From NCBI GenBank assembly GCA_003599055.1, contig QZIM01000002.1, forward strand, positions 517-64,516: a stretch of DNA of 64,000 nucleotides, written 5' to 3'. Made by a program: the position numbers and the translations under genes. This DNA is from Candidatus Woesearchaeota archaeon. GTDB lineage: Archaea > Nanobdellota > Nanobdellia > Woesearchaeales > ARS49. The notes beneath the pieces are model-generated. The model ran no database searches. It had not been told where the DNA came from and saw only the letters and a program-made list of their open reading frames with translations. Shown piece by piece: positions 1 to 64,000 of the stretch. Within the stretch, counting starts at the first letter, position 1, and every line of letters starts with the position of its first letter.

Positions 1-149
1 TTGGATGTTTTCTTTGCGCGTTTCTTGGCCATTCTGTCCTCTTTTGTGATGTAGTGAGGTGGTCGGCGGGACGGGTTTAAAATGCTTTGGGCAGTACACG
101 CGCGCGGGTAGTACATTAAGTATTTAAGTTTCTGAAGGCAGCAAGGAAT

Positions 150-542
150 ATGCTCGCCCAATTGATTGTAAGAGGAGGTCTTGCGGTCGTTTTTGGCTAT
201 ATGGGTGCGGACAAGTTTTCCCGTCCTGCGGTGTGGCTGATTCAGATGCCAAGTCAGCTTCAGGGTTTTGGCGAGCAGGGGATGTTTGTCCTTGGCGCGC
301 TTGAAGTTCTTATCGCGCTTTTGCTGGTAACCAGGTTTTTCAGGATTGGCGCGCTTGGCGCATCGGCAATTCTTGTCGGTGCTATTTATACGATGGGCAT
401 TAATGATATTGCGGCAAGGGATGCGGGGCTGCTTGCAGCAGCGCTTGCCCTGCTCTTGCCGTGGGAGCATCATTTGACGTCCAAAAAGATTATGCAGAAC
501 TATGTCGGATTGCTGAAGGGGAAGCCGCATGGCGGTCATTGA
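150..542 (+). CDS. DoxX-like small membrane protein
   Basis: 130-aa ORF with ATG at 150. Four hydrophobic helices. The GGLAVVFGYMGADKF...LGALEVLIALLLV pattern resembles the DoxX family. Overlaps the pgi start by 14 nt. Confidence 0.5.
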   Translation: MLAQLIVRGGLAVVFGYMGADKFSRPAVWLIQMPSQLQGFGEQGMFVLGALEVLIALLLVTRFFRIGALGASAILVGAIYTMGINDIAARDAGLLAAALALLLPWEHHLTSKKIMQNYVGLLKGKPHGGH

Positions 543-1797
543 TTTTGGCGCGTGCGGGGTTGCAAAGGCAAGGCGCCAAAAGCGGGTGAAGCGTCTTGCG
601 CCTGAACTGAAGCGTCTTCGCGCGGCAACGTATGCGGATGTGCGCGCAAGCGTGTGTGTTCCGAATGACCGTTCAATTGTGCACGTGGTGGAGGCGGCGG
701 TTGCGCTCAAAAAAAAGCTTAATCCGGCGCTTATTGTGGTTGTGGGCATCGGCGGGAGTAATTTGGGTGCTGAGGCGGTTTTGGAGGCACTGCGGGGCAG
801 TGGGCAGCGCCGTGTTTTATGGGCGGATACGGTTGACTCTGACGCGCTTTCAAAAATTGTTCAGGAAATGCAGGACGTTTTGCGTTCAGGCCGTCAAGTG
901 ATTGTTAATGTGATTAGCAAAAGCGGCGGAACGCTCGAGACGATTGCGAATTTTGAAGTCCTGCTGAATGTGCTTCGCCGCCACCGGAAAAACGCGCACG
1001 AGTTTGTGATGGTGACGACGGATAAGGGGAGTAAGCTCTGGGAGCTTGCAATCAGGAATAGGTATTCCTTGCTTGAAATTCCAAAGAATGTGGGCGGCAG
1101 GTACAGTGTGTTTACGGCAGTCGGCTTGTTCCCGCTGGGGCTGGCAGGGGTTGATATTCGGGAGTTGGTCGGTGGCGCAAGGGATATGCTTGCGCAGTGT
1201 TTGGAGGAAAGAGGGCCTGCAGCTGAGGGCGCAGCGGTACTTTATGAGCAGTACAACTCCGGGCGCACAATCCACGACTTTTTCGTGTTTGCAAAGGACC
1301 TTGAGGCGCTTGGCAAGTGGTATCGCCAATTGCTTGCCGAGAGTACGGGAAAAGAGTTTGACCAAACGGGAAAGCGTGTAAGGGCAGGCCTCACGCCGAC
1401 CGTGAGCGTGGGCTCGACCGATTTGCACAGTATGGGGCAGCTGTATTTGGGCGGGCCAAGGAACAAGTCGTGGACGATGGTCACGGCGCATTTTCAAAAC
1501 GAAGTCACGCTGCCGAATTACGCAGAGTTCAACAAAATCGTTCCAAACTTGCAAAAACGTTCTGTGCACGAATTGATGCGCGCGATAGCGCAGGGTACGA
1601 TGCGCACGTACAAAAAACAGGGCTTGCCGTACGTGCACGTGAAGCTTGCGGGCAAGACCGAGCGCGAAATCGGTGCCCTGATGCAGTGGAAGATGGTTGA
1701 GACAATTCTTTTGGCAAAGTTGATGAATGTGAACCCGTTCGACCAGCCGAGTGTTGAGAGTTATAAGAAAGAGGCACGAAAGTTGCTGTCAAGGTAG
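529..1797 (+). CDS. pgi: glucose-6-phosphate isomerase
   Basis: 422 aa with PGI/SIS motifs GIGGSNLGAEAV and ISKSGGTLET and a conserved C-terminal block FDQPSVESYK. Confidence 0.9.
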   Translation: MAVIDFGACGVAKARRQKRVKRLAPELKRLRAATYADVRASVCVPNDRSIVHVVEAAVALKKKLNPALIVVVGIGGSNLGAEAVLEALRGSGQRRVLWADTVDSDALSKIVQEMQDVLRSGRQVIVNVISKSGGTLETIANFEVLLNVLRRHRKNAHEFVMVTTDKGSKLWELAIRNRYSLLEIPKNVGGRYSVFTAVGLFPLGLAGVDIRELVGGARDMLAQCLEERGPAAEGAAVLYEQYNSGRTIHDFFVFAKDLEALGKWYRQLLAESTGKEFDQTGKRVRAGLTPTVSVGSTDLHSMGQLYLGGPRNKSWTMVTAHFQNEVTLPNYAEFNKIVPNLQKRSVHELMRAIAQGTMRTYKKQGLPYVHVKLAGKTEREIGALMQWKMVETILLAKLMNVNPFDQPSVESYKKEARKLLSR

Positions 1798-1850
1798 ATT
1801 TTGGGCACGTGAGTTGTGGCAAGACAGGGTCGCGCGACATCTGCGTAGCG

Positions 1851-2030
1851 AGAGAAAAGTTGTTTCTCTATTCGCGCAGCGAATAGTTTGTCGTTTGTTT
1901 CTCGAGTCGCGGCAATCTGAGATTGCCGAGAACTCGGAAATCTGCGGATTTCCGCGTCGGAGCTGAGGAGCGCTTTGATCGAATCACGAAAATCAGAGAT
2001 TTTCGGGAACCAGAAAACCTCCGGTTTTCT
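1851..2030. repeat. array of seven short perfect hairpins with related stems
   Basis: Read directly. AGAGAAA-5-TTTCTCT (1851-1869). ATTCGC-GCA-GCGAAT (1870-1884). CGGCAATC-TGA-GATTGCCG (1910-1928). CGGAAATC-TGCG-GATTTCCG (1935-1954). Weak TGAT-CGA-ATCA (about 1976-1986). CGAAAATC-AGA-GATTTTCG (1987-2005). AGAAAACC-TCC-GGTTTTCT (2012-2030). Confidence 0.8.
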
Positions 2031-2253
2031 TGTCTTTAGATAAAGTTCGTTGTGCCAGCCGAGCGTGGAAGCGTACAAGGTTGAAGCGAGGAAGTTTTTG
2101 TCGCGGTAGATGATTCCCTGTCTTGTTTTTCTTAAAAAAGTTTAAATACTTTCGTGCATTTTTTTGTGAAAGAATCATAAAAGGGGGAGTATAATACGTG
2201 ATTGTGCTAAACTGCATAAATCAAGGTGCCTAATTGAGCAATAAAGAGTGTGA

Positions 2254-5200
2254 ATGGCGAATATTCGTTTTGAAGTGAGAGCAGAGCACGTTTTGGCCGT
2301 GTTTGTCATAGTTTTCCTGCTCTTTGCCGCCCAAACGCTGATTCGCGGGGGAATCACGGGCGCTATTGTTTTGCCGCCAAGCGGCAACTTGTCTTGTGAG
2401 TTTATCGAGCTTGCGAACGCGTCCTGTCCGGGAGGGTACACGCGCATTTTCGGGATGTCTGCGCAGGAGAACGCGCACGTTGAGGCGCAAAACGAGTCAA
2501 ACTATAACGTGAGCGTGTGCTGTCGTGACTTAACGGGCAGTAACGCGCTTGGCACGGGAAGCGATGGGACGGGTGTAATAAATCTCAGCAATTTCACAAA
2601 TGCGCACGCAGAGACTCCGTCAAGTGGGAACTATTTGGTTCCGGTCTATCTGAACGCATCAAATGCCTCAATTGGCTGTTCGGTGAACCTGACGGGCGAG
2701 GGTTCCTGTCCTGCGGATTTTGCGTGTATGGGGACGCTTTCAAATGAGACGAATGCTCACGTGAGCAATTGTACGGGCACGGGCAGGTATAATGTGACGG
2801 TGTGCTGCAGCATCGGCGCATTAATCACGGTGTATTTGCACCCGAACACGGCGCCAACGGACAACCTCACGGCGAACGGCTCAATCAACGGGACGCTCGT
2901 GAACGGCACGGAAACGTCTTACGAAACGCAGGATATTTTGTATTTCAACGCCTCAGACAATGACAAGCGGTTCCTCTCGATTCTTGGACAGTTTAACTTA
3001 AGCAACGTGGATGCGCGCTCGCTCGTGATTGAGTACAACCAAAGCGCGGTTGCGGCAAACCTTTCGGGCGTGACGGGCGCGGCAGCCAATCACACGCTTT
3101 TCCTTGCAAATAACAGCAATAATCTCGGCGTCCACGTTTGTCCGAATGCGGAATCGCTTGCGGATATTGTTCCCGGCTGCACGGGAGAAGTGAATTTCAC
3201 AGGACCGTTCCCGCAGTCAATTCCGCCGATAACGGTTTCCGCGGACGGAACTGATTTCCGCATTGAGAACATTTTGGGCTCGGGCGTGGAGCTCATTTTC
3301 ACGCTCAATACGTCGGTCACGAATTCAAACCTGTCGAACTCGACGGCGCAGGACAGTGTGCTTGTTGATTCGAGTATGAATGACAGCAGTGTCTCATCGT
3401 CGAGCAGCAAGGTGAATGTGACGATGGTGAACAGCACAAACATCAACAGCACGGTGTCGTTTGCAATTGAGATTGACACAATTCTTACAACGACAAACGC
3501 CTCAAACTGCCGTTTTGAGCAAACAACGGTCACGGGCAGTTCCTGCCTCAATAGCATTATGATTGCGGCAACCGGGACGGGCTGGGAGGTTGACCCGAGT
3601 AATGTGACGAATTCCTCGTGTTCTGCGCCGTGTAACATTACGGATTCAAATGTGAGTGATAGCACGCTGAGTAATGCAGTTATTAATAATTCAAATCTCA
3701 CGCGCAGCAACGCCACGAACAGCGAACTGCACAATTCGACGGTTGATATGTCGAATATTGTGGGCCTGATTGTGCTTGATGCGAATATTACGAACCAGTT
3801 CTGCTTTTACGGCACGATTATTCAGGGTGTGAACGTGTTTAATTGCCCGATTGCGCTCTCCTCGATTTATTCGCCGCCGAGTTCAGGTCAGGGTGGTGGC
3901 GGCTCAAGTGCGGGTGCGGGTGCTGCGGCGGGTTCGGCGGCGGCAGCGGCAGGAGCTGCGGCAGGGGCTGCTGCGTCCGGGGCGGCGTCTGCGGCAAAGG
4001 CATCGGTCTCCGTGCAGGCAGCGGCGGGCTTGGGGACGCTTCCGCAGTGTCAGACCGTGATTCCGAAGGTGACAAGTGAGCGGCCGGAAATTCCGCCGGA
4101 CTTTGTGCTGCTCGGCAAGTCTGACTTCACCTGTTTCAACAATATTGCGGATTTCACGATTAATGTGCCTGACCAGTATGATGACTTGCGCGCGATTCGC
4201 TGCAGGAGAGGGGTGTGTGCGGAGGTTGAGACAACGGAGCGCGCGCAGCAGCAGCTTTTGTGCGGCGAGCAGACCGTGCGTGAGATTCGTGATGAGCAGA
4301 TTGCAACAGTGCGGGCGAATGTCAGTGTGGAAATTCCGGTGACCTTGGAGACGGACAGGTTCTTCTCTGATGCGAATCGGCAGACGATTATCGGCCCGTA
4401 TGAATTGGTGTTTGACGGGTTGCTTCCGCCACGGTTTGTGGGGCGGGTAAGTATTGTGCAGTCGGGAGTTCCGCTGCCGCCCAATCCGCGGGTCGTTTTG
4501 CTTTTGCCGCCGGTGCGCGTAGCGCTTGATGACGTTCGGCAGGGTATTTGGTTTAATGTGTCGGTTCCTTCGGTTCGGGGAATTGATGTTTCAACGCTGA
4601 CGCTTGCGACGTATCAGCGCGGGCAGTGGGTTCTTCTTGGCGGAGAGTATGACCCGCAAACGGATTCGGTGAAGGTGCATATTCCTGATGCGGGTGAGTT
4701 TGCGGATGATGGCGAGGCGACATTTGGCCTTCTTGGGGTTGTGTGCGAGGCGTGCACGCACGCAGAGCTTGTGCAGGACTACACGGACGGCTCGTCGAGG
4801 CGGGCGCTTATTTTGGTGCACGGCCTTACGGCAAATTCGCTCAAATTCGGGACGCTGATTGATGACTTCCGCCTGAACAGCCAGCCCTGGCAGGTGTGGA
4901 CGCTGCGGTACCCGTATAACGTGAGTATTGAGGAGAACGCGCGGGAGCTGAGTGATTTGTTGACGCTGCACAGTGAGGAGTTTGATGAGGTGTACGTGCT
5001 TGGCCATTCGCTTGGCGGCTTGATTGCGCAGCAGGCATTGTGGGATTCGTATCAGCGCGTGCGCGAGGGCGGGCAGGTTCCGTGGCTTGGCAAGGTGAAG
5101 CGTGCAATTATCGTCGGAACGCCCAATCAGGGGTCGCCGACGGCGGACGTGTATCGCGCCCTGCTGAGCAACCTGTTTAATTTGTCCGCGTCGGCAAGCC

Positions 5201-6390
5201 CGTTCGATGTGAATTCGAGTATTATTCAGGATTTGGCGTTTGGCCGCTCGATTCCGCCGGTTCCGGGAATTGACTATCAGGTGATTGTGGGGACAAGGGC
5301 GATTCCGTTCACGGAGCGCTTGTTCGGCGCTGCCGCAAATGACGGTGTTTTGACGCCGGAGAGCGGCTCAACGCTTGGGGATGTTGCGTTCAGGAATGCG
5401 TGTGAGAATTATTATGCGATTAATATCACGCACGTGGACCTTGATGACCATCCGACGGCGATTCGCGTGGTGCAGCGGATTTTGAATAAGGAGCTTGCAA
5501 CAAGTAATCCGAATCTTCCGCTGCTTGGTTTCAACCAGTATTTGCGCGTCCATACTTCGGATTGTTCGCCTGAGGACAGTTATTTCATTATCGGCCGTCC
5601 GATTCCGGAAGAGGCCACGTTTGACCCGCTGCTCTGCGAGTGCGGGAACAGGTATTGTAATGAGGGTGAGACGCCGGAGAATTGTCCGAGTGATTGTGCG
5701 CGTATTTCGCTGCTCACGCAAAGTTGTGTGGGGATTGTGATTGCGGCCTACCCGATTGTTTTGCTGACGGTTTTGCTGGTGGGCTGGCGTTATGCGCTTT
5801 GGGCGGTGCGTAAGCGTCGTGGAGGCATTTCGAAAGTGCTGATGTGGGCGGCAGTGGCAGCGCTCGTGTTGGTTGCGCTGGTGCAGCCGCTTGCGTGTAA
5901 GGGCCCGAATGCAGTGGTGATTGTGGCAGCGCTCGGCGCGCTTTGCCTTGCCGTTTTGGAATTGTTTGCGGAGCGGCCAAGGGAGAACGTTCCCCGCTCG
6001 GTTGACGAGGCGATGGCCGCGCTTCCTCCTGAATCAAAGCGATTACTGAGGCAAAAGTTAGGCAGGCACGCGCCCAAGGAGGTGCCGCCCGCAGGTGAGG
6101 TGCCGGTGCAGGAAAAAATTGTGCTTTTGGCAAAGGACGAGCGGGAAGTGCCGAAAAAGAAAGGCAGGGCGCCTGCGGAAAAACAGGTGGCAAAGGGAAT
6201 GTCCGTCGTGGATGCACTGCGAAATGTCGCGGCGGCAGTGCGAAAAGGGCGGGAGAAGCGTAAAGAACAGCGCCGTTTGGCGCAGATTGCCAAGGACGCT
6301 TCTTTTGGCATTAACCTGGAAAAGATTGACGAAACAATTGATGCCTTGCCTGATGAGGTGAAGCGCAGGCTCAGGCGCAGGAAGAAGTAA
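2254..6390 (+). CDS. giant membrane-anchored surface glycoprotein with alpha/beta-hydrolase (lipase-like) domain
   Basis: 1378 aa with an N-terminal signal anchor and very many N-x-S/T sequons. Three N-terminal repeats carry the NAH...YNV(S/T)VCC signature. An Ala/Gly linker lies at about 3880-4020. Hydrolase block LILVHGL...VLGHSLGG...VGTPNQGSP lies at about 4790-5500. Also a CECGNRYCNEGETPENCPSDC motif, C-terminal TM helices and a K/R/E-rich tail. Confidence 0.75.
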   Translation: MANIRFEVRAEHVLAVFVIVFLLFAAQTLIRGGITGAIVLPPSGNLSCEFIELANASCPGGYTRIFGMSAQENAHVEAQNESNYNVSVCCRDLTGSNALGTGSDGTGVINLSNFTNAHAETPSSGNYLVPVYLNASNASIGCSVNLTGEGSCPADFACMGTLSNETNAHVSNCTGTGRYNVTVCCSIGALITVYLHPNTAPTDNLTANGSINGTLVNGTETSYETQDILYFNASDNDKRFLSILGQFNLSNVDARSLVIEYNQSAVAANLSGVTGAAANHTLFLANNSNNLGVHVCPNAESLADIVPGCTGEVNFTGPFPQSIPPITVSADGTDFRIENILGSGVELIFTLNTSVTNSNLSNSTAQDSVLVDSSMNDSSVSSSSSKVNVTMVNSTNINSTVSFAIEIDTILTTTNASNCRFEQTTVTGSSCLNSIMIAATGTGWEVDPSNVTNSSCSAPCNITDSNVSDSTLSNAVINNSNLTRSNATNSELHNSTVDMSNIVGLIVLDANITNQFCFYGTIIQGVNVFNCPIALSSIYSPPSSGQGGGGSSAGAGAAAGSAAAAAGAAAGAAASGAASAAKASVSVQAAAGLGTLPQCQTVIPKVTSERPEIPPDFVLLGKSDFTCFNNIADFTINVPDQYDDLRAIRCRRGVCAEVETTERAQQQLLCGEQTVREIRDEQIATVRANVSVEIPVTLETDRFFSDANRQTIIGPYELVFDGLLPPRFVGRVSIVQSGVPLPPNPRVVLLLPPVRVALDDVRQGIWFNVSVPSVRGIDVSTLTLATYQRGQWVLLGGEYDPQTDSVKVHIPDAGEFADDGEATFGLLGVVCEACTHAELVQDYTDGSSRRALILVHGLTANSLKFGTLIDDFRLNSQPWQVWTLRYPYNVSIEENARELSDLLTLHSEEFDEVYVLGHSLGGLIAQQALWDSYQRVREGGQVPWLGKVKRAIIVGTPNQGSPTADVYRALLSNLFNLSASASPFDVNSSIIQDLAFGRSIPPVPGIDYQVIVGTRAIPFTERLFGAAANDGVLTPESGSTLGDVAFRNACENYYAINITHVDLDDHPTAIRVVQRILNKELATSNPNLPLLGFNQYLRVHTSDCSPEDSYFIIGRPIPEEATFDPLLCECGNRYCNEGETPENCPSDCARISLLTQSCVGIVIAAYPIVLLTVLLVGWRYALWAVRKRRGGISKVLMWAAVAALVLVALVQPLACKGPNAVVIVAALGALCLAVLELFAERPRENVPRSVDEAMAALPPESKRLLRQKLGRHAPKEVPPAGEVPVQEKIVLLAKDEREVPKKKGRAPAEKQVAKGMSVVDALRNVAAAVRKGREKRKEQRRLAQIAKDASFGINLEKIDETIDALPDEVKRRLRRRKK

Positions 6391-6396
6391 TTTTTT
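6391..6396 (+). terminator. oligo-T tract immediately after the stop codon
   Basis: TTTTTT directly follows TAA at 6388-6390. Archaeal terminators are typically T-runs. Confidence 0.4.
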
Positions 6397-6416
6397 CTTC
6401 AGGTACTTTTAATTCT

Positions 6417-6549
6417 GAGAACTGATAACCGAGAACTGATAACCGAGAACTGATAACCGAGAACTGAAGTCTGATAACTGAAGTCTGACGACTGAAAACC
6501 GATAATCAAGACCTGAAGTATGACAACTGAGAACCGATAACTGACAACC
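6417..6549 (+). repeat. 19 consecutive heptads of consensus GAnAACY (first 49 nt is (GAGAACTGATAACC) x3.5)
   Basis: Read directly: GAGAACT GATAACC x3, then GAGAACT GAAGTCT GATAACT GAAGTCT GACGACT GAAAACC GATAATC AAGACCT GAAGTAT GACAACT GAGAACC GATAACT GACAACC. Lies between convergent genes. Confidence 0.9.
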
Positions 6550-6561
6550 AACTACCCTCTC

Positions 6562-7302
6562 TTACGTGAATATTCCCTTTATCCATCCAAGGAACCGTTC
6601 GAACCAGCTTTTCTTGCGGGGAAGCTCATCGAGCGGCTCGTATGCTCCGACGGGCGGTTTTGTTTTTATCTTGTTCTGGGTGGTGTTAAGGGCAGGCGTG
6701 CGGTTTATCGGGACTAATGGTACGTCCGATACGTTCGCGAAAGTCGTGTTGGCAGGAGCAGGAGTTACGTTTGTTTTTTGTTGTGAGAAGTAGGATGGCT
6801 TGCTTCCTGTGCTGGTGGGGATGATGAATGAGCTGACTTTGAGTGATGCGAGGTTTTCGCGGGCAAGGAACCGCGCGGCTTGGTGGCGGTCTTCAGGGGT
6901 GAGCCCGGTGATGAGGAGTTGTTGTTTGCCGTTGTGTTCGAAAACCTTGATGTATCCTGCGCTTCCGCCGAGGTTGGCAAAGCAGGGGTTTGGGTTTCCT
7001 TCAAGCTGGGCTGCTGCCTTGTTTTCGCACGGACTCCCGATGATAATTGCGTCGTGGAGCGTGATGTCGCCGATTTCGGTGTCAAGGCGCGAGGTCCCGA
7101 CGGCGGTTGTGAGGTTGTAGCGTGTGATTCCGGTGCTGATGACGGTGGCGGAGACAACGTCAAGGGCTGCGCTTTCTTCGCCGACGACGTACACTGCGCT
7201 GAAGTTGCCGTTGCGGGAGAACATGGCGGGGAAGTCGGAGATGGTTGCAGCAAGGGCAGAAGGGGCGAGGATGAGCAAAATGAGGAGGTGTGCGGTTTTC
7301 AT
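6562..7302 (-). CDS. secreted S-layer-domain-like protein
   Basis: Start moved to ATG 7302 (MKTAHLLILLILAPSALA signal peptide). The FPAMF...VYVVGEESAALDVVSA...IIIGSPCENKAAAQL...LITGLTPEDRHQAARFLA pattern is typical of archaeal S-layer-type domains. T/P/N-rich C-terminus. Confidence 0.6.
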   Translation of the reverse strand: MKTAHLLILLILAPSALAATISDFPAMFSRNGNFSAVYVVGEESAALDVVSATVISTGITRYNLTTAVGTSRLDTEIGDITLHDAIIIGSPCENKAAAQLEGNPNPCFANLGGSAGYIKVFEHNGKQQLLITGLTPEDRHQAARFLARENLASLKVSSFIIPTSTGSKPSYFSQQKTNVTPAPANTTFANVSDVPLVPINRTPALNTTQNKIKTKPPVGAYEPLDELPRKKSWFERFLGWIKGIFT

Positions 7303-7390
7303 GGCAAATTTCAGTGTGCGGCAATATTTAAACTCTGCGAGAAAACTTTTAAATAGTACGGTTATTATTTTCGTTATCAGAGTGGGTGAA

Positions 7391-10300
7391 ATGTCAAAAA
7401 GAGGGGGACTTACGTTTACGGCGCTTGCTATCTTGTTAGTTGTTACTGTTTCATTGAGTGTCGTTTCGCAGGAGTCAGGTTCTGAGGCGAATGTTTCCGA
7501 GCTGAATTTTTTTGATTTGAATAGTTCTGATGCGGTTGTTTCGCAGGCAAATGAGTCGCTTGCGGGAAGTGATGCGCCGGTCGGTTCAGATGAGGGGAGC
7601 ACAACTGTTGCGGATAGCGCAAGAGCAGGTGCTGCTGAGGCGAATGGTTCTTCAGGGCTGATTGAGCCGCAGCCCCGCACGCAACATCTGGTCCGCAAAG
7701 TTGTAAGTGATGCGCGTATTCACGCGGGCGCGGTTGCTCAGGTGCAAAGTGAGGGCAGCGCGAGCGTCATTGTTCTTCTCGCCGATGTTGACTCGGGACG
7801 GTCGGCAAGTGCGCAGGGTGTTGCCGTATCGCGTGAGCGTGCAGGGCGTGCAAAGCAGGCGTTCAGGGAGTCACTTGCGGGGAAAGGTATTTCTGATGCA
7901 AGTGTGAGTATCGAGCAGGAGTTGTACACGGTTGGAGCGGTGGCAATGACGGTTGATGAGGCAGGGCTTGCTGCCTTGCAGGAAAACCCGCTTGTTGCGC
8001 GCGTGTTGCCGAACGGGAAGCGCTCAATTAGCCGCGGGACAATCAGTGATGCGGGCATTTCGCTCAATGAGAGTGCGCCCGTGATAAATTCGGATGACGT
8101 TGCGAATTTGACGGTGAACGGCAGCAACCTGACCGGGCACGGCGAGATTGTTTGCGTGATTGATACGGGGATTGACACGTCACACCTCTTGTTTGGTCCG
8201 GTAATTGAGGCAAGTAATATTGTTGGCGGCATTTTCGGAGGGTATGATTTTGTGAATAATGATACAAACGCAAGTGACGACAATAATCACGGGACGCACG
8301 TGTCGGGAATTGCCGTTGGGAATTTCAGCCCGTATTTTGGGACGGCAAGGAACGCGCAGGTGGTTCCGGTGAAGGTGTGTGATGCGGCAGGGAGTTGTCC
8401 TGATTTTGCGATTTTGGCAGGGGTTGACTATTGCAACAATAATATTTCGGGTGTGACGGTGATTTCCGGCTCGCTCGGCGGCGGCGCGCCGCTCAACAGT
8501 TCGACGTGTTCTGGCGACCCGCTGTTTGCTTCGCTTGAAGTGGTGCTTAATGAGTCGCTGAATAACGGTATCATTCCCGTGTTTGCGAGCGGGAATAACG
8601 GGTGCGGTGCGGGGTGTACGACGGGGGTTGACTATCCTGCCTGTTCGCCGCAGGTTATCAGCGTGGGTTCGACGACAAAGGCGGATGCAATCAGCACGTT
8701 CACGGACCGCGGCGGCGACCGGTTTGACATTTACGCGCCCGGGCAGAGTATCACCAGCAGTGTTCCGACATTTAATGCAATCCAGTCGGTGAGCGGGACA
8801 AGCCAGGCAACGCCGCACGTGTCAGGCGTGATTGCGGTCTTGCAGCAAAACGAGCGCTTGCAGGGCAGGGCGCGGCTCAATCTCACAACAATTCGCCGTT
8901 TGCTGCAGGAGACGGGTGTTCCGATTCCGTCCAATGACTCGCGTGTTGATGTGTTGCACGCGATTGCGCGGCTGAACGCGAATTTTTCGCTCAACCAGAC
9001 GGCAAACCTGGTGCGTGATGTCGCGAGCAATTCTTCGATTCAGTTTTATTCCGCGTCTGACTTGGGGCAGGTGCTCGGATGTGTTGAAGTGCGGGAGAAT
9101 TTCGCGGGCGTGAACAGTACGGATTGCCCGCAGTATAACAAGTCTGCGCACGTTGTGCTTGGCGGCGTTACAAATCCTGCGCAGCCATATGTTGACGGCG
9201 CGCCGTGCCCGTTAACGGTGTGCCAGAACGTGACGCTGACAAGCAAAGGGCTTGAGATGGACGTGACGGGCTTTAGTAATTTCACAAGCGTTCCCGGCTG
9301 CGGGATTATGATTAACGAGAGCGCGAGCCTGAATCAGTCAATCAACGCGACCGCAACGTGCATCACGTTCGGCGCGGACAATATTGAGCTTGACTGTAAT
9401 GGTTTCACGATTGGGTACGCGAATGAGTCGCTTGGTTATGGCATCAACGCGACGGGGCGGAAGAATATCACGATTCGCAATTGCGTGGTGAACCAGTCAA
9501 GCCCGATTAATAATGCGCACGCGATTTTCCTGAGCGGGACCAATAACAGTGTTATAACAAATGCGAGCCTGAATGTCACGCAGTCGCCCGGCCAGGCGGT
9601 ATATATTGAGGGGAGTGAAGAGGTTGTTGTTGGGCAGAGCAGGTTTGGAAGTGCGGCGCAGGGGAATGGGGTTTATGTGACCGGCTCGGAAAATGTCACG
9701 GTTCGGGATAATAATTTTATCAGTGCGGGACAGGCAATTGGTTTTGACTCATCGGTGCGCCTTGTTGCGGTGAATAATTCAGCGTCAATTATCGGAAACT
9801 CGATTGCGCTGGCTGCAGGAGGGCTAAATCAGGGCAGTCTGATTGAGAACAATTCAATTTCAGGCAACCAGAACCGTGCATTATTTTTCAGCGGCGGTAA
9901 TGCTGTGGCGAGAAATAATGTTCTTGTCTCACAAAGTTTGGGAGATGCGGTTGAGCTAAATGAGGTTGACGGAAATGTGACGTTGGAGCATAACGTGATT
10001 TATGCGCAAGGAACCGGCCAGGCGCTCTACCTGCGGGACGCAAACAGTTCACGATTTGTGAATAATACGGTGCGCGGTCCGGGCGGCGGCGCACTCTTAA
10101 TTATTGATGGGGCACTTAATGTGTTTGAAAACAGCAGCTTTGCTACTGACTCAGGAACGGCCACGGTGTATTTTTCAACTCTTGCGGGGTCGGTCGTAAA
10201 CAACACGTTCACAAACATCACGCTTGAGTCAAATGGTTCCTATATTCGGTCGGATGCGGCTGGTGCGGGGAACAACTTCACCGCGGCCCGTTTCTTTAAT

Positions 10301-13300
10301 GCGTCCGCGGGAAGCTTGCTCATTCCGAACTTCACGCTGCCGGCGAGTGGAACGATTGGGCAGGAAAACCTGAGTATCAGGGCGAATTTCACGTTTGTAA
10401 ACGCATCGGCGTTGTCCTTCCTCAACGCATCCGCGCAAATCACGTTTGACAATTTGCCTTTTGTGAATCCTCGCCCGCTTGTTGATTTTGATGACGGCGG
10501 CGTGTTTGAGAAGTGCAGTGAGTATCCGGGGCAGTGTGATGAAGTGAGTTATAATGGTAGCACGTTCATATTTAATGTCAGCAGTTTCACAAGTTATGCG
10601 GCATCGGAAACAGTCCTTTCGTGTCCCGAGACAATTGTTGAGGACACGGTACTGAATCAGAGCCTGAATGCAACCGGTTCCTGCATTCACTTCGGCGCGG
10701 ACAATATTGAGCTTGACTGCGCGGGATTCTCGATTGATGCGTCCTTGGCTGATAACGGGACTGCGGTTAATGCAACGGGGCGCCGCAATGTGACTGTGCG
10801 CAACTGTGTGATTGTGCAAAGTAATTCGAGCAATGGTAATGCGCAGGGACTGTTGTTCTCGGACACGAACGACAGTTCTATTGTCAATACCACGATAAAT
10901 ATGACGGGGTTGAGTGCAAACGGGTTCACGTTTGATAACGCGTATGGCAACAGCATCGGGTTGCTCACGCTCTATAGTGTGAACACAGGGGGAGTTATCA
11001 CGTCGAATAGCGTGAATGCAAGCATTGAAAATTCGTTTCTGAATGCATCAGGCGGTGTTGCAATCAATGTTGGCAGCAGTTCGCCGTTTTTCACGATGCG
11101 TAATACGACTGCACGAAGCGGCTCAAATGGTCTTGTGATTACGGGCGGGTCGGAGAACGCGGTCATTGTGAACAATACGCTGGTCGGGTTAAGTGGCGGC
11201 ATAGGCATGCAGCTTGCGGATTCAAACACGCTTCTTGACGGGAATTTGTTCTACGGGGAGTCAGGAAACGCCTTGTTAATTAACAGCGGCTCAAATATCT
11301 CTATGCGAAATAATGTGCTTATTTCAACGGGGGCGGGAAATGTGCTCAGTGCGCAGGGGTCATCCAATTTATTTGTGAATAACACCGTAGTTGCGGACAC
11401 GGGAATCGCCCTGCGACTGCCTGCTACGTTTAATAATTCTTTTGCCAATATGACTGTTCAGGCAAATGGCGGAATTGCGGTCGGTGCAGAGGCAGGTGCG
11501 GAAAACAACTCTTTCACGAACGTGACGCTCCGTGCAAATGGGACTTGGGTTCAATCAGCGACAACTGCGGTAAATCAGTCATTTACACAGGCCCGCTTTG
11601 ACAATTTCAGTGCAGGGAACCTGTTTTTCGACAATTTCACTCTTCCGGGCGATTCTCTCGTCGGCCAATCAAATCTTTCGGTGGGAGCGAACACTACCTT
11701 CTTGAATTCGTCGCAGCTGCCTTTTCTGAACGTGTCCGCCCAAATCACGCTCCGTAGCCTGCCGTTCAATAATCCGCTCCCGCTCGTTGATGAAAACGAC
11801 ACAGGTGTCTTCTTGCCGTGTGACTCGTCAAGGTGCACGGTTATTTCAAGCGGTGCGGGAATCATTGTCTTTAATGTCACCGGTTTCACGAGTTACGCCG
11901 CAAGCGAGGGTGGGCTCGTGACGATTGTAAAAGAAGACAGCAGCGACCCGGTGAAGGCGGGCGCGCTGCTCAACTACACGCTCACGATTAATTCTACGCA
12001 AGGCAACCAATCGAATGCAACCGTGACCGAGTTCTACCCTGCGGAAGTGTCTTTTGTCTCCGCAAGTCCTGCACCGACAAGCGGCAATAACACGTTTTCA
12101 CTCGGAACGCTTGTTGAGGGTGTTGCGACAACAATTAACATCACGGTGCGCGTAGGCTACAGTGTTGCAAACGGAACCATTCTCAACAACACTGCGAACG
12201 TGTCTTTTGTGAATTCATCGGGAACAAACTTCTCTGCGGTTGTTTCCGAGTTCACAACAGTGCTCAATGAGTTTGCGAATGTTTCCGTTACAAAAGACGA
12301 CGTGCCTGACCCTGTTCCAAGAGGCGGAACGCTGAATTATACGGTTCTGCTCGTCAATAACGGCAATGTGAACGCATCGAACATTACGGTGGTTGAGTCG
12401 TACCCTGAGAATGTGTCTTTTGTGAGCTCAACGCCTGCGCCAACGAGCGGGAACAACACGTTTGTCATAGCGGAACTCGCGCCAAATGAGAATACGACGG
12501 TTAACATCACGCTTGCGGTGGGGACGGGTATTGGCAACGGGTCTGTCCTCAATAATTCTGTTTTGGTCACGTACGTGAACCAATCGGGCGATAACGCAAC
12601 CGCTCTTGCCGCCGCCCAAACAACGGTCCTTGGCGCGGCAAATGTTACGATAGCAAAGTCTGATGTGCCTGACCCGGTCTTGCAGGGCGAGCAGCTCAGC
12701 TATCAGTTGGTCGTGAACAATACGGGCGATGATGTTGCGGTTAATGTCACAATCACGGAAACCTATCCGCCGAACGTGTCGTTTGTCACAAGCAGTCCTC
12801 TTCCTGACACGGGCAACAATACGTTTATCGTCGGCAACTTGTCTCCGGGACAAACTGCGACAGTGAACATCACGCTGCTTGTGGGTCCTGCAGTAACGAA
12901 CGGCACGGTTCTCAATAATTCGGCAAATGCGTCGTGGGAGAACCGTACGGGCGATGTGGGTTCGGTCATTGCAAGTGAGTTGACAACCGTGCTCGGCCGG
13001 GCGAACCTTTCAACGAATAAGACTGCGAATGAGTCGTTTGTCATTCGCGGGAACACGGTGAATTTCACGATTGTCATCAATAATTCCGGTGATGACACGG
13101 CATTCAACCTGACGGTCACGGAAATTTATCCTGTGCAGGGGAGTTTTGTGTCGGCAAGTCCTGCTCCTTCGGCCGGAAATGCAACGTTCTCTTTGGGTGG
13201 CCTCGAGCCAAACGGCAGCGTAGTTGTTGAGATTTCGCTCAACCTGACGGGCGCAAACGGCACGCAGGTGCAAAACAGTTACAACGTGACGTTCCAGCGC

Positions 13301-14425
13301 AGAAATGGTTCAACAGTCAATCTCACAAATGCGTCAAGCGTGACGCTCCTGGGCTTCCCTGTTGTTGCAGTGGCAAAGACGGACAGCGCAGACCCGACGT
13401 CTGCGGGTGCAACGCTCAGATACGCGGTAACGGTGACAAATAACGGTGACGATATCGCGTACAACGTGACCGTGGTTGAAGGGTACCCGCTTAACGTGAC
13501 GCTGAACGGGACTGAGCCGAATGCGACAAGCGGGAATGACACGTTTGCTATCGGCAACCTGTTGCCGGGGCAGAGCTTCACAATGAATATTTCGGTAAAT
13601 GTGAGCAGTGCGATGGCGCTCGGTTCACTCAATAATTCAGTCAACGTTACGTTTGCGAATGCAAGCGGGGTCAATTTGACGCAAGCGGCATCGCAAATAA
13701 CTGCGGTGAGCCCGCCTGCGGCGCCGTTCGTTCAGGGTGGCGGGGGCGGTGGTGGCGGAGGTGCATCGGGTGTTTCGACAACGCAGTCAATGACGGGTTC
13801 AAGCTGGAGTTCAGCGTACCTGCGCGCGGGCGATAAGGTGAAGTTCACGGCAAATGATGCGATTGAGCACACGATGACGGTGCTTACGGTGCTCACGGAC
13901 CGCGTGACAATTCGGGTCGCAAGCGTTCCGCAGGAATTCACAATTAAAAAAGGAGTTGTGCAGGCAGTTGACGTGACGGGCGATGGTAAGGATGATGTGC
14001 GCATTTCCGTTGTAGACATTGCGTACAGTAAGGCGCTTTTCCATTTGGAGAAGGCCGCGTTCTCGCCGGCAGTTGTGCGCGATGCAGTTCCTGCTCCTGT
14101 GCCAAGCCCTGCGCCGGCGGTAGGGCAAAAAGAGGAAGCTCCTTTGGTTCAGCCGGCCCCGCAGGAGCGGGAGGAGTTTACCGCGGTTGTTCCTCAAGGG
14201 GAGAGTGAGGGGTCAGGCGGCATAGGTAAGTGGGTTGTGTCCGCAATTGTTGTTCTTGCAATTGCAGGGGTTCTTGTGGCTGCAGTCCGGTTGAGAAAGC
14301 CAAAAGAGCCGGATGCGCTTGCAAGTGCGCAGGAGATTGAGGCAGCGTTCAGGGATATGAAGTCCGGTATGAAAGAGAGTATGCAGCTTGTGCGCAAGGC
14401 AGAGCGGTCGGAAAGGAAGAAGTAA
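7391..14425 (+). CDS. giant surface protein: subtilisin-like protease + 2 parallel beta-helix cassettes + 5 DUF11-like repeats + C-terminal anchor module
   Basis: Start set at ATG 7391 (MSKRGGLTFTALAILLVV), because the upstream ORF part overlaps the divergent gene. S8 triad motifs: VCVIDTGIDTSH (about 8160), NNHGTHVSGIA (about 8290), SGTSQATPHVSGV (about 8795). Beta-helix cassettes lie at about 9290-10608 and 10609-11908. Five repeats of about 120 aa (..LNYT..N.G...A.NVTV.E.YP..VSFVS.SPAPTSGNNTF) lie at about 11909-13715. Then a Gly9 run, a roughly 85-aa domain, a P/A-rich linker, a TM helix and a basic tail. Confidence 0.85.
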   Translation: MSKRGGLTFTALAILLVVTVSLSVVSQESGSEANVSELNFFDLNSSDAVVSQANESLAGSDAPVGSDEGSTTVADSARAGAAEANGSSGLIEPQPRTQHLVRKVVSDARIHAGAVAQVQSEGSASVIVLLADVDSGRSASAQGVAVSRERAGRAKQAFRESLAGKGISDASVSIEQELYTVGAVAMTVDEAGLAALQENPLVARVLPNGKRSISRGTISDAGISLNESAPVINSDDVANLTVNGSNLTGHGEIVCVIDTGIDTSHLLFGPVIEASNIVGGIFGGYDFVNNDTNASDDNNHGTHVSGIAVGNFSPYFGTARNAQVVPVKVCDAAGSCPDFAILAGVDYCNNNISGVTVISGSLGGGAPLNSSTCSGDPLFASLEVVLNESLNNGIIPVFASGNNGCGAGCTTGVDYPACSPQVISVGSTTKADAISTFTDRGGDRFDIYAPGQSITSSVPTFNAIQSVSGTSQATPHVSGVIAVLQQNERLQGRARLNLTTIRRLLQETGVPIPSNDSRVDVLHAIARLNANFSLNQTANLVRDVASNSSIQFYSASDLGQVLGCVEVRENFAGVNSTDCPQYNKSAHVVLGGVTNPAQPYVDGAPCPLTVCQNVTLTSKGLEMDVTGFSNFTSVPGCGIMINESASLNQSINATATCITFGADNIELDCNGFTIGYANESLGYGINATGRKNITIRNCVVNQSSPINNAHAIFLSGTNNSVITNASLNVTQSPGQAVYIEGSEEVVVGQSRFGSAAQGNGVYVTGSENVTVRDNNFISAGQAIGFDSSVRLVAVNNSASIIGNSIALAAGGLNQGSLIENNSISGNQNRALFFSGGNAVARNNVLVSQSLGDAVELNEVDGNVTLEHNVIYAQGTGQALYLRDANSSRFVNNTVRGPGGGALLIIDGALNVFENSSFATDSGTATVYFSTLAGSVVNNTFTNITLESNGSYIRSDAAGAGNNFTAARFFNASAGSLLIPNFTLPASGTIGQENLSIRANFTFVNASALSFLNASAQITFDNLPFVNPRPLVDFDDGGVFEKCSEYPGQCDEVSYNGSTFIFNVSSFTSYAASETVLSCPETIVEDTVLNQSLNATGSCIHFGADNIELDCAGFSIDASLADNGTAVNATGRRNVTVRNCVIVQSNSSNGNAQGLLFSDTNDSSIVNTTINMTGLSANGFTFDNAYGNSIGLLTLYSVNTGGVITSNSVNASIENSFLNASGGVAINVGSSSPFFTMRNTTARSGSNGLVITGGSENAVIVNNTLVGLSGGIGMQLADSNTLLDGNLFYGESGNALLINSGSNISMRNNVLISTGAGNVLSAQGSSNLFVNNTVVADTGIALRLPATFNNSFANMTVQANGGIAVGAEAGAENNSFTNVTLRANGTWVQSATTAVNQSFTQARFDNFSAGNLFFDNFTLPGDSLVGQSNLSVGANTTFLNSSQLPFLNVSAQITLRSLPFNNPLPLVDENDTGVFLPCDSSRCTVISSGAGIIVFNVTGFTSYAASEGGLVTIVKEDSSDPVKAGALLNYTLTINSTQGNQSNATVTEFYPAEVSFVSASPAPTSGNNTFSLGTLVEGVATTINITVRVGYSVANGTILNNTANVSFVNSSGTNFSAVVSEFTTVLNEFANVSVTKDDVPDPVPRGGTLNYTVLLVNNGNVNASNITVVESYPENVSFVSSTPAPTSGNNTFVIAELAPNENTTVNITLAVGTGIGNGSVLNNSVLVTYVNQSGDNATALAAAQTTVLGAANVTIAKSDVPDPVLQGEQLSYQLVVNNTGDDVAVNVTITETYPPNVSFVTSSPLPDTGNNTFIVGNLSPGQTATVNITLLVGPAVTNGTVLNNSANASWENRTGDVGSVIASELTTVLGRANLSTNKTANESFVIRGNTVNFTIVINNSGDDTAFNLTVTEIYPVQGSFVSASPAPSAGNATFSLGGLEPNGSVVVEISLNLTGANGTQVQNSYNVTFQRRNGSTVNLTNASSVTLLGFPVVAVAKTDSADPTSAGATLRYAVTVTNNGDDIAYNVTVVEGYPLNVTLNGTEPNATSGNDTFAIGNLLPGQSFTMNISVNVSSAMALGSLNNSVNVTFANASGVNLTQAASQITAVSPPAAPFVQGGGGGGGGGASGVSTTQSMTGSSWSSAYLRAGDKVKFTANDAIEHTMTVLTVLTDRVTIRVASVPQEFTIKKGVVQAVDVTGDGKDDVRISVVDIAYSKALFHLEKAAFSPAVVRDAVPAPVPSPAPAVGQKEEAPLVQPAPQEREEFTAVVPQGESEGSGGIGKWVVSAIVVLAIAGVLVAAVRLRKPKEPDALASAQEIEAAFRDMKSGMKESMQLVRKAERSERKK

Positions 14426-14426
14426 G

Positions 14427-14435
14427 TTTTTTTTT
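14427..14435 (+). terminator. T9 tract after the stop of the giant gene
   Basis: TAA at 14423-14425 is followed by G then nine T. Confidence 0.5.
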
Positions 14436-14486
14436 GGGGGGAGTTTTTGGGAATGATGCGGTTCTTGTGTGTTTCAGGGAATAACC

Positions 14487-14494
14487 TTTAAATA
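14487..14494 (+). promoter_or_regulatory. TATA-like box (TTTAAATA) upstream of the tRNA-Leu leader
   Basis: Matches the TTTAAA(T/A)A element seen about 25-30 nt upstream of many genes in this window. It lies about 30 nt upstream of 14521, not of the tRNA body at 14616. Confidence 0.45.
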
Positions 14495-14520
14495 GTGCCC
14501 GTGGGGATTCGCATTCTTGC

Positions 14521-14569
14521 GCGGCGGTACCGATTGCGGCAATTGCGATTGCCGGACGCGTTACCGCCG
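14521..14569 (+). other. leader hairpin containing an exact 13-nt copy of the tRNA-Leu 5' end
   Basis: GCGGCGGTACCGA at 14521-14533 is identical to 14616-14628. CGGCGGTA (14522-14529) pairs with TACCGCCG (14562-14569). Inner hairpin CGGCAAT-TGCG-ATTGCCG. Confidence 0.7.
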
Positions 14570-14615
14570 AGGAGAACGCGCACTGGAATGTAGTACGTTT
14601 CAGTGCTTCACACAC

Positions 14616-14712
14616 GCGGCGGTACCGAAGCGGTTAAACGGGCTGGCTTCAGGACATTTGTGAAAAAGCCAGTTGCTTAGTGCATGCGCAGGTTCGAATC
14701 CTGCCCGCCGCA
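14616..14712 (+). tRNA. tRNA-Leu(CAG), class II, 13-nt intron at 37/38
   Basis: Acceptor GCGGCGG/CCGCCGC. Anticodon stem CTGGC/GCCAG encloses TTCAGG-[ACATTTGTGAAAA]-A. Long variable arm. T arm GCAGG-TTCGAAT-CCTGC. Discriminator A. Confidence 0.85.
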
Positions 14713-14758
14713 TATGTTTTAGTTCTTGATGCTTCGCATTGGCAGTTCTCGGTGATGT

Positions 14759-14863
14759 GCGGGCAGGATTCGAACGTTCCAAAAATCCACTCGCTTTGCT
14801 CGTGAATTTTCGGAAACTTTTCCTTCGCTGCGCTTCGGAAAAGTAATCCTGCCCGCCGCATAT
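14759..14863 (+). repeat. tRNA-Leu-derived inverted-repeat element 1
   Basis: 14759-14775 is the reverse complement of tRNA 14692-14708 (17/17). 14845-14863 equals tRNA 14697-14715 (19/19, including 3 trailer nt). A 12-bp closing stem (14759-14770 with 14845-14856) surrounds two inner hairpins: 14777-14815 (imperfect) and ACTTTTCC-13-GGAAAAGT (14816-14844). Confidence 0.85.
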
Positions 14864-14911
14864 CGCTTTGAGTTGTAAGCACGGAGTGCAGTTTTTTTAC
14901 GGTGCGCTAAG

Positions 14912-14958
14912 GCGGGAAGGTAGAAAAATCTCGGATTTTTCGTATCTGCCCGCCGCAT
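14912..14958 (+). repeat. tRNA-Leu-derived inverted-repeat element 2
   Basis: CTGCCCGCCGCAT at 14946-14958 is an exact copy of the tRNA 3' end. GCGGGAAGGTA (14912-14922) pairs imperfectly with GTATCTGCCCGC (14942-14953). Inner hairpin GAAAAATC-TCG-GATTTTTC (14923-14941). Confidence 0.75.
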
Positions 14959-14968
14959 CTCTTTTGAA

Positions 14969-15469
14969 TTACCCAACCACAAACATATCTTTTGCAAGGA
15001 CTAAGCTGATGACTGCTTTGCCGTAGATTTCAATGTACAAATATTTTGTCGGGTGGTCGTCTCCGATTTTGCCGCGCAGGAGCGGGGTGATTGCGGCAGT
15101 TACTTCTTCTGCGCTCAGCGCGCTTTTGTTTTGCGTGTAGCATATTTGGACGGTGTCGTTATCGGTGACGACGTCCTGTACTTCTTCGCGGACGGTTCGG
15201 CGTATCATTTCAAGGGTGGGTTCGCACCAGTGGTCTGCGGGGAGCCATTGTTTGCTTGCCTTAAAGAGGTCGGGGTTCCCAACGAAGAGGTCTTTTGCTT
15301 CTTCGATTGCTTTGCGCGCGTCAAGCTTGGTTGCAACGCCCATAATGCCGGGGGCGAGGAGTTCTTGTTCTGCTTTTTGGTCGCCGATTTTGGTGAGGGT
15401 TGCGTGGACTTCTCCTTTGGTGTAAAGGTAGCCTGCGTTGCCGTATTTGACGATGATGTTGGGTTCCAC
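14969..15469 (-). CDS. hypothetical protein
   Basis: 166-aa ORF with normal composition and a GTG start. A TTTAAAAAGG box on the coding strand sits about 26 nt upstream. No family recognised. Confidence 0.55.
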   Translation of the reverse strand: MEPNIIVKYGNAGYLYTKGEVHATLTKIGDQKAEQELLAPGIMGVATKLDARKAIEEAKDLFVGNPDLFKASKQWLPADHWCEPTLEMIRRTVREEVQDVVTDNDTVQICYTQNKSALSAEEVTAAITPLLRGKIGDDHPTKYLYIEIYGKAVISLVLAKDMFVVG

Positions 15470-15564
15470 AAGTTGTTGTTTTGAGAGTCCTTTTTAAAGC
15501 TTATTCTCGCCACAACCAATAAACTTATAAATTATATAATTTCTGGGGCTATTTGGTGAGTGGA

Positions 15565-16017
15565 ATGGAACAACTAACAATAAATGAACAGTCATTGGCG
15601 GCCCAAGGGTGGGCAGGTATGCGTGCGCTTTTGGGCGCGTACGAGGGAGTAAAGCACCTTCTTGTTGAGCCTGAGTATTGCCTTGGCATTCTTGCGGCAG
15701 ACATTCGCGAGGAGAATGCGCAAAAAGGCGCGCGCCCGCTTGAATTTGCAGGGAGCGAGACGGTTGAGCACTGGGAAGGCCACTATTTGAGTCTTGTCGC
15801 GGCATCTCTTGACGGGCTTGCAAAGGCGCAAAGAAGTGCGGGTCCGGTGAATATGTATGGAATTCGTGCACGCGCTTTGAAGAGCTTGAAGCCGTTTATG
15901 GACGGTTCATTCCCGCTGGATGGCCGAAGCGGTCTTGAATACCGGGCGGAAATGGAATCGCTCGGTGAAGAGTATTCGGAATTCTTGCGCTCAGAGCGCC
16001 AATATCACGGCGAATAA
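15565..16017 (+). CDS. hypothetical protein
   Basis: ATG 15565 (MEQLTINEQ...) lies about 30 nt downstream of the AT-rich box CTTATAAATTATATAA. No family recognised. Confidence 0.5.
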   Translation: MEQLTINEQSLAAQGWAGMRALLGAYEGVKHLLVEPEYCLGILAADIREENAQKGARPLEFAGSETVEHWEGHYLSLVAASLDGLAKAQRSAGPVNMYGIRARALKSLKPFMDGSFPLDGRSGLEYRAEMESLGEEYSEFLRSERQYHGE

Positions 16018-16020
16018 TTC

Positions 16021-16028
16021 TTTTTTTT
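16021..16028. terminator. T8 tract between convergent genes
   Basis: TTTTTTTT at 16021-16028, followed by CTTTTTT, lies between the stop at 16017 (+) and the stop at 16044 (-). Confidence 0.4.
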
Positions 16029-16043
16029 CCTTTCAACTTTTTT

Positions 16044-16814
16044 CTAGCACTGTGCCCAGGCCTTGAGCCGGCCGAGTTCTATTGCGCCAAAGAGGCGTTC
16101 TCCGTCTCCGCGAACCCACGTTGGGTATCCCTTGATTCCTGCATCTTTGCACGCCTGGACTTGCTCATTGGGGTTGCTTGGGAGTGCGCATTCGACGTAA
16201 TTGAGAGAGTCAAATGCTGCGCCGAACAGGTTTTTTTGTTCTTTGCAGTGCGGGCACCAGAATGCGCCGTACATCGTGACGTTTTTTTCAGTGAGGCATT
16301 TGGCAAGCGCAAGGGTTGTGGGGTCGGGTGTTGCCTGTACTGCGACAAGGAAGGGGACAAAGAAGAGTGCTGCGGCAACCGCGCCGGTTTTGGCAGCCCA
16401 GTTTTTGCGCTCACCAAAGAGCGAGTATGCGGCAACGAAAAAGACGCCGAGCATAAGCGCGTGGCTCATTTCGCACCAAAAGCAGATGTTTTCAAGCCGT
16501 ACGAGCATAATCGCGTTAAAGTAGCCTGCAGCGGCAACGCCGAGCGCGGACAATCCTAACATCGGCCAAAGTGACCGCGCAGCGCGGTAGTGCTGGATGG
16601 CAAAATAGAGGAGCAAAACCCAAACAATGAATCCGAGGAGTGCGACGGGTGCGGGCCCGAGTTTGGCGTAGGTGCTTGTGGTTGCTATGGCGCACCCGCT
16701 GGCACCGAAGATAGGGCAGACCGGGTCAACGCCGCGCAGGTGTGTGATGGTCAGATAGAGCGTGATGAGTTTTCCCGCCAAAGCCATTCCGATGAGGGTG
16801 AGTTTTCGCTTCAT
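16044..16814 (-). CDS. vitamin K epoxide reductase (VKOR) fused to a thioredoxin-like domain
   Basis: 256 aa with 4-5 TM helices, loop cysteines CPIFGASGC and a TM CxxC (CFWC). The C-terminal Trx-like part carries WCPHC. Confidence 0.8.
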   Translation of the reverse strand: MKRKLTLIGMALAGKLITLYLTITHLRGVDPVCPIFGASGCAIATTSTYAKLGPAPVALLGFIVWVLLLYFAIQHYRAARSLWPMLGLSALGVAAAGYFNAIMLVRLENICFWCEMSHALMLGVFFVAAYSLFGERKNWAAKTGAVAAALFFVPFLVAVQATPDPTTLALAKCLTEKNVTMYGAFWCPHCKEQKNLFGAAFDSLNYVECALPSNPNEQVQACKDAGIKGYPTWVRGDGERLFGAIELGRLKAWAQC

Positions 16815-16833
16815 TGGGCGCGCTCCGTTTTGT

Positions 16834-17403
16834 TCATTTATAAGCCTTCTGCGCGATTACTTTGAAGCGGTACCTGCCGGAAAGCCAGTTCACGCGAAAG
16901 CCGTTTTTCTCAAGTTCGCGCACGAATTCTTTTCGTGAAAAGATGCCGTCGGTTGGCAAAAAGAAGTGCTGGAGTTTGGGAAACGGCCTGAGTTCAAGGT
17001 CTTCAACATAGAGGTTGCCTCCGGGCTTAAGGACGCGGGCGGCTTCCTTGAGCGCCTGCTTCCATTTGCCGATGTGGTGAAAGGTGAGAAATGCAAAGAA
17101 TGCGTCGGCAAAAGCATCGGTGTAGGGGAGTGCGGCGGCATCTGCCTTCCGGATGCGCGCTTTTTTTCCGAGCCTTTTTTGCGCAATGCGCACTTGCGCG
17201 GGGTCGAAATCGCTTGCCTCGATTTTGGCAAAGGGGATGGTTTTGGCAATTTGTTCGGTGGTGATGCCGATGCCGCAGCCGATTTCAATGACTGTTCCTT
17301 TTGTCGGCAAAACTCGGGCGAGTATGCCGCGCATAGTTGCTTTTCGCCAAAGCGACCAGATGCGGCTGTTCACAAAACGTTTTTCCGCAAGGGACATTTT
17401 CAT
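16834..17403 (-). CDS. class I SAM-dependent methyltransferase
   Basis: Motif I VIEIGCGIGITT and post-I ASDFD. ATG 17403 lies just after the gyrB stop. Confidence 0.8.
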   Translation of the reverse strand: MKMSLAEKRFVNSRIWSLWRKATMRGILARVLPTKGTVIEIGCGIGITTEQIAKTIPFAKIEASDFDPAQVRIAQKRLGKKARIRKADAAALPYTDAFADAFFAFLTFHHIGKWKQALKEAARVLKPGGNLYVEDLELRPFPKLQHFFLPTDGIFSRKEFVRELEKNGFRVNWLSGRYRFKVIAQKAYK

Positions 17404-17405
17404 GT

Positions 17406-19436
<2,031 letters not shown>

Positions 19437-20321
19437 TCAAATCTTCGTCAAAACTTCCGTTTTTTCCCCGATATACAGCGTCTTCTCAAAGACTGCTACA
19501 GGGGCGCCACTTTTTTCAACAAGCGGGGGGTAAGCGTGAAGTACTCCGCTGCGCATGAGCTCATTTATTGCAAGGTTTGTTTTCCCGACGCCGAATTTGG
19601 CGATTATCCATCTGCTGCAAAAGGGAAGCCCGCCGTAGTTCTGCTCAACAAATTGCATGATTTCGCGTGCAAACGGTGACCGGACGGGTTTTTTGTTCTG
19701 AAGCGCAAAGATGTTTGCCTGTTCTGCTTCTTGAACCAGTCCTGCGCCGGTGGTTGAGAATGGCTCAATGGCAATGATTTGGTCGCCGGTAAGCGTTCGC
19801 TTGTCGGCAGTATCGTAATTAGGCACGCTGGGCTTATCGTGAATCACCCAAGGCGAAATGCCGTGTCCTGACAAGTTCCGCACGGGAACCGCGCCGTTTT
19901 TCAAAATCGCTTCTTGTATCGCGCGTCCGATTTCGCCCAATGCAACGCCTTTGCGCGCGGTCTTTATCGCGGCATCAAGCGCCTGTGAGCTTGCCTTAAT
20001 CAGGTGCCCGTATTTTCCGCTTAAGTCTACAGAGCAGGCGTTGTCTCCGACGCACCCGTCAATATGTGCGCCGACGTCCAAACAAACTAAGTTATTTTCA
20101 AAGACTGCGTCATCGTCGTGGTCTGAGGTAAAGTGCGCGGCAACGGAGTCAAGCCCGATTTGTGACGGCCAGGCAGGCAAAGCGCCAAGGTCAACAATTT
20201 TCTCATCAATTTTGTCACACACTTCACGAATGACTGCGCCGTTCTTAATCAGTTTTCGCCCGAACTCAAGCGCTTCCGCAGCAATGCGTCCCGCATCTCG
20301 CCATTTCTCGAGATTTTCCAT
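19437..20321 (-). CDS. map: methionine aminopeptidase, type 2
   Basis: 294 aa. Pita-bread metal ligands in D..G.H.DG, GHG and EPF contexts. Archaeal-type C-terminal insertion. Confidence 0.88.
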   Translation of the reverse strand: MENLEKWRDAGRIAAEALEFGRKLIKNGAVIREVCDKIDEKIVDLGALPAWPSQIGLDSVAAHFTSDHDDDAVFENNLVCLDVGAHIDGCVGDNACSVDLSGKYGHLIKASSQALDAAIKTARKGVALGEIGRAIQEAILKNGAVPVRNLSGHGISPWVIHDKPSVPNYDTADKRTLTGDQIIAIEPFSTTGAGLVQEAEQANIFALQNKKPVRSPFAREIMQFVEQNYGGLPFCSRWIIAKFGVGKTNLAINELMRSGVLHAYPPLVEKSGAPVAVFEKTLYIGEKTEVLTKI

Positions 20322-20373
20322 ACGGGGGAGTCGTACAAGAAAGCTTAAAAACTTATGTGATTTTTATTGTGGT

Positions 20374-20571
20374 ATGGAAGACCTCCTCGCCCAGTACGGG
20401 TTCATTCTTATTCCTCTCATTATCTGGGAGCTTATTTGGAAGGGTATTGCTCTTTGGAAGTGCGGGAGGAACAACCAGCTTGTTTGGTTTGTGGTAATCC
20501 TGCTCATCAATTCTCTTGGCATTGTCCCGATTGTCTATCTTTTGTTCTTCCAGAAAAAGTCTCGGCGTTAG
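20374..20571 (+). CDS. small two-TM membrane protein
   Basis: 65 aa (MEDLLAQYGFILIPLIIWELIWKGIALW...LLFFQKKSRR). The box GCTTAAAAACTTATG sits about 30 nt upstream. Confidence 0.45.
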   Translation: MEDLLAQYGFILIPLIIWELIWKGIALWKCGRNNQLVWFVVILLINSLGIVPIVYLLFFQKKSRR

Positions 20572-20762
20572 CGAAGAAGGTCGGGCAGGTGCGAGTATGC
20601 AAGGAGTCCCGCAACGGTGTACAGGACTGCGCGTGTTCCGTCTTTTTCAAGCGCTTCGCCAAAATGTGTCTGTTCGCCGCGCCGCCACGCAGTATATGCA
20701 TCATACAGGCTGGAGCCGGGGACGAGCATTTTTGGCAGTTTCACCAGTTTTTCCAAACTCAT
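20568..20762 (-). CDS. hypothetical small protein (weak)
   Basis: 64-aa ORF from ATG 20762 (MSLEKLVKLPK...). No recognisable family. Confidence 0.3.
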   Translation of the reverse strand: MSLEKLVKLPKMLVPGSSLYDAYTAWRRGEQTHFGEALEKDGTRAVLYTVAGLLAYSHLPDLLR

Positions 20763-20835
20763 AGGCGCAAACAATCATTTTGTAATTTAAATACGCGCTG
20801 ACACATTTTTAAGCACAAGTCCAATTCTGTCGAAT

Positions 20836-21927
20836 ATGCCCAAATTAACAGAAGGCAAAGTCACGTTCACGATTCCTGATACGCTGCAAACCAGGCGTTC
20901 GGACGCGTTCTATAACCCGAATTCTGCCTTGCAGCGCGACATCTGTATCGCTGTCCTTAAGGCGCTCAACAGGACAAATCTCAAAATCGCCGATGTTTTC
21001 GCAGGTTCAGGCATCCGTTCGGCAAGACTGCTCAAGGAATTGCCAAAGGAAGCAATCAGGTCGCTTCTCGTTTCAGACGCAAGCCCTTCCGCAATCGCCG
21101 TTGCAAAAAAGAACGTAAGGGACAGGCGCGCACAAATTATTCGCAAGGACGCAAGAACCATTCTCCTCACAGAAGGCTTTGACTATATTGACCTTGACCC
21201 GTTCGGTTCGCCCGCGTTGTTTCTCGACGCGGCGGCAGAGTCGCTCGCAAGAAAGGGCATTCTCGGGGTCACGGCAACGGACCTTGCTGCCCTCTCTGGC
21301 GCAGAAGTGCACGCCTGTCTTCGGAATTATTGGGCGCGGCCGCTTAAGGGTGAGTTTCACAAGGAGCTCAGCAGCAGAATGGTAATCCGAAGAATCCAGC
21401 TCGCCTGCGCATCGCACGACAAGTGTGTCGTTCCAATCTACGTGCACGCAGTCCCGCACTATGTAAGAGTATATCTTCAGCACCAAGGCGCAGACTGCGC
21501 AAAAGTGTTCCAAAAGGAGGGTTTCATACACTATTGTTTCCGTTGTTGTGAACGGCGGGTATCAAGAGAAAATGCGCCAAAATCGTGCTGCGGGGCAAAG
21601 ATGAGCGTTGCTGGCCCGCTTTGGATTGGGCCGCTCTGGGATGCTGAATTCGCTCAAAACGTGGCAATTGAGGCAAGGGGTGTCAGTGCGCAGGCGCAAA
21701 AGACAGCCGCCATAATCGCAGAAGAGGCAAAAATCCCGCAGGTCACGTTCTACAACGTTGCAAAATTGTGCGAGAAAAGAAAAATCGACGTGCCTCGTAT
21801 TGAGGAAGTTCTGAAAAGCGTTGCCGGTGCAAGGACGCATTTTTCATCGACGGGTATTCGTTCTGCAGTGGCGTTAAAAGAAGTTCTTGCGGCAATCAGT
21901 CGCGCATCCAGTAAATTGCGCCGATGA
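20836..21927 (+). CDS. trm1: tRNA (guanine26-N2)-dimethyltransferase
   Basis: 363 aa. Motifs FYNPNSALQRD, DVFAGSGIRS, DLDPFGSP and a Cys cluster, typical of Trm1. Confidence 0.9.
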   Translation: MPKLTEGKVTFTIPDTLQTRRSDAFYNPNSALQRDICIAVLKALNRTNLKIADVFAGSGIRSARLLKELPKEAIRSLLVSDASPSAIAVAKKNVRDRRAQIIRKDARTILLTEGFDYIDLDPFGSPALFLDAAAESLARKGILGVTATDLAALSGAEVHACLRNYWARPLKGEFHKELSSRMVIRRIQLACASHDKCVVPIYVHAVPHYVRVYLQHQGADCAKVFQKEGFIHYCFRCCERRVSRENAPKSCCGAKMSVAGPLWIGPLWDAEFAQNVAIEARGVSAQAQKTAAIIAEEAKIPQVTFYNVAKLCEKRKIDVPRIEEVLKSVAGARTHFSSTGIRSAVALKEVLAAISRASSKLRR

Positions 21928-24900
21928 TGATTGCAATGATGAGCAGAATGCCGATAAAGAGCGGCAGGTTGCTTGTTTCCCGGGCGGCCAGGGAGGGCGG
22001 TTCTTGCGCGTTTGGCTGTTCGCCTTGCGCGGGCGGTGTTGTCGGATTTGTATCAGGAGCGCTCTGTGCAGTTTCCTTGTTTTCTTGTGCGGTGGGTGAA
22101 GTTGTTGGGGCGGTGCTTGGGGCGGGTGCTGCTGCAAGTTTGCGCATCCGCAGGGTTGCCAAGCCGTACTGCGTGTCAATAATGCTGATGGCAAGGTCGA
22201 GGCGGCCGTCAAGGTTTGCGTCAACTTCCCACGTGCCGTTCTTAAGGAGCGTGTATTCTTGCGGGGTGCTTTCGATGCGCAGTGAGACGCGGTCTGTGAG
22301 TGCGGTGAGCAAAGTAAGTGCGTGTTGTTGTCCGTTGACGTCGAAGAGGACGCGCTGTCCGGGGCGCAGTTGGGGCGTGACATAGTCATCGCCAATCATC
22401 GTGTGTGCGCGAAGAACTGAACTTCCGCCTCCTCCTCCGCCTCCGCTGCTTGCAGCGGCGGCTGCAGCGCCTGAGCCGCTCACGCCGGAGTGGTTGAGGT
22501 TGTCGATTCTGAACCGTGCTCCTTCATCTGTGCACGTGATTTGTCCTATGGTTTGTGTTCCGGAGATGCAGCCGGTGAAGTTGTACTCGTTTGACCCGTT
22601 GCAGCCGGTGCTTATTGCGCTCACGCTTGCGATTTCTTCGTCTTTGACGCAAAGGGCGGTAAAGCCGGTGTCGGCAAGGTAGAGCGTCTTATTTGACACC
22701 ATACCGCTTACGTTTACAACCGTGCTGTTTGCAGTGATTTCAATGGAAATGTTGCGAAGGTCCAGGGTTCCTGCGCTGAAGTTGAACGTGAAGTTCATAA
22801 CGAGGTTTCCGTTGTTGAGGATGCGTACCGTTTGTATGTCGGTAAATGTTCCGTTTGGCGCGCTTCCGTTGACGGTGACGCTAAGCGTGCCTGTTCCCGT
22901 GGTGTTGATGCTGCTTGCGTTTCCGATAAGCGTGTCATTCGTGTCGTTCACGCCGTCTTGGTCAACGTCTTCAACGGTAAGGTAGCTGGTGAAGTGGGTG
23001 ACGTCAAAGACTGCCTCGCTTCCGTTGTAGCTGATGAGCGTGCAGTCGGTGCAGGGCGTGTTCGTCCCGTTATCGCCGGTGTCAATAACGACGCTGACGT
23101 TTGCCGCGGTGAGCCCGCGCAGGGTGATGCGTGCTGAGGCGTTGAGCGGGGGGTTGTTGGTGCTGTTTGCGAATGCGCGGTTTGCGTAAATGTCAAGGTA
23201 GCCGCGAAGGACGCTTTCGCCCGAAGGGTCAAAGGTGCCGGTGTATTGGATGCTGCCGTTGGTGTTGTTGAACGTGGTGTTGGTGAACGTGTTGTTGTTT
23301 CCGCTCGGGAGAATCCAGTCGGTCGTGTTGATGAACGTGTCCGTGAACGTGTTAAAGTCCATTCCGCTCCCGCCGATGCCAAAGCTCGTTACGGAGGAGG
23401 TGTAAAGTGAGTTGTTGGTGAACGTGCTGTTCTGTACGTCATTGAGTTCAATTGCGTGGTTGTTGTTGCTTGCGGCGGTCAAGTCGATGATGCGGCAGTT
23501 TTTGACGCTGATGTTGTTGCGGTTTGCTGCGGTGATTCCGACGTAGCCCTCTGCGTCCCCGTCGTAAAAGATGCTGAATCCGCGGCAGTCAAGCTCAACG
23601 TTGTCTGCGGTGATGGTGATGCAGTCAGTGTTGCTGCTGATGTTGCCGGTCAATACTCCGCTTGCGGCAATGTTTCCGCACGCGACGTTGGCAAACGTGC
23701 TGTACGTGGTAAAGCTTGCGACGTTAAACACATAGGTTCCGCCGGCAAAGCTCACTTCTGTGCACTGGGGTGCGGTGCAGGGAGCAAAGGTTCCGTCATC
23801 TTCAAAGTCAGCTTGTGGGTCCGGGTTCGGGAAGACGTTGTTAAAGAAGGTGATTTGCGCCGTCGTGTTAAGGATTGGTACTGCGGTCGAGTTGGCAAAC
23901 GCAGTGTTATTCGTGATGTTGAGGTGTGTTTGGGTGATGTTTTCGGTTGTTAAGGCAAGAGTGCCGTTGTAGCGGATGCTGCCGTTAACGGTAAGGAAGG
24001 TGACGTTGGTGAGGTTATTGGCTTGGTCATTTGCGACCCATATCGTTGAATGGGCGAGGACTGAATGTTGCAGGATGTTGCCGCTGCCGGTAGTGAAGCG
24101 GACGGCAGCGTTTTGCGGGGACACGAGGGTGACGTTGCTAAAGGTGTTGTTGCTTGCGCCTTGGGTGACTTGCAGTGCGTCGTGGCTTGGGCCGGTTGTG
24201 TTTGCGGTGGTGTTCATCACGCGGCTGTTATTCGTTTTTTGCAAGAGGATTGCGTTTCCTCCTGTTGCAACTGCGGGATGGATGTTGCAGTTCTTGACGG
24301 TGATGTTGTTGCGGTCAATTGCGGCAATGCCGTTCGTTCCGCTCTCTGCGTTTCCGTAGTAGATGGTAAACCCGCGGCAGTCGACTTCGACGTTGTCTGC
24401 GGTGATGGTAAGGCAGTTGTTCCCGATAATGTCCTGGGTAAGCACGCCGCTCTGTGCGACATTGCCGCAGGCACTGATTCCGCTTTCGGAAACATCGTAG
24501 GTTGTGAAGCCGGACACGTTGAACACAAAGGTCGGCGCGGCATAGCTGTCCTGCACGCATTGCGGCGCATTGCAGGCGATAAGCGTTCCGTTGTCTGCGA
24601 AGTCAACGCGCAGTTGGGGGTTAAGGAAGGTGATGTTGCTGAGCGTGAGTTGCGCGCTGCGGTTAAAGTCTGCGGCAAGGGAGTGGTCAAAGAAAACGCG
24701 GGTGGTGTTGAGGTGGAATCGGTCGCCGCTGATGTTATTTGTTCCGGTAAGGGAGGTGGTTCCGTTGAACTGAACACTTCCGTTTGCGTTCTGAAGGGTG
24801 AAGTTAACTGCGCTGGTCGTCCCGGTGTCGTCAAGGTATGCCCACTGTGCAGAGGTATTGGCTGCAAGGGAGGTGTAGGTGTTGTCCGTTCCTCCGGTGC

Positions 24901-25384
24901 TGCGGATGGCGTAGCCGGTAGCTGACTGCGAGCGTACGATTGTATCGGAGATGGTGATGTTTCGTGTCGTGGTGAGCTGGATGCCGTCCGCGCCTGCGGT
25001 GATAAGGGTTGCGTTGACGGCAGCGGTAACGTTTTCGATAACGCTGTTGTTGACTTGGGTGAGGCGGATTGCGTCATCGGGTGCGTTGTTGGATGCGGAG
25101 GCAATGTTGCAGTTGCGGATGGTGAGGTTGTCGCGGTTGCTCGCGCTGATGCCGATTCCTGACTCTGCTGTTGTATAAAGAATGCTGAATCCTTGGCAGT
25201 CAATGGTGACGTTATCCGTGTTTATGATAAAGCAGCTATCTCCTGAGACTACGTTTGCGGTAAGGGTGTACGTGTCAGGAACCGTGATGCTTGAATTGCA
25301 CGCACTGATGTCCGTTGCAAATGCTATCTGGGAAACAAGAACAACGATGATTGCTGAGAGGAGAATCCTCTGCCCTCTGTTCAT
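21896..25384 (-). CDS. giant surface protein: 3 parallel beta-helix cassettes + C-terminal anchor module
   Basis: 1162 aa with a signal anchor. Three cassettes each start ..C..IT.DNV..DC.GF.I..., contain NIT(I/V).NC.I and end F.V..FT(T/S)Y. Then a Gly run, a roughly 85-aa domain homologous to that of 7391-14425, a P/A/T-rich linker and a TM helix. Confidence 0.85.
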   Translation of the reverse strand: MNRGQRILLSAIIVVLVSQIAFATDISACNSSITVPDTYTLTANVVSGDSCFIINTDNVTIDCQGFSILYTTAESGIGISASNRDNLTIRNCNIASASNNAPDDAIRLTQVNNSVIENVTAAVNATLITAGADGIQLTTTRNITISDTIVRSQSATGYAIRSTGGTDNTYTSLAANTSAQWAYLDDTGTTSAVNFTLQNANGSVQFNGTTSLTGTNNISGDRFHLNTTRVFFDHSLAADFNRSAQLTLSNITFLNPQLRVDFADNGTLIACNAPQCVQDSYAAPTFVFNVSGFTTYDVSESGISACGNVAQSGVLTQDIIGNNCLTITADNVEVDCRGFTIYYGNAESGTNGIAAIDRNNITVKNCNIHPAVATGGNAILLQKTNNSRVMNTTANTTGPSHDALQVTQGASNNTFSNVTLVSPQNAAVRFTTGSGNILQHSVLAHSTIWVANDQANNLTNVTFLTVNGSIRYNGTLALTTENITQTHLNITNNTAFANSTAVPILNTTAQITFFNNVFPNPDPQADFEDDGTFAPCTAPQCTEVSFAGGTYVFNVASFTTYSTFANVACGNIAASGVLTGNISSNTDCITITADNVELDCRGFSIFYDGDAEGYVGITAANRNNISVKNCRIIDLTAASNNNHAIELNDVQNSTFTNNSLYTSSVTSFGIGGSGMDFNTFTDTFINTTDWILPSGNNNTFTNTTFNNTNGSIQYTGTFDPSGESVLRGYLDIYANRAFANSTNNPPLNASARITLRGLTAANVSVVIDTGDNGTNTPCTDCTLISYNGSEAVFDVTHFTSYLTVEDVDQDGVNDTNDTLIGNASSINTTGTGTLSVTVNGSAPNGTFTDIQTVRILNNGNLVMNFTFNFSAGTLDLRNISIEITANSTVVNVSGMVSNKTLYLADTGFTALCVKDEEIASVSAISTGCNGSNEYNFTGCISGTQTIGQITCTDEGARFRIDNLNHSGVSGSGAAAAAASSGGGGGGGSSVLRAHTMIGDDYVTPQLRPGQRVLFDVNGQQHALTLLTALTDRVSLRIESTPQEYTLLKNGTWEVDANLDGRLDLAISIIDTQYGLATLRMRKLAAAPAPSTAPTTSPTAQENKETAQSAPDTNPTTPPAQGEQPNAQEPPSLAARETSNLPLFIGILLIIAIIIGAIYWMRD

Positions 25385-25485
25385 TATTCTGCGGGTGAAT
25401 TAACGTATGTTATTTAACTTTTGTGTGAGCACTGTGTGGTGATTTTCGGGAAACTTTTATTAACCAAGCGGGCGTTTTGTGAAAT

Positions 25486-26616
25486 ATGTGGTGGGTTCTG
25501 TTCATCCTTTTGGCGGCGTGCGCCTCTCCGACCGCGCAGGTGGTCCTGCCGATTGCCGAAGGTCATACGGTCAATCTGAGCGATTTTGAAGTTCCGCTGA
25601 ATGAAACAGGGCGGGCGCGCGCAGAGTTCAGGTCGCTCCTGCTAAGTCTTGACGACGGGGCAGAGGGTTTTCCCCGCCGCGATTTGTACGCGCAAAAGAT
25701 GGGTGAGCTCGGCGTGAATGGCATTATTGCAGTCCTCACGGATATCAATCCGACCTGTCACGATGAGGCGCACGACCTTGGCAAGGTCATTTTCGCAAGG
25801 ACCGGGGAAATCGGTTCTGCGCTTGCCATTTGCGCGGACAGTTGTTATAGTGGCTGTATGCACGGGGTGATGTTTGAGGCGTTCTCAAGCGTGGCAAACG
25901 AGTCAGGGCATATCAAGATAGAAAAAATCCTGCCCGCGCTGCCGACATTTTGTTTCAGCGACAGGATTGGGTATAAGCCGGGTGATTGCGCGCACGGCGT
26001 AGGTCACGCCCTGATGTTTTTGAGTGGCTATGATGTGAATGAGTCGGTCGCATCCTGCGCGGCGTTTAATGATAAGCCGATGGAATATTATTGCGCAACG
26101 GGCGCGTATATGGAGTATGTGAACCGGCTTGATGCAATTGATGCGCAATTTGAAAAAAACATTTTTTTCCCCTGTGATGTTTCGCCCTATCCTGCGGCGT
26201 GTTTTCGCTACAAGATGGTGCCGGTTCTGAGGAGGGAAACGGGGGCAAAAGGGCTTTCAGGCCTGCACGAAGTGGTAAAGAACTGCGAGGCGCTTGAGGG
26301 CTTTGCACGCCTTGGCTGTTTTCACGGCTTTGGCAATGCGCATTTGACGCACGTGGCGTTCGGTGTCTTTTCGGCAAGTGACGTGTGCAGTTTCGGGAGT
26401 GAAGAAGACAGGTACGTGTGCGTTGAGGGGCTCATCGAGCGGCTCGCAAAATATGAGCCGGAGGCGGCAGGTACTGCTTGTGCATCGCTAAACGGCACCC
26501 TGCGTGCTGTTTGTGAAGAAGGCCGCGCGGGCAATATGTACCGTCTTGACAAGGATTTTACGTATTATATTCCTGAGTGGAGCCCGGTAAATCGGTCATC
26601 CGAAACGCTTAAATGA
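25486..26616 (+). CDS. Cys/His-rich lipoprotein, unknown function
   Basis: Lipobox LLAAC at the N-terminus. Recurrent C..(H)G.GH-type motifs (CHDEAHDLG, CYSGCMHGV, GDCAHGVGHAL, GCFHGFGNAH). Confidence 0.6.
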   Translation: MWWVLFILLAACASPTAQVVLPIAEGHTVNLSDFEVPLNETGRARAEFRSLLLSLDDGAEGFPRRDLYAQKMGELGVNGIIAVLTDINPTCHDEAHDLGKVIFARTGEIGSALAICADSCYSGCMHGVMFEAFSSVANESGHIKIEKILPALPTFCFSDRIGYKPGDCAHGVGHALMFLSGYDVNESVASCAAFNDKPMEYYCATGAYMEYVNRLDAIDAQFEKNIFFPCDVSPYPAACFRYKMVPVLRRETGAKGLSGLHEVVKNCEALEGFARLGCFHGFGNAHLTHVAFGVFSASDVCSFGSEEDRYVCVEGLIERLAKYEPEAAGTACASLNGTLRAVCEEGRAGNMYRLDKDFTYYIPEWSPVNRSSETLK

Positions 26617-26641
26617 GGAAGCAGTCATCTTCTCCTCGGTG

Positions 26642-27040
26642 ATGTCTATGAAAACAAACAAGTTGGCAACAGCCGCGAGAATCCTGCTCGGCGCGATTTT
26701 GGTGTTTGCAGGCGGTATGTATTTTGCAATGATGGCAGGTCTTCTTCCGCCGCCGCCCGCAATGGAAGGTGCGGCAGGCGCGTTTATGGAGGGGCTGATG
26801 GCGTCAGGCTATCTGATGACGGTTGTCAAGGTGCTTGAGGTTGTTTTTGGCCTTTTGCTTCTCTTCAACCAGTGGACAAAGCTCGTCTTGGTCCTGCTCG
26901 CGCCATTAAGCGTGAACTTTGTGCTTTTCCACGTGTTCCTCGCGCCCGCAGGCGGCATATTGGCATATGTCGCGTTCCTTTTGAACGCATATTTGCTCTG
27001 GGTCAACCGCGATGCATACGAAGAACTGCTTGAGCGGTAA
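26642..27040 (+). CDS. DoxX-like membrane protein
   Basis: 132 aa with four TM helices. RILLGAILVFAGG...VLEVVFGLLLL pattern. Confidence 0.5.
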   Translation: MSMKTNKLATAARILLGAILVFAGGMYFAMMAGLLPPPPAMEGAAGAFMEGLMASGYLMTVVKVLEVVFGLLLLFNQWTKLVLVLLAPLSVNFVLFHVFLAPAGGILAYVAFLLNAYLLWVNRDAYEELLER

Positions 27041-27049
27041 ACGCGCAAA

Positions 27050-27064
27050 TTTTTTTTTTCTTTT
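27050..27064 (+). terminator. T-rich tract (T10 C T4)
   Basis: Follows the TAA at 27038-27040 within 10 nt. Confidence 0.5.
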
Positions 27065-27261
27065 AGTATATTCTCTCTCGCGTATCAAATAATTGTACTT
27101 GCAGTATTCTTTGTTCGAAATCAATATCGATGAGCGCTCGATATTTTCCAATTCTCAGCTTGTACTATTCGCCCTCAAAATGCGCTAAGTACGCAAAGGG
27201 GTTTTGGGCGGCGCGGTCAATTGAGGCAATAACGTGTTTCCTTATTTTCAGGAGGATAGAC

Positions 27262-27459
27262 TCAAGATGTTTTGCGAATTGCATCCATATCATCATTGAT
27301 GATGAGTAGCGTAATGGGCTTTCCCGCCCGTAGGTGCTTCCCTTTGAGGAGTGCTTTTGGTATGGTGACTCCTGTGCTGTTGCCCCATTTTTTGAGTGTT
27401 GTCTTGAAGATATCCATAGGATGGCTGTCTAATTTTATTATATTTAACGTTTTCTCCAT
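27262..27459 (-). CDS. AbrB/MazE/SpoVT-type antitoxin-like DNA-binding protein
   Basis: LKKWGNSTGVTIPKALL is the hallmark swapped-hairpin motif. The start is ATG 27459 or 27417. The longer ORF is an unsupported extension. Confidence 0.6.
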   Translation of the reverse strand: MEKTLNIIKLDSHPMDIFKTTLKKWGNSTGVTIPKALLKGKHLRAGKPITLLIINDDMDAIRKTS

Positions 27460-27520
27460 CTGTTGAGTGCATACACAACCGTTTAAGAACGCATCGGGGA
27501 AAAAGCGGTAAACTTTCCGA

Positions 27521-28132
27521 CTAATTTCCTTTCCCTTCTTCCGTCCGGTCCTTCCCGACGTAGAGGCGGGTTCCTGCGCTTTCCTCGACTTTTTCGGCAA
27601 AGACGCGCATCTCGAGCGGGACATCTTCGCGGTTAACCACAATGACGGGCGTCCCAAGCGCGTGTTCAAGAAGGAGGGTTGCGCGCTCGCGGTATGCCTG
27701 TGTGATTGCGGGGCTCATTCCCGCGCGGTCGCGCATCACGGCCGCTCCCGCGCAGGCTTCGGATTGCCGGAGTGCAATGTCGGTGACTGATCCGATGATA
27801 TCGTCCGCGCGTTGGTAGTGTGCGACTGCCTTTTCAAAAAGGTGTGCGCGGGTGCGCGGGGAAGATTCTGTTTCTTCGTGCGTTGCCGCGTGCTCGTAAT
27901 AATAGCCGCAAAGATAGGACAGTTGCCGCGCAAGCGCGGCGCTTGCGGTCTCTTCCTTTTCGGCAAGCCGTTTTTCCCAGTAGCGCGCGCGGGAAATGGA
28001 GCGCTCACCAAAGAGCCGTTTGCATTCGCCATCCATTCGTTTGATGAGCTGTTTTTCTTTGGTCGTGAGCGTGATTTTCCGTTCAACAGAATCGTCAGGG
28101 CAGAAGGGAAGGTATGTTTTGGGCGGCTTCAT
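27521..28132 (-). CDS. hypothetical protein
   Basis: 203 aa, predicted helical. 4-nt overlap with msrB (operon). Confidence 0.5.
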
Positions 28133-28518
28133 TGTTTCTCCGTAAATCCGAGTGCAAGGGAGTTGATGCAGTAGCGTTTTCCGGTCGGTGTCGGGCCGTC
28201 GTCAAAGACGTGTCCCAAATGCCCGCCGCACTTCGCGCAAACAACCTCGATTCTTTTCATCCCGTGAGAATTATCAGTTCGTAAAACAACTGCTCCTTTC
28301 TTCGCAACATCCGAAAACGACGGCCATCCTGTCCCGGAGTCAAACTTGGTATCGGACATAAACAAGACATTCCCGCACGCAGCGCACGTGTACTCGCCTT
28401 TTTTCTTGTTGTGCAGGTATTTGCCCGTGAAGGGCGCTTCGGTTCCTTTCTCAAGCAAAATGTGTTTTTGTTCTTCGCTCAGTTCTGAGTCGCACACGTT
28501 TTTTGGTTTTACGGCCAT
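28129..28518 (-). CDS. msrB: peptide-methionine (R)-S-oxide reductase
   Basis: 129 aa. [23 protein letters not shown] motifs with two CxxC zinc sites. Confidence 0.92.
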
Positions 28519-28898
28519 ACGCTCACCTTTTGGACTGTTTTGAGTTTGCGGATTTTGGCAAGGGTCTCTTCGGTCGGTTTGTGGTCAAGTTCCGCGAGAT
28601 ATTTGGTCTCGTCTCTTCCGTCCGTTCCGCCCATGCCGGATATGCCAAGGAGTTCTATGGTTTTGTCGATGGCGTCGCTGCGGTCTTTGTCAGGTCCTTT
28701 GCAGTGGATGCGAAAGACAAACAGTTTGCCTGATTTGATAGCGGCGTGTCTTTTGGCGTTGTGCTCAATTGATTCTTCCGTGAGCCATTTTCGTGACCTG
28801 TCGTTCTCGCCAATCCAGCCGCACAGCTCGCACTGCAGTTGTTTTCCGATGTGCGTAAAATACGTTCCGCTGCAGTCAGGACAGATAAATCCGCTCAT
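28509..28898 (-). CDS. zinc-ribbon protein, unknown function
   Basis: N-terminal CPDC-x13-CELC. Overlaps msrB by 10 nt. Confidence 0.5.
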
Positions 28899-28924
28899 AC
28901 TGGTGTTTTTCTTGTTCTTGCTAT

Positions 28925-29233
28925 TTATTCGTTTGGTTCGTAGAACGGGCGTGCATTGCGCTCGTGGTACTTTTCAGGGACGTCGCAAAGGAAGCCAAGG
29001 TGCAGTCCCTCGCTGCTTTCCAAATAGAGCAGGATGCGGTTGTGGTGTGCATACGCGCCGACAACGGGGTAGTAGTCGCAGAGTTCTTCAATTGCGCCTC
29101 TGCGGTTTCGCGCATCATAATGGAAGAGTGCCTCAATGGTGAGCCGCGTGATGAATTGGAGGTCATCTCCGGTAAGGATGCGCAAATCAAGCATAGTGTC
29201 AAGGGGGGTGTCAGGGTGGTGTTCGTGTGTCAT
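28925..29233 (-). CDS. hypothetical protein downstream of the MSDERLRELER genes
   Basis: ATG 29233 abuts the stop of the upstream gene (29230-29232). No family recognised. Confidence 0.45.
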   Translation of the reverse strand: MTHEHHPDTPLDTMLDLRILTGDDLQFITRLTIEALFHYDARNRRGAIEELCDYYPVVGAYAHHNRILLYLESSEGLHLGFLCDVPEKYHERNARPFYEPNE

Positions 29234-30171
29234 GGGTTTTCCCACTGCCACGCGCCGGTTTTGCGCGGGGCGTAGTGTTCGGGGAGTTGGCGGAGCTTAT
29301 TAAGGGTTGTGACCGGGGCTTCAACAATGAGGGTGTCGCCGCGGTCAGTGTGGGCGCTGATGAGGTCTGAAGGTCCGCCGGCACGGTTGTTCGGGATGGC
29401 AAGCCTGCTGGTTTTTGGAATGCAAAGAGGGGTGCTGCGAAGGTTCAGGACTGTTTGCTCAAGGGATGTCGGGTCGTTGTACTCGCGCCAATTTCCCGGG
29501 ATTTCGTAGTATACTTTTTGGTCTTCGATGACAACGTTGCCGGCAAGCAAGGGGGACGGGTGGTCGGATGTTCCGGTGACGTTAAGAATAATTTGTCCTT
29601 CAACGTGAAAAACGCTGACTCCGCGAAAGCGGTCAAGGAAGCGCAAGGGTGCGTCTCCGCCAACCCAGACGGCGTGACTGCAGGAGACTTTGCGCGTTCC
29701 GCAGGATGGGTATGCTTCTGCGGCTGCGTAGTGGTCAGTGCAGGTGACGGGAACGCAGTGTGCGCGCGGGCGAACGCGGGACTGTTCGCCGATGGTGATT
29801 TCTTTTTCGTCATCAATGACGAAGAAGCTTTTGCCGCAGGAGAGGACGTGCGCGCGTCCGCGGGTTGCAAATGAGCGCGAAAAGGTTCGCGTGCCTCCTT
29901 CATAGGTGGTGAGGATTGTTGTGTCGGGCTCGCGTTCAATTGTGATAAATCCCGTCCAGGCATAAGGGTCTCGCCGCTCAATTTCTGCACGGGCTTCAGG
30001 GTTTTCCGGGTCGCGCAAAAGAAGGGCCCGCAGGTTCCGGATGGCTTCTTCCCGAACGGCGGCAGCATCAGCAGTCTTTCCCGTGCGCTCGTATTCGCGT
30101 TCGAGACGTTGCCGCGCGGAAGAATCATTTGCTGCGCACCGTTCCAGTTCGCGAAGCCGCTCATCGCTCAT
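29230..30171 (-). CDS. MSDERLRELER-leader family protein, paralogue 1
   Basis: 313 aa. N-terminus MSDERLRELERC. The body is homologous to paralogue 2 (DPYAWTGF/DPLAYTGW, VIEDQKVYY/LIEDDAVWY, IPKTSRL/IPTKSRL, LNKLRQL/LEALRQM). Confidence 0.6.
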   Translation of the reverse strand: MSDERLRELERCAANDSSARQRLEREYERTGKTADAAAVREEAIRNLRALLLRDPENPEARAEIERRDPYAWTGFITIEREPDTTILTTYEGGTRTFSRSFATRGRAHVLSCGKSFFVIDDEKEITIGEQSRVRPRAHCVPVTCTDHYAAAEAYPSCGTRKVSCSHAVWVGGDAPLRFLDRFRGVSVFHVEGQIILNVTGTSDHPSPLLAGNVVIEDQKVYYEIPGNWREYNDPTSLEQTVLNLRSTPLCIPKTSRLAIPNNRAGGPSDLISAHTDRGDTLIVEAPVTTLNKLRQLPEHYAPRKTGAWQWENP

Positions 30172-37973: not shown

Positions 37974-38019
37974 TTTCATTTACCAAACCTTTTTATCCTT
38001 CGTTCGCTTTCCTTTCCGT

Positions 38020-38427
38020 ATGCCTGCTTTGACCGGTGATAAGTTTCTCGATATGCTTGCCGTGCGCCTGATTTCCGTGTATGAGCAGTGTTTGGGTTTT
38101 GAGCGTGCGGCGGTTCCGTTTGCAACTGCGAAGAACGCAACAGGGCAGATGGTCTTTAAGGCGGCGCGGGAGTTTTCCGCGTTGGTGACAACGCTTGACC
38201 GAAAGGACCCGGTTTTGGACTTGTGGGTTGAGTTTGAGGATGAGTTCAGGGCAGCAATTGAGAATCTCAAGTCGGTCGCGATAGGCATTCCCGACATCAC
38301 GGATGCGGTGCGTACGCTGATTCTTTCATTGATGCGTCTTTTGAAAAAGCCGTACCCGCAAAAGGCAGCGTTAATTTCGGCGAAATTGAAGGAGTTTGAG
38401 TCAGGGCGTTTGGCCGGCGTCCGTTAG
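38020..38427 (+). CDS. hypothetical protein
   Basis: ATG 38020 (MPALTGDKF...). The upstream ORF portion overlaps the tRNA-copy region. Confidence 0.45.
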   Translation: MPALTGDKFLDMLAVRLISVYEQCLGFERAAVPFATAKNATGQMVFKAAREFSALVTTLDRKDPVLDLWVEFEDEFRAAIENLKSVAIGIPDITDAVRTLILSLMRLLKKPYPQKAALISAKLKEFESGRLAGVR

Positions 38428-39197
38428 CGCAAATATTTCTCCAAAAACGCAAGTGTTTTTGACCACGCGTCTTTGGTTTCTTCGGGTGCAAAGTTCATTC
38501 CTGAGGGGTTTGCGAATGCGTGTCCGACGCCGGGGTAGATGTAAATCTCGTTTGTCACATTCAGCGAGTCAAGTGCAGAATCAAACGCGTTGACGGAATC
38601 AACGGGAATTGAAGTATCTGTCTCGCCAAAGATGCCAAGGACGGGCCAGTGTATCTTGCGCAGTTCTTCCGAATCAGTAACCAGCGTGCCATAGTAAATC
38701 ACTGTTGCGTCCATTTCTTCTCCGCTTAAGGCAAGTTCTAAGCTTTTGCCGCCGCCAAAGCACCAGCCAAGCGATGCAATTTTTGTTGCGCCAAGTTCGA
38801 GTAATTTTGTTTTTGCTGCGCGAAGATTCTCAACTGCTTTTGTCTTATTCACCAAAGAAACGTATGTTTGCGCGTCCGTTCTTTCTGTTGCAACGTTGCC
38901 GTTGTAGAGGTCAACGGCAAGGACGATGTATCCTTCGGTTGCCAGTTTCTCAGCGGTTTCCTTGATGTGGTCGTTAAGCCCCCACCATTCGTGTATCAGT
39001 ATGACGCCGGGATGCCTGCCGGGTTCAGGAGGTGTTACAAGGTAGCCGCTGAAATCTTCGCCAAACGTAATCATCTCGCCCGCAAGGGTCGCGTTTTGTT
39101 CAAGAACGTCAACGCCGCGAATGGGTTGTTGCAGGGGTGCTTCTTGTGTTGCGCACGCAATAAGAATCAGGAAGAGAACAGCGTAATGGGCGCGCAT
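38424..39197 (-). CDS. dienelactone hydrolase family lipoprotein
   Basis: Lipobox LIAC. GVILIHEWWGLNDHIK...EGYIVLAVDLY, nucleophile GWCFGG, and GVGHAF. Confidence 0.82.
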   Translation of the reverse strand: MRAHYAVLFLILIACATQEAPLQQPIRGVDVLEQNATLAGEMITFGEDFSGYLVTPPEPGRHPGVILIHEWWGLNDHIKETAEKLATEGYIVLAVDLYNGNVATERTDAQTYVSLVNKTKAVENLRAAKTKLLELGATKIASLGWCFGGGKSLELALSGEEMDATVIYYGTLVTDSEELRKIHWPVLGIFGETDTSIPVDSVNAFDSALDSLNVTNEIYIYPGVGHAFANPSGMNFAPEETKDAWSKTLAFLEKYLR

Positions 39198-39968
39198 TCA
39201 GTCTTTCCCGCGCACAAAGTCAATGACCCAAAGCCAGGGCGAGCGGGGTTCTTTGCCGGTTTTTTTGGTGTCGGCTTTGCGCGCGTGTTTTGCGGTTTTT
39301 GGCGCAGCGGGCTTCACGGACTGTTTCGGTATTTTTTTCACTGCGGGTTTAACCGGAGTGGCTGGTTTCTGCGCTGTTTTTGGCAGGGGCGCGGTTTTGA
39401 GCGGGACTGTTTTTTGCACGTTTGATTCTGTTTTTTTCACCGCGGGTTTTGTTGTTTGCACTTTTGGAGCGGGTGGTGTTTTTGGAACGGGTTTTTTCGC
39501 TTCAGAGGGGGGCATAACTTTTGGTTTTTCCCGCGCAACGGCTGTTTCCTGAGGGGAAGGGGGAACGGGTGTGGCTGCAGGTGCAGCTTCCGCCGCTTTG
39601 ACTTCAATGATTTTTTTGCCGCGGTATTTTTCGGGCAGGACGCTATCGCCGATTTCTTCGCGGATTATTTTGCAGAAGTGTTCAATTTTCGCTTCAATTT
39701 CGTCGCTTTCTTCGGGGAACGCGTCTGATGCGAGTTCTAAAAGGTCAAGGGTCCTTCCTGCTTCTTTTGCAAAGTCTTCAACGGAAATGCCAAGGATGAA
39801 CCGTGCGCGCATATTCGTTGACAAGTAGCGGACTTCCTTGAGGACATCTTTTTGGACAGAGTCGCTTTGCTGCCAGCCGCTTTCGATTTTGCTCTCAAGC
39901 CACGTGAAGTACGGCCCGACATGTTTGGAGAAGAATTCCATGTCGATTTCTATCGCCTCTTGTTTCAT
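39198..39968 (-). CDS. hypothetical protein with K/P/A-rich C-terminal half
   Basis: Start moved to ATG 39968, because the longer ORF overlaps the ileS start. Abuts the DLH gene start. Confidence 0.5.
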   Translation of the reverse strand: MKQEAIEIDMEFFSKHVGPYFTWLESKIESGWQQSDSVQKDVLKEVRYLSTNMRARFILGISVEDFAKEAGRTLDLLELASDAFPEESDEIEAKIEHFCKIIREEIGDSVLPEKYRGKKIIEVKAAEAAPAATPVPPSPQETAVAREKPKVMPPSEAKKPVPKTPPAPKVQTTKPAVKKTESNVQKTVPLKTAPLPKTAQKPATPVKPAVKKIPKQSVKPAAPKTAKHARKADTKKTGKEPRSPWLWVIDFVRGKD

Positions 39969-40082
39969 TCTCGAATGCCCGCACGCGCTTCCTTTTAAAT
40001 TTTTCGTCGGTGGAATAGCACTATCACATTTGCGCGTGAAAAGTAGCAATCTTTTTAAGCAGTCCTCTCCCGCCAAGCGGCA

Positions 40083-43000
40083 ATGAAGACGTATGATTTT
40101 AAGGTGCTTGAGCCGGCCGTTCTTGACTTTTGGAAAGCCAAGCAGACGTATCAGAAGCTGGTGCAAAGAAACAGGGACGGCAAGAAGTTTTACTATCTTG
40201 ACGGCCCTCCGTACACGACGGGCAAGATTCACATCGGGCACGCGTGGGGAAAAGCGCTTCGGGATATGCTCTTAAGATACAAGCGGATGAACGGTTTTAA
40301 TGTCTGGGACCGCCCTGGTTTTGATATGCACGGGCTTCCCATCGAAGTGAGCGTGGAAAAAGAGCTCGGAATCAGGGACAAGCACGAAATCGTGAACAAG
40401 TTCGGCCTGCAAAAGTTCATTGAGGCGTGTGAGAAATACGCGTTGGACAACTTGTGGCCGATGATTGAGGATTTCAGGCGTCTTGGCGTGTGGCTCAATT
40501 GGGACGACCCGTATATGACGATTAAGTCTGAATATATTGAGGGTGCGTGGTGGGCGCTTGCCGAGGCGGAAAAGAAAGGATTGCTCAATATCGGCAAGAA
40601 GGCAATGACGTGGTGTCCGAGGTGTGCGACCGCGCTTGCAAAGCACGAGCTTGAGTACGCGAACAGAAAAGATGAGTCCATCTTCGTAAAACTCAAAGTC
40701 GAAAACAAGCCAAACGAGTATCTTATCGTGTGGACGACGACGCCGTGGACGATTCCGTACAATATGGCGGTGATGGTGCATCCCGCGTTCAATTATGTCC
40801 GCTGTCAGGTCGATAATGAGGTCTGGGTTATTGCAGAGGCATTAGCTCAGGCAGTCATCGGCACGGTTGCGAAAAAGGAATTCACCGTCATCGAAACGCT
40901 CAAGGGGGAAGCACTCAAGGGCACAAAGTACGCCCACCCGTTCAAAGATGAAATCGCTTTCCACCAAACCAACAGGGAGTCAAACGCATACACGGTCGTC
41001 CTCTCTGAAAAATATGTGACAACTGATGCAGGTTCGGGCCTTGTGCACTGCGCGCCCGGCTGCGGTCCTGAGGATTTTGAGGTTGGAAAAGCGCACAACA
41101 TCACCGCGTTTAACGAGACGGATGAGCACGGGTGTTTTCCGGAAAGTATGGGTGAGCTCAAGGGCCTTGTGGCAAAACAAGATGACGCAAAATTCATCGA
41201 ACTGCTTGACGCAAGGGGTGCGCTTCTTGGCAAGTCCAAAATCAATCACGAGTACGCGCATTGCTGGCGGTGCAAGACGCCGGTTATTTTCCGCGCGACC
41301 GACCAGTGGTTCCTTGCCGTTGAACAGCTCCGCGACCAAATGGCGAAGAACAACGAAAAGCTCACGTGGGTTCCTGATTGGGCGGGGAGTCGCCAGTTTG
41401 ACAGCTGGCTGAAATCGCTTCAGGACTGGTGTATTTCTCGCCAGCGTTTTTGGGGAATTCCGCTTCCGATTTGGCTGTGCGGTTGCGGCAAAAGAAAAGT
41501 CATTGGCACACAAAAGGAGCTTGAGTCATTAACAAATAAGAAACTTGACAATCTTCACCGCCCGTGGATTGATGCAGTTCGTATTCCGTGCCCGTGCGGA
41601 AAGGCAATGCAAAGGGTTCCTGATGTGCTTGACGTGTGGCTGGACAGCGGTGTTGCGCCGTGGGCAACGCTGAAGTATCCTTCGCACGAGCAGCCGTTTA
41701 TGGACCTTGGCTTTCCTGATGTCATTCTTGAGGGGAAGGACCAGGTTCGCGGCTGGTTCAATTCGCTCACCTGTATGGCAATGGTGAGTTTTGGCAGGAT
41801 TCCGTTCAGGGCGGTGTATATGCACGGATTCATTAATGACGCGCAGGGCAGGAAAATGTCAAAGTCATTAAAGAACTTCATCACGCCGTATGAAATCATT
41901 GATGTTTTCGGCGCGGACACGCTGCGCTTCTACCAAATTGGCGGCGCGCAGCCCGGGCTTGACCTGAATTTCAATCACGAGGACGCGAAGACCAAGCATC
42001 GCAATTTGGTTGTTCTTTGGAATTTGCACAACTTGCTTCAGGACCTTGCAGCAGAACTCAAGCGTGACCCGTCGAAGCTTGACCCAATAGTTATGCGTTC
42101 ATTGTTCTCTGTTGAGGAGCGTTTCCTCTTCAGCAAGGTTGCAAGCACGCAAAAGTTAGTAACAAGACTTTTCGATGAGTTAAGGCTCAATGAGGTTCCT
42201 TCGCACGTTGAGGACCTTTTTTTGACAGTCAGCAGAAGCTACGTGCAGATGGTGCGTGACAAGATGGCGGTGGGCGAGGATTCCGAGCGGGAAGTGGTGC
42301 TTTTCGCGCTCTATCACGCGGTCACGGAATCGCTCAGGCTGCTCGCGCCGATTGCGCCGTTTATTGCAGAGCAGATGTGGCAGAATTTGCGAAAGGAGTT
42401 TAAGCTTGAGGAGGAAAGCGTTCATCTCGCCCTTTGGCCGAAGGCAAATGAGAAGGACATTGATGAGTCTCTTGAGCGGCAAATGACGCAGGCGGATGCG
42501 GTGATGCAGGCGATTTTGGCGGCGCGGGAGAAGGCAAAGCTGTCCGTAAGGTGGCCAATCAAAAAAGTTGCAGTCATCACGCAGGGCAGGGACGCGATAA
42601 GGTCAATTGAGGAAATCGCGGACATCATTAAGACACAAACAAACGTTAAGGAACTCCACGCGCATCACGAATTGCCTGAAGTAAAATTGAGTCTCGCACC
42701 AAATCAAGGGCCTATTGGCAAGGACTTTGGAAAGGGACGATTAAAGGTTCTATCATACATTGAACATCTTGCAAAAAGCAATCCTGCTGATGCGCTCGTG
42801 GCGTTGGCAAAAGAAGGGATTATCGTAGCTCAGTGGGAGGGTGAGGAATTCAAGCTTAACAAAGACCACCTCATCATCAACCGCGAGGTGCCAAAGCACC
42901 TCATAGAAATGCCGTTCCGCGGCGGTTTTGTCTATCTTGACACGACAAGGACGCCCGAGCTTGACGCGGAAGGGTTTGCGCGCGAGATTATGCGCAGGAC

Positions 43001-43235
43001 TCAGCAGTTACGAAAGGACGCGGGGCTCAAAAAGTCGGACACCATTGCGCTCTACGTTCAAACAGGTGAAGAATTAGCAAAACAACTCGACCAGTGGGTG
43101 TCCAAAATTGCGGAAAAGTGCGGCGCAAATCCTGCAAAAATCGGCAGTTTGGACCCGGTACGAAAGCACGAACACCAAGCGGAAGAGACGATTAAGGGCA
43201 AACAAATCAGGTTTTTCTTGGATAAGGTTAATTGA
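40083..43235 (+). CDS. ileS: isoleucyl-tRNA synthetase
   Basis: 1050 aa. HIGH (GKIHIGHAWG), KMSKS (RKMSKSLKN), CP1 editing insert, and Zn-binding CPRC/CWRC. Confidence 0.95.
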   Translation: MKTYDFKVLEPAVLDFWKAKQTYQKLVQRNRDGKKFYYLDGPPYTTGKIHIGHAWGKALRDMLLRYKRMNGFNVWDRPGFDMHGLPIEVSVEKELGIRDKHEIVNKFGLQKFIEACEKYALDNLWPMIEDFRRLGVWLNWDDPYMTIKSEYIEGAWWALAEAEKKGLLNIGKKAMTWCPRCATALAKHELEYANRKDESIFVKLKVENKPNEYLIVWTTTPWTIPYNMAVMVHPAFNYVRCQVDNEVWVIAEALAQAVIGTVAKKEFTVIETLKGEALKGTKYAHPFKDEIAFHQTNRESNAYTVVLSEKYVTTDAGSGLVHCAPGCGPEDFEVGKAHNITAFNETDEHGCFPESMGELKGLVAKQDDAKFIELLDARGALLGKSKINHEYAHCWRCKTPVIFRATDQWFLAVEQLRDQMAKNNEKLTWVPDWAGSRQFDSWLKSLQDWCISRQRFWGIPLPIWLCGCGKRKVIGTQKELESLTNKKLDNLHRPWIDAVRIPCPCGKAMQRVPDVLDVWLDSGVAPWATLKYPSHEQPFMDLGFPDVILEGKDQVRGWFNSLTCMAMVSFGRIPFRAVYMHGFINDAQGRKMSKSLKNFITPYEIIDVFGADTLRFYQIGGAQPGLDLNFNHEDAKTKHRNLVVLWNLHNLLQDLAAELKRDPSKLDPIVMRSLFSVEERFLFSKVASTQKLVTRLFDELRLNEVPSHVEDLFLTVSRSYVQMVRDKMAVGEDSEREVVLFALYHAVTESLRLLAPIAPFIAEQMWQNLRKEFKLEEESVHLALWPKANEKDIDESLERQMTQADAVMQAILAAREKAKLSVRWPIKKVAVITQGRDAIRSIEEIADIIKTQTNVKELHAHHELPEVKLSLAPNQGPIGKDFGKGRLKVLSYIEHLAKSNPADALVALAKEGIIVAQWEGEEFKLNKDHLIINREVPKHLIEMPFRGGFVYLDTTRTPELDAEGFAREIMRRTQQLRKDAGLKKSDTIALYVQTGEELAKQLDQWVSKIAEKCGANPAKIGSLDPVRKHEHQAEETIKGKQIRFFLDKVN

Positions 43236-43286
43236 CCCGGCCAAAAACCACAATGCTTAAAAGTTGTTAGATGCTTCTCTCGTTCA

Positions 43287-44039
43287 ATGAAAAAGGTGCT
43301 TATCTTCCTCTTGCTCGCAAGCGCAGTGTATGCGCAGCTCCCCTGGAGCGTTACTGACTTGCGTTGCGGTAACGGCAAGATTGATGAGTTCGAGATGTGC
43401 GATGGAGGGATTCGGGACCTTGGCCATTGTGAGGCGCTCGGAACGATTCTGAAAATTGACCTTGCGTGTGATTCCCAGCATTGCACGTGCCTTCCGAGGG
43501 TGAACAAGGCGTATTGCGGCAATAATATTCGTGAGGGTGTTGAGATGTGTGACGGCCACGCGGAGGACAAGTGCGGCGAGCTTGGCGGGGTGATGAACCT
43601 GTCATTGTCCTGCGACCCCAAGGCGTGCGGCTGCCTGCTTAATGATACGGCAATTCCTGTTGACTACGACCCGTCCGTTCTTGACGCGCTGCACAACCAG
43701 TCGGGCAGGGCGTCGTCGTGCGGCGACAAGAAGGTTGAGCGCGCGGAAGACTGTGACCCTCCGGACACGCTGTGCACGACGGCAACCAAGGAGCCGGGGA
43801 TTTGCACAAGCAAGTGTAAGTGCGTAACGCCTGCCGAGCTTGCGCGGGAAAATGAAGAGGCGGTTGTGCTCGCGCCTTCTGAAACAAACCTGTCTGAAAC
43901 AAACAGGACAGTGATGAACAATTCCGAATCAGACAATTCCGAAGTTCCAAAGGACAACCTGACTTCCCAAGTGGAGGGGCCAAAGGAGCCGGGCTTTTTC
44001 GGAAGGGCCTGGGCGTGGATTGTCGGGCTGTTTAGCTGA
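43287..44039 (+). CDS. secreted protein with three cysteine-rich CGNG..E..E.CD repeats
   Basis: Signal peptide. The repeats CGNGKIDEFEMCDGG, CGNNIREGVEMCDGH and CGDKKVERAEDCDPP resemble the Myxococcus-type cysteine-rich repeat. Confidence 0.68.
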   Translation: MKKVLIFLLLASAVYAQLPWSVTDLRCGNGKIDEFEMCDGGIRDLGHCEALGTILKIDLACDSQHCTCLPRVNKAYCGNNIREGVEMCDGHAEDKCGELGGVMNLSLSCDPKACGCLLNDTAIPVDYDPSVLDALHNQSGRASSCGDKKVERAEDCDPPDTLCTTATKEPGICTSKCKCVTPAELARENEEAVVLAPSETNLSETNRTVMNNSESDNSEVPKDNLTSQVEGPKEPGFFGRAWAWIVGLFS

Positions 44040-44947
44040 TGAAACGTTTGGTATTGGTCTTACTCGTATTGGCCGCGTGCGTGCCTGAGTATGTTCCTCC
44101 GCAGGAGAACGTGGCTGTTCCGAATCAAACAAGCATATCTTCGCCGCCACGCATTTCGCGCGAATTTTCCTCGCTTGACCCAACGCGCACGGTAAAGGCG
44201 TCTGACGGCTCGCTGTTCTCGCTCTCGGAAAATAATACGCTTCTGAAAGTTGAGCGGCCGGACAGGACGTGGATTCTCAAGTACGAGCGCGGCAGGCTCG
44301 CAGAAATCGAAGGCGAGCAGAACGTTGAATTTCTTTACAATCAGTCGCGCCTTTCTGAGATTGATTTTGGCGCGCGAAAAATGACGTTCAGGTACGATTC
44401 GCGGGGTCGTCTTGTGGAAGTTCGGGGAGGTCAGGAGCCGCTCTATTTTGAGTATGACAGCTTGGACCAGATTCGCGGGGTGAGGCGCGGTGTTGCGGGA
44501 AAGACGAGTATTGATTATGATAAAGAGGGCCGTTTCAAATACATAACGAGGGGAGTGCGGACGGTGAACGTTATTCTTGATGACAAAGGCCGCATTCGTA
44601 ATTTTGACGGTGATGACGTGAAGTGGATTTTGGGTTATTGGCGCGATGATAAGCTCATTTCGCTCACCGGCAAGGCATTCGGTGGAGGGCTTGCGGTGAG
44701 TTACGGCCCGGGTTATCCGCCGACAGAGGCAAAGGTTGTGCACGCAAAGGACTCGATTACTTTTACTGCGGCATACCAAGATACGCTTTATACGGTCGTC
44801 GATGACTATCTGTATTGCAATTACGTGCGCCAGCTTAAGGAAATTCCGTTTGAGGGTGAGAGTTTCGCATTTTTTGCAACGTATTTTGGCGGGGACATCG
44901 CAGGATACGTTGCTCAGCAGGTGAGGTGTTTGGTGTATGAGAACTAG
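44039..44947 (+). CDS. lipoprotein with YD/RHS-like repeats
   Basis: Lipobox VLAAC. Recurrent F(E/R)YD..(G/D)(R/Q) motifs (FRYDSRGRLVEV, FEYDSLDQIRGV, IDYDKEGRFKYI). TGATG overlap with the upstream gene. Confidence 0.55.
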   Translation: MKRLVLVLLVLAACVPEYVPPQENVAVPNQTSISSPPRISREFSSLDPTRTVKASDGSLFSLSENNTLLKVERPDRTWILKYERGRLAEIEGEQNVEFLYNQSRLSEIDFGARKMTFRYDSRGRLVEVRGGQEPLYFEYDSLDQIRGVRRGVAGKTSIDYDKEGRFKYITRGVRTVNVILDDKGRIRNFDGDDVKWILGYWRDDKLISLTGKAFGGGLAVSYGPGYPPTEAKVVHAKDSITFTAAYQDTLYTVVDDYLYCNYVRQLKEIPFEGESFAFFATYFGGDIAGYVAQQVRCLVYEN

Positions 44948-45407
44948 GCCGCTTGCCGAAGTAACATTGCGAAAGTATGAAAAGCCGCTGAAAATTGAAG
45001 GCCGTGATTTGGTGAAAAAATTGTGCTTAAGCGTTGGCCTTTTGCAGCCAAATGACTCGCGTGACGTGATTGTTGATGTGTTTTGCTCGTTGCTCAGGTC
45101 AAAGGGTGCGCTTTCACAGGCGGAAATTGAGGCGACAGTGCGTGCGGCACGGGCAAAAGCAAGCCTGCCTGAGACGGGCTGTGCTGCATCGAACATTCGG
45201 CGGCAGGTGCGGCGCTTGCGGGAGTCTCTTTTTATTGAAAAGGTTGGCGCAAAGTACAAGGTGCGTGATGATGCGCCTTTGCACCACGTGTTTGAGGAGC
45301 ATTTTGAAAAGTTTTATGTACCTGCGATTCTCCTGCGGGTGAAGGAATACTGCGAAGCAGTGGACAAGGAGAGGTGGATGAATGAGACCGGTTCCGAAAA
45401 GCGATGA
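44937..45407 (+). CDS. putative winged-helix DNA-binding protein
   Basis: 156 aa. Called from a helix-turn-helix-like central region only, so the assignment is weak. Confidence 0.45.
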   Translation: MRTRPLAEVTLRKYEKPLKIEGRDLVKKLCLSVGLLQPNDSRDVIVDVFCSLLRSKGALSQAEIEATVRAARAKASLPETGCAASNIRRQVRRLRESLFIEKVGAKYKVRDDAPLHHVFEEHFEKFYVPAILLRVKEYCEAVDKERWMNETGSEKR

Positions 45408-45540
45408 AGTGATGTGCCCAAAGTGCGAGAGCCCGATGGATAAGTCGTTTGCAACAATCAGCGGCAACGCCAAATACCTGACGTTTGAGTGCGAAGTGTG
45501 CAACCACAAGGAAATGAAGTGTACGGGCGTTTTGCGCTAG
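45382..45540 (+). CDS. 52-aa zinc-ribbon protein (below the ORF-track cutoff)
   Basis: Translated by hand: MRPVPKSDEVMCPKCESPMDKSFATISGNAKYLTFECEVCNHKEMKCTGVLR. CPKC-x21-CEVC. Confidence 0.4.
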   Translation: MRPVPKSDEVMCPKCESPMDKSFATISGNAKYLTFECEVCNHKEMKCTGVLR

Positions 45541-45577
45541 CGCATCTTTTTTATAGTTCAGATTACCTCTTTTTTTG

Positions 45578-46723
45578 ATGGTCTATGAGCCCCAAGAGGA
45601 CAGCTTTCTTCTGAAAGAATTTGTCGCACGGTACGCAAGAGGAAATGTGCTTGATATGGGCACGGGTTCGGGGATTCAGGCGCGGGAGGCCGCGCACAGC
45701 GCAAAAGTTTCGCGCGTCCTTGCAGTTGACATCGACAAGGGCTCGCTCGCCTATGCAAAAAAGCACAGTAACGGCAAGTGGCACAGGAAAATCAGTTGGC
45801 TGCACAGTGACTTGTTCAGTAAAGTTCCGCCGAAAAAATACGCGCATACATTTGACACAATCATCTTCAACCCGCCGTATCTTCCGCAGGAAGGAAGATT
45901 CAGGCACATTGACCTTGAGGGCGGTAAGGAAGGCCACGAGACAATCGCGCGATTCCTTGAGGGCGCGTCTCATTATCTGAAAAAAGACGGGCAAATCCTG
46001 CTGGTGTTTTCCTCATTGACTCCGCACGTGCGTGAGTTGGTTGAAAAAAACCTTTATGTTGCGGAAGAGTTGGGGAAAAAGCACGTCTTTTTTGAGGACG
46101 TGATTGTCTGGCTGCTTCGGCCGAATCCGGCAGGAGCGGAGCTGGACGGGAAAGGAGTTTGCTGTCTTCGCTATTTTGCGCAAGGGAAGCGCGGTCTTGT
46201 GTTTGTGGGGAAGAGGGCGGGAAAGGCCGTTGCGGTAAAGATAAAAAAGCAATCAAGCGAGTCCCCGACCGGTGTTGCGCACGAGGCGGCAATGCTGCGG
46301 ATAGTCAATAAGGAAGGTATCGGCCCGAAATTTATTTTGAGTACTGAGCACGCGCTGGTGTATGAGTTTGTGAGGGGCAAGTTGTTGCGGGAGATACGGG
46401 AAAAAAATGAGCTTGTTGGTGTCGCGATGAAGGTTCTGAATCAGTGCTTCACGCTTGACCGACTGCAAATAAACAAGCAGGAGATGACGCGCCCGTGGAA
46501 ACACGTGATTGTAAAGGGTTCAAAAGTGACGATGATTGATTTTGAGCGCGCGAGAAAAACAAGCAGCCCGCACAACGTGACTCAGTTTTGCCAGTTTATC
46601 GGGAACAATTTGGACAGAAAGCATAAAAAGAAGTGGGTCGCGCTGGCAAAGGGCTACAGTGAGGACAAAAGCGAAATGGCGCTGAAGAAAATGCAGGAGG
46701 TGCTTCGTGCACTACGTAACTGA
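45578..46723 (+). CDS. fusion: HemK/Mtq2-like N5-glutamine methyltransferase + small Bud32/RIO-like kinase domain
   Basis: N-terminal half has VLDMGTGSGIQ and IIFNPPYLP (NPPY). C-terminal half has GKRGLVFVG..AVAVKIKK...VYEFV.G...KHVIVKGSKVTMIDFERA. ATG 45578 lies about 25 nt downstream of TTTTTATAG. Confidence 0.72.
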   Translation: MVYEPQEDSFLLKEFVARYARGNVLDMGTGSGIQAREAAHSAKVSRVLAVDIDKGSLAYAKKHSNGKWHRKISWLHSDLFSKVPPKKYAHTFDTIIFNPPYLPQEGRFRHIDLEGGKEGHETIARFLEGASHYLKKDGQILLVFSSLTPHVRELVEKNLYVAEELGKKHVFFEDVIVWLLRPNPAGAELDGKGVCCLRYFAQGKRGLVFVGKRAGKAVAVKIKKQSSESPTGVAHEAAMLRIVNKEGIGPKFILSTEHALVYEFVRGKLLREIREKNELVGVAMKVLNQCFTLDRLQINKQEMTRPWKHVIVKGSKVTMIDFERARKTSSPHNVTQFCQFIGNNLDRKHKKKWVALAKGYSEDKSEMALKKMQEVLRALRN

Positions 46724-46951
46724 CTTGGGTGTTGGGCGGGAAAAGAGGGCCAAAAGGCCGTTGCGTTCTTCTCGCGAAGTAATTGAAGATATCCAGTCCG
46801 ACCAGAGCGGTCTTGATATCATTTTGGGTAAGCGGATGGATGATGCGGCAGGCTCAATTGGGTTTGGCTCGGTAGCGCTGTTTTGGGAATACGCGGTTGA
46901 GCGTCTGCGCTCGTATTTCACAAGGAATGAGGCAGGGGTTCCGCCAACCGA

Positions 46952-47281
46952 GTGGTACAAGTGACCCGCACAACGGTTTTTGCGGAAAGAGTATATGCTG
47001 CCTGCAGGATGATTCCGAAAGGAAAAGTCTCAACATACGGCGATATCGCAAGGTATCTTAATTCTGCGCCAAGAGCGGTCGGCCAGGCGCTGAAAAGAAA
47101 TCCGTACGCGCCAAAAGTCCCGTGCCACAGGGTTGTCGCATCGGATGGCAGGATTGGCGGCTTTATGGGCGAGGCGAGCGGTCCTGAGGTCGGGCGGAAA
47201 ATCAGGCTGCTCAAAAGTGAGGGGGTTCAGGTGCGGGAGGGCAGGATTGATGGTTTTACGGGGAAGCGACGCGTATTTTGA
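46952..47281 (+). CDS. ogt: methylated-DNA-protein-cysteine methyltransferase (C-terminal domain only)
   Basis: 109 aa with a GTG start. IPKGKVSTYGDIA...NPYAPKVPCHRVV, with the active-site PCHR. Confidence 0.85.
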   Translation: MVQVTRTTVFAERVYAACRMIPKGKVSTYGDIARYLNSAPRAVGQALKRNPYAPKVPCHRVVASDGRIGGFMGEASGPEVGRKIRLLKSEGVQVREGRIDGFTGKRRVF

Positions 47282-47285
47282 TAAT

Positions 47286-47612
47286 TTATGCACTTTTTGT
47301 GCCCGCAATGGCAAACCTGATACGGTGAATATCTGAGTCAACTCGGTCAAGTTTATTTTTTATTCCGTTAAGGTCAGTGTCGAGATGGTTGACGCGGGTG
47401 GTTAGCGTGGCAAGCCCGACGGCAATTTGGTTTATTTTGTCCATAATATTTTGATAGAATGAGAGTAAGCTGATGATAAGTCCTGCAAGAGGCACGCCAA
47501 ATGCAAGCCAGGGCGGGGTGTTGATGATTCCTGCACTTTTGAGAATGGTCCAGAGTGTAAGGACTGCAAGAGATGCATAAAAAAGCATTTGCCAAAACCG
47601 CTCTTTTGTCAT
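47286..47612 (-). CDS. two-TM protein with C-terminal coiled coil
   Basis: ATG 47612 (MTKERFWQMLFYASLAVL...). The upstream part of the ORF has R/C/S-rich junk composition. Confidence 0.45.
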   Translation of the reverse strand: MTKERFWQMLFYASLAVLTLWTILKSAGIINTPPWLAFGVPLAGLIISLLSFYQNIMDKINQIAVGLATLTTRVNHLDTDLNGIKNKLDRVDSDIHRIRFAIAGTKSA

Positions 47613-47674
47613 GATTTGACTAATTAACTTTCTCTTTTTATTTCTTGCGCAGAAAAATCGGGAAAATTTACGGA

Positions 47675-47962
47675 TTAGTCTGTGCCTAAATATGCAAAGA
47701 CTGCTTCTCGAAATGATGCTGCAATGGTGTCCGGTCGCTGCCCAAGAGCAAGTCTGTTTGCCATTTCTTTGGCTGCCCAGTTGATTGCATCGTCGATTGT
47801 CTTGCCGTGCTGTCTGCATTCAAGGTCTGCGCCGTAAAGGATTGCTCCAAGAGCAAGACGTTCAGTGTCGCCTTGCGGGTACGTTAATTCCTGGCGCGTT
47901 TCACGAATGTACGCTTCTTCTGCTTTGTGTGCAAAAGCGAATGCGACCGTGTGCATATTCAT
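47675..47962 (-). CDS. hypothetical small protein
   Basis: ATG 47962 avoids overlap with tfb. No family recognised. Confidence 0.4.
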   Translation of the reverse strand: MNMHTVAFAFAHKAEEAYIRETRQELTYPQGDTERLALGAILYGADLECRQHGKTIDDAINWAAKEMANRLALGQRPDTIAASFREAVFAYLGTD

Positions 47963-47969
47963 AAAAGAA

Positions 47970-48896
47970 CTATCTGCCTTTCTTCTTTTTCTGTTTCTTG
48001 AGCTCTTTGTCAAGTTTCAGGCGGTCGAGAAGTTCCTTGTAGCGGTTTCTAATCGTGACTTCAGTGACGCCTGCAACATCGGCAACTTCGCGCTGGGTTC
48101 TTTTCTCGCCGTGCATTAACGCGGCAACGTAAAGTGCTGCTGCGGCAATGCCGGTGGGTCCTCTGCCTGATGTTAATTCTTCCTGCTGTGCGCTCTCCAA
48201 AATTTCAACTGCTTTGGACTGCGTTTCCGCTGCAAGCTTCAAAGATGATGCAAAGCGTGCAATGTAGTCTGCCGGGTTTGAGGGCAAAATAGTTATGCCG
48301 AGCTCGCGCGTGACAAATCTGTACGTGCGTCCAATCTCTTTCTTTTCAATAGATGAAGCCTCGCTCAATTCATCAAGTGTTCTGGGCACTTCGTGGCGCC
48401 TGCACGCGGCGTAAAGCGCGCCGGAAACGACTGATTCCATGCTGCGCCCGCGGACAAGGCCGCGCTGGACTGCCTGCGTGTAAATCATTGCTGCTTCTTC
48501 TTCAACCATCTTTGGTAGCTTCAAAAAGCTGGATACTCTTTTCAATTCCGCAAGCGCAAGCTTCAAATTGCGCTCAATTGCCGTGCTGATGCGGTATTGC
48601 CATTTTCTGAGCCGAAAGAACTTGTTTCTGTCTTTGCCGCCGAGCTGGAAGAGGTCTGCTTTCTGGCCGACTTCTGTTCCAAGACCCTGGTCGAATTGGG
48701 TGTAGGTCATCGGGGCGCCTGTTCTGCGCCTGCTCTCTTCGCCGCCGTCGTCTTCAAATTCGCGCCATTCCTGGCCGAACTCAACGAGTTTTTCTTCTAC
48801 GACGAGCCCGCATTCTTTGCAGATGATTTCGCCCTTTTCACGGTTGATGAAAAGATTTTGACTTCCGCATTCGTTGCATTTGCCGGTATTGTACAT
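47970..48896 (-). CDS. tfb: transcription initiation factor IIB
   Basis: Start at ATG 48896. Zinc ribbon CNECG-x15-CKECG, B-linker, two cyclin folds, and a K-rich tail. Confidence 0.93.
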   Translation of the reverse strand: MYNTGKCNECGSQNLFINREKGEIICKECGLVVEEKLVEFGQEWREFEDDGGEESRRRTGAPMTYTQFDQGLGTEVGQKADLFQLGGKDRNKFFRLRKWQYRISTAIERNLKLALAELKRVSSFLKLPKMVEEEAAMIYTQAVQRGLVRGRSMESVVSGALYAACRRHEVPRTLDELSEASSIEKKEIGRTYRFVTRELGITILPSNPADYIARFASSLKLAAETQSKAVEILESAQQEELTSGRGPTGIAAAALYVAALMHGEKRTQREVADVAGVTEVTIRNRYKELLDRLKLDKELKKQKKKKGR

Positions 48897-49028
48897 ACGT
48901 TGCCACCCGCCCCAAAAACAGCCACCATCCTTCGCAAGAACGAAGGAATCTATATGTTTGAGGAGCAATATATTTATATACTGGTATTAAGAACTAATAT
49001 ATAAAGTTTTCTCTTCTCGTGCATATGT

Positions 49029-49304
49029 TTAGCACGGTCCTTGGCTGAATACGGGGTGGAACGGCGTGCTCCGCTCGCTGCAAAGGGCTGAACAATCCGC
49101 CGATGTCAAATCAACCGCTAATTTTGACGCCGGAACGACAAAAGGGTTGTTTTCTTCCGAACAGCAGCAAAAGCCAAGTGATTCTGCCTCTATTGGTGTT
49201 TGAGCAATGGCTCTTCCGGTTCCCCGGTACAGGAAGAAAAGTCCGGCAAGTGCCACAAGTACTACGATTACCAAAATAAGGTTGCTTAAATGGTCATTCT
49301 TCAT
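49029..49304 (-). CDS. CCC-motif small membrane-anchored protein, paralogue 3
   Basis: ATG 49304 (MKNDHLSNLILVIVVLVALAG...). Cys pattern FCCCSE-x21-CSALC-x15-C. ATGA overlap with paralogue 2. Confidence 0.55.
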   Translation of the reverse strand: MKNDHLSNLILVIVVLVALAGLFFLYRGTGRAIAQTPIEAESLGFCCCSEENNPFVVPASKLAVDLTSADCSALCSERSTPFHPVFSQGPC

Positions 49305-49723
49305 GAGACGTCTATCCAGCGGCATCGGCCGGTGTTGAGGAGCCGGGCTCCTCCTTTTGCGCATCCTTCTTCGCAGCGGGTTGCATAAACGATTTCTGTT
49401 GCGCCGATAGGAACATCGACATAAATGCCGTATTTGCTGAACCTGCCTTCTCCGGGGAGGTCGCAGCAGCACTGTCTTTTTTCAGGGATTTGGAGTGTGA
49501 AACTCGGGCAGGGGCAGTTTTCTTCGCCTTTCGGGCAGTTTTCTTTTTGCCATTGAAGGCACGAATAGCTGCGCAGGCCCTCAATGCTTTTCCCGTAGGT
49601 TTGCTGCACTTGATAAATATAATAGAACGCTGCGGATGCGAGGAGTACTGCAATGATGAAGCCGGCTACAGCGAGCCGTTCGTTGTGAATGTCGTGTTTT
49701 GGCTTTTGTTTTGTTTTTTTCAT
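49301..49723 (-). CDS. CCC-motif small membrane-anchored protein, paralogue 2
   Basis: 140 aa with a TM anchor and an extra CxxxxxxC.CPC region. Cys pattern QCCCD-x28-CEEGC-x12-C. ATGA overlap with paralogue 1. Confidence 0.6.
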   Translation of the reverse strand: MKKTKQKPKHDIHNERLAVAGFIIAVLLASAAFYYIYQVQQTYGKSIEGLRSYSCLQWQKENCPKGEENCPCPSFTLQIPEKRQCCCDLPGEGRFSKYGIYVDVPIGATEIVYATRCEEGCAKGGARLLNTGRCRWIDVS

Positions 49724-49992
49724 GGGTTCTCATTGCAAAGGCCCTGTTGGGGGAATACTGCGCCTTCGGAAGAGTAGCGCGTGCACGCTTCTTCGCAGTT
49801 TGCGGCATAGGTTTGGATTTGTGAGCGGACCAGCGTTCGTTCGCCGAACCGGTCTCCTGCAAGGATGTTGCAGCAGCAGGACTGGTACGGCTGGACCGCA
49901 GCGCCGGCAAGGGAGTCGCTGACTGCAACGTACCCTGCGAATGCGAGCGCGGTAATAAGAAAGACTCCAAGGACTGCGTGTGTTTCGTTCAT
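49720..49992 (-). CDS. CCC-motif small membrane-anchored protein, paralogue 1
   Basis: 90 aa with a TM anchor. Cys pattern SCCCN-x23-CEEAC-x15-C. Confidence 0.6.
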   Translation of the reverse strand: MNETHAVLGVFLITALAFAGYVAVSDSLAGAAVQPYQSCCCNILAGDRFGERTLVRSQIQTYAANCEEACTRYSSEGAVFPQQGLCNENP

Positions 49993-50089
49993 AAGGAGGG
50001 TGAGTTTTTTGGGTTATTTAAGGTGTTGGTATATACATTACGGCATCGGAAATGAAAAGCCACAAATAGGGCAGGCACAGGGGAATCGT

Positions 50090-50488
50090 ATGCACATTCG
50101 TTTTATCGTGGTGGGAAAGCCGTCGGCAGCATATCGCGTGCTGATTGCGGATTATGAAAAGCGCATCCCCAAGTATGCGCGTCTTGAAGTGTTTGAGGTA
50201 AAGTCCGAAGCGGATATTGCGGCAAAAGTAAAGGGCGTTCTGGTGGTTCTTGACAGCAAAGGCAAGGCGTTCTCAAGCGAGTCAATTGCGGCCTGGTTGA
50301 AGTCACAGCCAATTGTTTCTTTTGTTATCGGTGGTGATACCGGCCTTTCAGAGTCGTTCAAGAGGCAAGCAAATGTACTCTTATCATTTGGCGCAATTAC
50401 TTTGCCGCACCAGCTTGCGCGCCTCGTGCTCACGGAACAAGTCTATCGTGCGTTAACCATTCTTAAGGGCGAGCCGTATCATAAGTGA
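50090..50488 (+). CDS. rlmH: 23S rRNA (pseudouridine-N3)-methyltransferase RlmH (SPOUT)
   Basis: ATG 50090. VLDSKGK.FSSE..A, FVIGG..GL, and TLPHQLARLVLTEQVYRA..ILKGEPYHK. Confidence 0.87.
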   Translation: MHIRFIVVGKPSAAYRVLIADYEKRIPKYARLEVFEVKSEADIAAKVKGVLVVLDSKGKAFSSESIAAWLKSQPIVSFVIGGDTGLSESFKRQANVLLSFGAITLPHQLARLVLTEQVYRALTILKGEPYHK

Positions 50489-50490
50489 GT

Positions 50491-50594
50491 GTTCAGGAGT
50501 CAGTTTTCAGTTCTCAGAACGATATTTTTTGAGGAAAGAGAACACGGTGAATAGTAATCAGCGTCTGATAACTGAAGACCGAAAACGGGCAACT
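50491..50594. repeat. second locus of GAnAACY heptads, in inverted arrangement
   Basis: Minus strand 50491-50516 reads GAGAACT GAAAACT GACTCCT. Plus strand 50567-50594 reads GATAACT GAAGACC GAAAACG GGCAACT. Lies between convergent genes. Confidence 0.7.
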
Positions 50595-50597
50595 CTT

Positions 50598-51029
50598 TTA
50601 GTCGCCGCTGCTGTCAGAATATCCGTCGGGCAGGTTTGTCGCATCGCCGTCTTGGTCGTGGTATCTTGGGCCAAAGTCGTCTTGTGCTTCGACATTGGGG
50701 TCGTAGACTTCCTGTGAGAAGAGTGCGCGGGTTTTTGCCTTAAGGGCTTCTTTGCCGGTGGCGTCAGTGGTGATGGGCGGATAGAACGTTCCTGATTTTG
50801 GCCCGTCTCCCGCGGAAGTGACGGTCTCCGTTGTTTTGAATTCAGCGAGCGCTTCTGCGGCTGTTTTTCCGGTATCTCCTGTTTCAGCAGAGGCCGTGTC
50901 AGAAACGACTGCGGCGGTGATTCCGCTGCTGCCTGTTTCGGGAATTGCGACGCGTTTGCCGACAGTCTTACTTTCACAGGCCGCAAGAAGTAAGACGCTT
51001 AAGAGTGCAATAATCACCAGTTTTCGCAT
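50598..51029 (-). CDS. small acidic lipoprotein
   Basis: Lipobox LLAAC. T/E/D/G-rich mature part. Confidence 0.55.
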   Translation of the reverse strand: MRKLVIIALLSVLLLAACESKTVGKRVAIPETGSSGITAAVVSDTASAETGDTGKTAAEALAEFKTTETVTSAGDGPKSGTFYPPITTDATGKEALKAKTRALFSQEVYDPNVEAQDDFGPRYHDQDGDATNLPDGYSDSSGD

Positions 51030-51075
51030 ACCGTGAGTGCAGCAAATCTGCTATTTAAAGATTTATACAGTCGAG

Positions 51076-53625
51076 TTACTGGGCTCTTTTGTAAGCGACG
51101 AGGTAGAATCCGAGTGTTGGCGAGCGTCCTGTTTCCGGAATTGGGCGAAGTACAAATGGGTGGTTGTTGGACGAGTCTCTGCTTTGAATAAACGAGTACA
51201 GTCTTGCGTCCTGCTCGGTCATATCGGGAAGCGCGGCAAAATAACGCTCGCCGTCTTGTGTGATTATGCTGCAATTGGATAAGTGCAGGCCGGTTGGTGT
51301 GACTGCAAAGCGAGGGTCAGTGTATGCGATTGTGGTTGGGATAAGGAGTCCTTCGACTCCGTTTGCGCGAACTGCTGAAATCGAAACTGCTCTTCCTTCG
51401 CGCATTTGCGCGCCCCAAGGGTACGTCCAGCCGGATTGCGGCGCAAGGGCGCGTTCAAATTCAGCGGTTGTCGGCAGCCGCACTTCCCAGCGGTCATCAC
51501 TCTTCAATTCGCGAATCGCGCGCTCCATTCGCTGGGCGTATTCCTGTGCTGATCTTGCGGTAATGCCTGTTATGGGCAGTGCGCCGTCACCTGCAGTCCT
51601 ATCTCCCGTGTAGCTTAAGCGGTTAATCGGCCACCTGGTGAAATAAATGTCCTGTTCGCCCGGCTTGGTTCCCGGAATAAAGATGAACTCGCGGAGTTCT
51701 TCGGGTTGCCGAACTGCGATAGTGGCGTCTTGAGTGACTGCAAATGCTTGCCTGTAGCCGTTTGCTTCAAGTACGTATGATTCTCCTCGGCGAAGTGGAA
51801 GTGTGTGATTTGAGTTGTGCTGGTCTTGCGCGGGGAAAACGCGCTCAAAGCGATCTGATAGGATGCGGTCAATGTTCCACGAGCCCTGTCCGTTTGTTCT
51901 GATGGTGATATTCATTATGCCGTCAATTTGTCTTTTGTCTTCTGCAAGTGTTTGTTCGAGTGCTTCCCTGTCTGTTGCGTTGTCAAGAGCAAGGGCGTAG
52001 AGCCGTGCAGCGTCGTTGAATCGTTCCTGTGCAATCATTGCGCGCATTTCCGTGACGTATGTTTGCGCGCGCTCGCCCCGGACACTGCGTTCTGCTTCTT
52101 GCGCGCGCCGCAAAAGGTCACGCTCCCGGTCTGCTGCGTCAAGGTCTGCTTGTGCTTTTTCCTGTGCCAAGCGAAGGGCGGCATTTTCGCTTTTGCTTGC
52201 GCGATAACCGGATATTCCTGCGTAGACTGCGGCAAGGGTGGCAAGTCCTGCGAGAATCGGCACTTTGTTTCTTTTTACTGCGCGTACTGCTCTTCGTCCA
52301 GGCCCTTCGGGCATTGCAAGAATCGGCTCGCCCGCAAGGTAGCGTTTGAGGTCGTCTGCAAGTTCCTGCGCGGTTTGGTAGCGTTCTTCTTTTTTCTTGT
52401 TCAGCGCTTTAAGGGCGATTGTTTCGAGGGGAGGCGGGACGTTTTTTTCAAGCTGCGTTGGCCGCAAGGGAACGCGGTTGGGGTCTTGTGCCTGTTCTGC
52501 AAGCTCAAGGTAGTTTCGTCCGGCAAACGGCCGGGACAGGGTGAGCATTTCGTATAAAATGACGCCAAGGGAGTACACATCGGATCGCTCATCGACTTCT
52601 TTGGTGCGGCCTAATATTTGCTCAGGGGGCATATAGTCGGGGGTTCCAAGGACTGCTCCTTCAACCGTAAGTCCTCCGTCAGCGGAGGTGTCTTTGGCAA
52701 GCCCAAAGTCAATGACTTTTGGCGTTCCGTCTGCGGTGAGAAGGACGTTTGCCGGCTTGAGGTCGCGATGAAGGATTTTTTTCTCGTGGGCTGCAGCAAC
52801 CCCTCGTGCGGTTCCTTCAAGGACGTGCGCGATTTTTTGCCAGCGGTCTTTTCGGGCAACAATGGAGGGGAGTGATTTGTGCAGGTCTGCTGCGCCCGGG
52901 ATGTTTTCCATCGCGATGTACATTTGCCTTCCGTCGTGTCCGACTTCATAGACGCGAACCACGTTTTCGTGCTGGATGCGGGCAAGTGCCTGTGCTTCTT
53001 TTTTGAAGCGAAGGATGGTGTCCGCATCGGCTTGCCCAAGAATGGTCTTAACGACGACGGTGCGGCCAAGCTGCGGGTCGTGTGCGAGCACGGCGCGTCC
53101 CATTCCGCCTTTGCCAAGCTCGACCCAAACAGAGTAGCGTCCGATTTTTTCTTCAAGGCCGGACGGTTGTGCTGCGGCGGCAGGCGCGTGTTCATAGGGG
53201 TTGCCGGGTATGTTGAGTGTTCTTTGTGATGGTAATTGAGGAGGTTGCGGGATTGCCGCAAGGCGCGCGCTTGATTGGTGTGCTTGCGTTCCGTGCGGGC
53301 TTCCTTGCGGAGGGGGAACATCGATTGTTGCCGGATGGTACGGTTGCGCTTGCGGCATATTGATGTGCGGCGAGGATTGCGCAAACGGTGTTGACGTTCC
53401 TCCGTGGAATGCGCCGGTGACGAATATTTTCTCAAGGCGTTCGGGTGAAAGTTCGCCAAGGACTTGCCAAATGGTGCAGTTGCGCCGCTTGGCCTCTGCC
53501 TGCAGTTGTTCCCAGCGGGATTCGTTCACAAGCGCTTGTTTGAGCGCTTCATCTCCTTGGGAGTGCAGTCGGGTAAGGTACGCTCTTTTGTCCTGTTCGT
53601 TCCAGGCCATAAAGTCAGTAGGCAC
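51076..53625 (-). CDS. transmembrane Ser/Thr protein kinase with C-terminal FGE-sulfatase (C-type-lectin-fold) domain
   Basis: GKGGMG..VVVK, HRDLKPANVLL, VIDFGLAK, one TM helix, a coiled coil, and a C-terminal RLPTTAEFERA..GWTYPWG...LGFYLV. GGAGG lies 5 nt upstream of the GTG start. Confidence 0.85.
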   Translation of the reverse strand: MPTDFMAWNEQDKRAYLTRLHSQGDEALKQALVNESRWEQLQAEAKRRNCTIWQVLGELSPERLEKIFVTGAFHGGTSTPFAQSSPHINMPQAQPYHPATIDVPPPQGSPHGTQAHQSSARLAAIPQPPQLPSQRTLNIPGNPYEHAPAAAAQPSGLEEKIGRYSVWVELGKGGMGRAVLAHDPQLGRTVVVKTILGQADADTILRFKKEAQALARIQHENVVRVYEVGHDGRQMYIAMENIPGAADLHKSLPSIVARKDRWQKIAHVLEGTARGVAAAHEKKILHRDLKPANVLLTADGTPKVIDFGLAKDTSADGGLTVEGAVLGTPDYMPPEQILGRTKEVDERSDVYSLGVILYEMLTLSRPFAGRNYLELAEQAQDPNRVPLRPTQLEKNVPPPLETIALKALNKKKEERYQTAQELADDLKRYLAGEPILAMPEGPGRRAVRAVKRNKVPILAGLATLAAVYAGISGYRASKSENAALRLAQEKAQADLDAADRERDLLRRAQEAERSVRGERAQTYVTEMRAMIAQERFNDAARLYALALDNATDREALEQTLAEDKRQIDGIMNITIRTNGQGSWNIDRILSDRFERVFPAQDQHNSNHTLPLRRGESYVLEANGYRQAFAVTQDATIAVRQPEELREFIFIPGTKPGEQDIYFTRWPINRLSYTGDRTAGDGALPITGITARSAQEYAQRMERAIRELKSDDRWEVRLPTTAEFERALAPQSGWTYPWGAQMREGRAVSISAVRANGVEGLLIPTTIAYTDPRFAVTPTGLHLSNCSIITQDGERYFAALPDMTEQDARLYSFIQSRDSSNNHPFVLRPIPETGRSPTLGFYLVAYKRAQ

Positions 53626-53726
53626 GATTCCTCCTTTTAAGCTTTTCGGTTATTTGTTACTATGAAGTGGCGACTAATTGCGTGAGGAGAATCTTTAAAA
53701 AGCGGGCGCTTTCTGAAGAGGCATAT

Positions 53727-53822
53727 GCGGCCGTGGCACAACCCGGTACTGCGTCGGTCTCGAACCTCGTCGTGAGAACCGATTTCCGCAAGGATATCCC
53801 GGTTCAAATCCGGGCGGCCGCG
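53727..53822 (+). tRNA. tRNA-Ser(CGA), class II, 12-nt intron at 37/38
   Basis: Acceptor GCGGCCG/CGGCCGC with discriminator G. Anticodon stem TCGGT/ACCGA encloses CTCGAA-[CCTCGTCGTGAG]-A. Variable arm TCC-GCAA-GGA. T arm CCCGG-TTCAAAT-CCGGG. TATA-like CTTTAAAAAG sits about 30 nt upstream. Confidence 0.85.
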
Positions 53823-53859
53823 TACGGCAAGGACAGAGTCCTTTTCATAAAAATAACAA

Positions 53860-53935
53860 GGATTTGAACCGGTGTTGGAAAATCGCTGATGAAGTCAGTG
53901 ATTTTCCGTATCCGGTTCAAATCCGGGCGGCCGCG
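53860..53935 (+). repeat. tRNA-Ser-derived inverted-repeat element
   Basis: 53912-53935 equals tRNA 53799-53822 (24/24). GGATTTGAACCGG (53860-53872) is the reverse complement of 53912-53924. The inner 13-bp hairpin is GGAAAATCGCTGA-TGAAG-TCAGTGATTTTCC (53877-53907). Confidence 0.85.
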
Positions 53936-53979
53936 TTTCAGTCATTACACATTTAAAGGGCGGCCTGTTCAAGAGAACT

Positions 53980-54528
53980 ATGCGTTCGTATCTCTGTGCT
54001 GCATTTTTGCTTGCCGGCTGTGCTGCTCCGCAAATGAGGGCAGTTCGTCCGCCGGAGGCATCAGTGGATTCTGCGCTTGAGCAATCGCTCAGCGCGTCTT
54101 TTCCCGAAAGGAACGTGCGTGTGCAGTCTGCAGACGGATTGGAAGGCTCGGTTGATGCGTACATTGCCGCGCTGGACGGGAACCGGGCGTCAAGTGAGTA
54201 CGGAAGAACCGCTCTTTACCCGCTCGGCCATCGGATTCTCATTGACGCTCAGCGCCAAGTGGTGCGGGAAGAGTATGTGCCAAAATTCGTCCGTGCGCTG
54301 GAGTTTCACGCATTTTCGTGCACGATTGACGGCTATTTTCAGGAGACGCACGATGCGTACGCTGCGGCAATTGCCCTGCAGCCAAGCCCGCGTCTTTATG
54401 CGAAACGGGCGTGGGTTGCAAAATATCTTGGGCGGGCGGAATCTGCGGTGCAGGACCGCCTGATGGCGGATAATGCCTGGCCTGAGGTACGGACGGTGCA
54501 GCGTTGGCGGGATGAGCGCAATGATTGA
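53980..54528 (+). CDS. lipoprotein, unknown function
   Basis: Lipobox LLAGC. ATG lies about 25 nt downstream of ATTTAAAG. Confidence 0.5.
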   Translation: MRSYLCAAFLLAGCAAPQMRAVRPPEASVDSALEQSLSASFPERNVRVQSADGLEGSVDAYIAALDGNRASSEYGRTALYPLGHRILIDAQRQVVREEYVPKFVRALEFHAFSCTIDGYFQETHDAYAAAIALQPSPRLYAKRAWVAKYLGRAESAVQDRLMADNAWPEVRTVQRWRDERND

Positions 54529-55048
54529 GGTTGAGCTCCGCAGTTTTGTTTCAGAGGATGAATTTGCGCGCCTTCTTTCATTCTTTGCTGCAAGCGCAAA
54601 AGCGCGTGGTGATGACGAGCAGGTCACGTTTTATTTCAATGGCCCGGAAGACCTGCGTATCCAGCAGAATAAAACGCACAGCAAGGTCTGGCTGAAAAAG
54701 GGAAAATTGCACGATGACGCGCGGGAAGAGATTGAAATTAAGTGCGCAAAAGATGACTTCGCGCGCTTAGAATCGCTCTTTCTGGCACTGGGCTATACGG
54801 TCAATATCAAGTGGTTCCGGAAAAGAAAATCGTTCGACTGGAACGGCATCACGGTAACGCTTGATGACACCAAAGGGTACGGAAAGATTCTCGAGCTTGA
54901 ACTGCTCACAACTGAGGCGCAAAAAGATGCCGCGCTCAGGCGTCTGAAGGAATGTTTCAATGAGTTAAGAATTGCGGTTACGCCAAAAGAGGAGTTTGAG
55001 AGGAAGTTTGCGTTCTATAAGGAGAACTGGAAGTCGCTTATCTCTTGA
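54521..55048 (+). CDS. CYTH-domain protein (CyaB-like class IV adenylyl cyclase / triphosphatase)
   Basis: MIEVELR (ExExK-like start), a roughly 175-aa size, and alternating charged beta-strand pattern (EEIEIK, LELELL). Confidence 0.7.
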   Translation: MIEVELRSFVSEDEFARLLSFFAASAKARGDDEQVTFYFNGPEDLRIQQNKTHSKVWLKKGKLHDDAREEIEIKCAKDDFARLESLFLALGYTVNIKWFRKRKSFDWNGITVTLDDTKGYGKILELELLTTEAQKDAALRRLKECFNELRIAVTPKEEFERKFAFYKENWKSLIS

Positions 55049-56276
55049 TGCGGTCAGTCTGGAAGTATTTGCTCCAGGCGTTGTTGAGGGCAAACGAGAT
55101 TGGTTTTCCAAGGACGCGCTGCACGGATTGGGGGATGAGGAATGTGCGGTTCATTGAAAGGTACGGGGTGTATTCATTTTTCTTCGATGTGAGCGCGCGT
55201 TCGGCTGCCTGAATTCCGCTTGCGGCAGCCCACGGGAGCCCGACGCAGCCGGCAACAAAGGTGACGTGGGGTGCGTACGGGGCGGTGTCAACGATAGGGA
55301 GGAGGTCTTTGGTGGTGTCAATATGGCCGGGCCAGTATTGGATGAATTCAATGTGGTTGAGGACAGGGTGTTTTTTGCGCAGGTCGTTAATGACGTGCTG
55401 GATGACGCGCGAAGAGTGAACGTAGAACGGGGTGAAGGTGGTGAGGGCAGAGCCGCCGCCGACAAGAAGCCGTTTGTCGCGGGTGATGCGGTAGTAGGTG
55501 TAGACAAGTTTTGAGTCCCAGCACAGGACATCTTTTGTGGGGAAAATTGCCTTGATGTCGCTTCGCTCAAGCGGTTCGCTGACGGAGAGGAAGGTTTGTG
55601 CGTGGTAGATTTTGTGGGAGATTAAGCTGAACGTTTTTTCAATTTTATCAATGCACATAATGATGTGGTTTGCGGTCACGCTTCCCGTGTGCGTTTTTGC
55701 AACGTGTCCCGTGATGTCTTCAACCTGTGAGCCTTCAAAGATGCGGACGCCCAAGGAAAGCAGGGCCCGTTTGATTCCCTGTGCGTAGAGGAGCGGGTTA
55801 ATGCTGTACGTGTCATCATAGTGTACTGCGGCGGTGTACGCGTCGCTGTTGCAGTATTTTTTGAGCGCGCTTCCGATGAGGAGTTCGCTGTGGAGCCCGC
55901 AGTGTGCGCGGGTGGCGTTTTCACGGGTGACTGCGTTCTTTCCGCTGCGCCCGATTCCAAGGAAAATGCTGTCCTGTTTTTGCAGGTCGCAGGAAATGCG
56001 GTATTTTTTGATGGCGCGGGTGATGTGCGCAATGCCGTCGGAGGCAAACGTCCAAAGGAGTGTCGCTCCGTGCGGCCCGAACCTGCGAAGGAGTTGTTCG
56101 AGTTCCAGTTCGCTGTCGGGCGTGAGGAATCCTGCGCTTTTGCCGGTGGAGCTTCCGCCGCAGATGTTTTTTTCAAGCAGGACGACGTCTTTTCCTGATT
56201 CGGCAAGGCGGAGTGCTGCGTGAAGGCCGGCGATTCCTCCGCCGACGACAAGGATGTCGCACCGGATGTTTTTCAT
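55038..56276 (-). CDS. FAD-dependent oxidoreductase (DAO family)
   Basis: ATG 56276. Dinucleotide fold DILVVGGGIAGLHAALRLAESGKDVVLLEK. Confidence 0.8.
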   Translation of the reverse strand: MKNIRCDILVVGGGIAGLHAALRLAESGKDVVLLEKNICGGSSTGKSAGFLTPDSELELEQLLRRFGPHGATLLWTFASDGIAHITRAIKKYRISCDLQKQDSIFLGIGRSGKNAVTRENATRAHCGLHSELLIGSALKKYCNSDAYTAAVHYDDTYSINPLLYAQGIKRALLSLGVRIFEGSQVEDITGHVAKTHTGSVTANHIIMCIDKIEKTFSLISHKIYHAQTFLSVSEPLERSDIKAIFPTKDVLCWDSKLVYTYYRITRDKRLLVGGGSALTTFTPFYVHSSRVIQHVINDLRKKHPVLNHIEFIQYWPGHIDTTKDLLPIVDTAPYAPHVTFVAGCVGLPWAAASGIQAAERALTSKKNEYTPYLSMNRTFLIPQSVQRVLGKPISFALNNAWSKYFQTDRIKR

Positions 56277-56366
56277 CAGCGGCGGGCAGAATGCGGGGCT
56301 GCTGCCAAGAAGGGTCGTGTACCACCAGTTTTGCAAAATCATCAGTTCGGAAAACGTGCGGGAGTC

Positions 56367-56735
56367 TTATAATGCTTCGGTACGTTCAGGCGTCGTGTCG
56401 TCTTGGTATCCGGTGAGCCGTGCATACAGTTCGAGAGGAAACGAGTTGGTTTTGGAAACTGCGCGAAATGCTTGTTTGTATTGTTCCTGAAGTGCGGCAA
56501 TGCAGTTTGTATGCGCGGCCGGTCCTGCTCCGGCAGCGCAGGCGAGATTTTTTCCGTTGTGACGGAAAGAGAGTTGCCAATCTGCGCGGGAGTGGCGCGG
56601 CAATTCTTCGGTGCAGATGCGGTCAAGGTCTTCTTCCATGCAGCCGAGATAGTGGTCGAGTGCGTCCTTGTGCGGGATGGTGCTTGCAAGAGAATAGAGG
56701 ATTGTTGCGGTTTCCGCTTTTTGGCTTTTCGTCAT
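56367..56735 (-). CDS. hypothetical protein
   Basis: 122-aa ORF with no recognisable family. Confidence 0.4.
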   Translation of the reverse strand: MTKSQKAETATILYSLASTIPHKDALDHYLGCMEEDLDRICTEELPRHSRADWQLSFRHNGKNLACAAGAGPAAHTNCIAALQEQYKQAFRAVSKTNSFPLELYARLTGYQDDTTPERTEAL

Positions 56736-57065
56736 TTTTCGTCGGAGGCAAAATGTTCAGCGCATCTGCCTTTAAAAGGTATCGTCGTACTTTTTTGACG
56801 TTACGTTTATAAACGAAACCTTTATATATAAGTGCGCCTATGCTAGTATACAAAAGTGTGACAATTGGTGTTTTGGTACATCAGTTGTGATTATGATATC
56901 GGCCCAAAAGGCCGGTTGATGCAGTCAGGGAAAAAGAGGTTCATTATCAAAAGAGGGCTCTCCGCTGTTTCTTTCCCCCATTCCACCCCCCTAACCCTAC
57001 AGGGAGGGCCTTCTTTTATTTTTTCCCGCATTCCTGTTCAAACGCAAAAAGTTGGAGGTAAAGAA

Positions 57066-58133
57066 ATGGATTTCCTCGTGAAGAGCGCAACAGCGCAACA
57101 ACAGTCCCCAAAGGACGACTATGACTTCGGTCAGGCAAACATCAAGGTGATTGGTGTTGGCGGTGCCGGCAACAATATGGTCAGCTGGCTCTATAAGAAG
57201 GGAGTGAAGGGTGCGGAAGTGCTTGTGTGCAACACGGACAAGCAGCACATTGACATTTCTGAGGCGGACAAGAAGTTTATGATTGGAAAGGAGCTCACGC
57301 GCGGCCTTGGCTGCGGCGGGTTCCCGCAGCGCGGTGCGGAAGCGGCGCAGGAATCAATTATGCAGCTCAAGGAATCCTTGCGCGGTTCTGATATGGTTTT
57401 CGTGTGCGCAGGTATGGGCGGCGGCACGGGAACGGGCGCAGCTCCGGTTGTTGCAAGCGTTGCAAAAGAGTCGGGCGCAATCGTTATCGGGACGGTTACA
57501 ATGCCGTTTGGGATTGAGCGCGCGCGAATCGACAAGGCGGAATTCGGCCTTCAGCAGCTTCGTCAGGTTGCGGACACGGTTGTTGTTATCGACAACAACC
57601 GCCTCGTGCAAATCGCAGGCAACCTTCCGGTGCAGCAGGCATTTGCGGTTGCAAACGAGCTTGTCTCAACAATGATTAAGGGCATCGTCGAAACCATTGC
57701 AGTCCCGTCACTGGTCAATCTTGACTATGCGGACGTGAAGGCAATTATGACGAACGGCGGTGTTGCGGCAATCGGTGTTGGCTCATCCGACACGAACAAC
57801 CGTGTGGAAGAGGCAGTGAGAGGAGCGCTTGCAAACCCGTTGCTTGACATTAACTATCAGGGCGCAACCGGCGCGTTGATTCACGTTTGGGGCGGTCCTG
57901 ACCTCACGCTTGAGGAAATCAGCCGTGTCGGCAACTTGGTCACGGAAAGTATGGACCAGGATGCAAATGTCATCTGGGGCGCGCGTGTGTCCGATGATAT
58001 GAAGGGTAAACTGATGGTGATGACCATTATTACCGGTGTGAACAGCCCGTGGATTTTGGGAAAGCAGGACCCAAGAAAGCCAAGTGCGCACACGCAGCGT
58101 CTCAATTCCGACCTTGGAATCGAGATGATTTAA
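57066..58133 (+). CDS. ftsZ: cell division GTPase FtsZ
   Basis: ATG 57066 preceded by GGAGGT. IKVIGVGGAGNN, tubulin signature GMGGGTGTGAAPV, and NLDYADV. Confidence 0.95.
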   Translation: MDFLVKSATAQQQSPKDDYDFGQANIKVIGVGGAGNNMVSWLYKKGVKGAEVLVCNTDKQHIDISEADKKFMIGKELTRGLGCGGFPQRGAEAAQESIMQLKESLRGSDMVFVCAGMGGGTGTGAAPVVASVAKESGAIVIGTVTMPFGIERARIDKAEFGLQQLRQVADTVVVIDNNRLVQIAGNLPVQQAFAVANELVSTMIKGIVETIAVPSLVNLDYADVKAIMTNGGVAAIGVGSSDTNNRVEEAVRGALANPLLDINYQGATGALIHVWGGPDLTLEEISRVGNLVTESMDQDANVIWGARVSDDMKGKLMVMTIITGVNSPWILGKQDPRKPSAHTQRLNSDLGIEMI

Positions 58134-58204
58134 TTTTTTTACTTTCATTTTTTTTAAATAAATGGTGAATGTCGTTGTGAAAAAGTAAATCGGGAGTGGT
58201 AAGT

Positions 58205-58777
58205 ATGTTCGGAAGTCAAATGAAATCAGGAGGCGCCATCTACGCGCGATTGTGTGATGCAGTGCGGTCTTTCTTCGCAGGCTCAAAACCGGTGAAGTCG
58301 GAAAGTTCCGCAAAGCAGTCTGAAGATGAGAATCCTGATATTGTTCGGGCAAATGTGCTCGGTTTGCACTATCTGCACTGTGTCGAATATGGTCGTGAGC
58401 TTGCGGCGTATCGTGCGCGAAAAGCAGATGCGGCACCTGAGCGTTTTGGAATGGTTTTGTTGGAGTTTAAAAGAGGTGATTCTGCAGGGGTGATTGCTCC
58501 TGTGCAATATGGCGGGCTGGACTTTTTGCCGGCAACTCTTGACGGGAAGGCAGTGGCATATTTCCCTACTGAAGATGCTCTTGATTTGGTTGAGCGGGTT
58601 CTTGAAGAGAGAATTCGCGCGGCCGGTTGTGTTGCCTATTTGGGAACAGGCCGTCTTCGGGAGATTGTGCGCGGCAAGCAGGTTGAGTATTCTGCCCAGC
58701 CAAAGGAGCTTCGCCGCATTCCGGAAATGGAAAGAAATTTAGAAGAAAGTGTTTCTTCGCAGGCGTATGCTGCCTGA
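58205..58777 (+). CDS. hypothetical protein downstream of ftsZ
   Basis: ATG 58205 follows the TTTTTTAAATAAAT box. No SepF-like motif recognised. Confidence 0.45.
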   Translation: MFGSQMKSGGAIYARLCDAVRSFFAGSKPVKSESSAKQSEDENPDIVRANVLGLHYLHCVEYGRELAAYRARKADAAPERFGMVLLEFKRGDSAGVIAPVQYGGLDFLPATLDGKAVAYFPTEDALDLVERVLEERIRAAGCVAYLGTGRLREIVRGKQVEYSAQPKELRRIPEMERNLEESVSSQAYAA

Positions 58778-58959
58778 TTACCGTTTGATTATCGTGCTCG
58801 CGCTCGCTTCAGTTTTCTGCATAAGCGCGATGGTTCCGGTTGAATCCGCATCCGCGCCGGTGCACATTTCCGGCTCGTTTCTCACAGAATATGAATCATT
58901 CGGCCCGGATGATTCTGCTCTTGCGTGCGGCGCTCCGCCAAGTGAAGTTCCCGTTCCGC

Positions 58960-60240
58960 TTATTCCTTTTTAGGATGCAATAATTCTGCAAGGGGAACTT
59001 TGCGTTCCTGTCCGGTTGCGAGGGTGCGAATCGTGACCTGTCCCTGCGCGAGGTCTTTTTCTCCGACAATAACAACATTTCTTGCACCGATACTGTTTGC
59101 GTGCTCAAAGTTTTTCGCAAGTTTTCTGCCGAGAACATCAATGTCTGCGGTTTTCCCCTGTGCGCGCAGCGACTCGGCAATTTCCAGCGCTTTTGCAAAC
59201 ACTTTTTCGTCAACGGGCGCAACAAAGTAGTCGGGGCCGAGTTCGGGTTTTGGAATAAGTCCTTTTTCCTGCAGGAACAAAGTGAGGACTTTATCGCCAA
59301 TCGCAAATCCGGTCGCAGGAGTGGCATCTCCGCCGTAGGTTGCAATCAAATCATCGTATCGGCCGCCTCCTGCAATGGACCGCAGTTTGCCTTCGCGGTC
59401 GCACGCTTCAAACACGATGCCGGTGTAGTATGCAAGGCCGCGCACCAAGGTGAGGTCAAAAAGCACGAAGTCTTTTGGAACGAATGCAAGGACTGCTTTC
59501 AGTTCGTTAAGAGCGTTGATTGCCTCAGGCGATTTGCAGTACGGATTGATGAGGTTTTCAAAAGAGTTAACGGGCGCGGATATTCTCAGGCTCTTGACAA
59601 CTCCGATTTGCTCTGAAGTCAGTCCTGCTTTTTGCAGTTCAGCATCAAATTCCTGAGGGCTTATCTTCGCTGCCTTATCAAGTGCGCGAAGGACTGAGTC
59701 GTGCATTTTTGGATCAATCCACTGGGAGAGTATTGCAAAGACGAGTTTTCTGTTATTTACTTTAATAACAAAGTCTTTTGAGCTAAGGCCAAGGCCGGAC
59801 AAGCACGCAATTGCCAGATTAATTATCTCTGCATCTGCTTCAGGGCGAGAACTGCCGTACATTTCAACGTTGAGCTGATAGAATTCGCGCGCGCGTCCTT
59901 TTTGCGGCGCCTCGTATCTCCAGACGCGGTTTATCGTGTACCATTTGACCGGTTTTGGCATTTCTTTTTGTTTTGCGATGAACATTCGCGCAAATCCGGG
60001 AGTGAGTTCGGGCCGTAAGCTTAATTCTTCATCGCCGCGTTTTTCGAGCATAAATATTTGTTCCTTGATTTCATCGCCGCTCTTGGCAGACAAAAGCTTG
60101 AAGCTCTCAAGGACGGGCGGCTCAACGTGCAGGAATCCGCGGCTGCGGCACGCAGAATCGAGTACGGAAAAGATGCGGTCCTGTACGGCCTGCTCTTCTG
60201 CGTAAAAGTCTTCGGTTCCTTTGACGCGTTGGAATTGCAT
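58960..60240 (-). CDS. hisS: histidyl-tRNA synthetase
   Basis: 426 aa. Class II motifs (RPELT, FYQLNVE, GGGRYD) and an anticodon-binding domain. Confidence 0.93.
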   Translation of the reverse strand: MQFQRVKGTEDFYAEEQAVQDRIFSVLDSACRSRGFLHVEPPVLESFKLLSAKSGDEIKEQIFMLEKRGDEELSLRPELTPGFARMFIAKQKEMPKPVKWYTINRVWRYEAPQKGRAREFYQLNVEMYGSSRPEADAEIINLAIACLSGLGLSSKDFVIKVNNRKLVFAILSQWIDPKMHDSVLRALDKAAKISPQEFDAELQKAGLTSEQIGVVKSLRISAPVNSFENLINPYCKSPEAINALNELKAVLAFVPKDFVLFDLTLVRGLAYYTGIVFEACDREGKLRSIAGGGRYDDLIATYGGDATPATGFAIGDKVLTLFLQEKGLIPKPELGPDYFVAPVDEKVFAKALEIAESLRAQGKTADIDVLGRKLAKNFEHANSIGARNVVIVGEKDLAQGQVTIRTLATGQERKVPLAELLHPKKE

Positions 60241-60291
60241 ACGTCTATTGTCGGGACTGAATTTATAAAAGTAATGGAAAAAAAGAAAAAT

Positions 60292-60567
60292 TCAATCGTG
60301 CGAGTGGCCGTGGCTTGCGGCAAGCCCTTCAAGTTTTTCGTGCAGCAGTTCGCGTTTTTCGTGAAGCGCCTCGATGTGTTCGGGCGCGGCTCCTGCGCGC
60401 AGGAGTTCGATTTCCTCGTGCAAAAGGTCGATTTCTTCGTGCAGGATGTCGATTTCAAGCTGCGCCGAGTCTGCTTTGCTCAGGCTCAAAAGCCCGATGA
60501 TGCATCCGGCGAGCGCGACAAGGAATGTCACGCCGGCAAGTGCAAGGGCGGTTGTGTTTTCTTTCAT
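60292..60567 (-). CDS. membrane-anchored coiled-coil protein with His/Glu repeats and HGHSHD tail
   Basis: 91 aa with a TM anchor. LEIDILHEEIDLLHEEIELL...HIEALHEKRELLHEKLEGLAASHGHSHD. ATGA overlap with the NAS-like gene. Confidence 0.55.
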   Translation of the reverse strand: MKENTTALALAGVTFLVALAGCIIGLLSLSKADSAQLEIDILHEEIDLLHEEIELLRAGAAPEHIEALHEKRELLHEKLEGLAASHGHSHD

Positions 60568-61355
60568 GCGGTGTTCCTCCGTTTGAAGATGATTGAGCGG
60601 ACGATAGTGTTTGGGTTGCGTACGGTTTTTTGGATAAAGAGCTTTTCTGCGGGGAAATCATCAAGCGGCTCGTAAATGAGTTGGCGAAGGCCGTCTGCGG
60701 TTCGGCAAATTATTGTTGCACGGGAGGGGCAGGTTTTGATGATTGTGTCAATGATTTCGCTTTTGGGTCTTGCAAGGACTGCGATGAATATGTGGGTGTA
60801 TTGGGAATAATCAAGCGTGCGGGCGTCAGCGCATATGGTTTGCGCATTTATTTTCAGGCGGGTGAAAAGTTCCTGGGAGAGTACGATTGCTTCGGGGTGG
60901 TGGTCAATGCAGGTGAGGGTGCAGCCGGTTGCCTTGCGGATGGCAAGTGCGCTTTCCGGGAACGGTCCTGACCCGATGAATGCAACGGTGCTTTTTGCCG
61001 TTATGTTTGCTGCGCGCGCTTCTTCCTGCGCAAAGGAGAATGTCCGTTTGAGCTGCGGATTGGCAAACGGGTCTTTTCCGTTGAGTGCGTCAAGGAGTGC
61101 GCGGGTCTCAAGAAATTCCTCGTAGAGTTCATAGGTTGCGCGGGTTGCTGCCGCGCGCTTGAGGAAGAATGAAGTGCGCAGGAGCGGTTCGGCATCCGCA
61201 TTTAATGCAGGGTCTTTTGCCAGTTTTTCAAGTTGTGCGATTGCGTCCCTGAATGAGGGGGAGAGGTATGCGGAAGGGCTGCGGTTTGCGGAAGAGAGAT
61301 GTGCGGTTGCCGCATCTATTGCGGAGAGGAGGTCCTGTGATGGTTGCGTGTGCAT
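60564..61355 (-). CDS. nicotianamine synthase-like protein
   Basis: 263 aa. VAFIGSGPFP, IFIAVLARPK and IICRTADGLRQLIYEPL blocks parallel archaeal NAS (FIGGGPLP, MVAALAEPK, IIYRTYTGMRAILY) as recalled from memory. Confidence 0.7.
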   Translation of the reverse strand: MHTQPSQDLLSAIDAATAHLSSANRSPSAYLSPSFRDAIAQLEKLAKDPALNADAEPLLRTSFFLKRAAATRATYELYEEFLETRALLDALNGKDPFANPQLKRTFSFAQEEARAANITAKSTVAFIGSGPFPESALAIRKATGCTLTCIDHHPEAIVLSQELFTRLKINAQTICADARTLDYSQYTHIFIAVLARPKSEIIDTIIKTCPSRATIICRTADGLRQLIYEPLDDFPAEKLFIQKTVRNPNTIVRSIIFKRRNTA

Positions 61356-61369
61356 AGCTTCAGTGAGGG

Positions 61370-61398
61370 TTATTAATATTTAACTCTTTTCTTAATAA
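61370..61398. promoter_or_regulatory. candidate NikR operator: TTATTAA-N15-TTAATAA inverted repeat over the NAS-gene TATA region
   Basis: Half-sites at 61370-61376 and 61392-61398. A third TTAATAA lies at 61424-61430. The AT-rich TATA-like TTAAATATTAA lies between them. Confidence 0.4.
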
Positions 61399-61441
61399 TT
61401 TTTCACAACATTTTATAAATAAGTTAATAATGTTCATCGGT

Positions 61442-61828
61442 ATGTCTGAAATCATCAGCATTTCACTCGGCGACGACGTGCTCGCATCGCTTGGGAAATT
61501 GCAGGCGGATTTGGGTTTTTCGGGAAGGAGCGAAACAATTCGCGCTGCGCTGCGGCTGCTTGCAGCAGAGCAAAAGTCAAGAAGCAGGCTCAAAGGAGTC
61601 TGCGATGCGGTCCTGCTCGTCATCCACAAGGAAGACCGTTCTGAAGAGGTTTCAGAAATCCGCCACAAATATTCATCAATCATCAAGACGCAGATTCACA
61701 ATCATCTCGAATCTCACAAATGCCTTGAAATTTTTGTCCTCAGGGGAGACGCGCAAAAAGTCACGAAGATGACGGAAGAATTGCAGGCAAGCAGGTCGGT
61801 TGAGCTTGCAAAATTGGTGGTGAGCTGA
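61442..61828 (+). CDS. nikR: nickel-responsive regulator NikR
   Basis: RHH N-terminus (ISISLGDDVL..L...GFSGRSETIRAALR) and a C-terminal metal site IHNHLESHKCLEI. ATG 61442 lies about 26 nt downstream of TTTTATAAAT (leaderless). ATG 61430 is the alternative start. Confidence 0.8.
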   Translation: MSEIISISLGDDVLASLGKLQADLGFSGRSETIRAALRLLAAEQKSRSRLKGVCDAVLLVIHKEDRSEEVSEIRHKYSSIIKTQIHNHLESHKCLEIFVLRGDAQKVTKMTEELQASRSVELAKLVVS

Positions 61829-61952
61829 ATGTGCCACTATTGTCTTGGTGTCGGCCTTTTTGCGTGGAGTACGCTGGTTCGTTTGGGCATTCTTGAGAAG
61901 TACATACCTTCGTACCAACCTATTTTAAAGCCAAAACTGAACAATAAGGGGT

Positions 61953-62828
61953 ATGGCAGTCAAACGGCCAAAGAAGGCGGCAAAGCATCACGTGAAAAAG
62001 CAGGTGAAAAAGTCCGCGCCAAAGGAGAAGCCTGCTGTTCCGTCTGAAATCGGTCCGCAAATTGTTTCTTCCCGAACAGAGCCGCAGGTCATTCCAAAAG
62101 ATATCTCTGAAATGCCGAAAATTGTTGAGCGCTCTCCGCTTGAGCGTCCCGGCCTTGAGCCGATTCCGACGGAGGATGAAGTTCCTGATGAAGCGCCTGA
62201 ATCTGAGCGGGACGTGCAAACTGGTGCAGTTTCGTCATCATCCGGCCGTTCGTTTGAAATCGGCGAAGCGGTGGAGTTCGGCTGGAAGAAGGTAAAGGAG
62301 CGCCCGCTCTTTTTTGCAGGCATTTTCATTTTTTCGGGTCTTTTGAGCCTTATGGCAAATCAGGTATCTGGCATCGGCTCAAAAATAGTGCTCACGATTT
62401 TGCATCTTGGCATTATGGTCGGATTTTTGAGGGTTGCGCTTGATGTGGTTGAAGGCAAGCGGGCAGAGTTCAAGGAGCTCTTCTCCTGCTTTTCAGTGCT
62501 GCACTGGTACATTCTGGGAGGCATCCTCTACGGGTTAATCGTATTCGCAGGGTTCATTTTACTCATTATTCCGGGCATCATTTGGATGCTTGCGTTCAGC
62601 CAATGGTCTTTTGTTATTGTGGACAAAAGGGCAAATCCGCTCGCAGCGCTAAAGCAAAGTCTCAAGCTAACGCACGAGGTAAAAGGCAAGTTGTTTGTCT
62701 TTATGCTGGTTGTTATCGGCATCAACATTCTTGGCGTAATTGCTCTTCTCATTGGTGTCCTGCTCACGGCTCCGCTGAGCGCAATTGCAGCGGCGCACGT
62801 GTATGCTCAGTTGCGCAGGTCTGCGTAA
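61953..62828 (+). CDS. membrane protein with K/P/E-rich N-terminal region
   Basis: 291 aa with four C-terminal TM helices. A DUF975-like arrangement is suspected. Leaderless spacing to the TATTTTAAAG box. Confidence 0.55.
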   Translation: MAVKRPKKAAKHHVKKQVKKSAPKEKPAVPSEIGPQIVSSRTEPQVIPKDISEMPKIVERSPLERPGLEPIPTEDEVPDEAPESERDVQTGAVSSSSGRSFEIGEAVEFGWKKVKERPLFFAGIFIFSGLLSLMANQVSGIGSKIVLTILHLGIMVGFLRVALDVVEGKRAEFKELFSCFSVLHWYILGGILYGLIVFAGFILLIIPGIIWMLAFSQWSFVIVDKRANPLAALKQSLKLTHEVKGKLFVFMLVVIGINILGVIALLIGVLLTAPLSAIAAAHVYAQLRRSA

Positions 62829-62861
62829 TATTTATTAAATCAAGGCAAGTTCTCTTGTTTT

Positions 62862-63221
62862 ATGAAACAATTCGCTCCTTTTGCACTCAGAATCGGTCTT
62901 GGCGGCATCTTCCTTATCGCAGGCCTGATGAAGCTTATGGGCCCGTCGGGTGTTGTCGGAATGCTCGCAAATCTTGGCTTTCCGCTGCCGACTGCGTGGG
63001 CGTGGCTGCTTATCGTTACTGAGCTTCTTTTTGGCGCAGCGGTCCTTCTTGGCTTTCAGCTCAAGTACACAACGGTTCCGCTCGCAATTGTCCTTATCGT
63101 CGCATCAATCGTGAACTTTCAGTCGGGCGTAATGATGGGCCTCAAGGACCTCGTCTTGTTATCGGGCCTCATTTCGCTTTGGCTCAGCGGTCCCGGTGCG
63201 TGGGCGCTCAGTAAGAAGTAA
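62862..63221 (+). CDS. DoxX family membrane protein
   Basis: LRIGLGGIFLIAGLMKL...LLIVTELLFGAAVLLG. Confidence 0.72.
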   Translation: MKQFAPFALRIGLGGIFLIAGLMKLMGPSGVVGMLANLGFPLPTAWAWLLIVTELLFGAAVLLGFQLKYTTVPLAIVLIVASIVNFQSGVMMGLKDLVLLSGLISLWLSGPGAWALSKK

Positions 63222-63356
63222 GTACTGGCGTTGGTTGAGCCAAGTTAGAGATTTCTTGAGGTGTTCGTTTTCTGCATAGCTCTGGGTGTGTTCAGGAGGC
63301 ACAATCATCTTGTTTCAAGGAAATCTTTATATATGCGTATGCATATGTGTATGCGT

Positions 63357-63587
63357 ATGGTAAAAGTAATTTCGCTCTCGGAGTCAGCGTATGCGGAGAT
63401 GAAGGCAATGAAGCAGGAAGGGGAATCATTCTCTGACGTAGTGCATCGCATCGCAGGCAGGAAATCCAAGAAGTCGCTTATGGATTTTGCCGGTGTGCTC
63501 AAAGAGAGTGCAGGCGAGTGGGTGAAGATTGAAAAAGATATCTACGAATCCCGGAAGCGCTTTCGTATGCGCGATGTGAGGTTCTGA
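63357..63587 (+). CDS. vapB: VapB-type antitoxin (archaeal VAPB_antitox-like)
   Basis: MVKVISLSESAYAEMKAMKQEGESFSDVVHRI... is typical of archaeal VapB. The stop overlaps the vapC ATG. Confidence 0.7.
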   Translation: MVKVISLSESAYAEMKAMKQEGESFSDVVHRIAGRKSKKSLMDFAGVLKESAGEWVKIEKDIYESRKRFRMRDVRF

Positions 63588-63976
63588 TGAGGTATTTCCT
63601 CGACACAAATGTTGTGATACGATTCCTGAAGGCAGAGCCAAAGGTGGTTGAGCGTATGCGCGAAATTGTTGAGCAGCAGGTATTCATTTCGTCAATAGTG
63701 GCAGCTGAGCTCTATCGTGGTGTTTTTCTGTCGGAAAGCAAGCGGGAAGCACAGAAAGTGGCAGAATTCATCACTCGCGTAGGCATCATTGATTTTGACC
63801 ACGCGGCTGCGCGAATCTGTGGAGAGCAGTATGCTGCGCTCAAAAGGGCAGGCAAGTTGACGCAGGAGTTCGATTTGCTCATCGCAAGTGTCTGTCTTGC
63901 GCACGATGGCGTTTTCGTCACAATGAATGGCAAGGATTTCAGGAATATCGAAGGGTTGAAACTGCTCGCATTGTAG
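63587..63976 (+). CDS. vapC: PIN-domain ribonuclease toxin VapC
   Basis: MRYFLDTNVVI (first acidic residue) with downstream E and D residues spaced as in PIN domains. 129 aa. Confidence 0.85.
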   Translation: MRYFLDTNVVIRFLKAEPKVVERMREIVEQQVFISSIVAAELYRGVFLSESKREAQKVAEFITRVGIIDFDHAAARICGEQYAALKRAGKLTQEFDLLIASVCLAHDGVFVTMNGKDFRNIEGLKLLAL

Positions 63977-64000
63977 AAATGTTTAAAAATCAGCATTGAG

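Follow-up and report, generated by a model that had tools for sequence, protein, structure and literature searches.

An array of seven-base repeats between two convergent genes of a Woesearchaeota genome belongs to a family of about 60–100 such arrays in the spacers of that genome. The orientation of these arrays follows strand composition, whichever way the genes on either side run. Since polarity follows strand asymmetry rather than genes, the array is a DNA-level element and not a terminator of its two neighbours. The reading that we favour, and to which we give roughly even chances, is that the array is one member of a genome-wide, strand-polar heptad satellite family that has grown by slippage and evolves in concert.

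The array and its convergent neighbours

The window, meaning the whole 64,000-nt stretch of DNA that was analysed (C1:517–64516), comes from a 1.15-Mb genome in 26 contigs that is 88.7% complete (the host genome, G000). The SSU rRNA of this genome fits the archaeal model (1408 bits) better than the bacterial one (1084 bits). Positions 6417–6549 of the window hold 133 nt, or 19 heptads, in a single unbroken 7-nt register. Self-identity at lags 7 and 14 is 0.62 and 0.72, far above the values from 5000 shuffles (0.28 ± 0.04, maximum 0.42), which bears out the strict 7-nt periodicity described in an earlier note made from the sequence. That note had counted 19 uninterrupted GAnAACY heptads; the 19 units in register stand, but the exact motif is matched by 13 of them (five GATAACY and eight others). 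The remaining six (GAAGTCT twice, GACGACT, GATAATC, AAGACCT and GAAGTAT) differ at 1–3 positions, and GAnAACY is thus a consensus rather than a strict pattern at this locus.

TRF reports GAGAACTGATAACC repeated 3.6 times at 6417–6467 with 100% identity (score 102), along with weaker 28- and 49-nt periods. This agrees with the perfect 14-mer, repeated 3.5 times, that had been described for the first 49 nt, and this segment (6417–6465) looks like a recent slippage expansion of two heptads. A TGA-TAA pair occurs in all three plus-strand frames of the same 49 nt and the complement is free of stop codons there, again as had been described; over the whole array, the plus-strand frames hold 5, 7 and 6 stops and the complement holds one. 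The placement between convergent genes was likewise correctly recognized, with stops at 6390 (plus strand) and 6562 (minus strand). The array takes up ~80% of the 171-nt spacer between these genes, beginning 26 nt after the stop of the plus-strand gene, and the stop of the S-layer-like gene lies 12 nt from position 6549 and 5 nt past position 6556 (Table 1).

Table 1. Array locus and flanking genes, in window coordinates
Feature	Position	Strand	Basis and remarks
Upstream convergent gene, 1378 aa	2254..6390	+	ORF list; weak alpha/beta-hydrolase matches (Pfam); stop TAA 6388–6390
T-rich tract (T6, then CTT), directly after the plus-strand gene stop, outside the repeat	6391..6399	+	Read from sequence
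Degenerate lead heptad TAATTCT	6410..6416	+	Read from sequence
Perfect 14-mer (GAGAACT + GATAACC) x3.5	6417..6465	+	TRF, 100% identity
Twelve more heptads, register kept: six exact GAnAACY, six degenerate	6466..6549	+	Heptad listing
Single A/C-only unit AACTACC, the 3′ module (AACYACM), register continued	6550..6556	+	Heptad listing
Downstream convergent S-layer-like gene, 246 aa, signal peptide	6562..7302	-	Translation; Pfam PF05124 S_layer_C, 30.9 bits, E 2.5e-7, above cut-off; stop TAA 6564–6562
Giant secreted subtilase / DUF11 protein gene, divergent from the S-layer-like gene, outside the repeat	7391..14425	+	Pfam, sequence

Two of the listed gene starts required correction. The minus-strand ORF listed as 6562–7698, with a TTG start, is an over-extension of the S-layer-like gene, which really starts at the ATG at 7302. 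The subtilase / DUF11 gene starts at the ATG at 7391, where a signal peptide follows, and not at the GTG at 7124; the ORF that begins at this GTG overlaps, over 7124–7390, the real minus-strand S-layer-like gene. Automatic ORF lists are misleading at 7124–7390 because the strong skew leaves antisense frames open.

The earlier note had proposed, among other candidates, that the array is a terminator or 3′-UTR element. This proposal is not supported: neither strand folds, the one T-run (T6) lies outside the array, and array orientation is unrelated to neighbouring genes genome-wide. DNA folding energies of the two strands are -2.1 and -2.2 kcal/mol (z about +0.5), and RNA folding z-scores are +1.33 for the plus strand, which is less structured than its shuffles, and -0.37 for the minus strand, which is no better than its shuffles. 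The plus-strand RNA is unstructured and G-poor. An intrinsic terminator was rejected in particular, as the array has neither a G+C-rich hairpin with a U-run nor an oligo-T of at least five (the longest T-run in the complement is T4). The T6 tract at 6391–6399 is presumably the archaeal oligo-T terminator of the plus-strand gene. A promoter and terminator consensus scan of the spacer (6391–6561) returned nothing, and an Rfam search of 5800–7600 at a permissive E-value gave no match in the array and two chance-level matches outside it. The 28-nt flank pattern of the array had no match among metagenome contigs, and an exact-protein look-up returned no record.

A family of arrays whose orientation follows strand composition

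A heptad scan of the host genome identified 64 arrays of at least five units, compared with 1–6 in reversed or shuffled genomes, and an independent TRF run identified 69 intergenic arrays whose period is divisible by 7. Sixty-one of the 64 arrays are intergenic according to a self-trained gene caller, a crude ORF scorer that miscalled the locus at 6417–6549 itself. The earlier note had raised the possibility that GAnAACY arrays are scattered at random; a genome-wide search found them to be far from random, being both intergenic and strand-polar. Among spacers of at least 100 nt, arrays are present in 19% of tandem, 12% of convergent and 9% of divergent ones, and 10 arrays lie between divergent promoters. 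Array length ranges from 5 to 19 units and density is uneven, from no arrays in a 67-kb contig to four in a 14-kb contig. GATAACT is the commonest unit (79 of 476).

The arrays have a common layout, in which a T-rich lead ending in TCT precedes a GAnAACY module of 4–14 units, followed in about half of the arrays by an AACYACM module of 1–14 units. Beyond the last module, some arrays have a TATA-like box and, 30–60 nt or so further on, a same-strand gene; in the others an opposite-strand gene ends there, its stop codon often touching the last unit. These oriented layouts indicate that the arrays occupy the spacer between functional signals. An 'ageing gradient', by which the A/C-only 3′ module would turn into GAnAACY by transitions, was rejected, since it takes a transversion plus a register shift to get from one module to the other. 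Two perfect, homogeneous arrays were also observed, (ACTGACC)12 at C16:5014–5099 and (ACAAACT)13.6 at C24:2292–2386.

Array flanks are unique except at 4–5 loci that share a paralogous small RHH-gene module, and the arrays are therefore not borne on a larger mobile element. The paralogous proteins of this module are 66–72 aa long, look like RHH proteins and have a GRPKK (AT-hook-like) tail (C22:312–512, C3:45548–45757, C20:8333–8542 and C21:4428–4646). Each RHH-like gene has its own palindrome in a conserved ~130-nt promoter region and is divergent from a heptad array, which begins ~20 nt after a TATA-like element.

For 62 of the 64 arrays, the G-rich strand is the one with the GAnAACY reading, in agreement with the GC skew of the surrounding ±5 kb (p = 2e-16). 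Of the other two, one is a false positive inside a gene and one is the inverted member of a head-to-head pair. This pair, at C16:4940–5107, is the only true polarity exception besides C9:6993. Array direction is constant within each contig, and neighbouring genes lie on the same and the opposite strand to the array in ratios of 28:31 upstream and 26:33 downstream. A consensus-free test based on TRF classed 56 arrays as anti-skew and 13 as pro-skew, and most of these 13 have a GC skew near 0 and an AT skew that is anti-skew. The arrays themselves have a GC skew of about -0.27 and an AT skew of about +0.46; read on the G-rich strand, the arrays are thus A/C-rich anti-skew islands.

The background against which these islands stand is a strand asymmetry that is extreme and independent of gene strand. 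Contigs have GC skews of ±0.16–0.30 with AT skews of opposite sign, and every contig is single-signed; on the G-rich strand, GC skew is about +0.2 and AT skew about -0.1. At third codon positions, G-rich-strand genes have a GC skew of +0.40 and those of the opposite strand one of -0.53. None of the 26 contigs contains a skew switch, which could hide in gaps, the genome being in 26 contigs, and skew is consequently the one observation that links the arrays to replication. An assignment of the G-rich strand as the leading strand by gene orientation was dropped, as the signals are mixed: the C-rich strand carries the 16S rRNA gene and 54% of coding bases, and the G-rich strand carries the L14 gene (a marker of the ribosomal-protein cluster). 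Islands of 4–8 kb with near-zero GC skew occur within skewed contigs (C4:20001–28000, C11:8001–12000, C14:12001–16000 and C2:60001–64000) and may be recently acquired DNA. GC skew is near zero in the rRNA region (C2:8001–16000) as well.

A whole-chromosome G/C disparity between strands has been described for the CPR Microgenomates Ch65 and its relatives (PMC7143001). As in our host, the disparity in Ch65 is very strong whichever strand a gene lies on, the rRNA is encoded on the C-rich strand and the trait is confined to a lineage (PMC7143001). Ch65, however, is a closed bacterial genome without a skew switch in which no heptad arrays are reported (PMC7143001), whereas our host is archaeal and in 26 contigs.

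We also considered whether the arrays are the visible part of a dispersed polar motif. With arrays masked, the words AACTGA, GATAAC, ACTGAT and related ones have a log2 excess bias of about 0, and such a motif is ruled out, since core hexamers outside arrays have no skew beyond composition. KOPS and Chi are replication-oriented skewed motifs that occur as single dispersed octamers. The arrays resemble them in that orientation follows GC skew almost perfectly; KOPS and Chi, though, are common inside genes and over-represented beyond base composition, whereas the signal in this genome is confined to intergenic tandem arrays. AAGG-containing hexamers, counted with arrays masked, have a G-rich-strand bias far above the base-composition prediction (CTAAGG 140 versus 15; TAAGGG 367 versus 25).

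Related repeats in sister genomes, bacteria and other systems

A four-heptad pattern has 119 matches in the host genome and none in two other genomes of its genus. The pattern was also absent from 22 other genomes of the family and, allowing up to one mismatch, from 400 other genomes of the phylum (DPANN). The sister species G001 instead has a family of its own, CCAAnAG, with 38 matches; its reading lies on the G-rich strand at each of the 9 loci checked, and 2 of 48 adjacent units are identical. When the units are rotated, the core of the host family is ACYGAna and that of the sister family GCYAAna; the two families share their layout and variable positions, two positions separate the cores, and neither core occurs in the species that carries the other. 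From this sequence comparison, the swap of cores appears to be concerted evolution. Sister-species loci (L013–L024 and L271–L274) combine CCAAnAG with CCTWCRY-type and ACAAACT-type heptads that are anti-skew and constant in strand within each contig.

The third genome, G002, has A/C-rich heptads of yet another type that are anti-skew too, and strong skew and dense anti-skew heptads thus occur together in G000, G001 and G002. Samples of 20–80 kb from 13 other genomes of the family have no strong skew (it is moderate in G012 and G013) and few heptad arrays. Conservation of the locus at 6417–6549, a lack of which the earlier note had counted towards refutation, was not found: in G002, the nearest relative with an ortholog of the 1378-aa gene (66% identity), no array follows the stop of that ortholog. 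The match to this gene in G001 covers the N-terminal part, residues 15–538.

Cyanobacterial STRR heptamers are known heptanucleotide repeats. Among the long SSRs of prokaryotes, heptanucleotides were found to outnumber every other class (Mrazek and co-workers 2007, as summarised in PMC4679880). The arrays of our host share with long SSRs and STRR heptamers the period of 7, a non-coding bias that follows from 7 not being a multiple of 3, polymerase slippage as the proposed origin and lineage-specific units. Unlike the host arrays, those repeats are described as near-perfect, and the descriptions consulted mention no replication-strand polarity and no conserved core with variable spacer positions.

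A closer counterpart is provided by the TAACTGA direct repeats of marine Beggiatoaceae, Cyanobacteria and Bacteroidetes, whose function is unknown and for which a translational role has been proposed (MacGregor 2015, PMC4679880). That paper mentions no archaeon. It reports for a small sample from Microcystis that repeat sets lying between stop codons are all in one chromosomal orientation, and for Microcystis it also reports arrangements other than abutting a start codon (PMC4679880). GATAACT is TAACTGA rotated, and in both systems single-base variants are interleaved. Both are mainly intergenic, with stops in all three frames of the forward strand and a translatable reverse strand, have no predicted secondary structure, and have a strain-specific distribution with indels in 7-nt steps. 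On these sequence features, the TAACTGA repeats are probably the closest known relatives of the array at 6417–6549, which would be an archaeal, degenerate relative of them.

Several features set the two systems apart. The TAACTGA hosts are bacterial and ours is archaeal. Bacterial arrays are homogeneous, with 76% identical adjacent units, whereas those of our host are heterogeneous (19 of 279, or 7%). The Beggiatoaceae repeats abut start codons; the host arrays do not, the array at 6417–6549 facing a stop codon. Twenty-six of 59 host arrays face a same-strand gene; the median distance is ~70 nt, and a TATA-like box usually separates the two. Unlike that of the TAACTGA repeats, host array orientation follows strand skew and not the downstream gene, and the second, A/C-only module and a core that differs between congeneric species likewise distinguish the host arrays.

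Five exact GAnAACY units are widespread in bacterial genome and metagenome contigs (Acidobacteriota, Planctomycetota, Bacteroidota and Cyanobacteria). In a bacterial and metagenome sample, a same-strand ORF starts within 80 nt after the array in 96 of 177 testable arrays (median 10.5 nt). Such five-unit arrays are common in Acidobacteriota, Planctomycetota, Thermoanaerobaculia and others (loci L032–L260), typically ending 0–10 nt before a start codon, and their host range exceeds the Beggiatoaceae, Cyanobacteria and Bacteroidetes range of 2015. On a complete Flavobacterium chromosome, arrays lie on both strands with no replichore pattern.

The Borg elements of Methanoperedens offer a further comparison: they carry tandem repeats that are A-enriched on one defined strand per replichore, and their authors proposed that this A-rich character constrains how the repeats form (PMC9879509). 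Borg repeats and the host arrays are alike in being archaeal, genome-specific, fast-evolving and A-enriched on one strand (PMC9879509). Borg units, unlike those of the host arrays, are perfect, come in many lengths and lie in ORFs in about half of cases (PMC9879509). Moreover, gene and replication direction are inseparable in Borgs because all genes lie on one strand per replichore (PMC9879509), whereas our host has genes on both strands and arrays that follow the strand and not the genes.

Origin and possible roles of the arrays

Expansions in multiples of 7 are seen in the perfect 14-mer (x3.5) at 6417, in the perfect 7-mer arrays (ACTGACC)12 and (ACAAACT)13.6 and in a 35-mer repeated 2.1 times at 94% identity, and they show recent growth in such steps. 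At four paralogous loci with flanks that are 90–95% identical, arrays begin alike and then differ in unit number and content. In the GAnAACY module, conservation is 95% at A2, 90% at A5, 98% at C6 and 68% at A4, with n3 free and position 7 being T (65%) or C (30%); these units were chosen as starting with G, all scored positions were weighted equally in detection, and consensus-based detection inflates apparent core conservation somewhat. The core ACYGA is 90–100% conserved at 7-nt spacing, and A2, A5 and C6 are kept at 90–98% on a strand that is under strong C-to-T pressure. Register survives degenerate units in 7 of 7 cases.

As a satellite family, the arrays would originate and lengthen through slippage during replication or through duplication, in spacer DNA free of constraint, with growth filling the spacer up to the nearest promoter, terminator or stop codon, and would evolve in concert across loci in the fashion of satellites. 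A single orientation would be kept if the process that generates or tolerates arrays were tied to the strand-asymmetric replication behind the skew, possibly as lagging-strand-specific slippage or as selection against inversions between oppositely oriented copies. The array at 6417–6549 would then be spacer DNA and a passive passenger in any read-through transcript, rather than a dedicated terminator or regulator of its neighbours. Hairpin asymmetry was rejected as a cause of polarity or of orientation-dependent slippage, as both DNA strands fold equally poorly (~-2 kcal/mol). Unit heterogeneity speaks against a satellite: a young slippage satellite is expected to be homogeneous, and adjacent identity is 7%. 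A core that is conserved despite this heterogeneity looks like selection on the core motif or a sequence-specific generator, and the two-position core swap within an unchanged layout in the sister species would fit co-evolution with a trans-acting factor.

These features make a selected polar array a serious rival, because the core is both conserved and swapped between species, and we regard this rival as possible though doubtful. ACYGA every 7 nt would here be a phased site for a species-specific factor binding single- or double-stranded DNA, with possible roles in lagging-strand handling, fork direction or chromosome organisation, and slippage would supply raw material. Position-specific conservation (C6 98%, A2 95% and A5 90% against A4 68% and a free n3) argues for such a site, with the reservation that consensus detection inflates these values somewhat. 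So do the differences between neighbouring units in 93% of cases, a register held across degenerate units, a polarity that goes with skew in 62 of 64 arrays, and a sister species with the same layout and another, mutually exclusive core. TRAP and HutP are ring or filament proteins that read short cores with fixed spacers on RNA and offer a precedent. No candidate binding protein was identified, however; an RHH gene adjoins just 4–5 arrays. The uneven spread over contigs and the variation in unit number from 5 to 19 count against such a site. The missing array at the orthologous G002 locus and the core hexamers outside arrays, which unlike KOPS or Chi have no strand bias beyond composition, also weigh against it. 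Among the candidates offered in the earlier note, the satellite and the protein-binding array both survive and the terminator or 3′-UTR element is not supported; slippage is supported by the perfect 14-mer, 7-mer and 35-mer expansions, and constraint by an ACYGA core that is conserved though neighbouring units differ.

The remaining readings, which place the arrays at transcript ends, in leaders or on mobile elements, are disfavoured. As a transcript-level element, the array would be a 3′-UTR or termination platform (for example, unstructured RNA for aCPSF1/FttA loading) or a small regulatory RNA. In keeping with this, a stop codon is found within 45 nt of 46 of the 61 intergenic arrays, 31 of which abut the stop of a C-rich-strand gene, the plus-strand RNA is unstructured and G-poor, and a TATA-like element ~20 nt before the first heptad is common to five or six loci. 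Stop adjacency of 75% is nevertheless what random placement among spacer types would give, and arrays follow genes in both orientations, which would yield very different RNAs (A/C-rich and G/U-rich), or sit between divergent promoters (10 cases). There is no hairpin or T-run inside arrays and orientation tracks skew, not genes, so that we consider a transcript-level role improbable. A T5 run within 80 nt is found in just 2 of the 31 genes with abutting arrays, versus 20% of other genes on the same strand, which would also favour a transcript-level role; T5-run statistics after stop codons were set aside as uninformative, since T-runs occur in too few genes (20–35%).

Replication-relative polarity is a hallmark of IS200/IS605-type ssDNA transposition, and a miniature mobile element spread by an ssDNA (HUH/Y1) transposase or by a reverse transcriptase could give replication-polar insertions in either case. 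The many dispersed copies of the family would suit such an element, but the host genome (88.7% complete) has no Pfam match to Y1_Tnp or RVT_1, flanks are unique apart from the one paralogous gene module, terminal hairpins are absent, and array lengths are continuous multiples of 7; a mobile origin is accordingly hard to credit. We think it just as far-fetched that the arrays are horizontally acquired bacterial leaders of the TAACTGA type, serving translation initiation or regulator binding upstream of start codons, the leader role just upstream of start codons having been proposed for Beggiatoaceae (PMC4679880). That GATAACT, a rotation of TAACTGA, is the commonest unit would speak for a leader, as would the start-proximal placement of 96 of 177 bacterial and metagenome arrays, which agrees with the published account (PMC4679880), and one host array (C5:52728) ends 3 nt before an ATG. 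The positions of the host arrays nevertheless largely refute this reading: the median distance to a start is ~70 nt, and the start mostly lies beyond a TATA-like box, as would suit leaderless mRNAs; more than half of the arrays face the 3′ end of a gene. The differing cores of the sister species, moreover, favour evolution within the lineage over import.

It would go beyond the satellite reading to propose a mechanistic link between the arrays and replication, which in this Woesearchaeota genus would be unusual and strongly strand-asymmetric; we hold this proposal to be unlikely, and it could take two forms. The phased ACYGA sites may be read on one strand by a species-specific factor, as an archaeal polar chromosome signal. 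Alternatively, the arrays may have been left behind by lagging-strand events (for example, re-priming or flap re-ligation in primer-length units), and such an origin, if true, would account for the period of 7, for the strictness of the polarity and for a core that changed in concert between sister species. Were either form to hold, the arrays would be replication-oriented intergenic repeats of a sort so far undescribed in archaea.

Heptanucleotide repeats, including TAACTGA, have been known in bacteria since 2007–2015, with a translational leader as the leading idea. The present genome separates variables that are otherwise confounded, as it has genes on both strands and apparently leaderless mRNAs, yet a single array polarity. 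This single polarity tracks an extreme strand asymmetry and therefore points to a DNA-level, replication-linked origin or role. The A-rich, one-strand bias of Borg-type repeats may also stem from strand-specific replication rather than from transcription. A core that has been swapped while the layout stayed unchanged provides a tractable system in which molecular drive and co-evolution with a binding factor could be told apart in prokaryotic satellites. The arrays are also useful as strand and orientation markers for scaffolding these MAGs, and are likely sites of assembly breaks.

Follow-up and report, generated by a model that had tools for sequence, protein, structure and literature searches.

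Short hairpin-forming insertions duplicate tRNA gene ends in a woesearchaeal genome and may be traces of miniature tRNA-targeting elements

The window analysed here is a stretch of 64,000 nt from a genome of the Woesearchaeota, which belong to the DPANN superphylum of small symbiotic archaea. On the whole, all tRNA genes of the window bear short insertions that form hairpins and duplicate an end of the gene, with tRNA-Asp showing them in a different form (Table 1). The tRNA-Leu, tRNA-Arg and tRNA-Ser genes are intact, and each of them has its 3' end repeated in a displaced direct copy, which also takes in 1-3 nt of trailer. For these three genes a reading as split or permuted tRNAs was rejected, the tRNAs being complete. 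The hairpin inserts confuse tRNA annotation: ARAGORN with default settings misses tRNA-Leu and tRNA-Ser and gives an imperfect model of tRNA-Asp, which also falls below the gathering threshold of Rfam.

We begin with the 5' side of tRNA-Leu(CAG), where a preliminary description of this DNA had noticed a TATA-like box about 30 nt upstream of a 13-nt exact copy of the tRNA 5' end, the copy lying within a hairpin about 95 nt upstream of the gene. Sequence matching and folding agree on the copy and on its hairpin, and the spacing of the box stands, the box itself starting 2 nt before the position at which that description began. The distance from the box to the 5' copy equals the distance from the TATA box to the true +1 in tRNA-Ser, in tRNA-Arg and in the tRNA-Leu of the relatives L001 and L090; that is, the box keeps the usual tRNA-promoter spacing from the copy and not from the true tRNA-Leu. 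In the leader hairpin, the outer pairing is between the copy CGGCGGTA and its inverted counterpart TACCGCCG, and the two enclose an inner 7-bp stem (14537-14543 with 14548-14554). The 5' copy is present in the sister genome (L089) and absent from L001 and L090, both of which have empty orthologous sites for the leader insertion, giving a 5' insertion of 95 nt. The copy at 14521-14533 is probably the original 5' end of tRNA-Leu, displaced by this insertion. A BLAST search of ~110 kb of the window genome and of the sister genome found no further copy of the leader segment 14534-14615.

On the 3' side of tRNA-Leu there are two units in tandem, as there are in L001. The first contains inner hairpins at 14777-14815 and 14816-14844. 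The exact part of its inverted copy, 14759-14775, is the reverse complement of 14692-14708 (17/17), and with one indel the copy extends to 14754, through the discriminator base and the trailer. Direct copy 1 runs from the T-loop AATCC through CCGCCGCA and includes the 3 trailer nt TAT; on folding it pairs with the inverted copy. The earlier proposal that a 17-nt inverted and a 19-nt direct copy close a three-helix structure of about 100 nt is borne out, both copies being exact and 14750-14866 folding with z = -4.9. The same z is obtained for 14908-14960, in agreement with the second, smaller unit that had been placed at 14912-14958 and that ends in a 13/13 direct copy. The insert of unit 2 terminates in a conserved junction, GATTTTTCGTAT (14934-14945). 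Direct copy 2, the outermost, is probably the oldest displaced end, and in relatives the variable DNA starts directly after it. No empty site of the 3' units was found in the relatives compared. The minimum-energy fold of the whole Leu locus was discarded as evidence, since the tRNA misfolds there onto the inverted copy.

Table 1. Features of the tRNA loci in the window
Feature	Position	Strand	Basis or remark
TATA-like promoter box CCTTTAAATAG	14485-14495	+	spacing comparison
5'-end copy of tRNA-Leu (positions 1-13)	14521-14533	+	equals 14616-14628, 13/13 (14/14 including the preceding C)
Leader hairpin	14522-14569	+	-28.9 kcal/mol, z = -3.5
Inserted leader segment, 82 nt	14534-14615	+	only in the window and sister genome L089
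tRNA-Leu(CAG), intact	14616-14712	+	Rfam 49.8 bits; ARAGORN with introns
tRNA-Leu(CAG) canonical intron, 13 nt	14654-14666	+	ARAGORN with introns
Unit-1 insert, 132 nt	14713-14844	+	spacer with T4 run, inverted copy, two inner hairpins
Inverted copy of tRNA-Leu 3' end	14754-14775	-	17 nt exact at 14759-14775
Direct copy 1, tRNA-Leu 3' end	14845-14863	+	equals 14697-14715, 19/19
Unit-2 insert, 82 nt	14864-14945	+	hairpin, then T7 run 14892-14898; ends in junction
Unit-2 palindrome	14911-14954	+	GGCGGG / GAAAAATC-tcg-GATTTTTC / CCCGCC; -24.6 kcal/mol
Direct copy 2, tRNA-Leu 3' end, 13 nt	14946-14958	+	equals 14701-14713, 13/13; including 1 trailer nt
tRNA-Asp(GTC), interrupted	32001-32117	+	Rfam 25.8 bits, below gathering score
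tRNA-Arg(CCG)	37837-37908	+	
tRNA-Arg direct copy, 29 nt (28/29)	37948-37976	+	T-arm, 3' end, 3 trailer nt
tRNA-Ser(CGA) with 12-nt intron	53727-53822	+	Rfam; ARAGORN with introns
Ser unit	53860-53936	+	-44.8 kcal/mol, z = -10.6

The same pattern, which was to be expected elsewhere if the one at tRNA-Leu is not peculiar to that gene, recurs at tRNA-Arg (28/29), at tRNA-Ser (25/25) and, in its different form, at tRNA-Asp. At tRNA-Arg, 36 nt separate the original segment from the copy, and the junction CTTTCCGTGT stands in front of the copy. The Ser unit is composed of a 13-nt inverted T-arm copy (53860-53872), an inner hairpin (53877-53907), the junction GATTTTCCGTAT (53900-53911) and then a 25-nt direct copy (53912-53936), and when folded it has two perfect 13-bp stems separated by an unpaired 4x4 bubble. 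In tRNA-Asp, an insertion of 33 nt (32072-32104) lies between the T-loop and the 3' T-stem, and removing it leaves a perfect cloverleaf; at its right end, the insertion repeats the 5' half of the T-arm in degenerate form. No bulge-helix-bulge motif is evident around this 33-mer, and a search for an orthologue of the gene in L003 found none.

The copies of tRNA ends are insertions at the DNA level and not an artefact of assembly. In shuffled 600-nt flanks, the longest match to tRNA-Leu is expected to be about 8 nt and the largest in 300 shuffles was 14 nt, and because of this maximum the 17- and 19-nt Leu copies are far beyond chance. Chance similarity or an assembly artefact has next to no probability left and is already refuted: the two 13-nt Leu copies are individually only moderately improbable (each only about p = 0.002 in the shuffles), but their positions coincide exactly with the tRNA termini and the sister genome conserves them, while the copies of 17-29 nt are far above the shuffle results, copies begin or end exactly at tRNA termini, the pattern is repeated at three or four tRNA loci, and the architecture is reproduced in six independent assemblies (L089, L095, L094, L001, L091 and L090). 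Moreover, the copies include trailer bases that are not part of the tRNA and are therefore duplications of DNA. A search of the window found no exact T-loop fragments outside the tRNA loci; a 12-nt tRNA-Leu match at 25926-25937, inside a coding region, was set aside as chance.

Every unit forms a single long imperfect palindrome: the displaced tRNA end and its own inverted copy make up the paired arms, and an inner hairpin lies between them. The left arm is the reverse complement of the junction plus the tRNA copy, to a variable depth of 6-26 nt. It had been noticed that the sequence just 5' of a Leu direct copy recurs at Ser and more loosely at Arg. A scan of the window confirms this, the junction GATTTTYCGTAT occurring with zero mismatches only at 14934-14945 and 53900-53911, and the variant CTTTCCGTGT at 37936-37945. 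The inner hairpin together with the junction, GGAAAATC...GATTTTCC-GTAT, is common to different tRNAs and different genomes: 27 of 31 positions are identical between the Ser unit of the window and Leu unit 2 of L001 and L091. Beyond this module the two inserts are unrelated, and BLAST of ~110 kb of the window genome and of the sister genome found no further copies of any insert. For integrases that target tRNA genes, the T-loop is a recognised place of crossover. Several copies and nested inserts have their left boundary in the T-arm, in some cases exactly at the T-loop AATCC (Leu copy 1, the outer fragment in L005 and an insertion in L095).

Comparison with relatives shows both absence and further insertion of such units. 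Besides the 5' insert with its empty sites in L001 and L090, the tRNA-Ser of L096, a distant relative, has neither copy nor unit; in L005, tRNA-Arg(CCG) has no copy and tRNA-Pro has short 11-nt matches only. In the sister genome (L095), the Ser unit contains two further small insertions, one of them exactly between TTCA and AATCC of the copied T-loop, and the hairpin arm and its copy are split by insertions of 53 nt and 69 nt. L005 presents an intact tRNA-Arg plus ~90 nt inserted in the T-loop of an older tRNA-Arg pseudogene, where the joined ends match the target at 11 of 14 positions as read by eye. One contig ends inside the Ser unit, showing that the units break assemblies. The Leu neighbourhood is a rearrangement hot spot: genes were gained directly after the last Leu copy (~700 nt in L089, a Nudix gene in L001 and L093), tRNA-Leu and its unit are inverted in L090, and the tRNA is absent from the Leu locus in L092 and L093. 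A second att copy at the far end of the Nudix gene insert of L001 was searched for and not found. The recurrence at other tRNA loci and the differences between relatives speak for a process that is genuine and recurrent, and against random decay.

As to the nature of this process, we tentatively prefer a model in which miniature, non-autonomous hairpin elements insert again and again, site-specifically, at the T-loops and 3' ends of tRNA genes and are then carried in the pre-tRNA transcript; we regard this as a serious possibility. Short non-coding elements of ~65-155 nt would enter a tRNA gene at the T-loop or the 3' end, and once at the 5' end, each bringing a replacement tRNA end so that the gene stays intact and the previous end is pushed outward. 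In an array built by serial insertion, the tRNA would then be followed by an insert, the old 3' end, a further insert and the older 3' end. The outer end of an element would be the hairpin formed by the displaced tRNA end and its inverted copy around GGAAAATC...GATTTTCC-GTAT, and this duplex copy of the target tRNA end would serve as the recombination site. The elements may be moved in trans by a recombinase encoded elsewhere, on a virus, a plasmid or another part of the chromosome, and the inserted units may ride in the pre-tRNA leader or trailer with no need of a function of their own.

Miniature tRNA-targeting integrative elements with a conserved terminus were among the explanations first put forward, and the trailer bases, the absences in relatives, the nesting and the shared hairpin and junction speak for them; the integrase, the parent element and an empty site on the Leu 3' side did not turn up. 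Pfam scans found no integrase, transposase, Cas1 or reverse transcriptase among the ~50 ORFs of the window, and pattern scans of IMG/VR and metagenomes found no parent element. Among these, IMG/VR scans with the hairpin and with the Ser 3' end gave no matches, and the IMG/VR matches to the Leu 3' end were dismissed as tRNA-Met genes in tRNA clusters on viral contigs. The metagenome matches to the hairpin were likewise unrelated, mostly on eukaryote-like contigs, plus one bacterial hairpin beside two tRNA-Leu genes. Also at odds with mobile elements are the inverted copy, which the att sites of classical integrases do not explain, the occurrence of each insert only once in the sequence covered (~110 kb of the window genome plus the sister genome), and the compensatory changes in the inner hairpin between L001 and L090.

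The hairpin units could instead be structures under selection, in the pre-tRNA leader and trailer or at the level of the DNA, acting as processing or stability signals or as decoy attachment sites that spare the essential tRNA. We consider this rather unlikely, although several observations suit it. The hairpins are very stable (z = -3.5 to -10.6). Between L001 and L091, 5 of 104 positions of the array differ while the fourfold sites of the adjacent gene differ at 42%, so that in this one group of related genomes the array diverges ~9-fold less than neighbouring synonymous sites; such low divergence can mean recent spread or selection. Between the window and the sister genome, the flanks differ at 6.9% and fourfold sites at 12.8%, and the inner hairpin of Leu unit 1 shows two compensatory pair changes between L001 and L090. 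Later insertions left the tRNA untouched and fell within the copies or behind them. In addition, substitutions in the flanks between the window and the sister genome are strongly biased on the sense strand, C>T 14 vs G>A 1 (p = 0.0024), which argues that the region is transcribed.

On the other hand, the copies lose identity in the sister genome: copy 1 of Leu has 2/19 changes and copy 2 has 3/13, with the tRNA 100% identical (0/100 differences in the alignment of the tRNA-Leu gene with L089), and the Ser arm and its copy are interrupted as described above. The units are also missing at tRNA-Ser of L096 and tRNA-Arg(CCG) of L005, with nothing beyond the 11-nt matches at tRNA-Pro of L005. Between the tRNA and the units there are T4 and T7 runs, of a type that would be expected to terminate archaeal transcription. 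The C>T bias also appears at unpaired positions (5:0 in a hand count), which points to mutation and not to selection on pairing; for the same reason, substitutions that preserve G.U pairs were rejected as a sign of structural selection and assigned to a mutational strand bias. The unit interiors are heterogeneous, and with the covariance models of Rfam 15 only the tRNAs score, other matches to the units being far below the gathering scores. Inspection by eye of the units for C/D-box and H/ACA guide RNAs and bulge-helix-bulge motifs gave no convincing boxes. The alternative raised at the outset, tRNA-derived structured RNAs or processing signals, thus keeps the array conservation of the L001 group and the sense-strand bias on its side, and has against it the absence of an Rfam family match and the decay of the copies in the sister genome.

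A purely local origin would dispense with any mobile element: template switching at the quasi-palindromic T-arm, snap-back synthesis and slipped duplication at heavily transcribed tRNA genes would copy tRNA sequence in direct and inverted orientation and extend palindromes. There is documented evidence that template switching both makes hairpins and 'compensates' them, and that high transcription of the DNA stimulates it (PMC8794818; PMC3820800). A local origin would suit the long imperfect palindromes, whose left arm follows the junction and copy to variable depth (6-26 nt), the single-copy state of the inserts, and the mutational asymmetry of the sense strand, which indicates single-stranded exposure. 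We judge this origin unlikely, as it leaves unexplained the non-tRNA hairpin and junction shared by Ser in the window and Leu in L001 and L091, the unique insert sequences of 40-130 nt that have no local template, the 4x4 unpaired bubble between the 13-bp stems of the Ser unit, and the L005 insert with a whole diverged tRNA gene.

Target-site duplication by a transposase-type element, that is, a casposon or a casposon-derived MITE (miniature inverted-repeat transposable element), is very improbable and largely refuted by the variable repeat length. The inserts are indeed flanked by direct repeats and the unit ends form inverted repeats, and the tRNA-Leu 3' end is a known target of casposons, which also accumulate in tandem (PMC4779613). 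But the repeats measure 13, 13, 19, 20, 22, 25 and 29 nt and are not of fixed length, and the duplicated block here ends at CGCA, where the 14-bp duplication of the Methanosarcina casposon starts (CGCA of the tRNA end; PMC4779613). Furthermore, the inverted arms are specific to the tRNA and not to an element, no other insert copies occur in ~110 kb of the window genome plus the sister genome, and no Cas1 or PolB is found in the ~50 ORFs of the window. A multi-copy MITE or REPIN (repetitive extragenic palindrome doublet) was rejected, there being no near-identical copies in the same sequences.

Known systems offer several points of comparison. tRNA genes are classic landing sites of integrating elements, whose extent is routinely delimited by displaced tRNA fragments. 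Such fragments are well documented in archaea (bioRxiv 10.1101/2022.07.05.498093; PMC3293823). Like the attL/attR tRNA fragments of tyrosine integrases, the units regenerate the tRNA and leave a direct partial 3'-end copy displaced downstream, the block of identity runs from the T-arm to the tRNA 3' end or a few nt past it, and repeated use of the site gives tandem arrays and a rearrangement hot spot. Unlike those elements, the inserts here are 65-155 nt, non-coding and without integrase or gene remnants, the displaced ends are paired to an inverted copy in a long hairpin, and one event is at the 5' end. What is seen is the signature of displaced fragments without the body of an element, in the form of ~100-nt hairpin inserts at three intact tRNA genes and an insertion in a fourth, within 64 kb of a reduced DPANN genome. 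If mobile, these inserts would be the smallest tRNA-targeting integrative units described, and they would provide a concrete route to tRNA leaders, trailers, non-canonical introns, nested tRNA genes and local inversions in archaea, a long-debated question.

For the 5' event, the closest comparison is the tRNA-Thr locus of Caldiarchaeum subterraneum, where a 5' tRNA fragment and a 1.8-kb recombinase element lie upstream of an intact tRNA, a process proposed as a source of tRNA introns and split genes (PMC3293823). Here too a 5' fragment lies upstream of a complete gene with inserted DNA between them, but the insert is 82 nt, hairpin-forming and gene-less in place of the 1.8-kb recombinase-encoding one. 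Cis-mobilizable elements (CIMEs) are att-flanked, integrase-less remnants that accrete in tandem beside integrative elements (PMC5704250). The units resemble them as non-autonomous DNA between att copies, in tandem at the target, with the recombinase presumed to act in trans; they are flanked by att copies, carry no recombinase of their own and accrete in tandem, as the two Leu units of the window and of L001 show. They differ in that CIMEs come from bacteria, measure kilobases and have decayed from known integrative elements, whereas the units are ~100 nt with no parent element known.

The attP(+) of phage CTX is a folded single-strand attachment site, and the R box of integrons has the consensus RYYYAAC/GTTRRRY. 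Like attC and CTX attP(+), the units fold into stem, unpaired bubble, stem and loop, and intrastrand pairing makes a duplex copy of the target core; a folded single-strand site, once integrated, predicts the observed order of target copy, inverted copy, loop and target copy. The outer stems of Ser and L001 contain GAAC/GTTC triplets, and by eye the boxes TTTGAAC/GTTCAAA fit 5/7 positions of the R box consensus. Integron attC sites are reported in Archaea including Nanoarchaeota (PMC9668308). Unlike them, the units come with no integron integrase, attI array or cassette ORFs and occupy many tRNA genes instead of one attI; an integron attC or cassette array was rejected, the stem-bubble-stem shape being present with boxes matching only 5/7 and no integrase in the window. 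Template-switch quasi-palindromes share with the units the inverted nearby copies, the apparent one-step compensatory changes and the highly transcribed DNA (PMC8794818; PMC3820800), and are distinguished from them by the non-local insert sequences and the module common to different tRNA loci here.

A bolder and doubtful proposal is that the units form a so far undescribed class of miniature mobile elements in DPANN archaea that lack a recombinase. Their folded-hairpin att site would rebuild the duplex target T-arm or acceptor end for single-strand recombination like that of integron attC or phage CTX. They would insert serially at T-loops, could bring in a complete replacement tRNA gene (as in L005) and, on landing inside a tRNA, would produce a non-canonical intron or gene fragments (as at Asp). 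If true, miniature folded-site elements would be a live source of tRNA gene disruption in archaea. On the whole, the units look like the footprint of miniature tRNA-targeting elements rather than of a function related to the tRNA.

The partial self-copies flanking tRNA-Leu(CAG) are a real and recurrent feature, which arose by DNA insertion. The tRNA itself was missed by a default ARAGORN run because of its 13-nt canonical intron, and around it the copies claimed in the preliminary description are confirmed, all four being exact (see the table below). When the flanks are shuffled, the longest match to tRNA-Leu is about 8 nt, and none of 300 shuffles exceeded 14; chance or artefact is excluded by these shuffles and by six independent assemblies. 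The hairpins described earlier also stand, the three structures at the locus having fold z-scores of -3.5, -4.9 and -4.9, and so does the junction (the short non-tRNA motif directly 5' of a displaced direct copy) proposed to be common to the Leu and Ser loci, since GATTTTYCGTAT is found mismatch-free only beside the copies of these two.

Coordinates in the window of tRNA-Leu(CAG), its partial self-copies and the predicted very large surface proteins
Feature	Position	Corresponding tRNA segment	Remarks
tRNA-Leu(CAG)	14616-14712		13-nt canonical intron at 14654-14666
5' copy	14521-14533	14616-14628	13/13
Inverted copy	14759-14775	reverse complement of 14692-14708	17/17; with one indel reaches 14754
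Direct copy 1	14845-14863	14697-14715	19/19, 3 trailer nt included
Direct copy 2	14946-14958	14701-14713	13/13
Surface protein	7124-14425		2433 aa
Surface protein	2254-6390		1378 aa
Surface protein	21896-25384		1162 aa

Self-copies, which had been suggested to be sought at other tRNA loci, are found in the window at tRNA-Arg and tRNA-Ser, with tRNA-Asp showing a 33-nt interruption. A 28/29 copy of the T-arm, the 3' end and three trailer bases lies 36 nt beyond tRNA-Arg(CCG), and downstream of tRNA-Ser(CGA) 13 nt of the T-arm are first repeated in inverted orientation; a hairpin of 31 nt and the junction come next, and a direct copy of 25 nt closes the unit, which folds as a whole into a 65-nt hairpin (-44.8 kcal/mol, z = -10.6). 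tRNA-Asp(GTC) at 32001-32117 scores 25.8 bits in Rfam, below the threshold of 29, and is a perfect cloverleaf minus 33 nt (32072-32104) in the interval between T-loop and 3' T-stem; at its right end this 33-mer repeats the 5' half of the T-arm in degenerate form, and no obvious bulge-helix-bulge motif is seen within 32001-32117. Either a non-canonical intron or a scar left by an insertion accounts for the interruption. The variable region of the same tRNA has a 12-nt hairpin at 32046-32057. Outside tRNA loci, the window has no exact T-loop fragments.

Every unit, that is, a hairpin-forming insert with the displaced copy of a tRNA end, forms a single long imperfect palindrome. The right arm consists of a non-tRNA end (e.g. 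TCAGTGATTTTCCGTAT) and, after it, the displaced copy; the left arm is reverse-complementary to this right-arm junction and extends 6-26 nt into tRNA sequence. The inner hairpin with the junction is 27/31 identical between the Ser unit of the window and Leu unit 2 of L001 and L091, two contigs of a related group, and Leu unit 2 of the window contains a shortened form of it. The remaining insert sequences have no further copies in all the DNA compared, and the units match no Rfam family. Template switching, or duplication during repair, at quasi-palindromes in highly transcribed DNA (PMC8794818; PMC3820800) could produce the inverted copies but not this shared non-local module. A casposon- or MITE-type duplication is rejected, considering that the repeats vary in length (13-29 nt), that the arms are specific to the tRNA, and that the copy number does not fit (PMC4779613).

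Relatives had been proposed as a check on presence or absence, and their insertion states indeed differ. Two genome groups are defined by the protein adjoining the Leu locus: clade A, made up of the window with L089 and L095 (both from one sister genome), with 96% identity and about 13% fourfold-site divergence, and clade B, made up of L001, L090, L091, L092 and L093. In L001 and L090, which are without the 5' copy, the TATA box stands at normal distance directly from tRNA-Leu, whereas in clade A it holds this distance to the 5' copy, indicating that 82 nt plus a 13-nt duplication were inserted into or ahead of tRNA-Leu. Two downstream units are also present in L001 and L091, where the copies have the T-stem variant of clade B (CCTGTCC vs CCTGCCC) and the inverted partner tracks it. 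L001 and L090 share a homologous unit 1, in whose inner hairpin two base pairs have changed in a compensatory manner; its interior is unrelated to that of unit 1 in clade A. tRNA-Leu and the unit-1 segment are inverted relative to the flanking genes in L090 (7050-7290), and this tRNA is absent from the locus in L092 and L093. Variable DNA begins directly 3' of the last tRNA-Leu copy: about 700 nt, including a 76-aa ORF, in L089 (9300-10012), a Nudix hydrolase gene in L001 (9915-10420), with a homologue beside the same flanking gene in L093 (1415-1593), and nothing extra in the window and L091. As for introns, the tRNA-Leu of L090 lacks the 13-nt intron present in the window and L001; both the window and the sister genome have the canonical introns of tRNA-Leu and tRNA-Ser (12 nt; gene 53727-53822), which the orthologous tRNAs of L090 and L096 lack, so that close relatives differ in their tRNA introns.

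The Ser locus of the sister genome (L095, 8420-9900, minus strand) shares the window's Ser unit, into which 53 nt have additionally been inserted in the hairpin arm and 69 nt exactly between TTCA and AATCC of the copied T-loop; in place of the 182-aa, CYTH and FAD-oxidoreductase genes 3' of tRNA-Ser in the window, it has about 1 kb of different DNA. In the distant contig L096, tRNA-Ser(CGA) has no copy at all. An independent Logan contig (L094, 1-40) starts exactly inside the Ser unit (TTTTCCGTATCCGG...), which suggests that the hairpin or repeat of this unit breaks short-read assemblies. In another Woesearchaeote (L005, 16050-16450, minus strand), an older diverged tRNA-Arg(TCG) pseudogene is split between GTCA and AAT of its T-loop by the insertion of an intact tRNA-Arg(TCG) together with about 90 nt of flanking DNA. 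The pseudogene D-loop has a 49-nt two-hairpin insertion, and CAAGT ends all three right-hand junctions in L005. A further Woesearchaeote (L038, 5990-6240, minus strand) repeats 20 nt from the end of tRNA-Ser(TGA) (11 nt tRNA and 9 nt trailer) in direct orientation 136 nt downstream of the gene; this copy is preceded by a 6-nt inverted copy pairing with it and by two GC-rich hairpins in otherwise AT-rich DNA.

Between the window and L089, tRNA-Leu is identical and the flanks have 32 aligned differences and one single-base deletion (about 7%), including changes at 2/19 positions of direct copy 1 and 3/13 of direct copy 2 and the loss of one base from the inverted copy; fourfold sites of the neighbouring genes are about 13% different. 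From 14515 on, C>T outnumbers G>A by 14 to 1 on the tRNA-sense strand, against a background of 241:206 (Fisher p = 0.0024). The majority of these substitutions turn G-C pairs into G.U pairs, and since the C>T bias is also present at unpaired positions (5:0), we argue for a mutational cause, the exposure of the non-template strand, which implies that the units are probably transcribed in the sense direction. In clade B, the array differs at 5/104 positions between L001 and L091, compared with 42% of fourfold sites in the adjacent gene, which reflects constraint or else a recent spread or exchange. Such conservation and the compensatory changes favour the view that the units are a selected RNA or DNA structure, or a decoy site. 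Against this speak the T-runs, the lack of units in relatives, and the fact that in the sister genome the units have decayed and been interrupted. Separately, a methyltransferase gene (16834-17409) has 0/88 fourfold differences to L089, with 10-18% in its neighbours, suggesting that the lineages may have recombined recently.

The window comes from the chromosome of a DPANN archaeon in the Woesearchaeota/Nanoarchaeia group, with GyrB best matching archaea of this group at 88, 80, 79 and 76% identity (species-representative genomes) and a kinase identical to an NCBI protein named 'Candidatus Woesearchaeota archaeon'. It carries housekeeping genes (GyrB, DNA ligase, IleRS, HisRS, TFB, FtsZ and Trm1) and large surface proteins, and a Pfam scan of about 50 ORFs in it detects no integrase, transposase, Cas1 or reverse transcriptase. 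The tRNA-Leu promoter lies 60 nt past the end of the largest surface-protein gene, whose L089 orthologue has S8 peptidase, beta-helix and CLIPPER-repeat domains. Over 1-64000, all 2-kb bins have positive GC skew and the cumulative curve rises monotonically, with no origin or terminus switch visible.

On the whole, the best-supported explanation, although its mechanism is unproven, is that miniature, non-autonomous hairpin elements inserted site-specifically, one after another, at tRNA T-loops and 3' ends and in one case at a 5' end, each of them presumably restoring the tRNA and shifting the older end outward. This fits the duplication blocks spanning T-arm to trailer, the tandem arrays, the between-genome differences in insertion state, the shared terminal module and the rearrangement hot spot. 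Of the miniature tRNA-targeting elements first suggested, the DNA insertions and the shared terminal module have held, while no recombinase, parent element or empty site of the Leu 3' units is found; further weak points are the single-copy inserts and the strong clade B conservation. tRNA-targeted integration, with which the explanation also agrees, is well known in archaea (bioRxiv 10.1101/2022.07.05.498093; PMC3293823), and the present units are new in being miniature and palindromic, with no recombinase gene found. The significance would be greater if the folded-hairpin mobile-element reading, or a link to the origin of tRNA introns or fragments, were confirmed. By analogy, we infer that a folded single-strand attachment site may lie behind the inverted copies, the one beside each displaced end being its expected remnant. 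Phage CTX attP(+) is one such site, and the unit hairpins may also be likened to the attC sites of integrons, which are folded single-strand attachment sites as well. Integrons are known in Archaea (PMC9668308).

Follow-up and report, generated by a model that had tools for sequence, protein, structure and literature searches.

Three small genes follow one another on the minus strand of the window, by which we mean the whole 64,000-nucleotide stretch of Candidatus Woesearchaeota DNA that was analysed: gene A (49720-49992, an open reading frame of 90 amino acids), gene B (49301-49723, 140 amino acids) and gene C (49029-49304, 91 amino acids). They are joined by ATGA overlaps of stop and start codons, between A and B at 49720-49723 and between B and C at 49301-49304, which we read directly in the minus-strand sequence and which the sequence-only reading of this locus had already pointed out. 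For gene C, a mechanical list of open reading frames sets the start at a GTG at 49472, and the homologues place it at the ATG at 49304. All three genes are gene-called in public sources, with no name attached. In relatives, the junctions within the triad range from -19 to +12 nt (at A/B, the genes overlap by 4 or 19 nt or lie 12 nt apart), and the best reading of this arrangement is that A, B and C form one translationally coupled operon.

The three products share a common layout, in which a short polar N-terminus is followed by a hydrophobic stretch of 19-22 residues, a conserved Gly-x-(Ala/Ser/Thr) and then the cysteine signature CCC-x(22-29)-CxxxC-x(12-15)-C. Protein A consists of an acidic N-terminus of five residues, a hydrophobic helix (residues 4-30) and a six-cysteine ectodomain (residues 37-86), and protein C of a basic, histidine-bearing N-terminus, a hydrophobic helix, a GTGRA motif and a six-cysteine ectodomain that ends on its last cysteine. 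Protein B carries a Lys-rich N-terminus, a hydrophobic helix (residues 13-44), a conserved juxtamembrane helix (residues 47-62), a four-cysteine insert (residues 55-72) and the CCC/CxxxC/C domain (residues 80-134). Read from the individual sequences, the signature is CCC-x24-CEEAC-x15-C in A, CCC-x29-CEEGC-x12-C in B and CCC-x22-CSALC-x15-C in C, which confirms its presence in all three proteins. The additional Cys-rich insert that had been reported in the middle paralogue is also there, as four extra cysteines (C55, C63, C70 and C72, spaced C-x7-C-x6-CPC) between the membrane helix and the CCC domain of B, so that A, B and C hold 6, 10 and 6 cysteines in total. A loose version of the signature is matched by 7 of the 9421 open frames of at least 60 amino acids in the genome, and three of the seven are the adjacent genes of the triad, which argues that the signature is not there by chance. 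One match to the loose CCC..CxxxC..C pattern falls outside the window, in an open frame of 1700 amino acids with 82 cysteines (contig C5:31133-36235); this frame is no relative of the triad and probably encodes a giant Cys-rich surface protein of the sort that this lineage typically has. Within the family, all six signature cysteines are present in 45 of 48 members; two distant members lack both the middle cysteine of the triplet and the last cysteine, and one lacks the middle cysteine alone. The total is an even number (6, 8 or 10) in 47 of the 49 distinct family sequences tabulated, the exceptions being P0018 with five cysteines and P0019 with seven.

Pairwise blastp among the three proteins gives weak results (A/B 4e-4, A/C 0.085, B/C no match). 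Comparison of the family profiles with hhalign relates A to C (95.6 %, E 1e-8) and B to C (97.3 %, E 2e-11), in alignments that span the helix and run through the CCC and CxxxC motifs to the last cysteine. By profile-profile comparison, A, B and C are thus true paralogues, as the sequence-only reading had maintained and as the blastp value for A/B also indicates. When the three genes are compared with orthologues from the same and from another genus, pN is 0.17-0.41 against a largely saturated pS of 0.60-1.0 (for gene A alone, 0.19-0.34 against 0.60-0.97), and a pN so far below the saturated pS is the pattern of genes under purifying selection. That these might be spurious open reading frames with no protein product could be argued from the fact that the homologues, too, are without any name. 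We give this next to no chance, in view of conserved homologues across about nine genera in which synonymous change is saturated and non-synonymous change constrained, of the invariant motifs, of the conserved promoter block and of the confident AlphaFold2 (AF2) models; distribution, synteny and pN/pS together rule it out.

The source genome measures 1.15 Mb, and the related contigs come from metagenome-assembled genomes (MAGs) that bear the label Candidatus Woesearchaeota or Nanoarchaeia and in several cases originate from groundwater. With the profile of A, the gene was found in 22 of 77 genomes from the GTDB family of the source genome, representing about 9 of 29 genera, and in none of about 220 genomes of the order's other families. 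When 1.8 billion cluster representatives were searched exhaustively by HMM, 20 matched, corresponding to about 18 genuine clusters; two long A-profile matches, P0023 and P0024, were discarded as repeat artefacts without the cysteine signature. Scans of A, B and C against Pfam, NCBIfam, PHROGs and PADLOC gave sub-threshold noise only, and a sequence-profile search of the PDB found no relative, its best match, rhodniin at E 3.3, being a chance one. Foldseek searches with the models of A and B against the PDB reached E values of 0.39 and 0.64 at best, and those with A against BFVD 0.09, with no defensin as a best match in either database; these values are to be read with the low power of Foldseek for domains of about 50 amino acids in mind, and the models searched included the membrane helix. 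A literature search found no description of the family. The proteins had not been recognised from their sequence, and no library that we tried has changed this; judging by these searches, the triad is a genuine orphan family confined to one clade of Woesearchaeota.

The three subunits differ in how freely they vary. Gene A encodes the most conserved paralogue, with homologues that are 42-96 % identical and with invariant positions both in the ectodomain (CCC, R56-S-Q-x-Q60, C66xxxC70, F80, G84 and C86) and in or beside the helix (A6, G9 and G30). Protein C shows moderate conservation, exists in a short and a long form, and is found at full length by its profile only in triad-bearing genomes. 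The most variable subunit is B, in which conservation is centred on the N-terminal half, that is, the helix and the motif YG(K/R)T(I/V)EG, with invariant residues A18, F22, A29, A32 and Y34 in or beside the helix. Its ectodomain is of at least three types (a CCC type, a GCC type with four cysteines and a multi-Cys type of 160 amino acids), and types I and II are matched by hhalign at 99.5 % over their N-terminal 95 columns. Among relatives, B of type I is always paired with the short C, and B of type II with the long C. Such pairing fits a complex whose parts co-evolve, but shared ancestry accounts for it equally well.

In all 22 triad-bearing genomes, from about nine genera, the order A-B-C upstream of tfb is constant, with a divergent gene for an rlmH-like SPOUT methyltransferase flanking the triad on one side and tfb on the other. 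The tfb gene (transcription factor B; 47970-48893, minus strand), assigned by the Pfam domains TFIIB and Zn_Ribbon_TF, lies downstream of the triad, and the adjacency of the two, for which the sequence-only reading had suggested a check in relatives, is seen in every triad-bearing relative examined. A functional link between the triad and tfb was considered and rejected: tfb has an AT-rich upstream region of its own (48894-49028), and unrelated genes occupy the position before it in 16 triad-negative genera, which argues that the adjacency is inherited synteny of a sub-clade. The tfb gene is context, outside the triad operon. Sixteen other genera of the family have a tfb 84-90 % identical to the one beside the triad, and many family genomes possess a second tfb paralogue, just 37-48 % identical.

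On the other side, upstream of A, a TATA-like box (CTTAAATAA; 50014-50022, minus strand) is kept in 8 genomes of 6 genera and would be the promoter of the triad operon; its distance of about 22-30 nt from the ATG of A suggests that the operon mRNA is leaderless or near-leaderless. Just upstream of the box, the alignment reveals a block (50031-50043, minus strand) whose consensus, CGTAC(T/A)GTACAT, forms a GTAC-N-GTAC palindrome and is conserved in six genera; the copy in the window, CGTAATGTATAT, is degenerate. The conserved promoter block upstream of A in six genera reads CGTAC(T/A)GTACATACAAACA-CTTAAATA, and it sits in a 100-nt region that is common to A and the divergent rlmH-like gene. The GTAC-N-GTAC block is a candidate for an operator common to both. 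Further upstream, a 143-amino-acid protein with a lipobox (LLAAC), encoded at 50598-51029 on the minus strand, is conserved next to rlmH in relatives, and in a triad-negative genus a homologue (L047:622-1137) adjoins genes for small six-cysteine proteins.

The first 35 positions of the C profile match many small proteins of related genera, down to E 2e-9. In the genome under study, this N-terminal module is carried solely by the triad and by one clear and one weak open reading frame on other contigs, and the idea that it is a general signal peptide of the organism was dropped for this reason. Outside the window, in a stretch of the same genome (contig C4:41650-42700; L058:650-1699), three adjacent genes encode proteins of 103, 131 and 90 amino acids, each with a hydrophobic helix at the N-terminus, then TG(K/H)x, and with four cysteines; apart from the triad, no other genes of this genome clearly encode a triad-like N-terminus. 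Related genera hold tandem clusters of 5-12 small genes of 75-180 amino acids (loci L047-L053, for example L048:1-4294 and L050:1-4652), whose products share the N-terminal helix M(E/N)(E/K)K..(A/S)L.ILGI(I/V)AVIA(I/L)VGL(V/I)LLF...TG.A and have mutually unrelated ectodomains, often with 4 or 6 cysteines. Some of their leaders, such as MNKKG|SIALVILG, resemble class III (prepilin) signals, and the cluster proteins have no match in Pfam or NCBIfam.

We predicted the structures of A and B with AF2, using the family alignments. The model of A has a pLDDT of 79 overall and of 84-90 in the ectodomain, with low confidence in the linker (residues 26-32), and consists of a helix (4-30), two strands (37-46 and 52-61), a second helix (66-76) and a third strand (77-83). 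In the model of B (pLDDT 70.6), the membrane helix (13-44) and the juxtamembrane helix (47-62) are followed by a unit made of strands 80-88 and 97-105, helix 110-123 and strand 127-131. The two models agree on a strand-strand-helix-strand mini-domain, whose first strand bears the Cys triplet and whose helix bears CxxxC. As residues i and i+2 lie on one face of a strand, and residues i and i+4 on one face of a helix, the outer two cysteines of the triplet can pair with those of CxxxC, and the same strand geometry directs the middle cysteine away from CxxxC. The joint loss of the middle and the last cysteine in two family members lends modest support to a disulfide between these two.

Are disulfides to be expected outside the membrane of this organism? 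Among its exported proteins, taken as those with one N-terminal hydrophobic segment, even cysteine counts outnumber odd ones 96:32 (75 %), against 333:352 (49 %) for its cytoplasmic proteins, both sets resting on crude gene calls, and the cysteine content of the proteins with a single N-terminal segment is the higher one, at 2.2 % against 1.4 %. The even-Cys bias of exported proteins, a classic mark of such bonds, indicates that extracytoplasmic disulfides are made, and on this compositional evidence this DPANN archaeon depends heavily on them. The window does encode a VKOR-Trx fusion, as had been claimed (16044-16814, minus strand; Pfam VKOR E 2e-16, with a C-terminal WCPHC motif read directly), but the link to the triad that this implied is not borne out. 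The gene lies 33 kb from the triad, VKOR occurs in 6 of the 22 triad-bearing genomes (27 %) against 19 of the 55 without the triad (35 %), and in one genus, 13 of 15 genomes carry the triad and none carries VKOR. This phyletic pattern rules out VKOR as a dedicated partner of the triad, and the DsbA-like family PF13462 was rejected as a partner as well, since its phyletic pattern does not track the triad. Nine of the 22 triad-bearing genomes, several of which are 98-100 % complete, have neither VKOR nor PF13462 (Thioredoxin_4/DsbA-like), so that catalysed disulfide formation is not assured everywhere; in these genomes, either oxidation is uncatalysed or proceeds through another factor, or the thiols serve another role.

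Those nine genomes count in favour of a different chemistry, in which the cysteines are reduced thiolate ligands and the tetrad of CxC and CxxxC, with or without the other two cysteines, binds a metal ion or cluster (Zn, Cu or Fe) at the membrane surface. The predicted convergence of four cysteines between strand 1 and the helix fits this as well, as do the groundwater recorded as the origin of related MAGs, groundwater being often anoxic, and the Cys triplet itself, which is typical of metal-thiolate proteins. We hold metal binding to be quite improbable, given the even-Cys mark of disulfide formation on the exported proteins of this genome, the even counts in 47 of 49 family sequences with the extra cysteines of B coming in pairs, the joint disappearance of the middle and last cysteines in two members, the behaviour expected of cysteines that are bonded to each other, and the lack of conserved His, Asp or Met co-ligands; moreover, strand-borne CxC paired with helix-borne CxxxC makes a classic double-disulfide staple (PMC5234102). 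Of the two possibilities offered by the sequence-only reading, a disulfide-knotted or a metal-binding mini-domain, the former is plausible, with its mostly even cysteine counts, the CxC strand and CxxxC helix of the AF2 models and the even-Cys bias of exported proteins. The fate of the hydrophobic segment is a separate matter. The N-termini of B and C, rich in Lys, Arg and His, place this end inside by the positive-inside rule; that of A is acidic, so that its topology rests on homology to C. Directly after the helix, the residues at the putative -3 to -1 positions are GAA in A, GKS or GRT in B and GRA or GKA in C, and a conserved G-x-(A/S/T) at this place in each protein conforms to the -3/-1 rule for signal peptidase I, which would allow the ectodomains to be released. 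Class I (Sec) signals are marked by a basic n-region, an h-region of about 7-15 residues and small residues at -3 and -1; of the three proteins, B and C have a basic n-region and A an acidic one. On this reading, the hydrophobic segments would be such signals, and cleavage would set free three secreted peptides, soluble, rich in disulfides and about 55-95 amino acids long, which could act as defensin-like antimicrobial, signalling or matrix peptides. Besides the small -3/-1 residues found in all three families, release would suit the low AF2 confidence in linker 26-32 of A and a domain size, six cysteines and a CxC/CxxxC pairing that recall secreted cystine-stabilised peptides (PMC5234102). 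We nevertheless find secretion rather unlikely, since hydrophobic stretches of 19-22 residues within predicted helices of 27-32 have a length typical of anchors, the helices contain invariant residues that would be unusual in a disposable signal peptide, the N-terminal region of A is acidic and not basic, and the strong conservation of A (including RSQIQT) at a fixed chromosomal position is less what one expects of a fast-evolving toxin than of a structural component.

Another form of processing would make the triad a set of type IV pilin-like subunits, with class III signals trimmed by a prepilin peptidase and the hydrophobic helix mediating assembly into a short fibre or pseudopilus with disulfide-stapled heads. 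Class III signals have a hydrophilic leader that ends in Gly (Ala in some archaea), usually after Lys or Arg, and that is followed by a hydrophobic tract (PMC4471445). The short hydrophilic leader, about 21 hydrophobic residues and small beta-rich head of the triad proteins have this shape (PMC4471445); in A, the residue Ala6 ahead of the helix never varies, nor does a Gly three residues further on, the prepilin peptidase family PF01478 is encoded in 73 of the 77 genomes of the family, and the N-terminal part of the C profile also matches the tandem small proteins, some of which have KG|S or RG|I leaders. Set against this, the residue before Ala6 is Lys or Arg in a minority of A proteins and mostly His, Asn, Tyr or Gln; B and C have no leader ending in Gly or Ala; and no pilin or archaellin HMM of Pfam or NCBIfam is matched at E values up to 1. 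The conserved small-x-small motif after the hydrophobic tract is absent from class III signals (PMC4471445), the AF2 helix stops at the Gly of this motif and does not pack on the head, and the only T2SSE ATPase of the genome is encoded on another contig. No A24 peptidase (PF01478) was found in this MAG, which is 88.7 % complete. Taken together, we regard pilin-like assembly as distinctly unlikely.

The reading that we prefer, and to which we assign a probability of roughly one half, is that the triad forms a membrane-anchored, disulfide-stapled, heteromeric A/B/C complex at the cell surface. A, B and C would span the membrane once as bitopic proteins, N-terminus cytoplasmic and C-terminus external, their hydrophobic helix being retained as an anchor, and each would present on the outer face of the membrane a strand-strand-helix-strand mini-domain of about 50 residues. 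Three predicted disulfides would staple this domain: the first and third cysteines of the triplet, on strand 1, would bond to the two cysteines of CxxxC on one face of the helix, and the middle one, pointing the other way, to the C-terminal cysteine. The subunits would be produced in fixed proportion and then assemble through their conserved transmembrane helices and their ectodomains, with A as the constant core and B as the variable, possibly partner-recognising subunit. The idea of a hetero-oligomer comes from the coupling of the genes and from their co-inheritance, and shared descent could account for both. The surface complex as such may have a role in envelope structure or in contact with other cells. 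A doubtful, more specific proposal is that the triad is the structural core of an as yet undescribed, lineage-specific surface device, a heterotrimer of anchored mini-proteins with a new cystine-stapled fold that amounts to a cysteine-stabilised alpha/beta (CS-alpha-beta) staple in reverse, built with a Cys triplet. In it, the hyper-conserved A would nucleate assembly through its RSQIQT face, and the rapidly diversifying B, with its three or more ectodomain types, would recognise a host or partner cell.

The DPANN archaea, Woesearchaeota among them, are uncultured organisms of tiny genome size that are believed to rely on contact with other cells; to our knowledge, their envelope proteins are almost entirely uncharacterised. 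With 90-140 amino acids, a clear signature and a confidently predicted fold, the triad is a compact experimental target, and it offers a test case for disulfide-stabilised surface structures in such archaea, including those without any known disulfide oxidase in their genomes. Should the staple be confirmed, it would be a new arrangement among the few cystine-stabilised mini-folds, and apparently the first to be anchored in an archaeal membrane; if the proteins are merely structural filler, the triad would be a clade marker of modest interest.

Among known systems, the small CS-alpha-beta proteins offer the nearest point of comparison in concept. Defensins and scorpion toxins of this class have the cysteine framework C...CxxxC...C...CxC (PMC5234102). 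Like them, the triad domain is a small alpha+beta unit of about 50 amino acids with six cysteines, in which, by prediction, a helical CxxxC lies opposite a strand-borne CxC (PMC5234102). Unlike in the CS-alpha-beta defensins, the order is reversed, with CxC before CxxxC, and the x of CxC is itself a cysteine. Where defensins run (strand)-helix-strand-strand and carry CxC on the C-terminal sheet, the triad is predicted to run strand-strand-helix-strand with the triplet on its first strand; it is also archaeal, predicted to be membrane-anchored and encoded by three coupled paralogues. We take the likeness to the CS-alpha-beta staple as a working analogy, not as membership. The motif order of the triad, CxC and then CxxxC, is that of apamin and of the endothelin/sarafotoxin type, which are free peptides of 18-21 amino acids, have two disulfides and separate the motifs by about 7 residues. 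The triad differs from these by a spacing of 19-31 residues that holds a beta-hairpin, by a predicted third disulfide and by its membrane helix. With archaeal type IV pilins, the triad has in common a short leader, about 21 hydrophobic residues, a small head and several paralogues per operon (PMC4471445), and pilin heads often carry a stapling disulfide comparable to the staple predicted here; unlike pilins, it lacks the [KR][GA] leader, has small-x-small after the helix and is not linked to a pilus ATPase. Finally, the triad resembles the unnamed small surface proteins of Woesearchaeota (90-180 amino acids), which share the N-terminal helix followed by TG-x-A, often have 4 or 6 cysteines and are encoded by tandem genes, and which differ from the triad in that their ectodomains are unrelated, do not have the CCC-CxxxC-C signature and are encoded at other loci.

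Follow-up and report, generated by a model that had tools for sequence, protein, structure and literature searches.

A gene-less palindromic unit behind the tRNA-Ser gene of a Woesearchaeota archaeon as a candidate insertion scar

The intact tRNA-Ser(CGA) gene in the window, i.e. the whole 64-kb stretch of Woesearchaeota DNA analysed here, is followed by a short unit that carries an inverted copy of the T arm, a hairpin and a second, displaced copy of the 3' end of the gene. Its features argue for a product of insertion or recombination at the DNA level and against an RNA gene. Units of this kind are insertions or duplications, they show presence/absence polymorphism between relatives, and their copies are under no constraint in one of these relatives. 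With a probability of roughly 0.55, the element at the end of tRNA-Ser is considered a miniature integration scar of the att type or else a non-autonomous unit. It is new in its tiny, gene-less size (36–130 bp) and in its inverted copy with hairpin, and is otherwise a variant of the attachment-site duplications of tRNA genes. No description of this palindromic miniature form was found in the searchable literature.

The tRNA-Ser locus and its sister units

Three tRNAs were detected in the 64-kb window with Rfam, namely, tRNA-Leu, tRNA-Arg and tRNA-Ser. The Leu and Ser genes were overlooked by an ARAGORN run without intron search because of the short introns in their anticodon loops. All features described for the window lie on the + strand. 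The tRNA-Ser gene (53727–53822; Rfam tRNA, 43.5 bits) is intact as read from its sequence. Judged by eye, it has its anticodon CGA at 53761–53763, an intron of ∼12 nt at about 53765–53776 and a long variable arm. The T arm (53798–53814) is followed by the 3' acceptor strand (53815–53821) and the discriminator G53822.

The unit begins directly behind the gene with a new trailer (53823–53859), called 'body' in the following, which contains a 4-bp mini-hairpin with a T-run, GGACagaGTCCTTTTC, at 53831–53846 and an AT-rich box, ATAAAAATAA, at 53847–53856. The inverted T-arm copy GGATTTGAACCGG follows at 53860–53872 and is the reverse complement of 53799–53811 in 13 out of 13 positions, just as a preliminary description of this DNA had reported. 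Behind it lies an inner A/T-rich hairpin, GGAAAATCGCTGA-tgaag-TCAGTGATTTTCC (53877–53907), with arms at 53877–53889 and 53895–53907, T-runs on both strands and the flanks TGTT and GTAT. Its 13 pairs agree with the earlier account, in which it had been called perfect-looking, but one of them is G·T and the hairpin is thus imperfect. The unit ends with the displaced direct copy of the T arm, the 3' acceptor strand, the discriminator and one further base (53912–53936). Positions 53799–53823 and 53912–53936 are identical in 25 out of 25 bases; the copy is perfect as previously described, but one base longer than the 24 nt then given. With a repeat spacing of 113 nt, 88 bp lie between the two copies, and no ORF was found there. 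The chance expectation for such a repeat is ∼4^-25 per position, and the perfect 25-nt repeat is not due to chance. The distal copy is followed by TTTCAGTCA, probably the ancestral trailer to judge from its sequence, and then by the TTTAAA box (53951–53956) that belongs to the following gene, with its ATG at 53980.

Taken together, positions 53860–53924 form an imperfect palindrome of 65 nt with 30-nt arms that are 83% complementary. The folding check proposed earlier gave a predicted RNA fold of −47 kcal/mol with z = −7.5. The element is no assembly artefact, since its junctions were reproduced by two independent Logan assemblies (L001 and L002). For the 182-aa ORF downstream, only one near-identical homologue was found, and its contig (L001) breaks inside the hairpin.

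The parallel to tRNA-Leu that the preliminary description had drawn is real and even richer than claimed, with two downstream units and a mirror-image unit upstream. Each element is matched to its host, as stated there: the one at tRNA-Ser derives from that gene's own T arm and 3' acceptor strand and those at tRNA-Leu from the tRNA-Leu sequence. The tRNA-Leu gene (14616–14712; Rfam, 49.8 bits) contains an intron, is intact and is identical in 97 out of 97 positions to its counterpart in a close relative (L201). Its 5' unit (14520–14569), which has an ortholog in L201, consists of a displaced 5' copy, a hairpin and an imperfect inverted copy. Positions 14520–14533 repeat nucleotides 1–13 of the tRNA together with the base before them, and the palindrome spans 14522–14569. 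The promoter box TTTAAATA (14489–14496) precedes this displaced fragment and not the mature tRNA. The hairpin of the 5' unit has no T-run, and the 3' units have T-runs.

Downstream of tRNA-Leu, the first unit (14759–14863) comprises an inverted copy of 17 nt (14759–14775), two hairpins and a direct copy (14845–14863) with 19/19 identity, including three trailer bases. In its ortholog in L201, the copies carry one indel and two substitutions. The second, outer and shorter unit (14911–14958) is built from the degenerate inverted copy GGCGGGAAG, the hairpin GAAAAATCtcgGATTTTTC, GTAT and the direct copy CTGCCCGCCGCAT (14946–14958, 13/13); hairpin and copy together span 14923–14958. At tRNA-Arg (37836–37909; Rfam match 37837–37908), the unit at 37910–37981 is a 65-nt insertion that consists of a new trailer or spacer and a copy of the tRNA 3' part, followed by TTTCATTT. 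This copy (37948–37981, 34 nt) matches the gene in 31 out of 34 positions (91%), with one mismatch within 37948–37976. The Arg unit has no inverted copy.

The direct copies at all three genes end at the gene end plus one to three bases, while their 5' limit is variable and leaves 13–29 nt. A junction motif, TTTYCGTRTC, is common to the Ser, second Leu and Arg units of the window and is absent from the units of other lineages. Hairpins resembling GAAAATC..GATTTTC were also found in ordinary intergenic DNA (window 1937–2040; L206 and L215). They were therefore rejected as a signature of the element and are probably generic T-run hairpins. No copies of the spacers were detected elsewhere in about 150 kb from this organism and its relatives.

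Several other identities were considered for the element. Rfam 15 covariance models matched nothing but the tRNA at this locus. A MITE was rejected given the lack of terminal inverted repeats (best 6 of 16), duplications of 13–29 nt and no extra spacer copies in about 150 kb. Casposons are recognised by a Cas1 gene, terminal inverted repeats and a target duplication of 14–15 bp at a tRNA 3' end; the unit has neither Cas1 nor other genes, no terminal inverted repeats and a duplication of variable length. A C/D-box sRNA or another RNA family was likewise dismissed, as the boxes misfit by eye and Rfam gave no match. The palindrome could not be read as a bulge-helix-bulge motif or intron either, for it has a 3x3 internal loop and no bulge-helix-bulge. 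A scan for bacterial promoters and terminators, a method unsuited to archaea, found nothing.

Presence and absence of units among Woesearchaeota

Orthologous Ser (L002), Leu (L201) and Arg (L202) loci were available from a close relative, Logan assembly ERR15087778, in which a kinase is 87% identical. Its Ser and Leu tRNAs are identical in 193 out of 193 positions (96/96 for tRNA-Ser). The Ser and Leu units are present as well, but are only 77–96% identical, with 77–92% for their copies. The body of the Ser unit is identical in 34 of its 37 positions, and the inverted copy shows one substitution that is uncompensated. Approximately 15 changes break the identity to the tRNA; all are located in the copies of the relative, and none is compensatory. 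The Ser unit of the relative additionally carries segments of 58 and 70 nt.

The Arg locus of the relative is an empty site, where the tRNA is directly followed by TTTCATTT, the sequence found behind the distal copy in the window. Compared with the 65-nt insertion in the window, this identifies the units as insertions and the sequence after the distal copy as the ancestral trailer. Insertions of this kind have thus taken place after the lineages of the window and of the close relative separated. A more distant Woesearchaeon (GCA_016203305.1, L003) has an intron-less tRNA-Ser(CGA) and no unit. A convergent gene ends 5 nt past this tRNA, and the trailer resembles the sequence that follows the distal copy in the window.

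A metagenome scan with the 3' 22-mer of tRNA-Ser yielded 14 Woesearchaeota-like tRNA-Ser loci. Homologous elements do exist at the tRNA-Ser genes of relatives, as the preliminary description had expected: apart from the ortholog in L002, a downstream direct copy of 14–16 nt occurs in six of these 14 loci, and in five of the six it is preceded by an inverted T-loop copy of 11–12 nt. The remaining eight have no 3' copy. Displaced 5' fragments are found upstream in four of the 14 loci, once as two tandem units. Four complete loci are free of any unit, and a fifth unit-free locus (L210) is truncated. Across these loci, the inserts are unrelated in sequence between lineages, and even the orthologous loci L206 and L207 have differing inserts. 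In contrast, a common unit that is 100% identical, including a 14-nt trailer, was found in the unrelated contexts of a tRNA-Ser(UGA) gene (L205) and a tRNA-Ser(CGA) gene (L211/L214). The identity stops exactly after the distal copy. These loci show copy-and-paste of a whole unit between genes with a common 3' end.

Halobacteria, bacteria and prophages

The pattern GGATTYGAACC-N(10–40)-GGTTCRAATCC was used to scan one genome per GTDB species and gave at least 120 matches. Among the matches listed, most are from Halobacteria, and the others include a Nanoarchaeota MAG, Saccharibacteria, Alphaproteobacteria and Acidimicrobiia. In at least ∼80 loci, the palindrome follows a tRNA gene, in most cases after 30–80 nt, and copies the T arm of that very gene. 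Among the matches listed, its direct arm usually extends to the end of the tRNA gene. These loci contain 25 further tRNA genes, a sample biased toward unit-bearing genomes. A direct 3' copy that measures 12 nt or more and lies no further than 400 nt away was found for 10 of these genes, and an inverted one for eight. The chance expectation for such copies is ∼4e-4 per gene.

The haloarchaeal centres are 36–39 nt long and, among the matches listed, form conserved families across different tRNAs and genera. Behind tRNA-Asp of haloarchaea, the palindrome and a purine-rich 36-nt centre are kept between genera, while the adjacent body is not. Tandem arrays also exist in haloarchaea. In these, the outer copies show stronger degeneration, which is what one would predict if new units always entered at the intact gene.

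The same palindrome scan of IMG/VR gave 76 contigs, nearly all from one Bifidobacterium-type prophage family. In this module, inverted and direct copies of the tRNA 3' half lie 7 nt apart and 57–77 nt from a small tyrosine integrase gene (PF00589). Attachment regions linked to an integrase can thus have a mirror-image design. The module (IMG/VR contigs L127 and L130; genome loci L016 and L017) resembles the units described here in its order of inverted copy, short loop and direct copy up to the tRNA 3' end. It differs in its 25-nt arms that reach into the anticodon stem, its 7-nt loop, the presence of an integrase and a whole phage, and its bacterial host.

Insertion at tRNA gene ends, known systems and competing explanations

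In the favoured reading, a short piece of DNA would have entered tRNA-Ser at its 3' end by recombination, as integrative elements do at tRNA attachment sites. The final ∼25 bases of the gene would have been replaced by a version from the incoming DNA, which would also have brought the T-run trailer (53823–53859), the inverted T-arm copy and the hairpin. The original 3' end and its trailer would thereby have been displaced 113 bp downstream (53912–53936), and the proximal copy would be the imported one. A site-specific recombinase, presumably of the tyrosine type, may be responsible. Since the unit is without genes, it would be the leftover of a larger element or else a miniature one that is non-autonomous and mobilised in trans. 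Nested or tandem units as at tRNA-Leu could have arisen from repeated events. The hairpin with its T-runs may act as terminator. By analogy, the inverted copy may be a part of the incoming attachment region, may persist by locking the displaced fragment in a hairpin, or both; the analogy for the former is the Bifidobacterium-type prophage module. The earlier suggestion that this could simply be one end of a larger integrated element lost from the assembly is borne out as far as the insertion into DNA is concerned, but nothing is missing from the assembly and the unit measures only 113 bp.

Partial tRNA genes left by the integration of elements are well known, with 9–23 kb between the copies (PMC9897764). 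The attL/attR duplications of tyrosine-integrase elements of the SSV, pNOB8, SNJ2 and pTN3 types and of genomic islands resemble the present units in their tandem accretion and in a direct repeat equal to the tRNA gene end, with the complete gene at one side and a fragment at the other (PMC8371274; PMC9897764). Both kinds also favour the 3' end, vary in their 5' limits and now and then involve the 5' half (PMC8371274; PMC9897764). In contrast to the present units, which are gene-less and 36–130 bp long, those cases enclose 9–23 kb or more and an integrase, and they have no inverted copy of the tRNA end with hairpin before the displaced fragment.

A closer match in terms of gene content is offered by CIMEs, which are flanked by att sites, lack recombination genes, are moved in trans and form accretion arrays, but are kilobase-sized. 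Like these, the present units are non-autonomous, have attL- and attR-like bounds and occur in tandem arrays at one tRNA gene; they are miniature in comparison, and their mobility is only putative. Short tandem units that end with a copy of a tRNA 3' end are also known from the distal repeats of tyrT in E. coli, where 178-bp units contain the last 19 nt of tRNA-Tyr. These repeats differ in their bacterial host and their unit size, and are not known to include an inverted T-arm copy.

Integron attC sites and the attP(+) hairpin of CTXphi are recombination sites made of folded single strands. In both, an imperfect palindrome forms a stem that mimics the double-stranded target, and the 13-bp stem at tRNA-Ser corresponds to the T-arm core. 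A mechanism of the attC type predicts the order core, body, inverted core, loop, direct core and host flank, which is the order seen here, and one may speculate by analogy that a folded single-strand site would yield exactly this arrangement. However, inverted and direct copies overlap by only 5–6 nt in L205, L212 and L215. The attC and CTXphi systems moreover involve IntI or Xer, a single-stranded intermediate and cassette ORFs, whereas any of these would be putative for the present units.

Some observations count against an integration scar. The repeats enclose neither an integrase gene nor any other, and no virus or plasmid was found that carries the core or the haloarchaeal unit: the 24-mer core of tRNA-Ser is absent from IMG/VR, and searches of the phage and plasmid collections gave no match to the haloarchaeal unit. 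A search with phmmer and two phage integrase queries, which is of low sensitivity, detected no tyrosine recombinase in the window or in related DPANN loci. Inserts of 36–130 bp are too small for conventional circular double-stranded substrates, and their narrow size range is at odds with random erosion of kilobase-sized elements. A standard recombinase core would require a shorter and more constant spacing than the 10–56 nt between inverted and direct arms, so that the inverted copy is poorly explained by a recombinase site. The non-tRNA parts of the units in the window are unique and form no repeat family.

As a tentative extension, the units may represent a hitherto undescribed class of mobile DNA, without genes and ∼60–150 bp long, that inserts at tRNA gene ends in both domains. 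Each unit would carry a replacement tRNA end, its own trailer and a T-arm palindrome, and would possibly move as a folded single strand with a recombinase borrowed from the host or another element. Such units would form arrays and would be very common in Halobacteria and DPANN archaea. The conserved purine-rich centre of 36–39 nt in haloarchaea suggests a specific function at the protein or RNA level.

The main rival of the integration scar is local break repair or template switching at fragile tRNA genes without any mobile element or site-specific recombinase, which we consider rather unlikely. Heavy transcription and dyad symmetry would make these genes fragile, and snap-back or template-switch synthesis with filler DNA would leave inverted and direct copies of the tRNA end around unique filler. 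In agreement with this, the fillers are unique in this genome and unrelated between lineages, copy boundaries vary and tRNA genes are hit at both ends. The inverted copy is longer than the direct one or offset from it in the first Leu unit, L205, L212 and L215, and in L208 the inverted piece directly abuts the direct copy. The low-sensitivity search for a recombinase was negative, and the layout is present in both domains. Repair would, however, hardly account for the 100%-identical unit behind two different tRNA-Ser genes that ends exactly at the distal copy, or for the arrays and the 36–39-nt centre conserved across tRNAs and genera in haloarchaea. The outer limit of the copies always equals the gene end, and the module is also a part of integrase-linked prophage attachment regions, both of which speak for the integration scar. 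Whatever its origin, the unit might alternatively have been kept by selection as a cis-acting module of the tRNA transcription unit that protects tRNA maturation. The T-run hairpin would stop read-through, and the inverted copy would sequester the displaced fragment from the acceptor and T arm during folding and processing of the pre-tRNA. A masking role of the inverted copy is plausible: it always adjoins the displaced fragment and never the functional gene, at 3' and 5' ends alike. Only the 3' units have T-runs, in line with the need for read-through from the old promoter in the Leu 5' unit, and the palindrome and centre of haloarchaea are better conserved than the adjacent body. Yet the copies decay freely in the close relative, many relatives have no unit and the Arg unit does without an inverted copy. 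In the predicted read-through fold, moreover, pairing between the 5' strand of the tRNA and the distal acceptor copy persists and masking would be incomplete, which leaves such a selected module improbable.

An independent RNA was the function envisaged in the preliminary description. It would combine the hairpin leader with the tRNA 3' part and act as a T-arm/acceptor mimic that RNase Z or the CCA-adding enzyme recognises, or provide the 3' half in trans-splicing. In its favour, the region has a very stable fold, split tRNAs are known in DPANN archaea such as Nanoarchaeum, and the AT-rich box from which transcription had been proposed to start does exist at 53847–53856. This box, however, is unlike the TTTAAA boxes of the tRNA genes of this genome, located at ∼−32 to −23 of the Leu, Arg and Ser units, and an RNA started ∼25 nt behind it would begin within the hairpin, so that independent transcription from it finds no backing. 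A functional leader-plus-3'-half RNA or minihelix mimic fares no better, as the element is absent at L003 and eight of the 14 related tRNA-Ser loci, and in the close relative the copies have decayed with indels of 58 and 70 nt and no compensatory changes. It is thus neither conserved nor covarying, and Rfam gave no match. The direct copy also includes a trailer base (three in the case of Leu), which indicates that DNA and not a mature RNA module was the template. The 3' halves of split tRNAs in Nanoarchaeum and Caldivirga take the place of the intact gene. They start at or near position 37/38, and each has a promoter of its own and a leader complementary to the other half. The DPANN host and a stand-alone 3' fragment after a structured leader are shared with them, but here the fragment begins in the T arm and an intact gene is adjacent, so that a half-tRNA is needless. 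A split-tRNA 3'-half gene was accordingly rejected in view of the adjoining intact tRNA-Ser, the wrong box and the lack of a 5' acceptor partner, for which the search covered the window. An independent RNA is therefore a very improbable explanation.

For the integration scar or non-autonomous unit preferred here, the window reveals that tRNA genes of a small DPANN genome have been hit repeatedly and at both ends. Transcription of tRNA-Leu is predicted to proceed from the old promoter via a 95-nt leader that contains a fragment of the gene itself. Disruption of this kind has been proposed as a source of tRNA introns and split tRNAs. In practice, displaced copies of the T arm and acceptor strand together with long palindromes confuse tRNA finders and break assemblies, as exemplified by L001 that ends in the hairpin. 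The most interesting outcome is the breadth of the pattern, above all in Halobacteria, where the layout, with its conserved centre, lies behind a large share of the sampled tRNA genes among the matches listed. If these are active miniature integrative units, they would represent an overlooked and abundant class of mobile DNA and would provide a simple handle on tRNA-site recombination in tractable haloarchaea.

3' units behind metagenomic tRNA-Ser genes

Among the Woesearchaeota-like tRNA-Ser loci on metagenomic contigs, a 100% identical 3' unit was found behind two different tRNA-Ser genes, in L205 on the one side and in L211/L214 on the other. These genes carry the anticodons UGA and CGA, respectively, they have different introns and their flanks are unrelated. 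Among the genes sampled in the window and in L203-L216, a 3' unit follows all five complete intron-containing tRNA-Ser genes (those of the window, L205, L208, L211 and L214), whereas only two of the nine intron-less genes are followed by one. The metagenomic locus L210, for which the 5' end was not located, contains an intron-like insert and has no unit within the 166 nt available. This distribution, seen in a small sample of phylogenetically non-independent loci, is a hint that end insertions may be associated with the presence of an intron.

Upstream of tRNA-Ser, the metagenomic loci L206 and L207 are orthologous and share their upstream gene and promoter, but different sequences are inserted between the tRNA gene and its displaced 5' fragment. 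The displaced fragment of L206 extends to the anticodon loop and is split by a hairpin-rich insert of 49 nt.

Differences between the window and its relatives

An insertion polymorphism was observed at tRNA-Arg, where the window (37910-37981) contains 65 nt more than the orthologous locus L202 of the close relative (reverse strand, ~8410-8560). Directly 3' of the common TTTCATTT trailer, L202 has an unrelated segment of ~76 nt. Downstream of tRNA-Ser, ~2 kb of the window (54054-56043) are missing from the same relative (L002, 9440-9480), comprising most of a 182-aa ORF, a CYTH gene and most of a FAD oxidoreductase gene. As a CYTH gene is retained at the corresponding place in the more distant Woesearchaeon L003, this difference is a deletion in the close relative. 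All 2-kb bins of the window, from 1 to 64000, have a positive GC skew, which adds up to a cumulative value of +4.4.

Units and palindromes in haloarchaea, prophages and other contigs

In haloarchaea, a conserved purine-rich centre of 36-39 nt, e.g. AGGGAGTGAAGCGAACGAAGTGAGCGGAACGACTGA, lies between the T-arm arms 3' of many different tRNA genes (for example in L014, 827-884; L057, 1015-1072; L048, 4057-4266; also in L088 and L112). The adjoining hairpins have loops of the GCGNAGC type, and tandem arrays occur at haloarchaeal loci, too. In Bifidobacterium-type prophages, a perfect palindrome of ~58 nt built from a tRNA 3' half is found beside a gene for a tyrosine integrase of 276-279 aa (IMG/VR contigs L127, 7884-8837, and L130, 11557-12514; L016, 1-619). 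Contigs L015 and L053 each consist of a nearly perfect long palindrome centred on a tRNA anticodon loop and probably arose as artefacts of fold-back assembly or amplification.

tRNA-Asp, intergenic hairpins and a probable tRNA-Leu leader

The tRNA-Asp(GUC) gene of the window (32001-32118) is irregular and scored 25.8 bits with Rfam, which is under the threshold. Its variable region contains the additional hairpin TCCCgtaaGGGA, and ~33 nt, including a degenerate second T-arm-like stretch GGGGTGAATCTCCC, separate the T loop from the T-stem 3' strand. The extra segments could be non-canonical introns or a further internal duplication.

Clusters of A/T-rich hairpins of the types GAAAATC-N3-15-GATTTTC and CAGAAAACC-N-GGTTTTCTTG are also present in ordinary intergenic DNA (window, 1900-2045; L206, 140-156; metagenomic locus L215, 7751-7770) and probably serve this lineage as bidirectional T-run terminators.

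At tRNA-Leu, the TTTAAATA box is located ~25-32 nt 5' of the displaced 5' fragment (window, 14489-14615). The tRNA-Leu transcript therefore probably has a 95-nt leader, which would contain a palindrome-locked copy of the tRNA's own first 13 nt.
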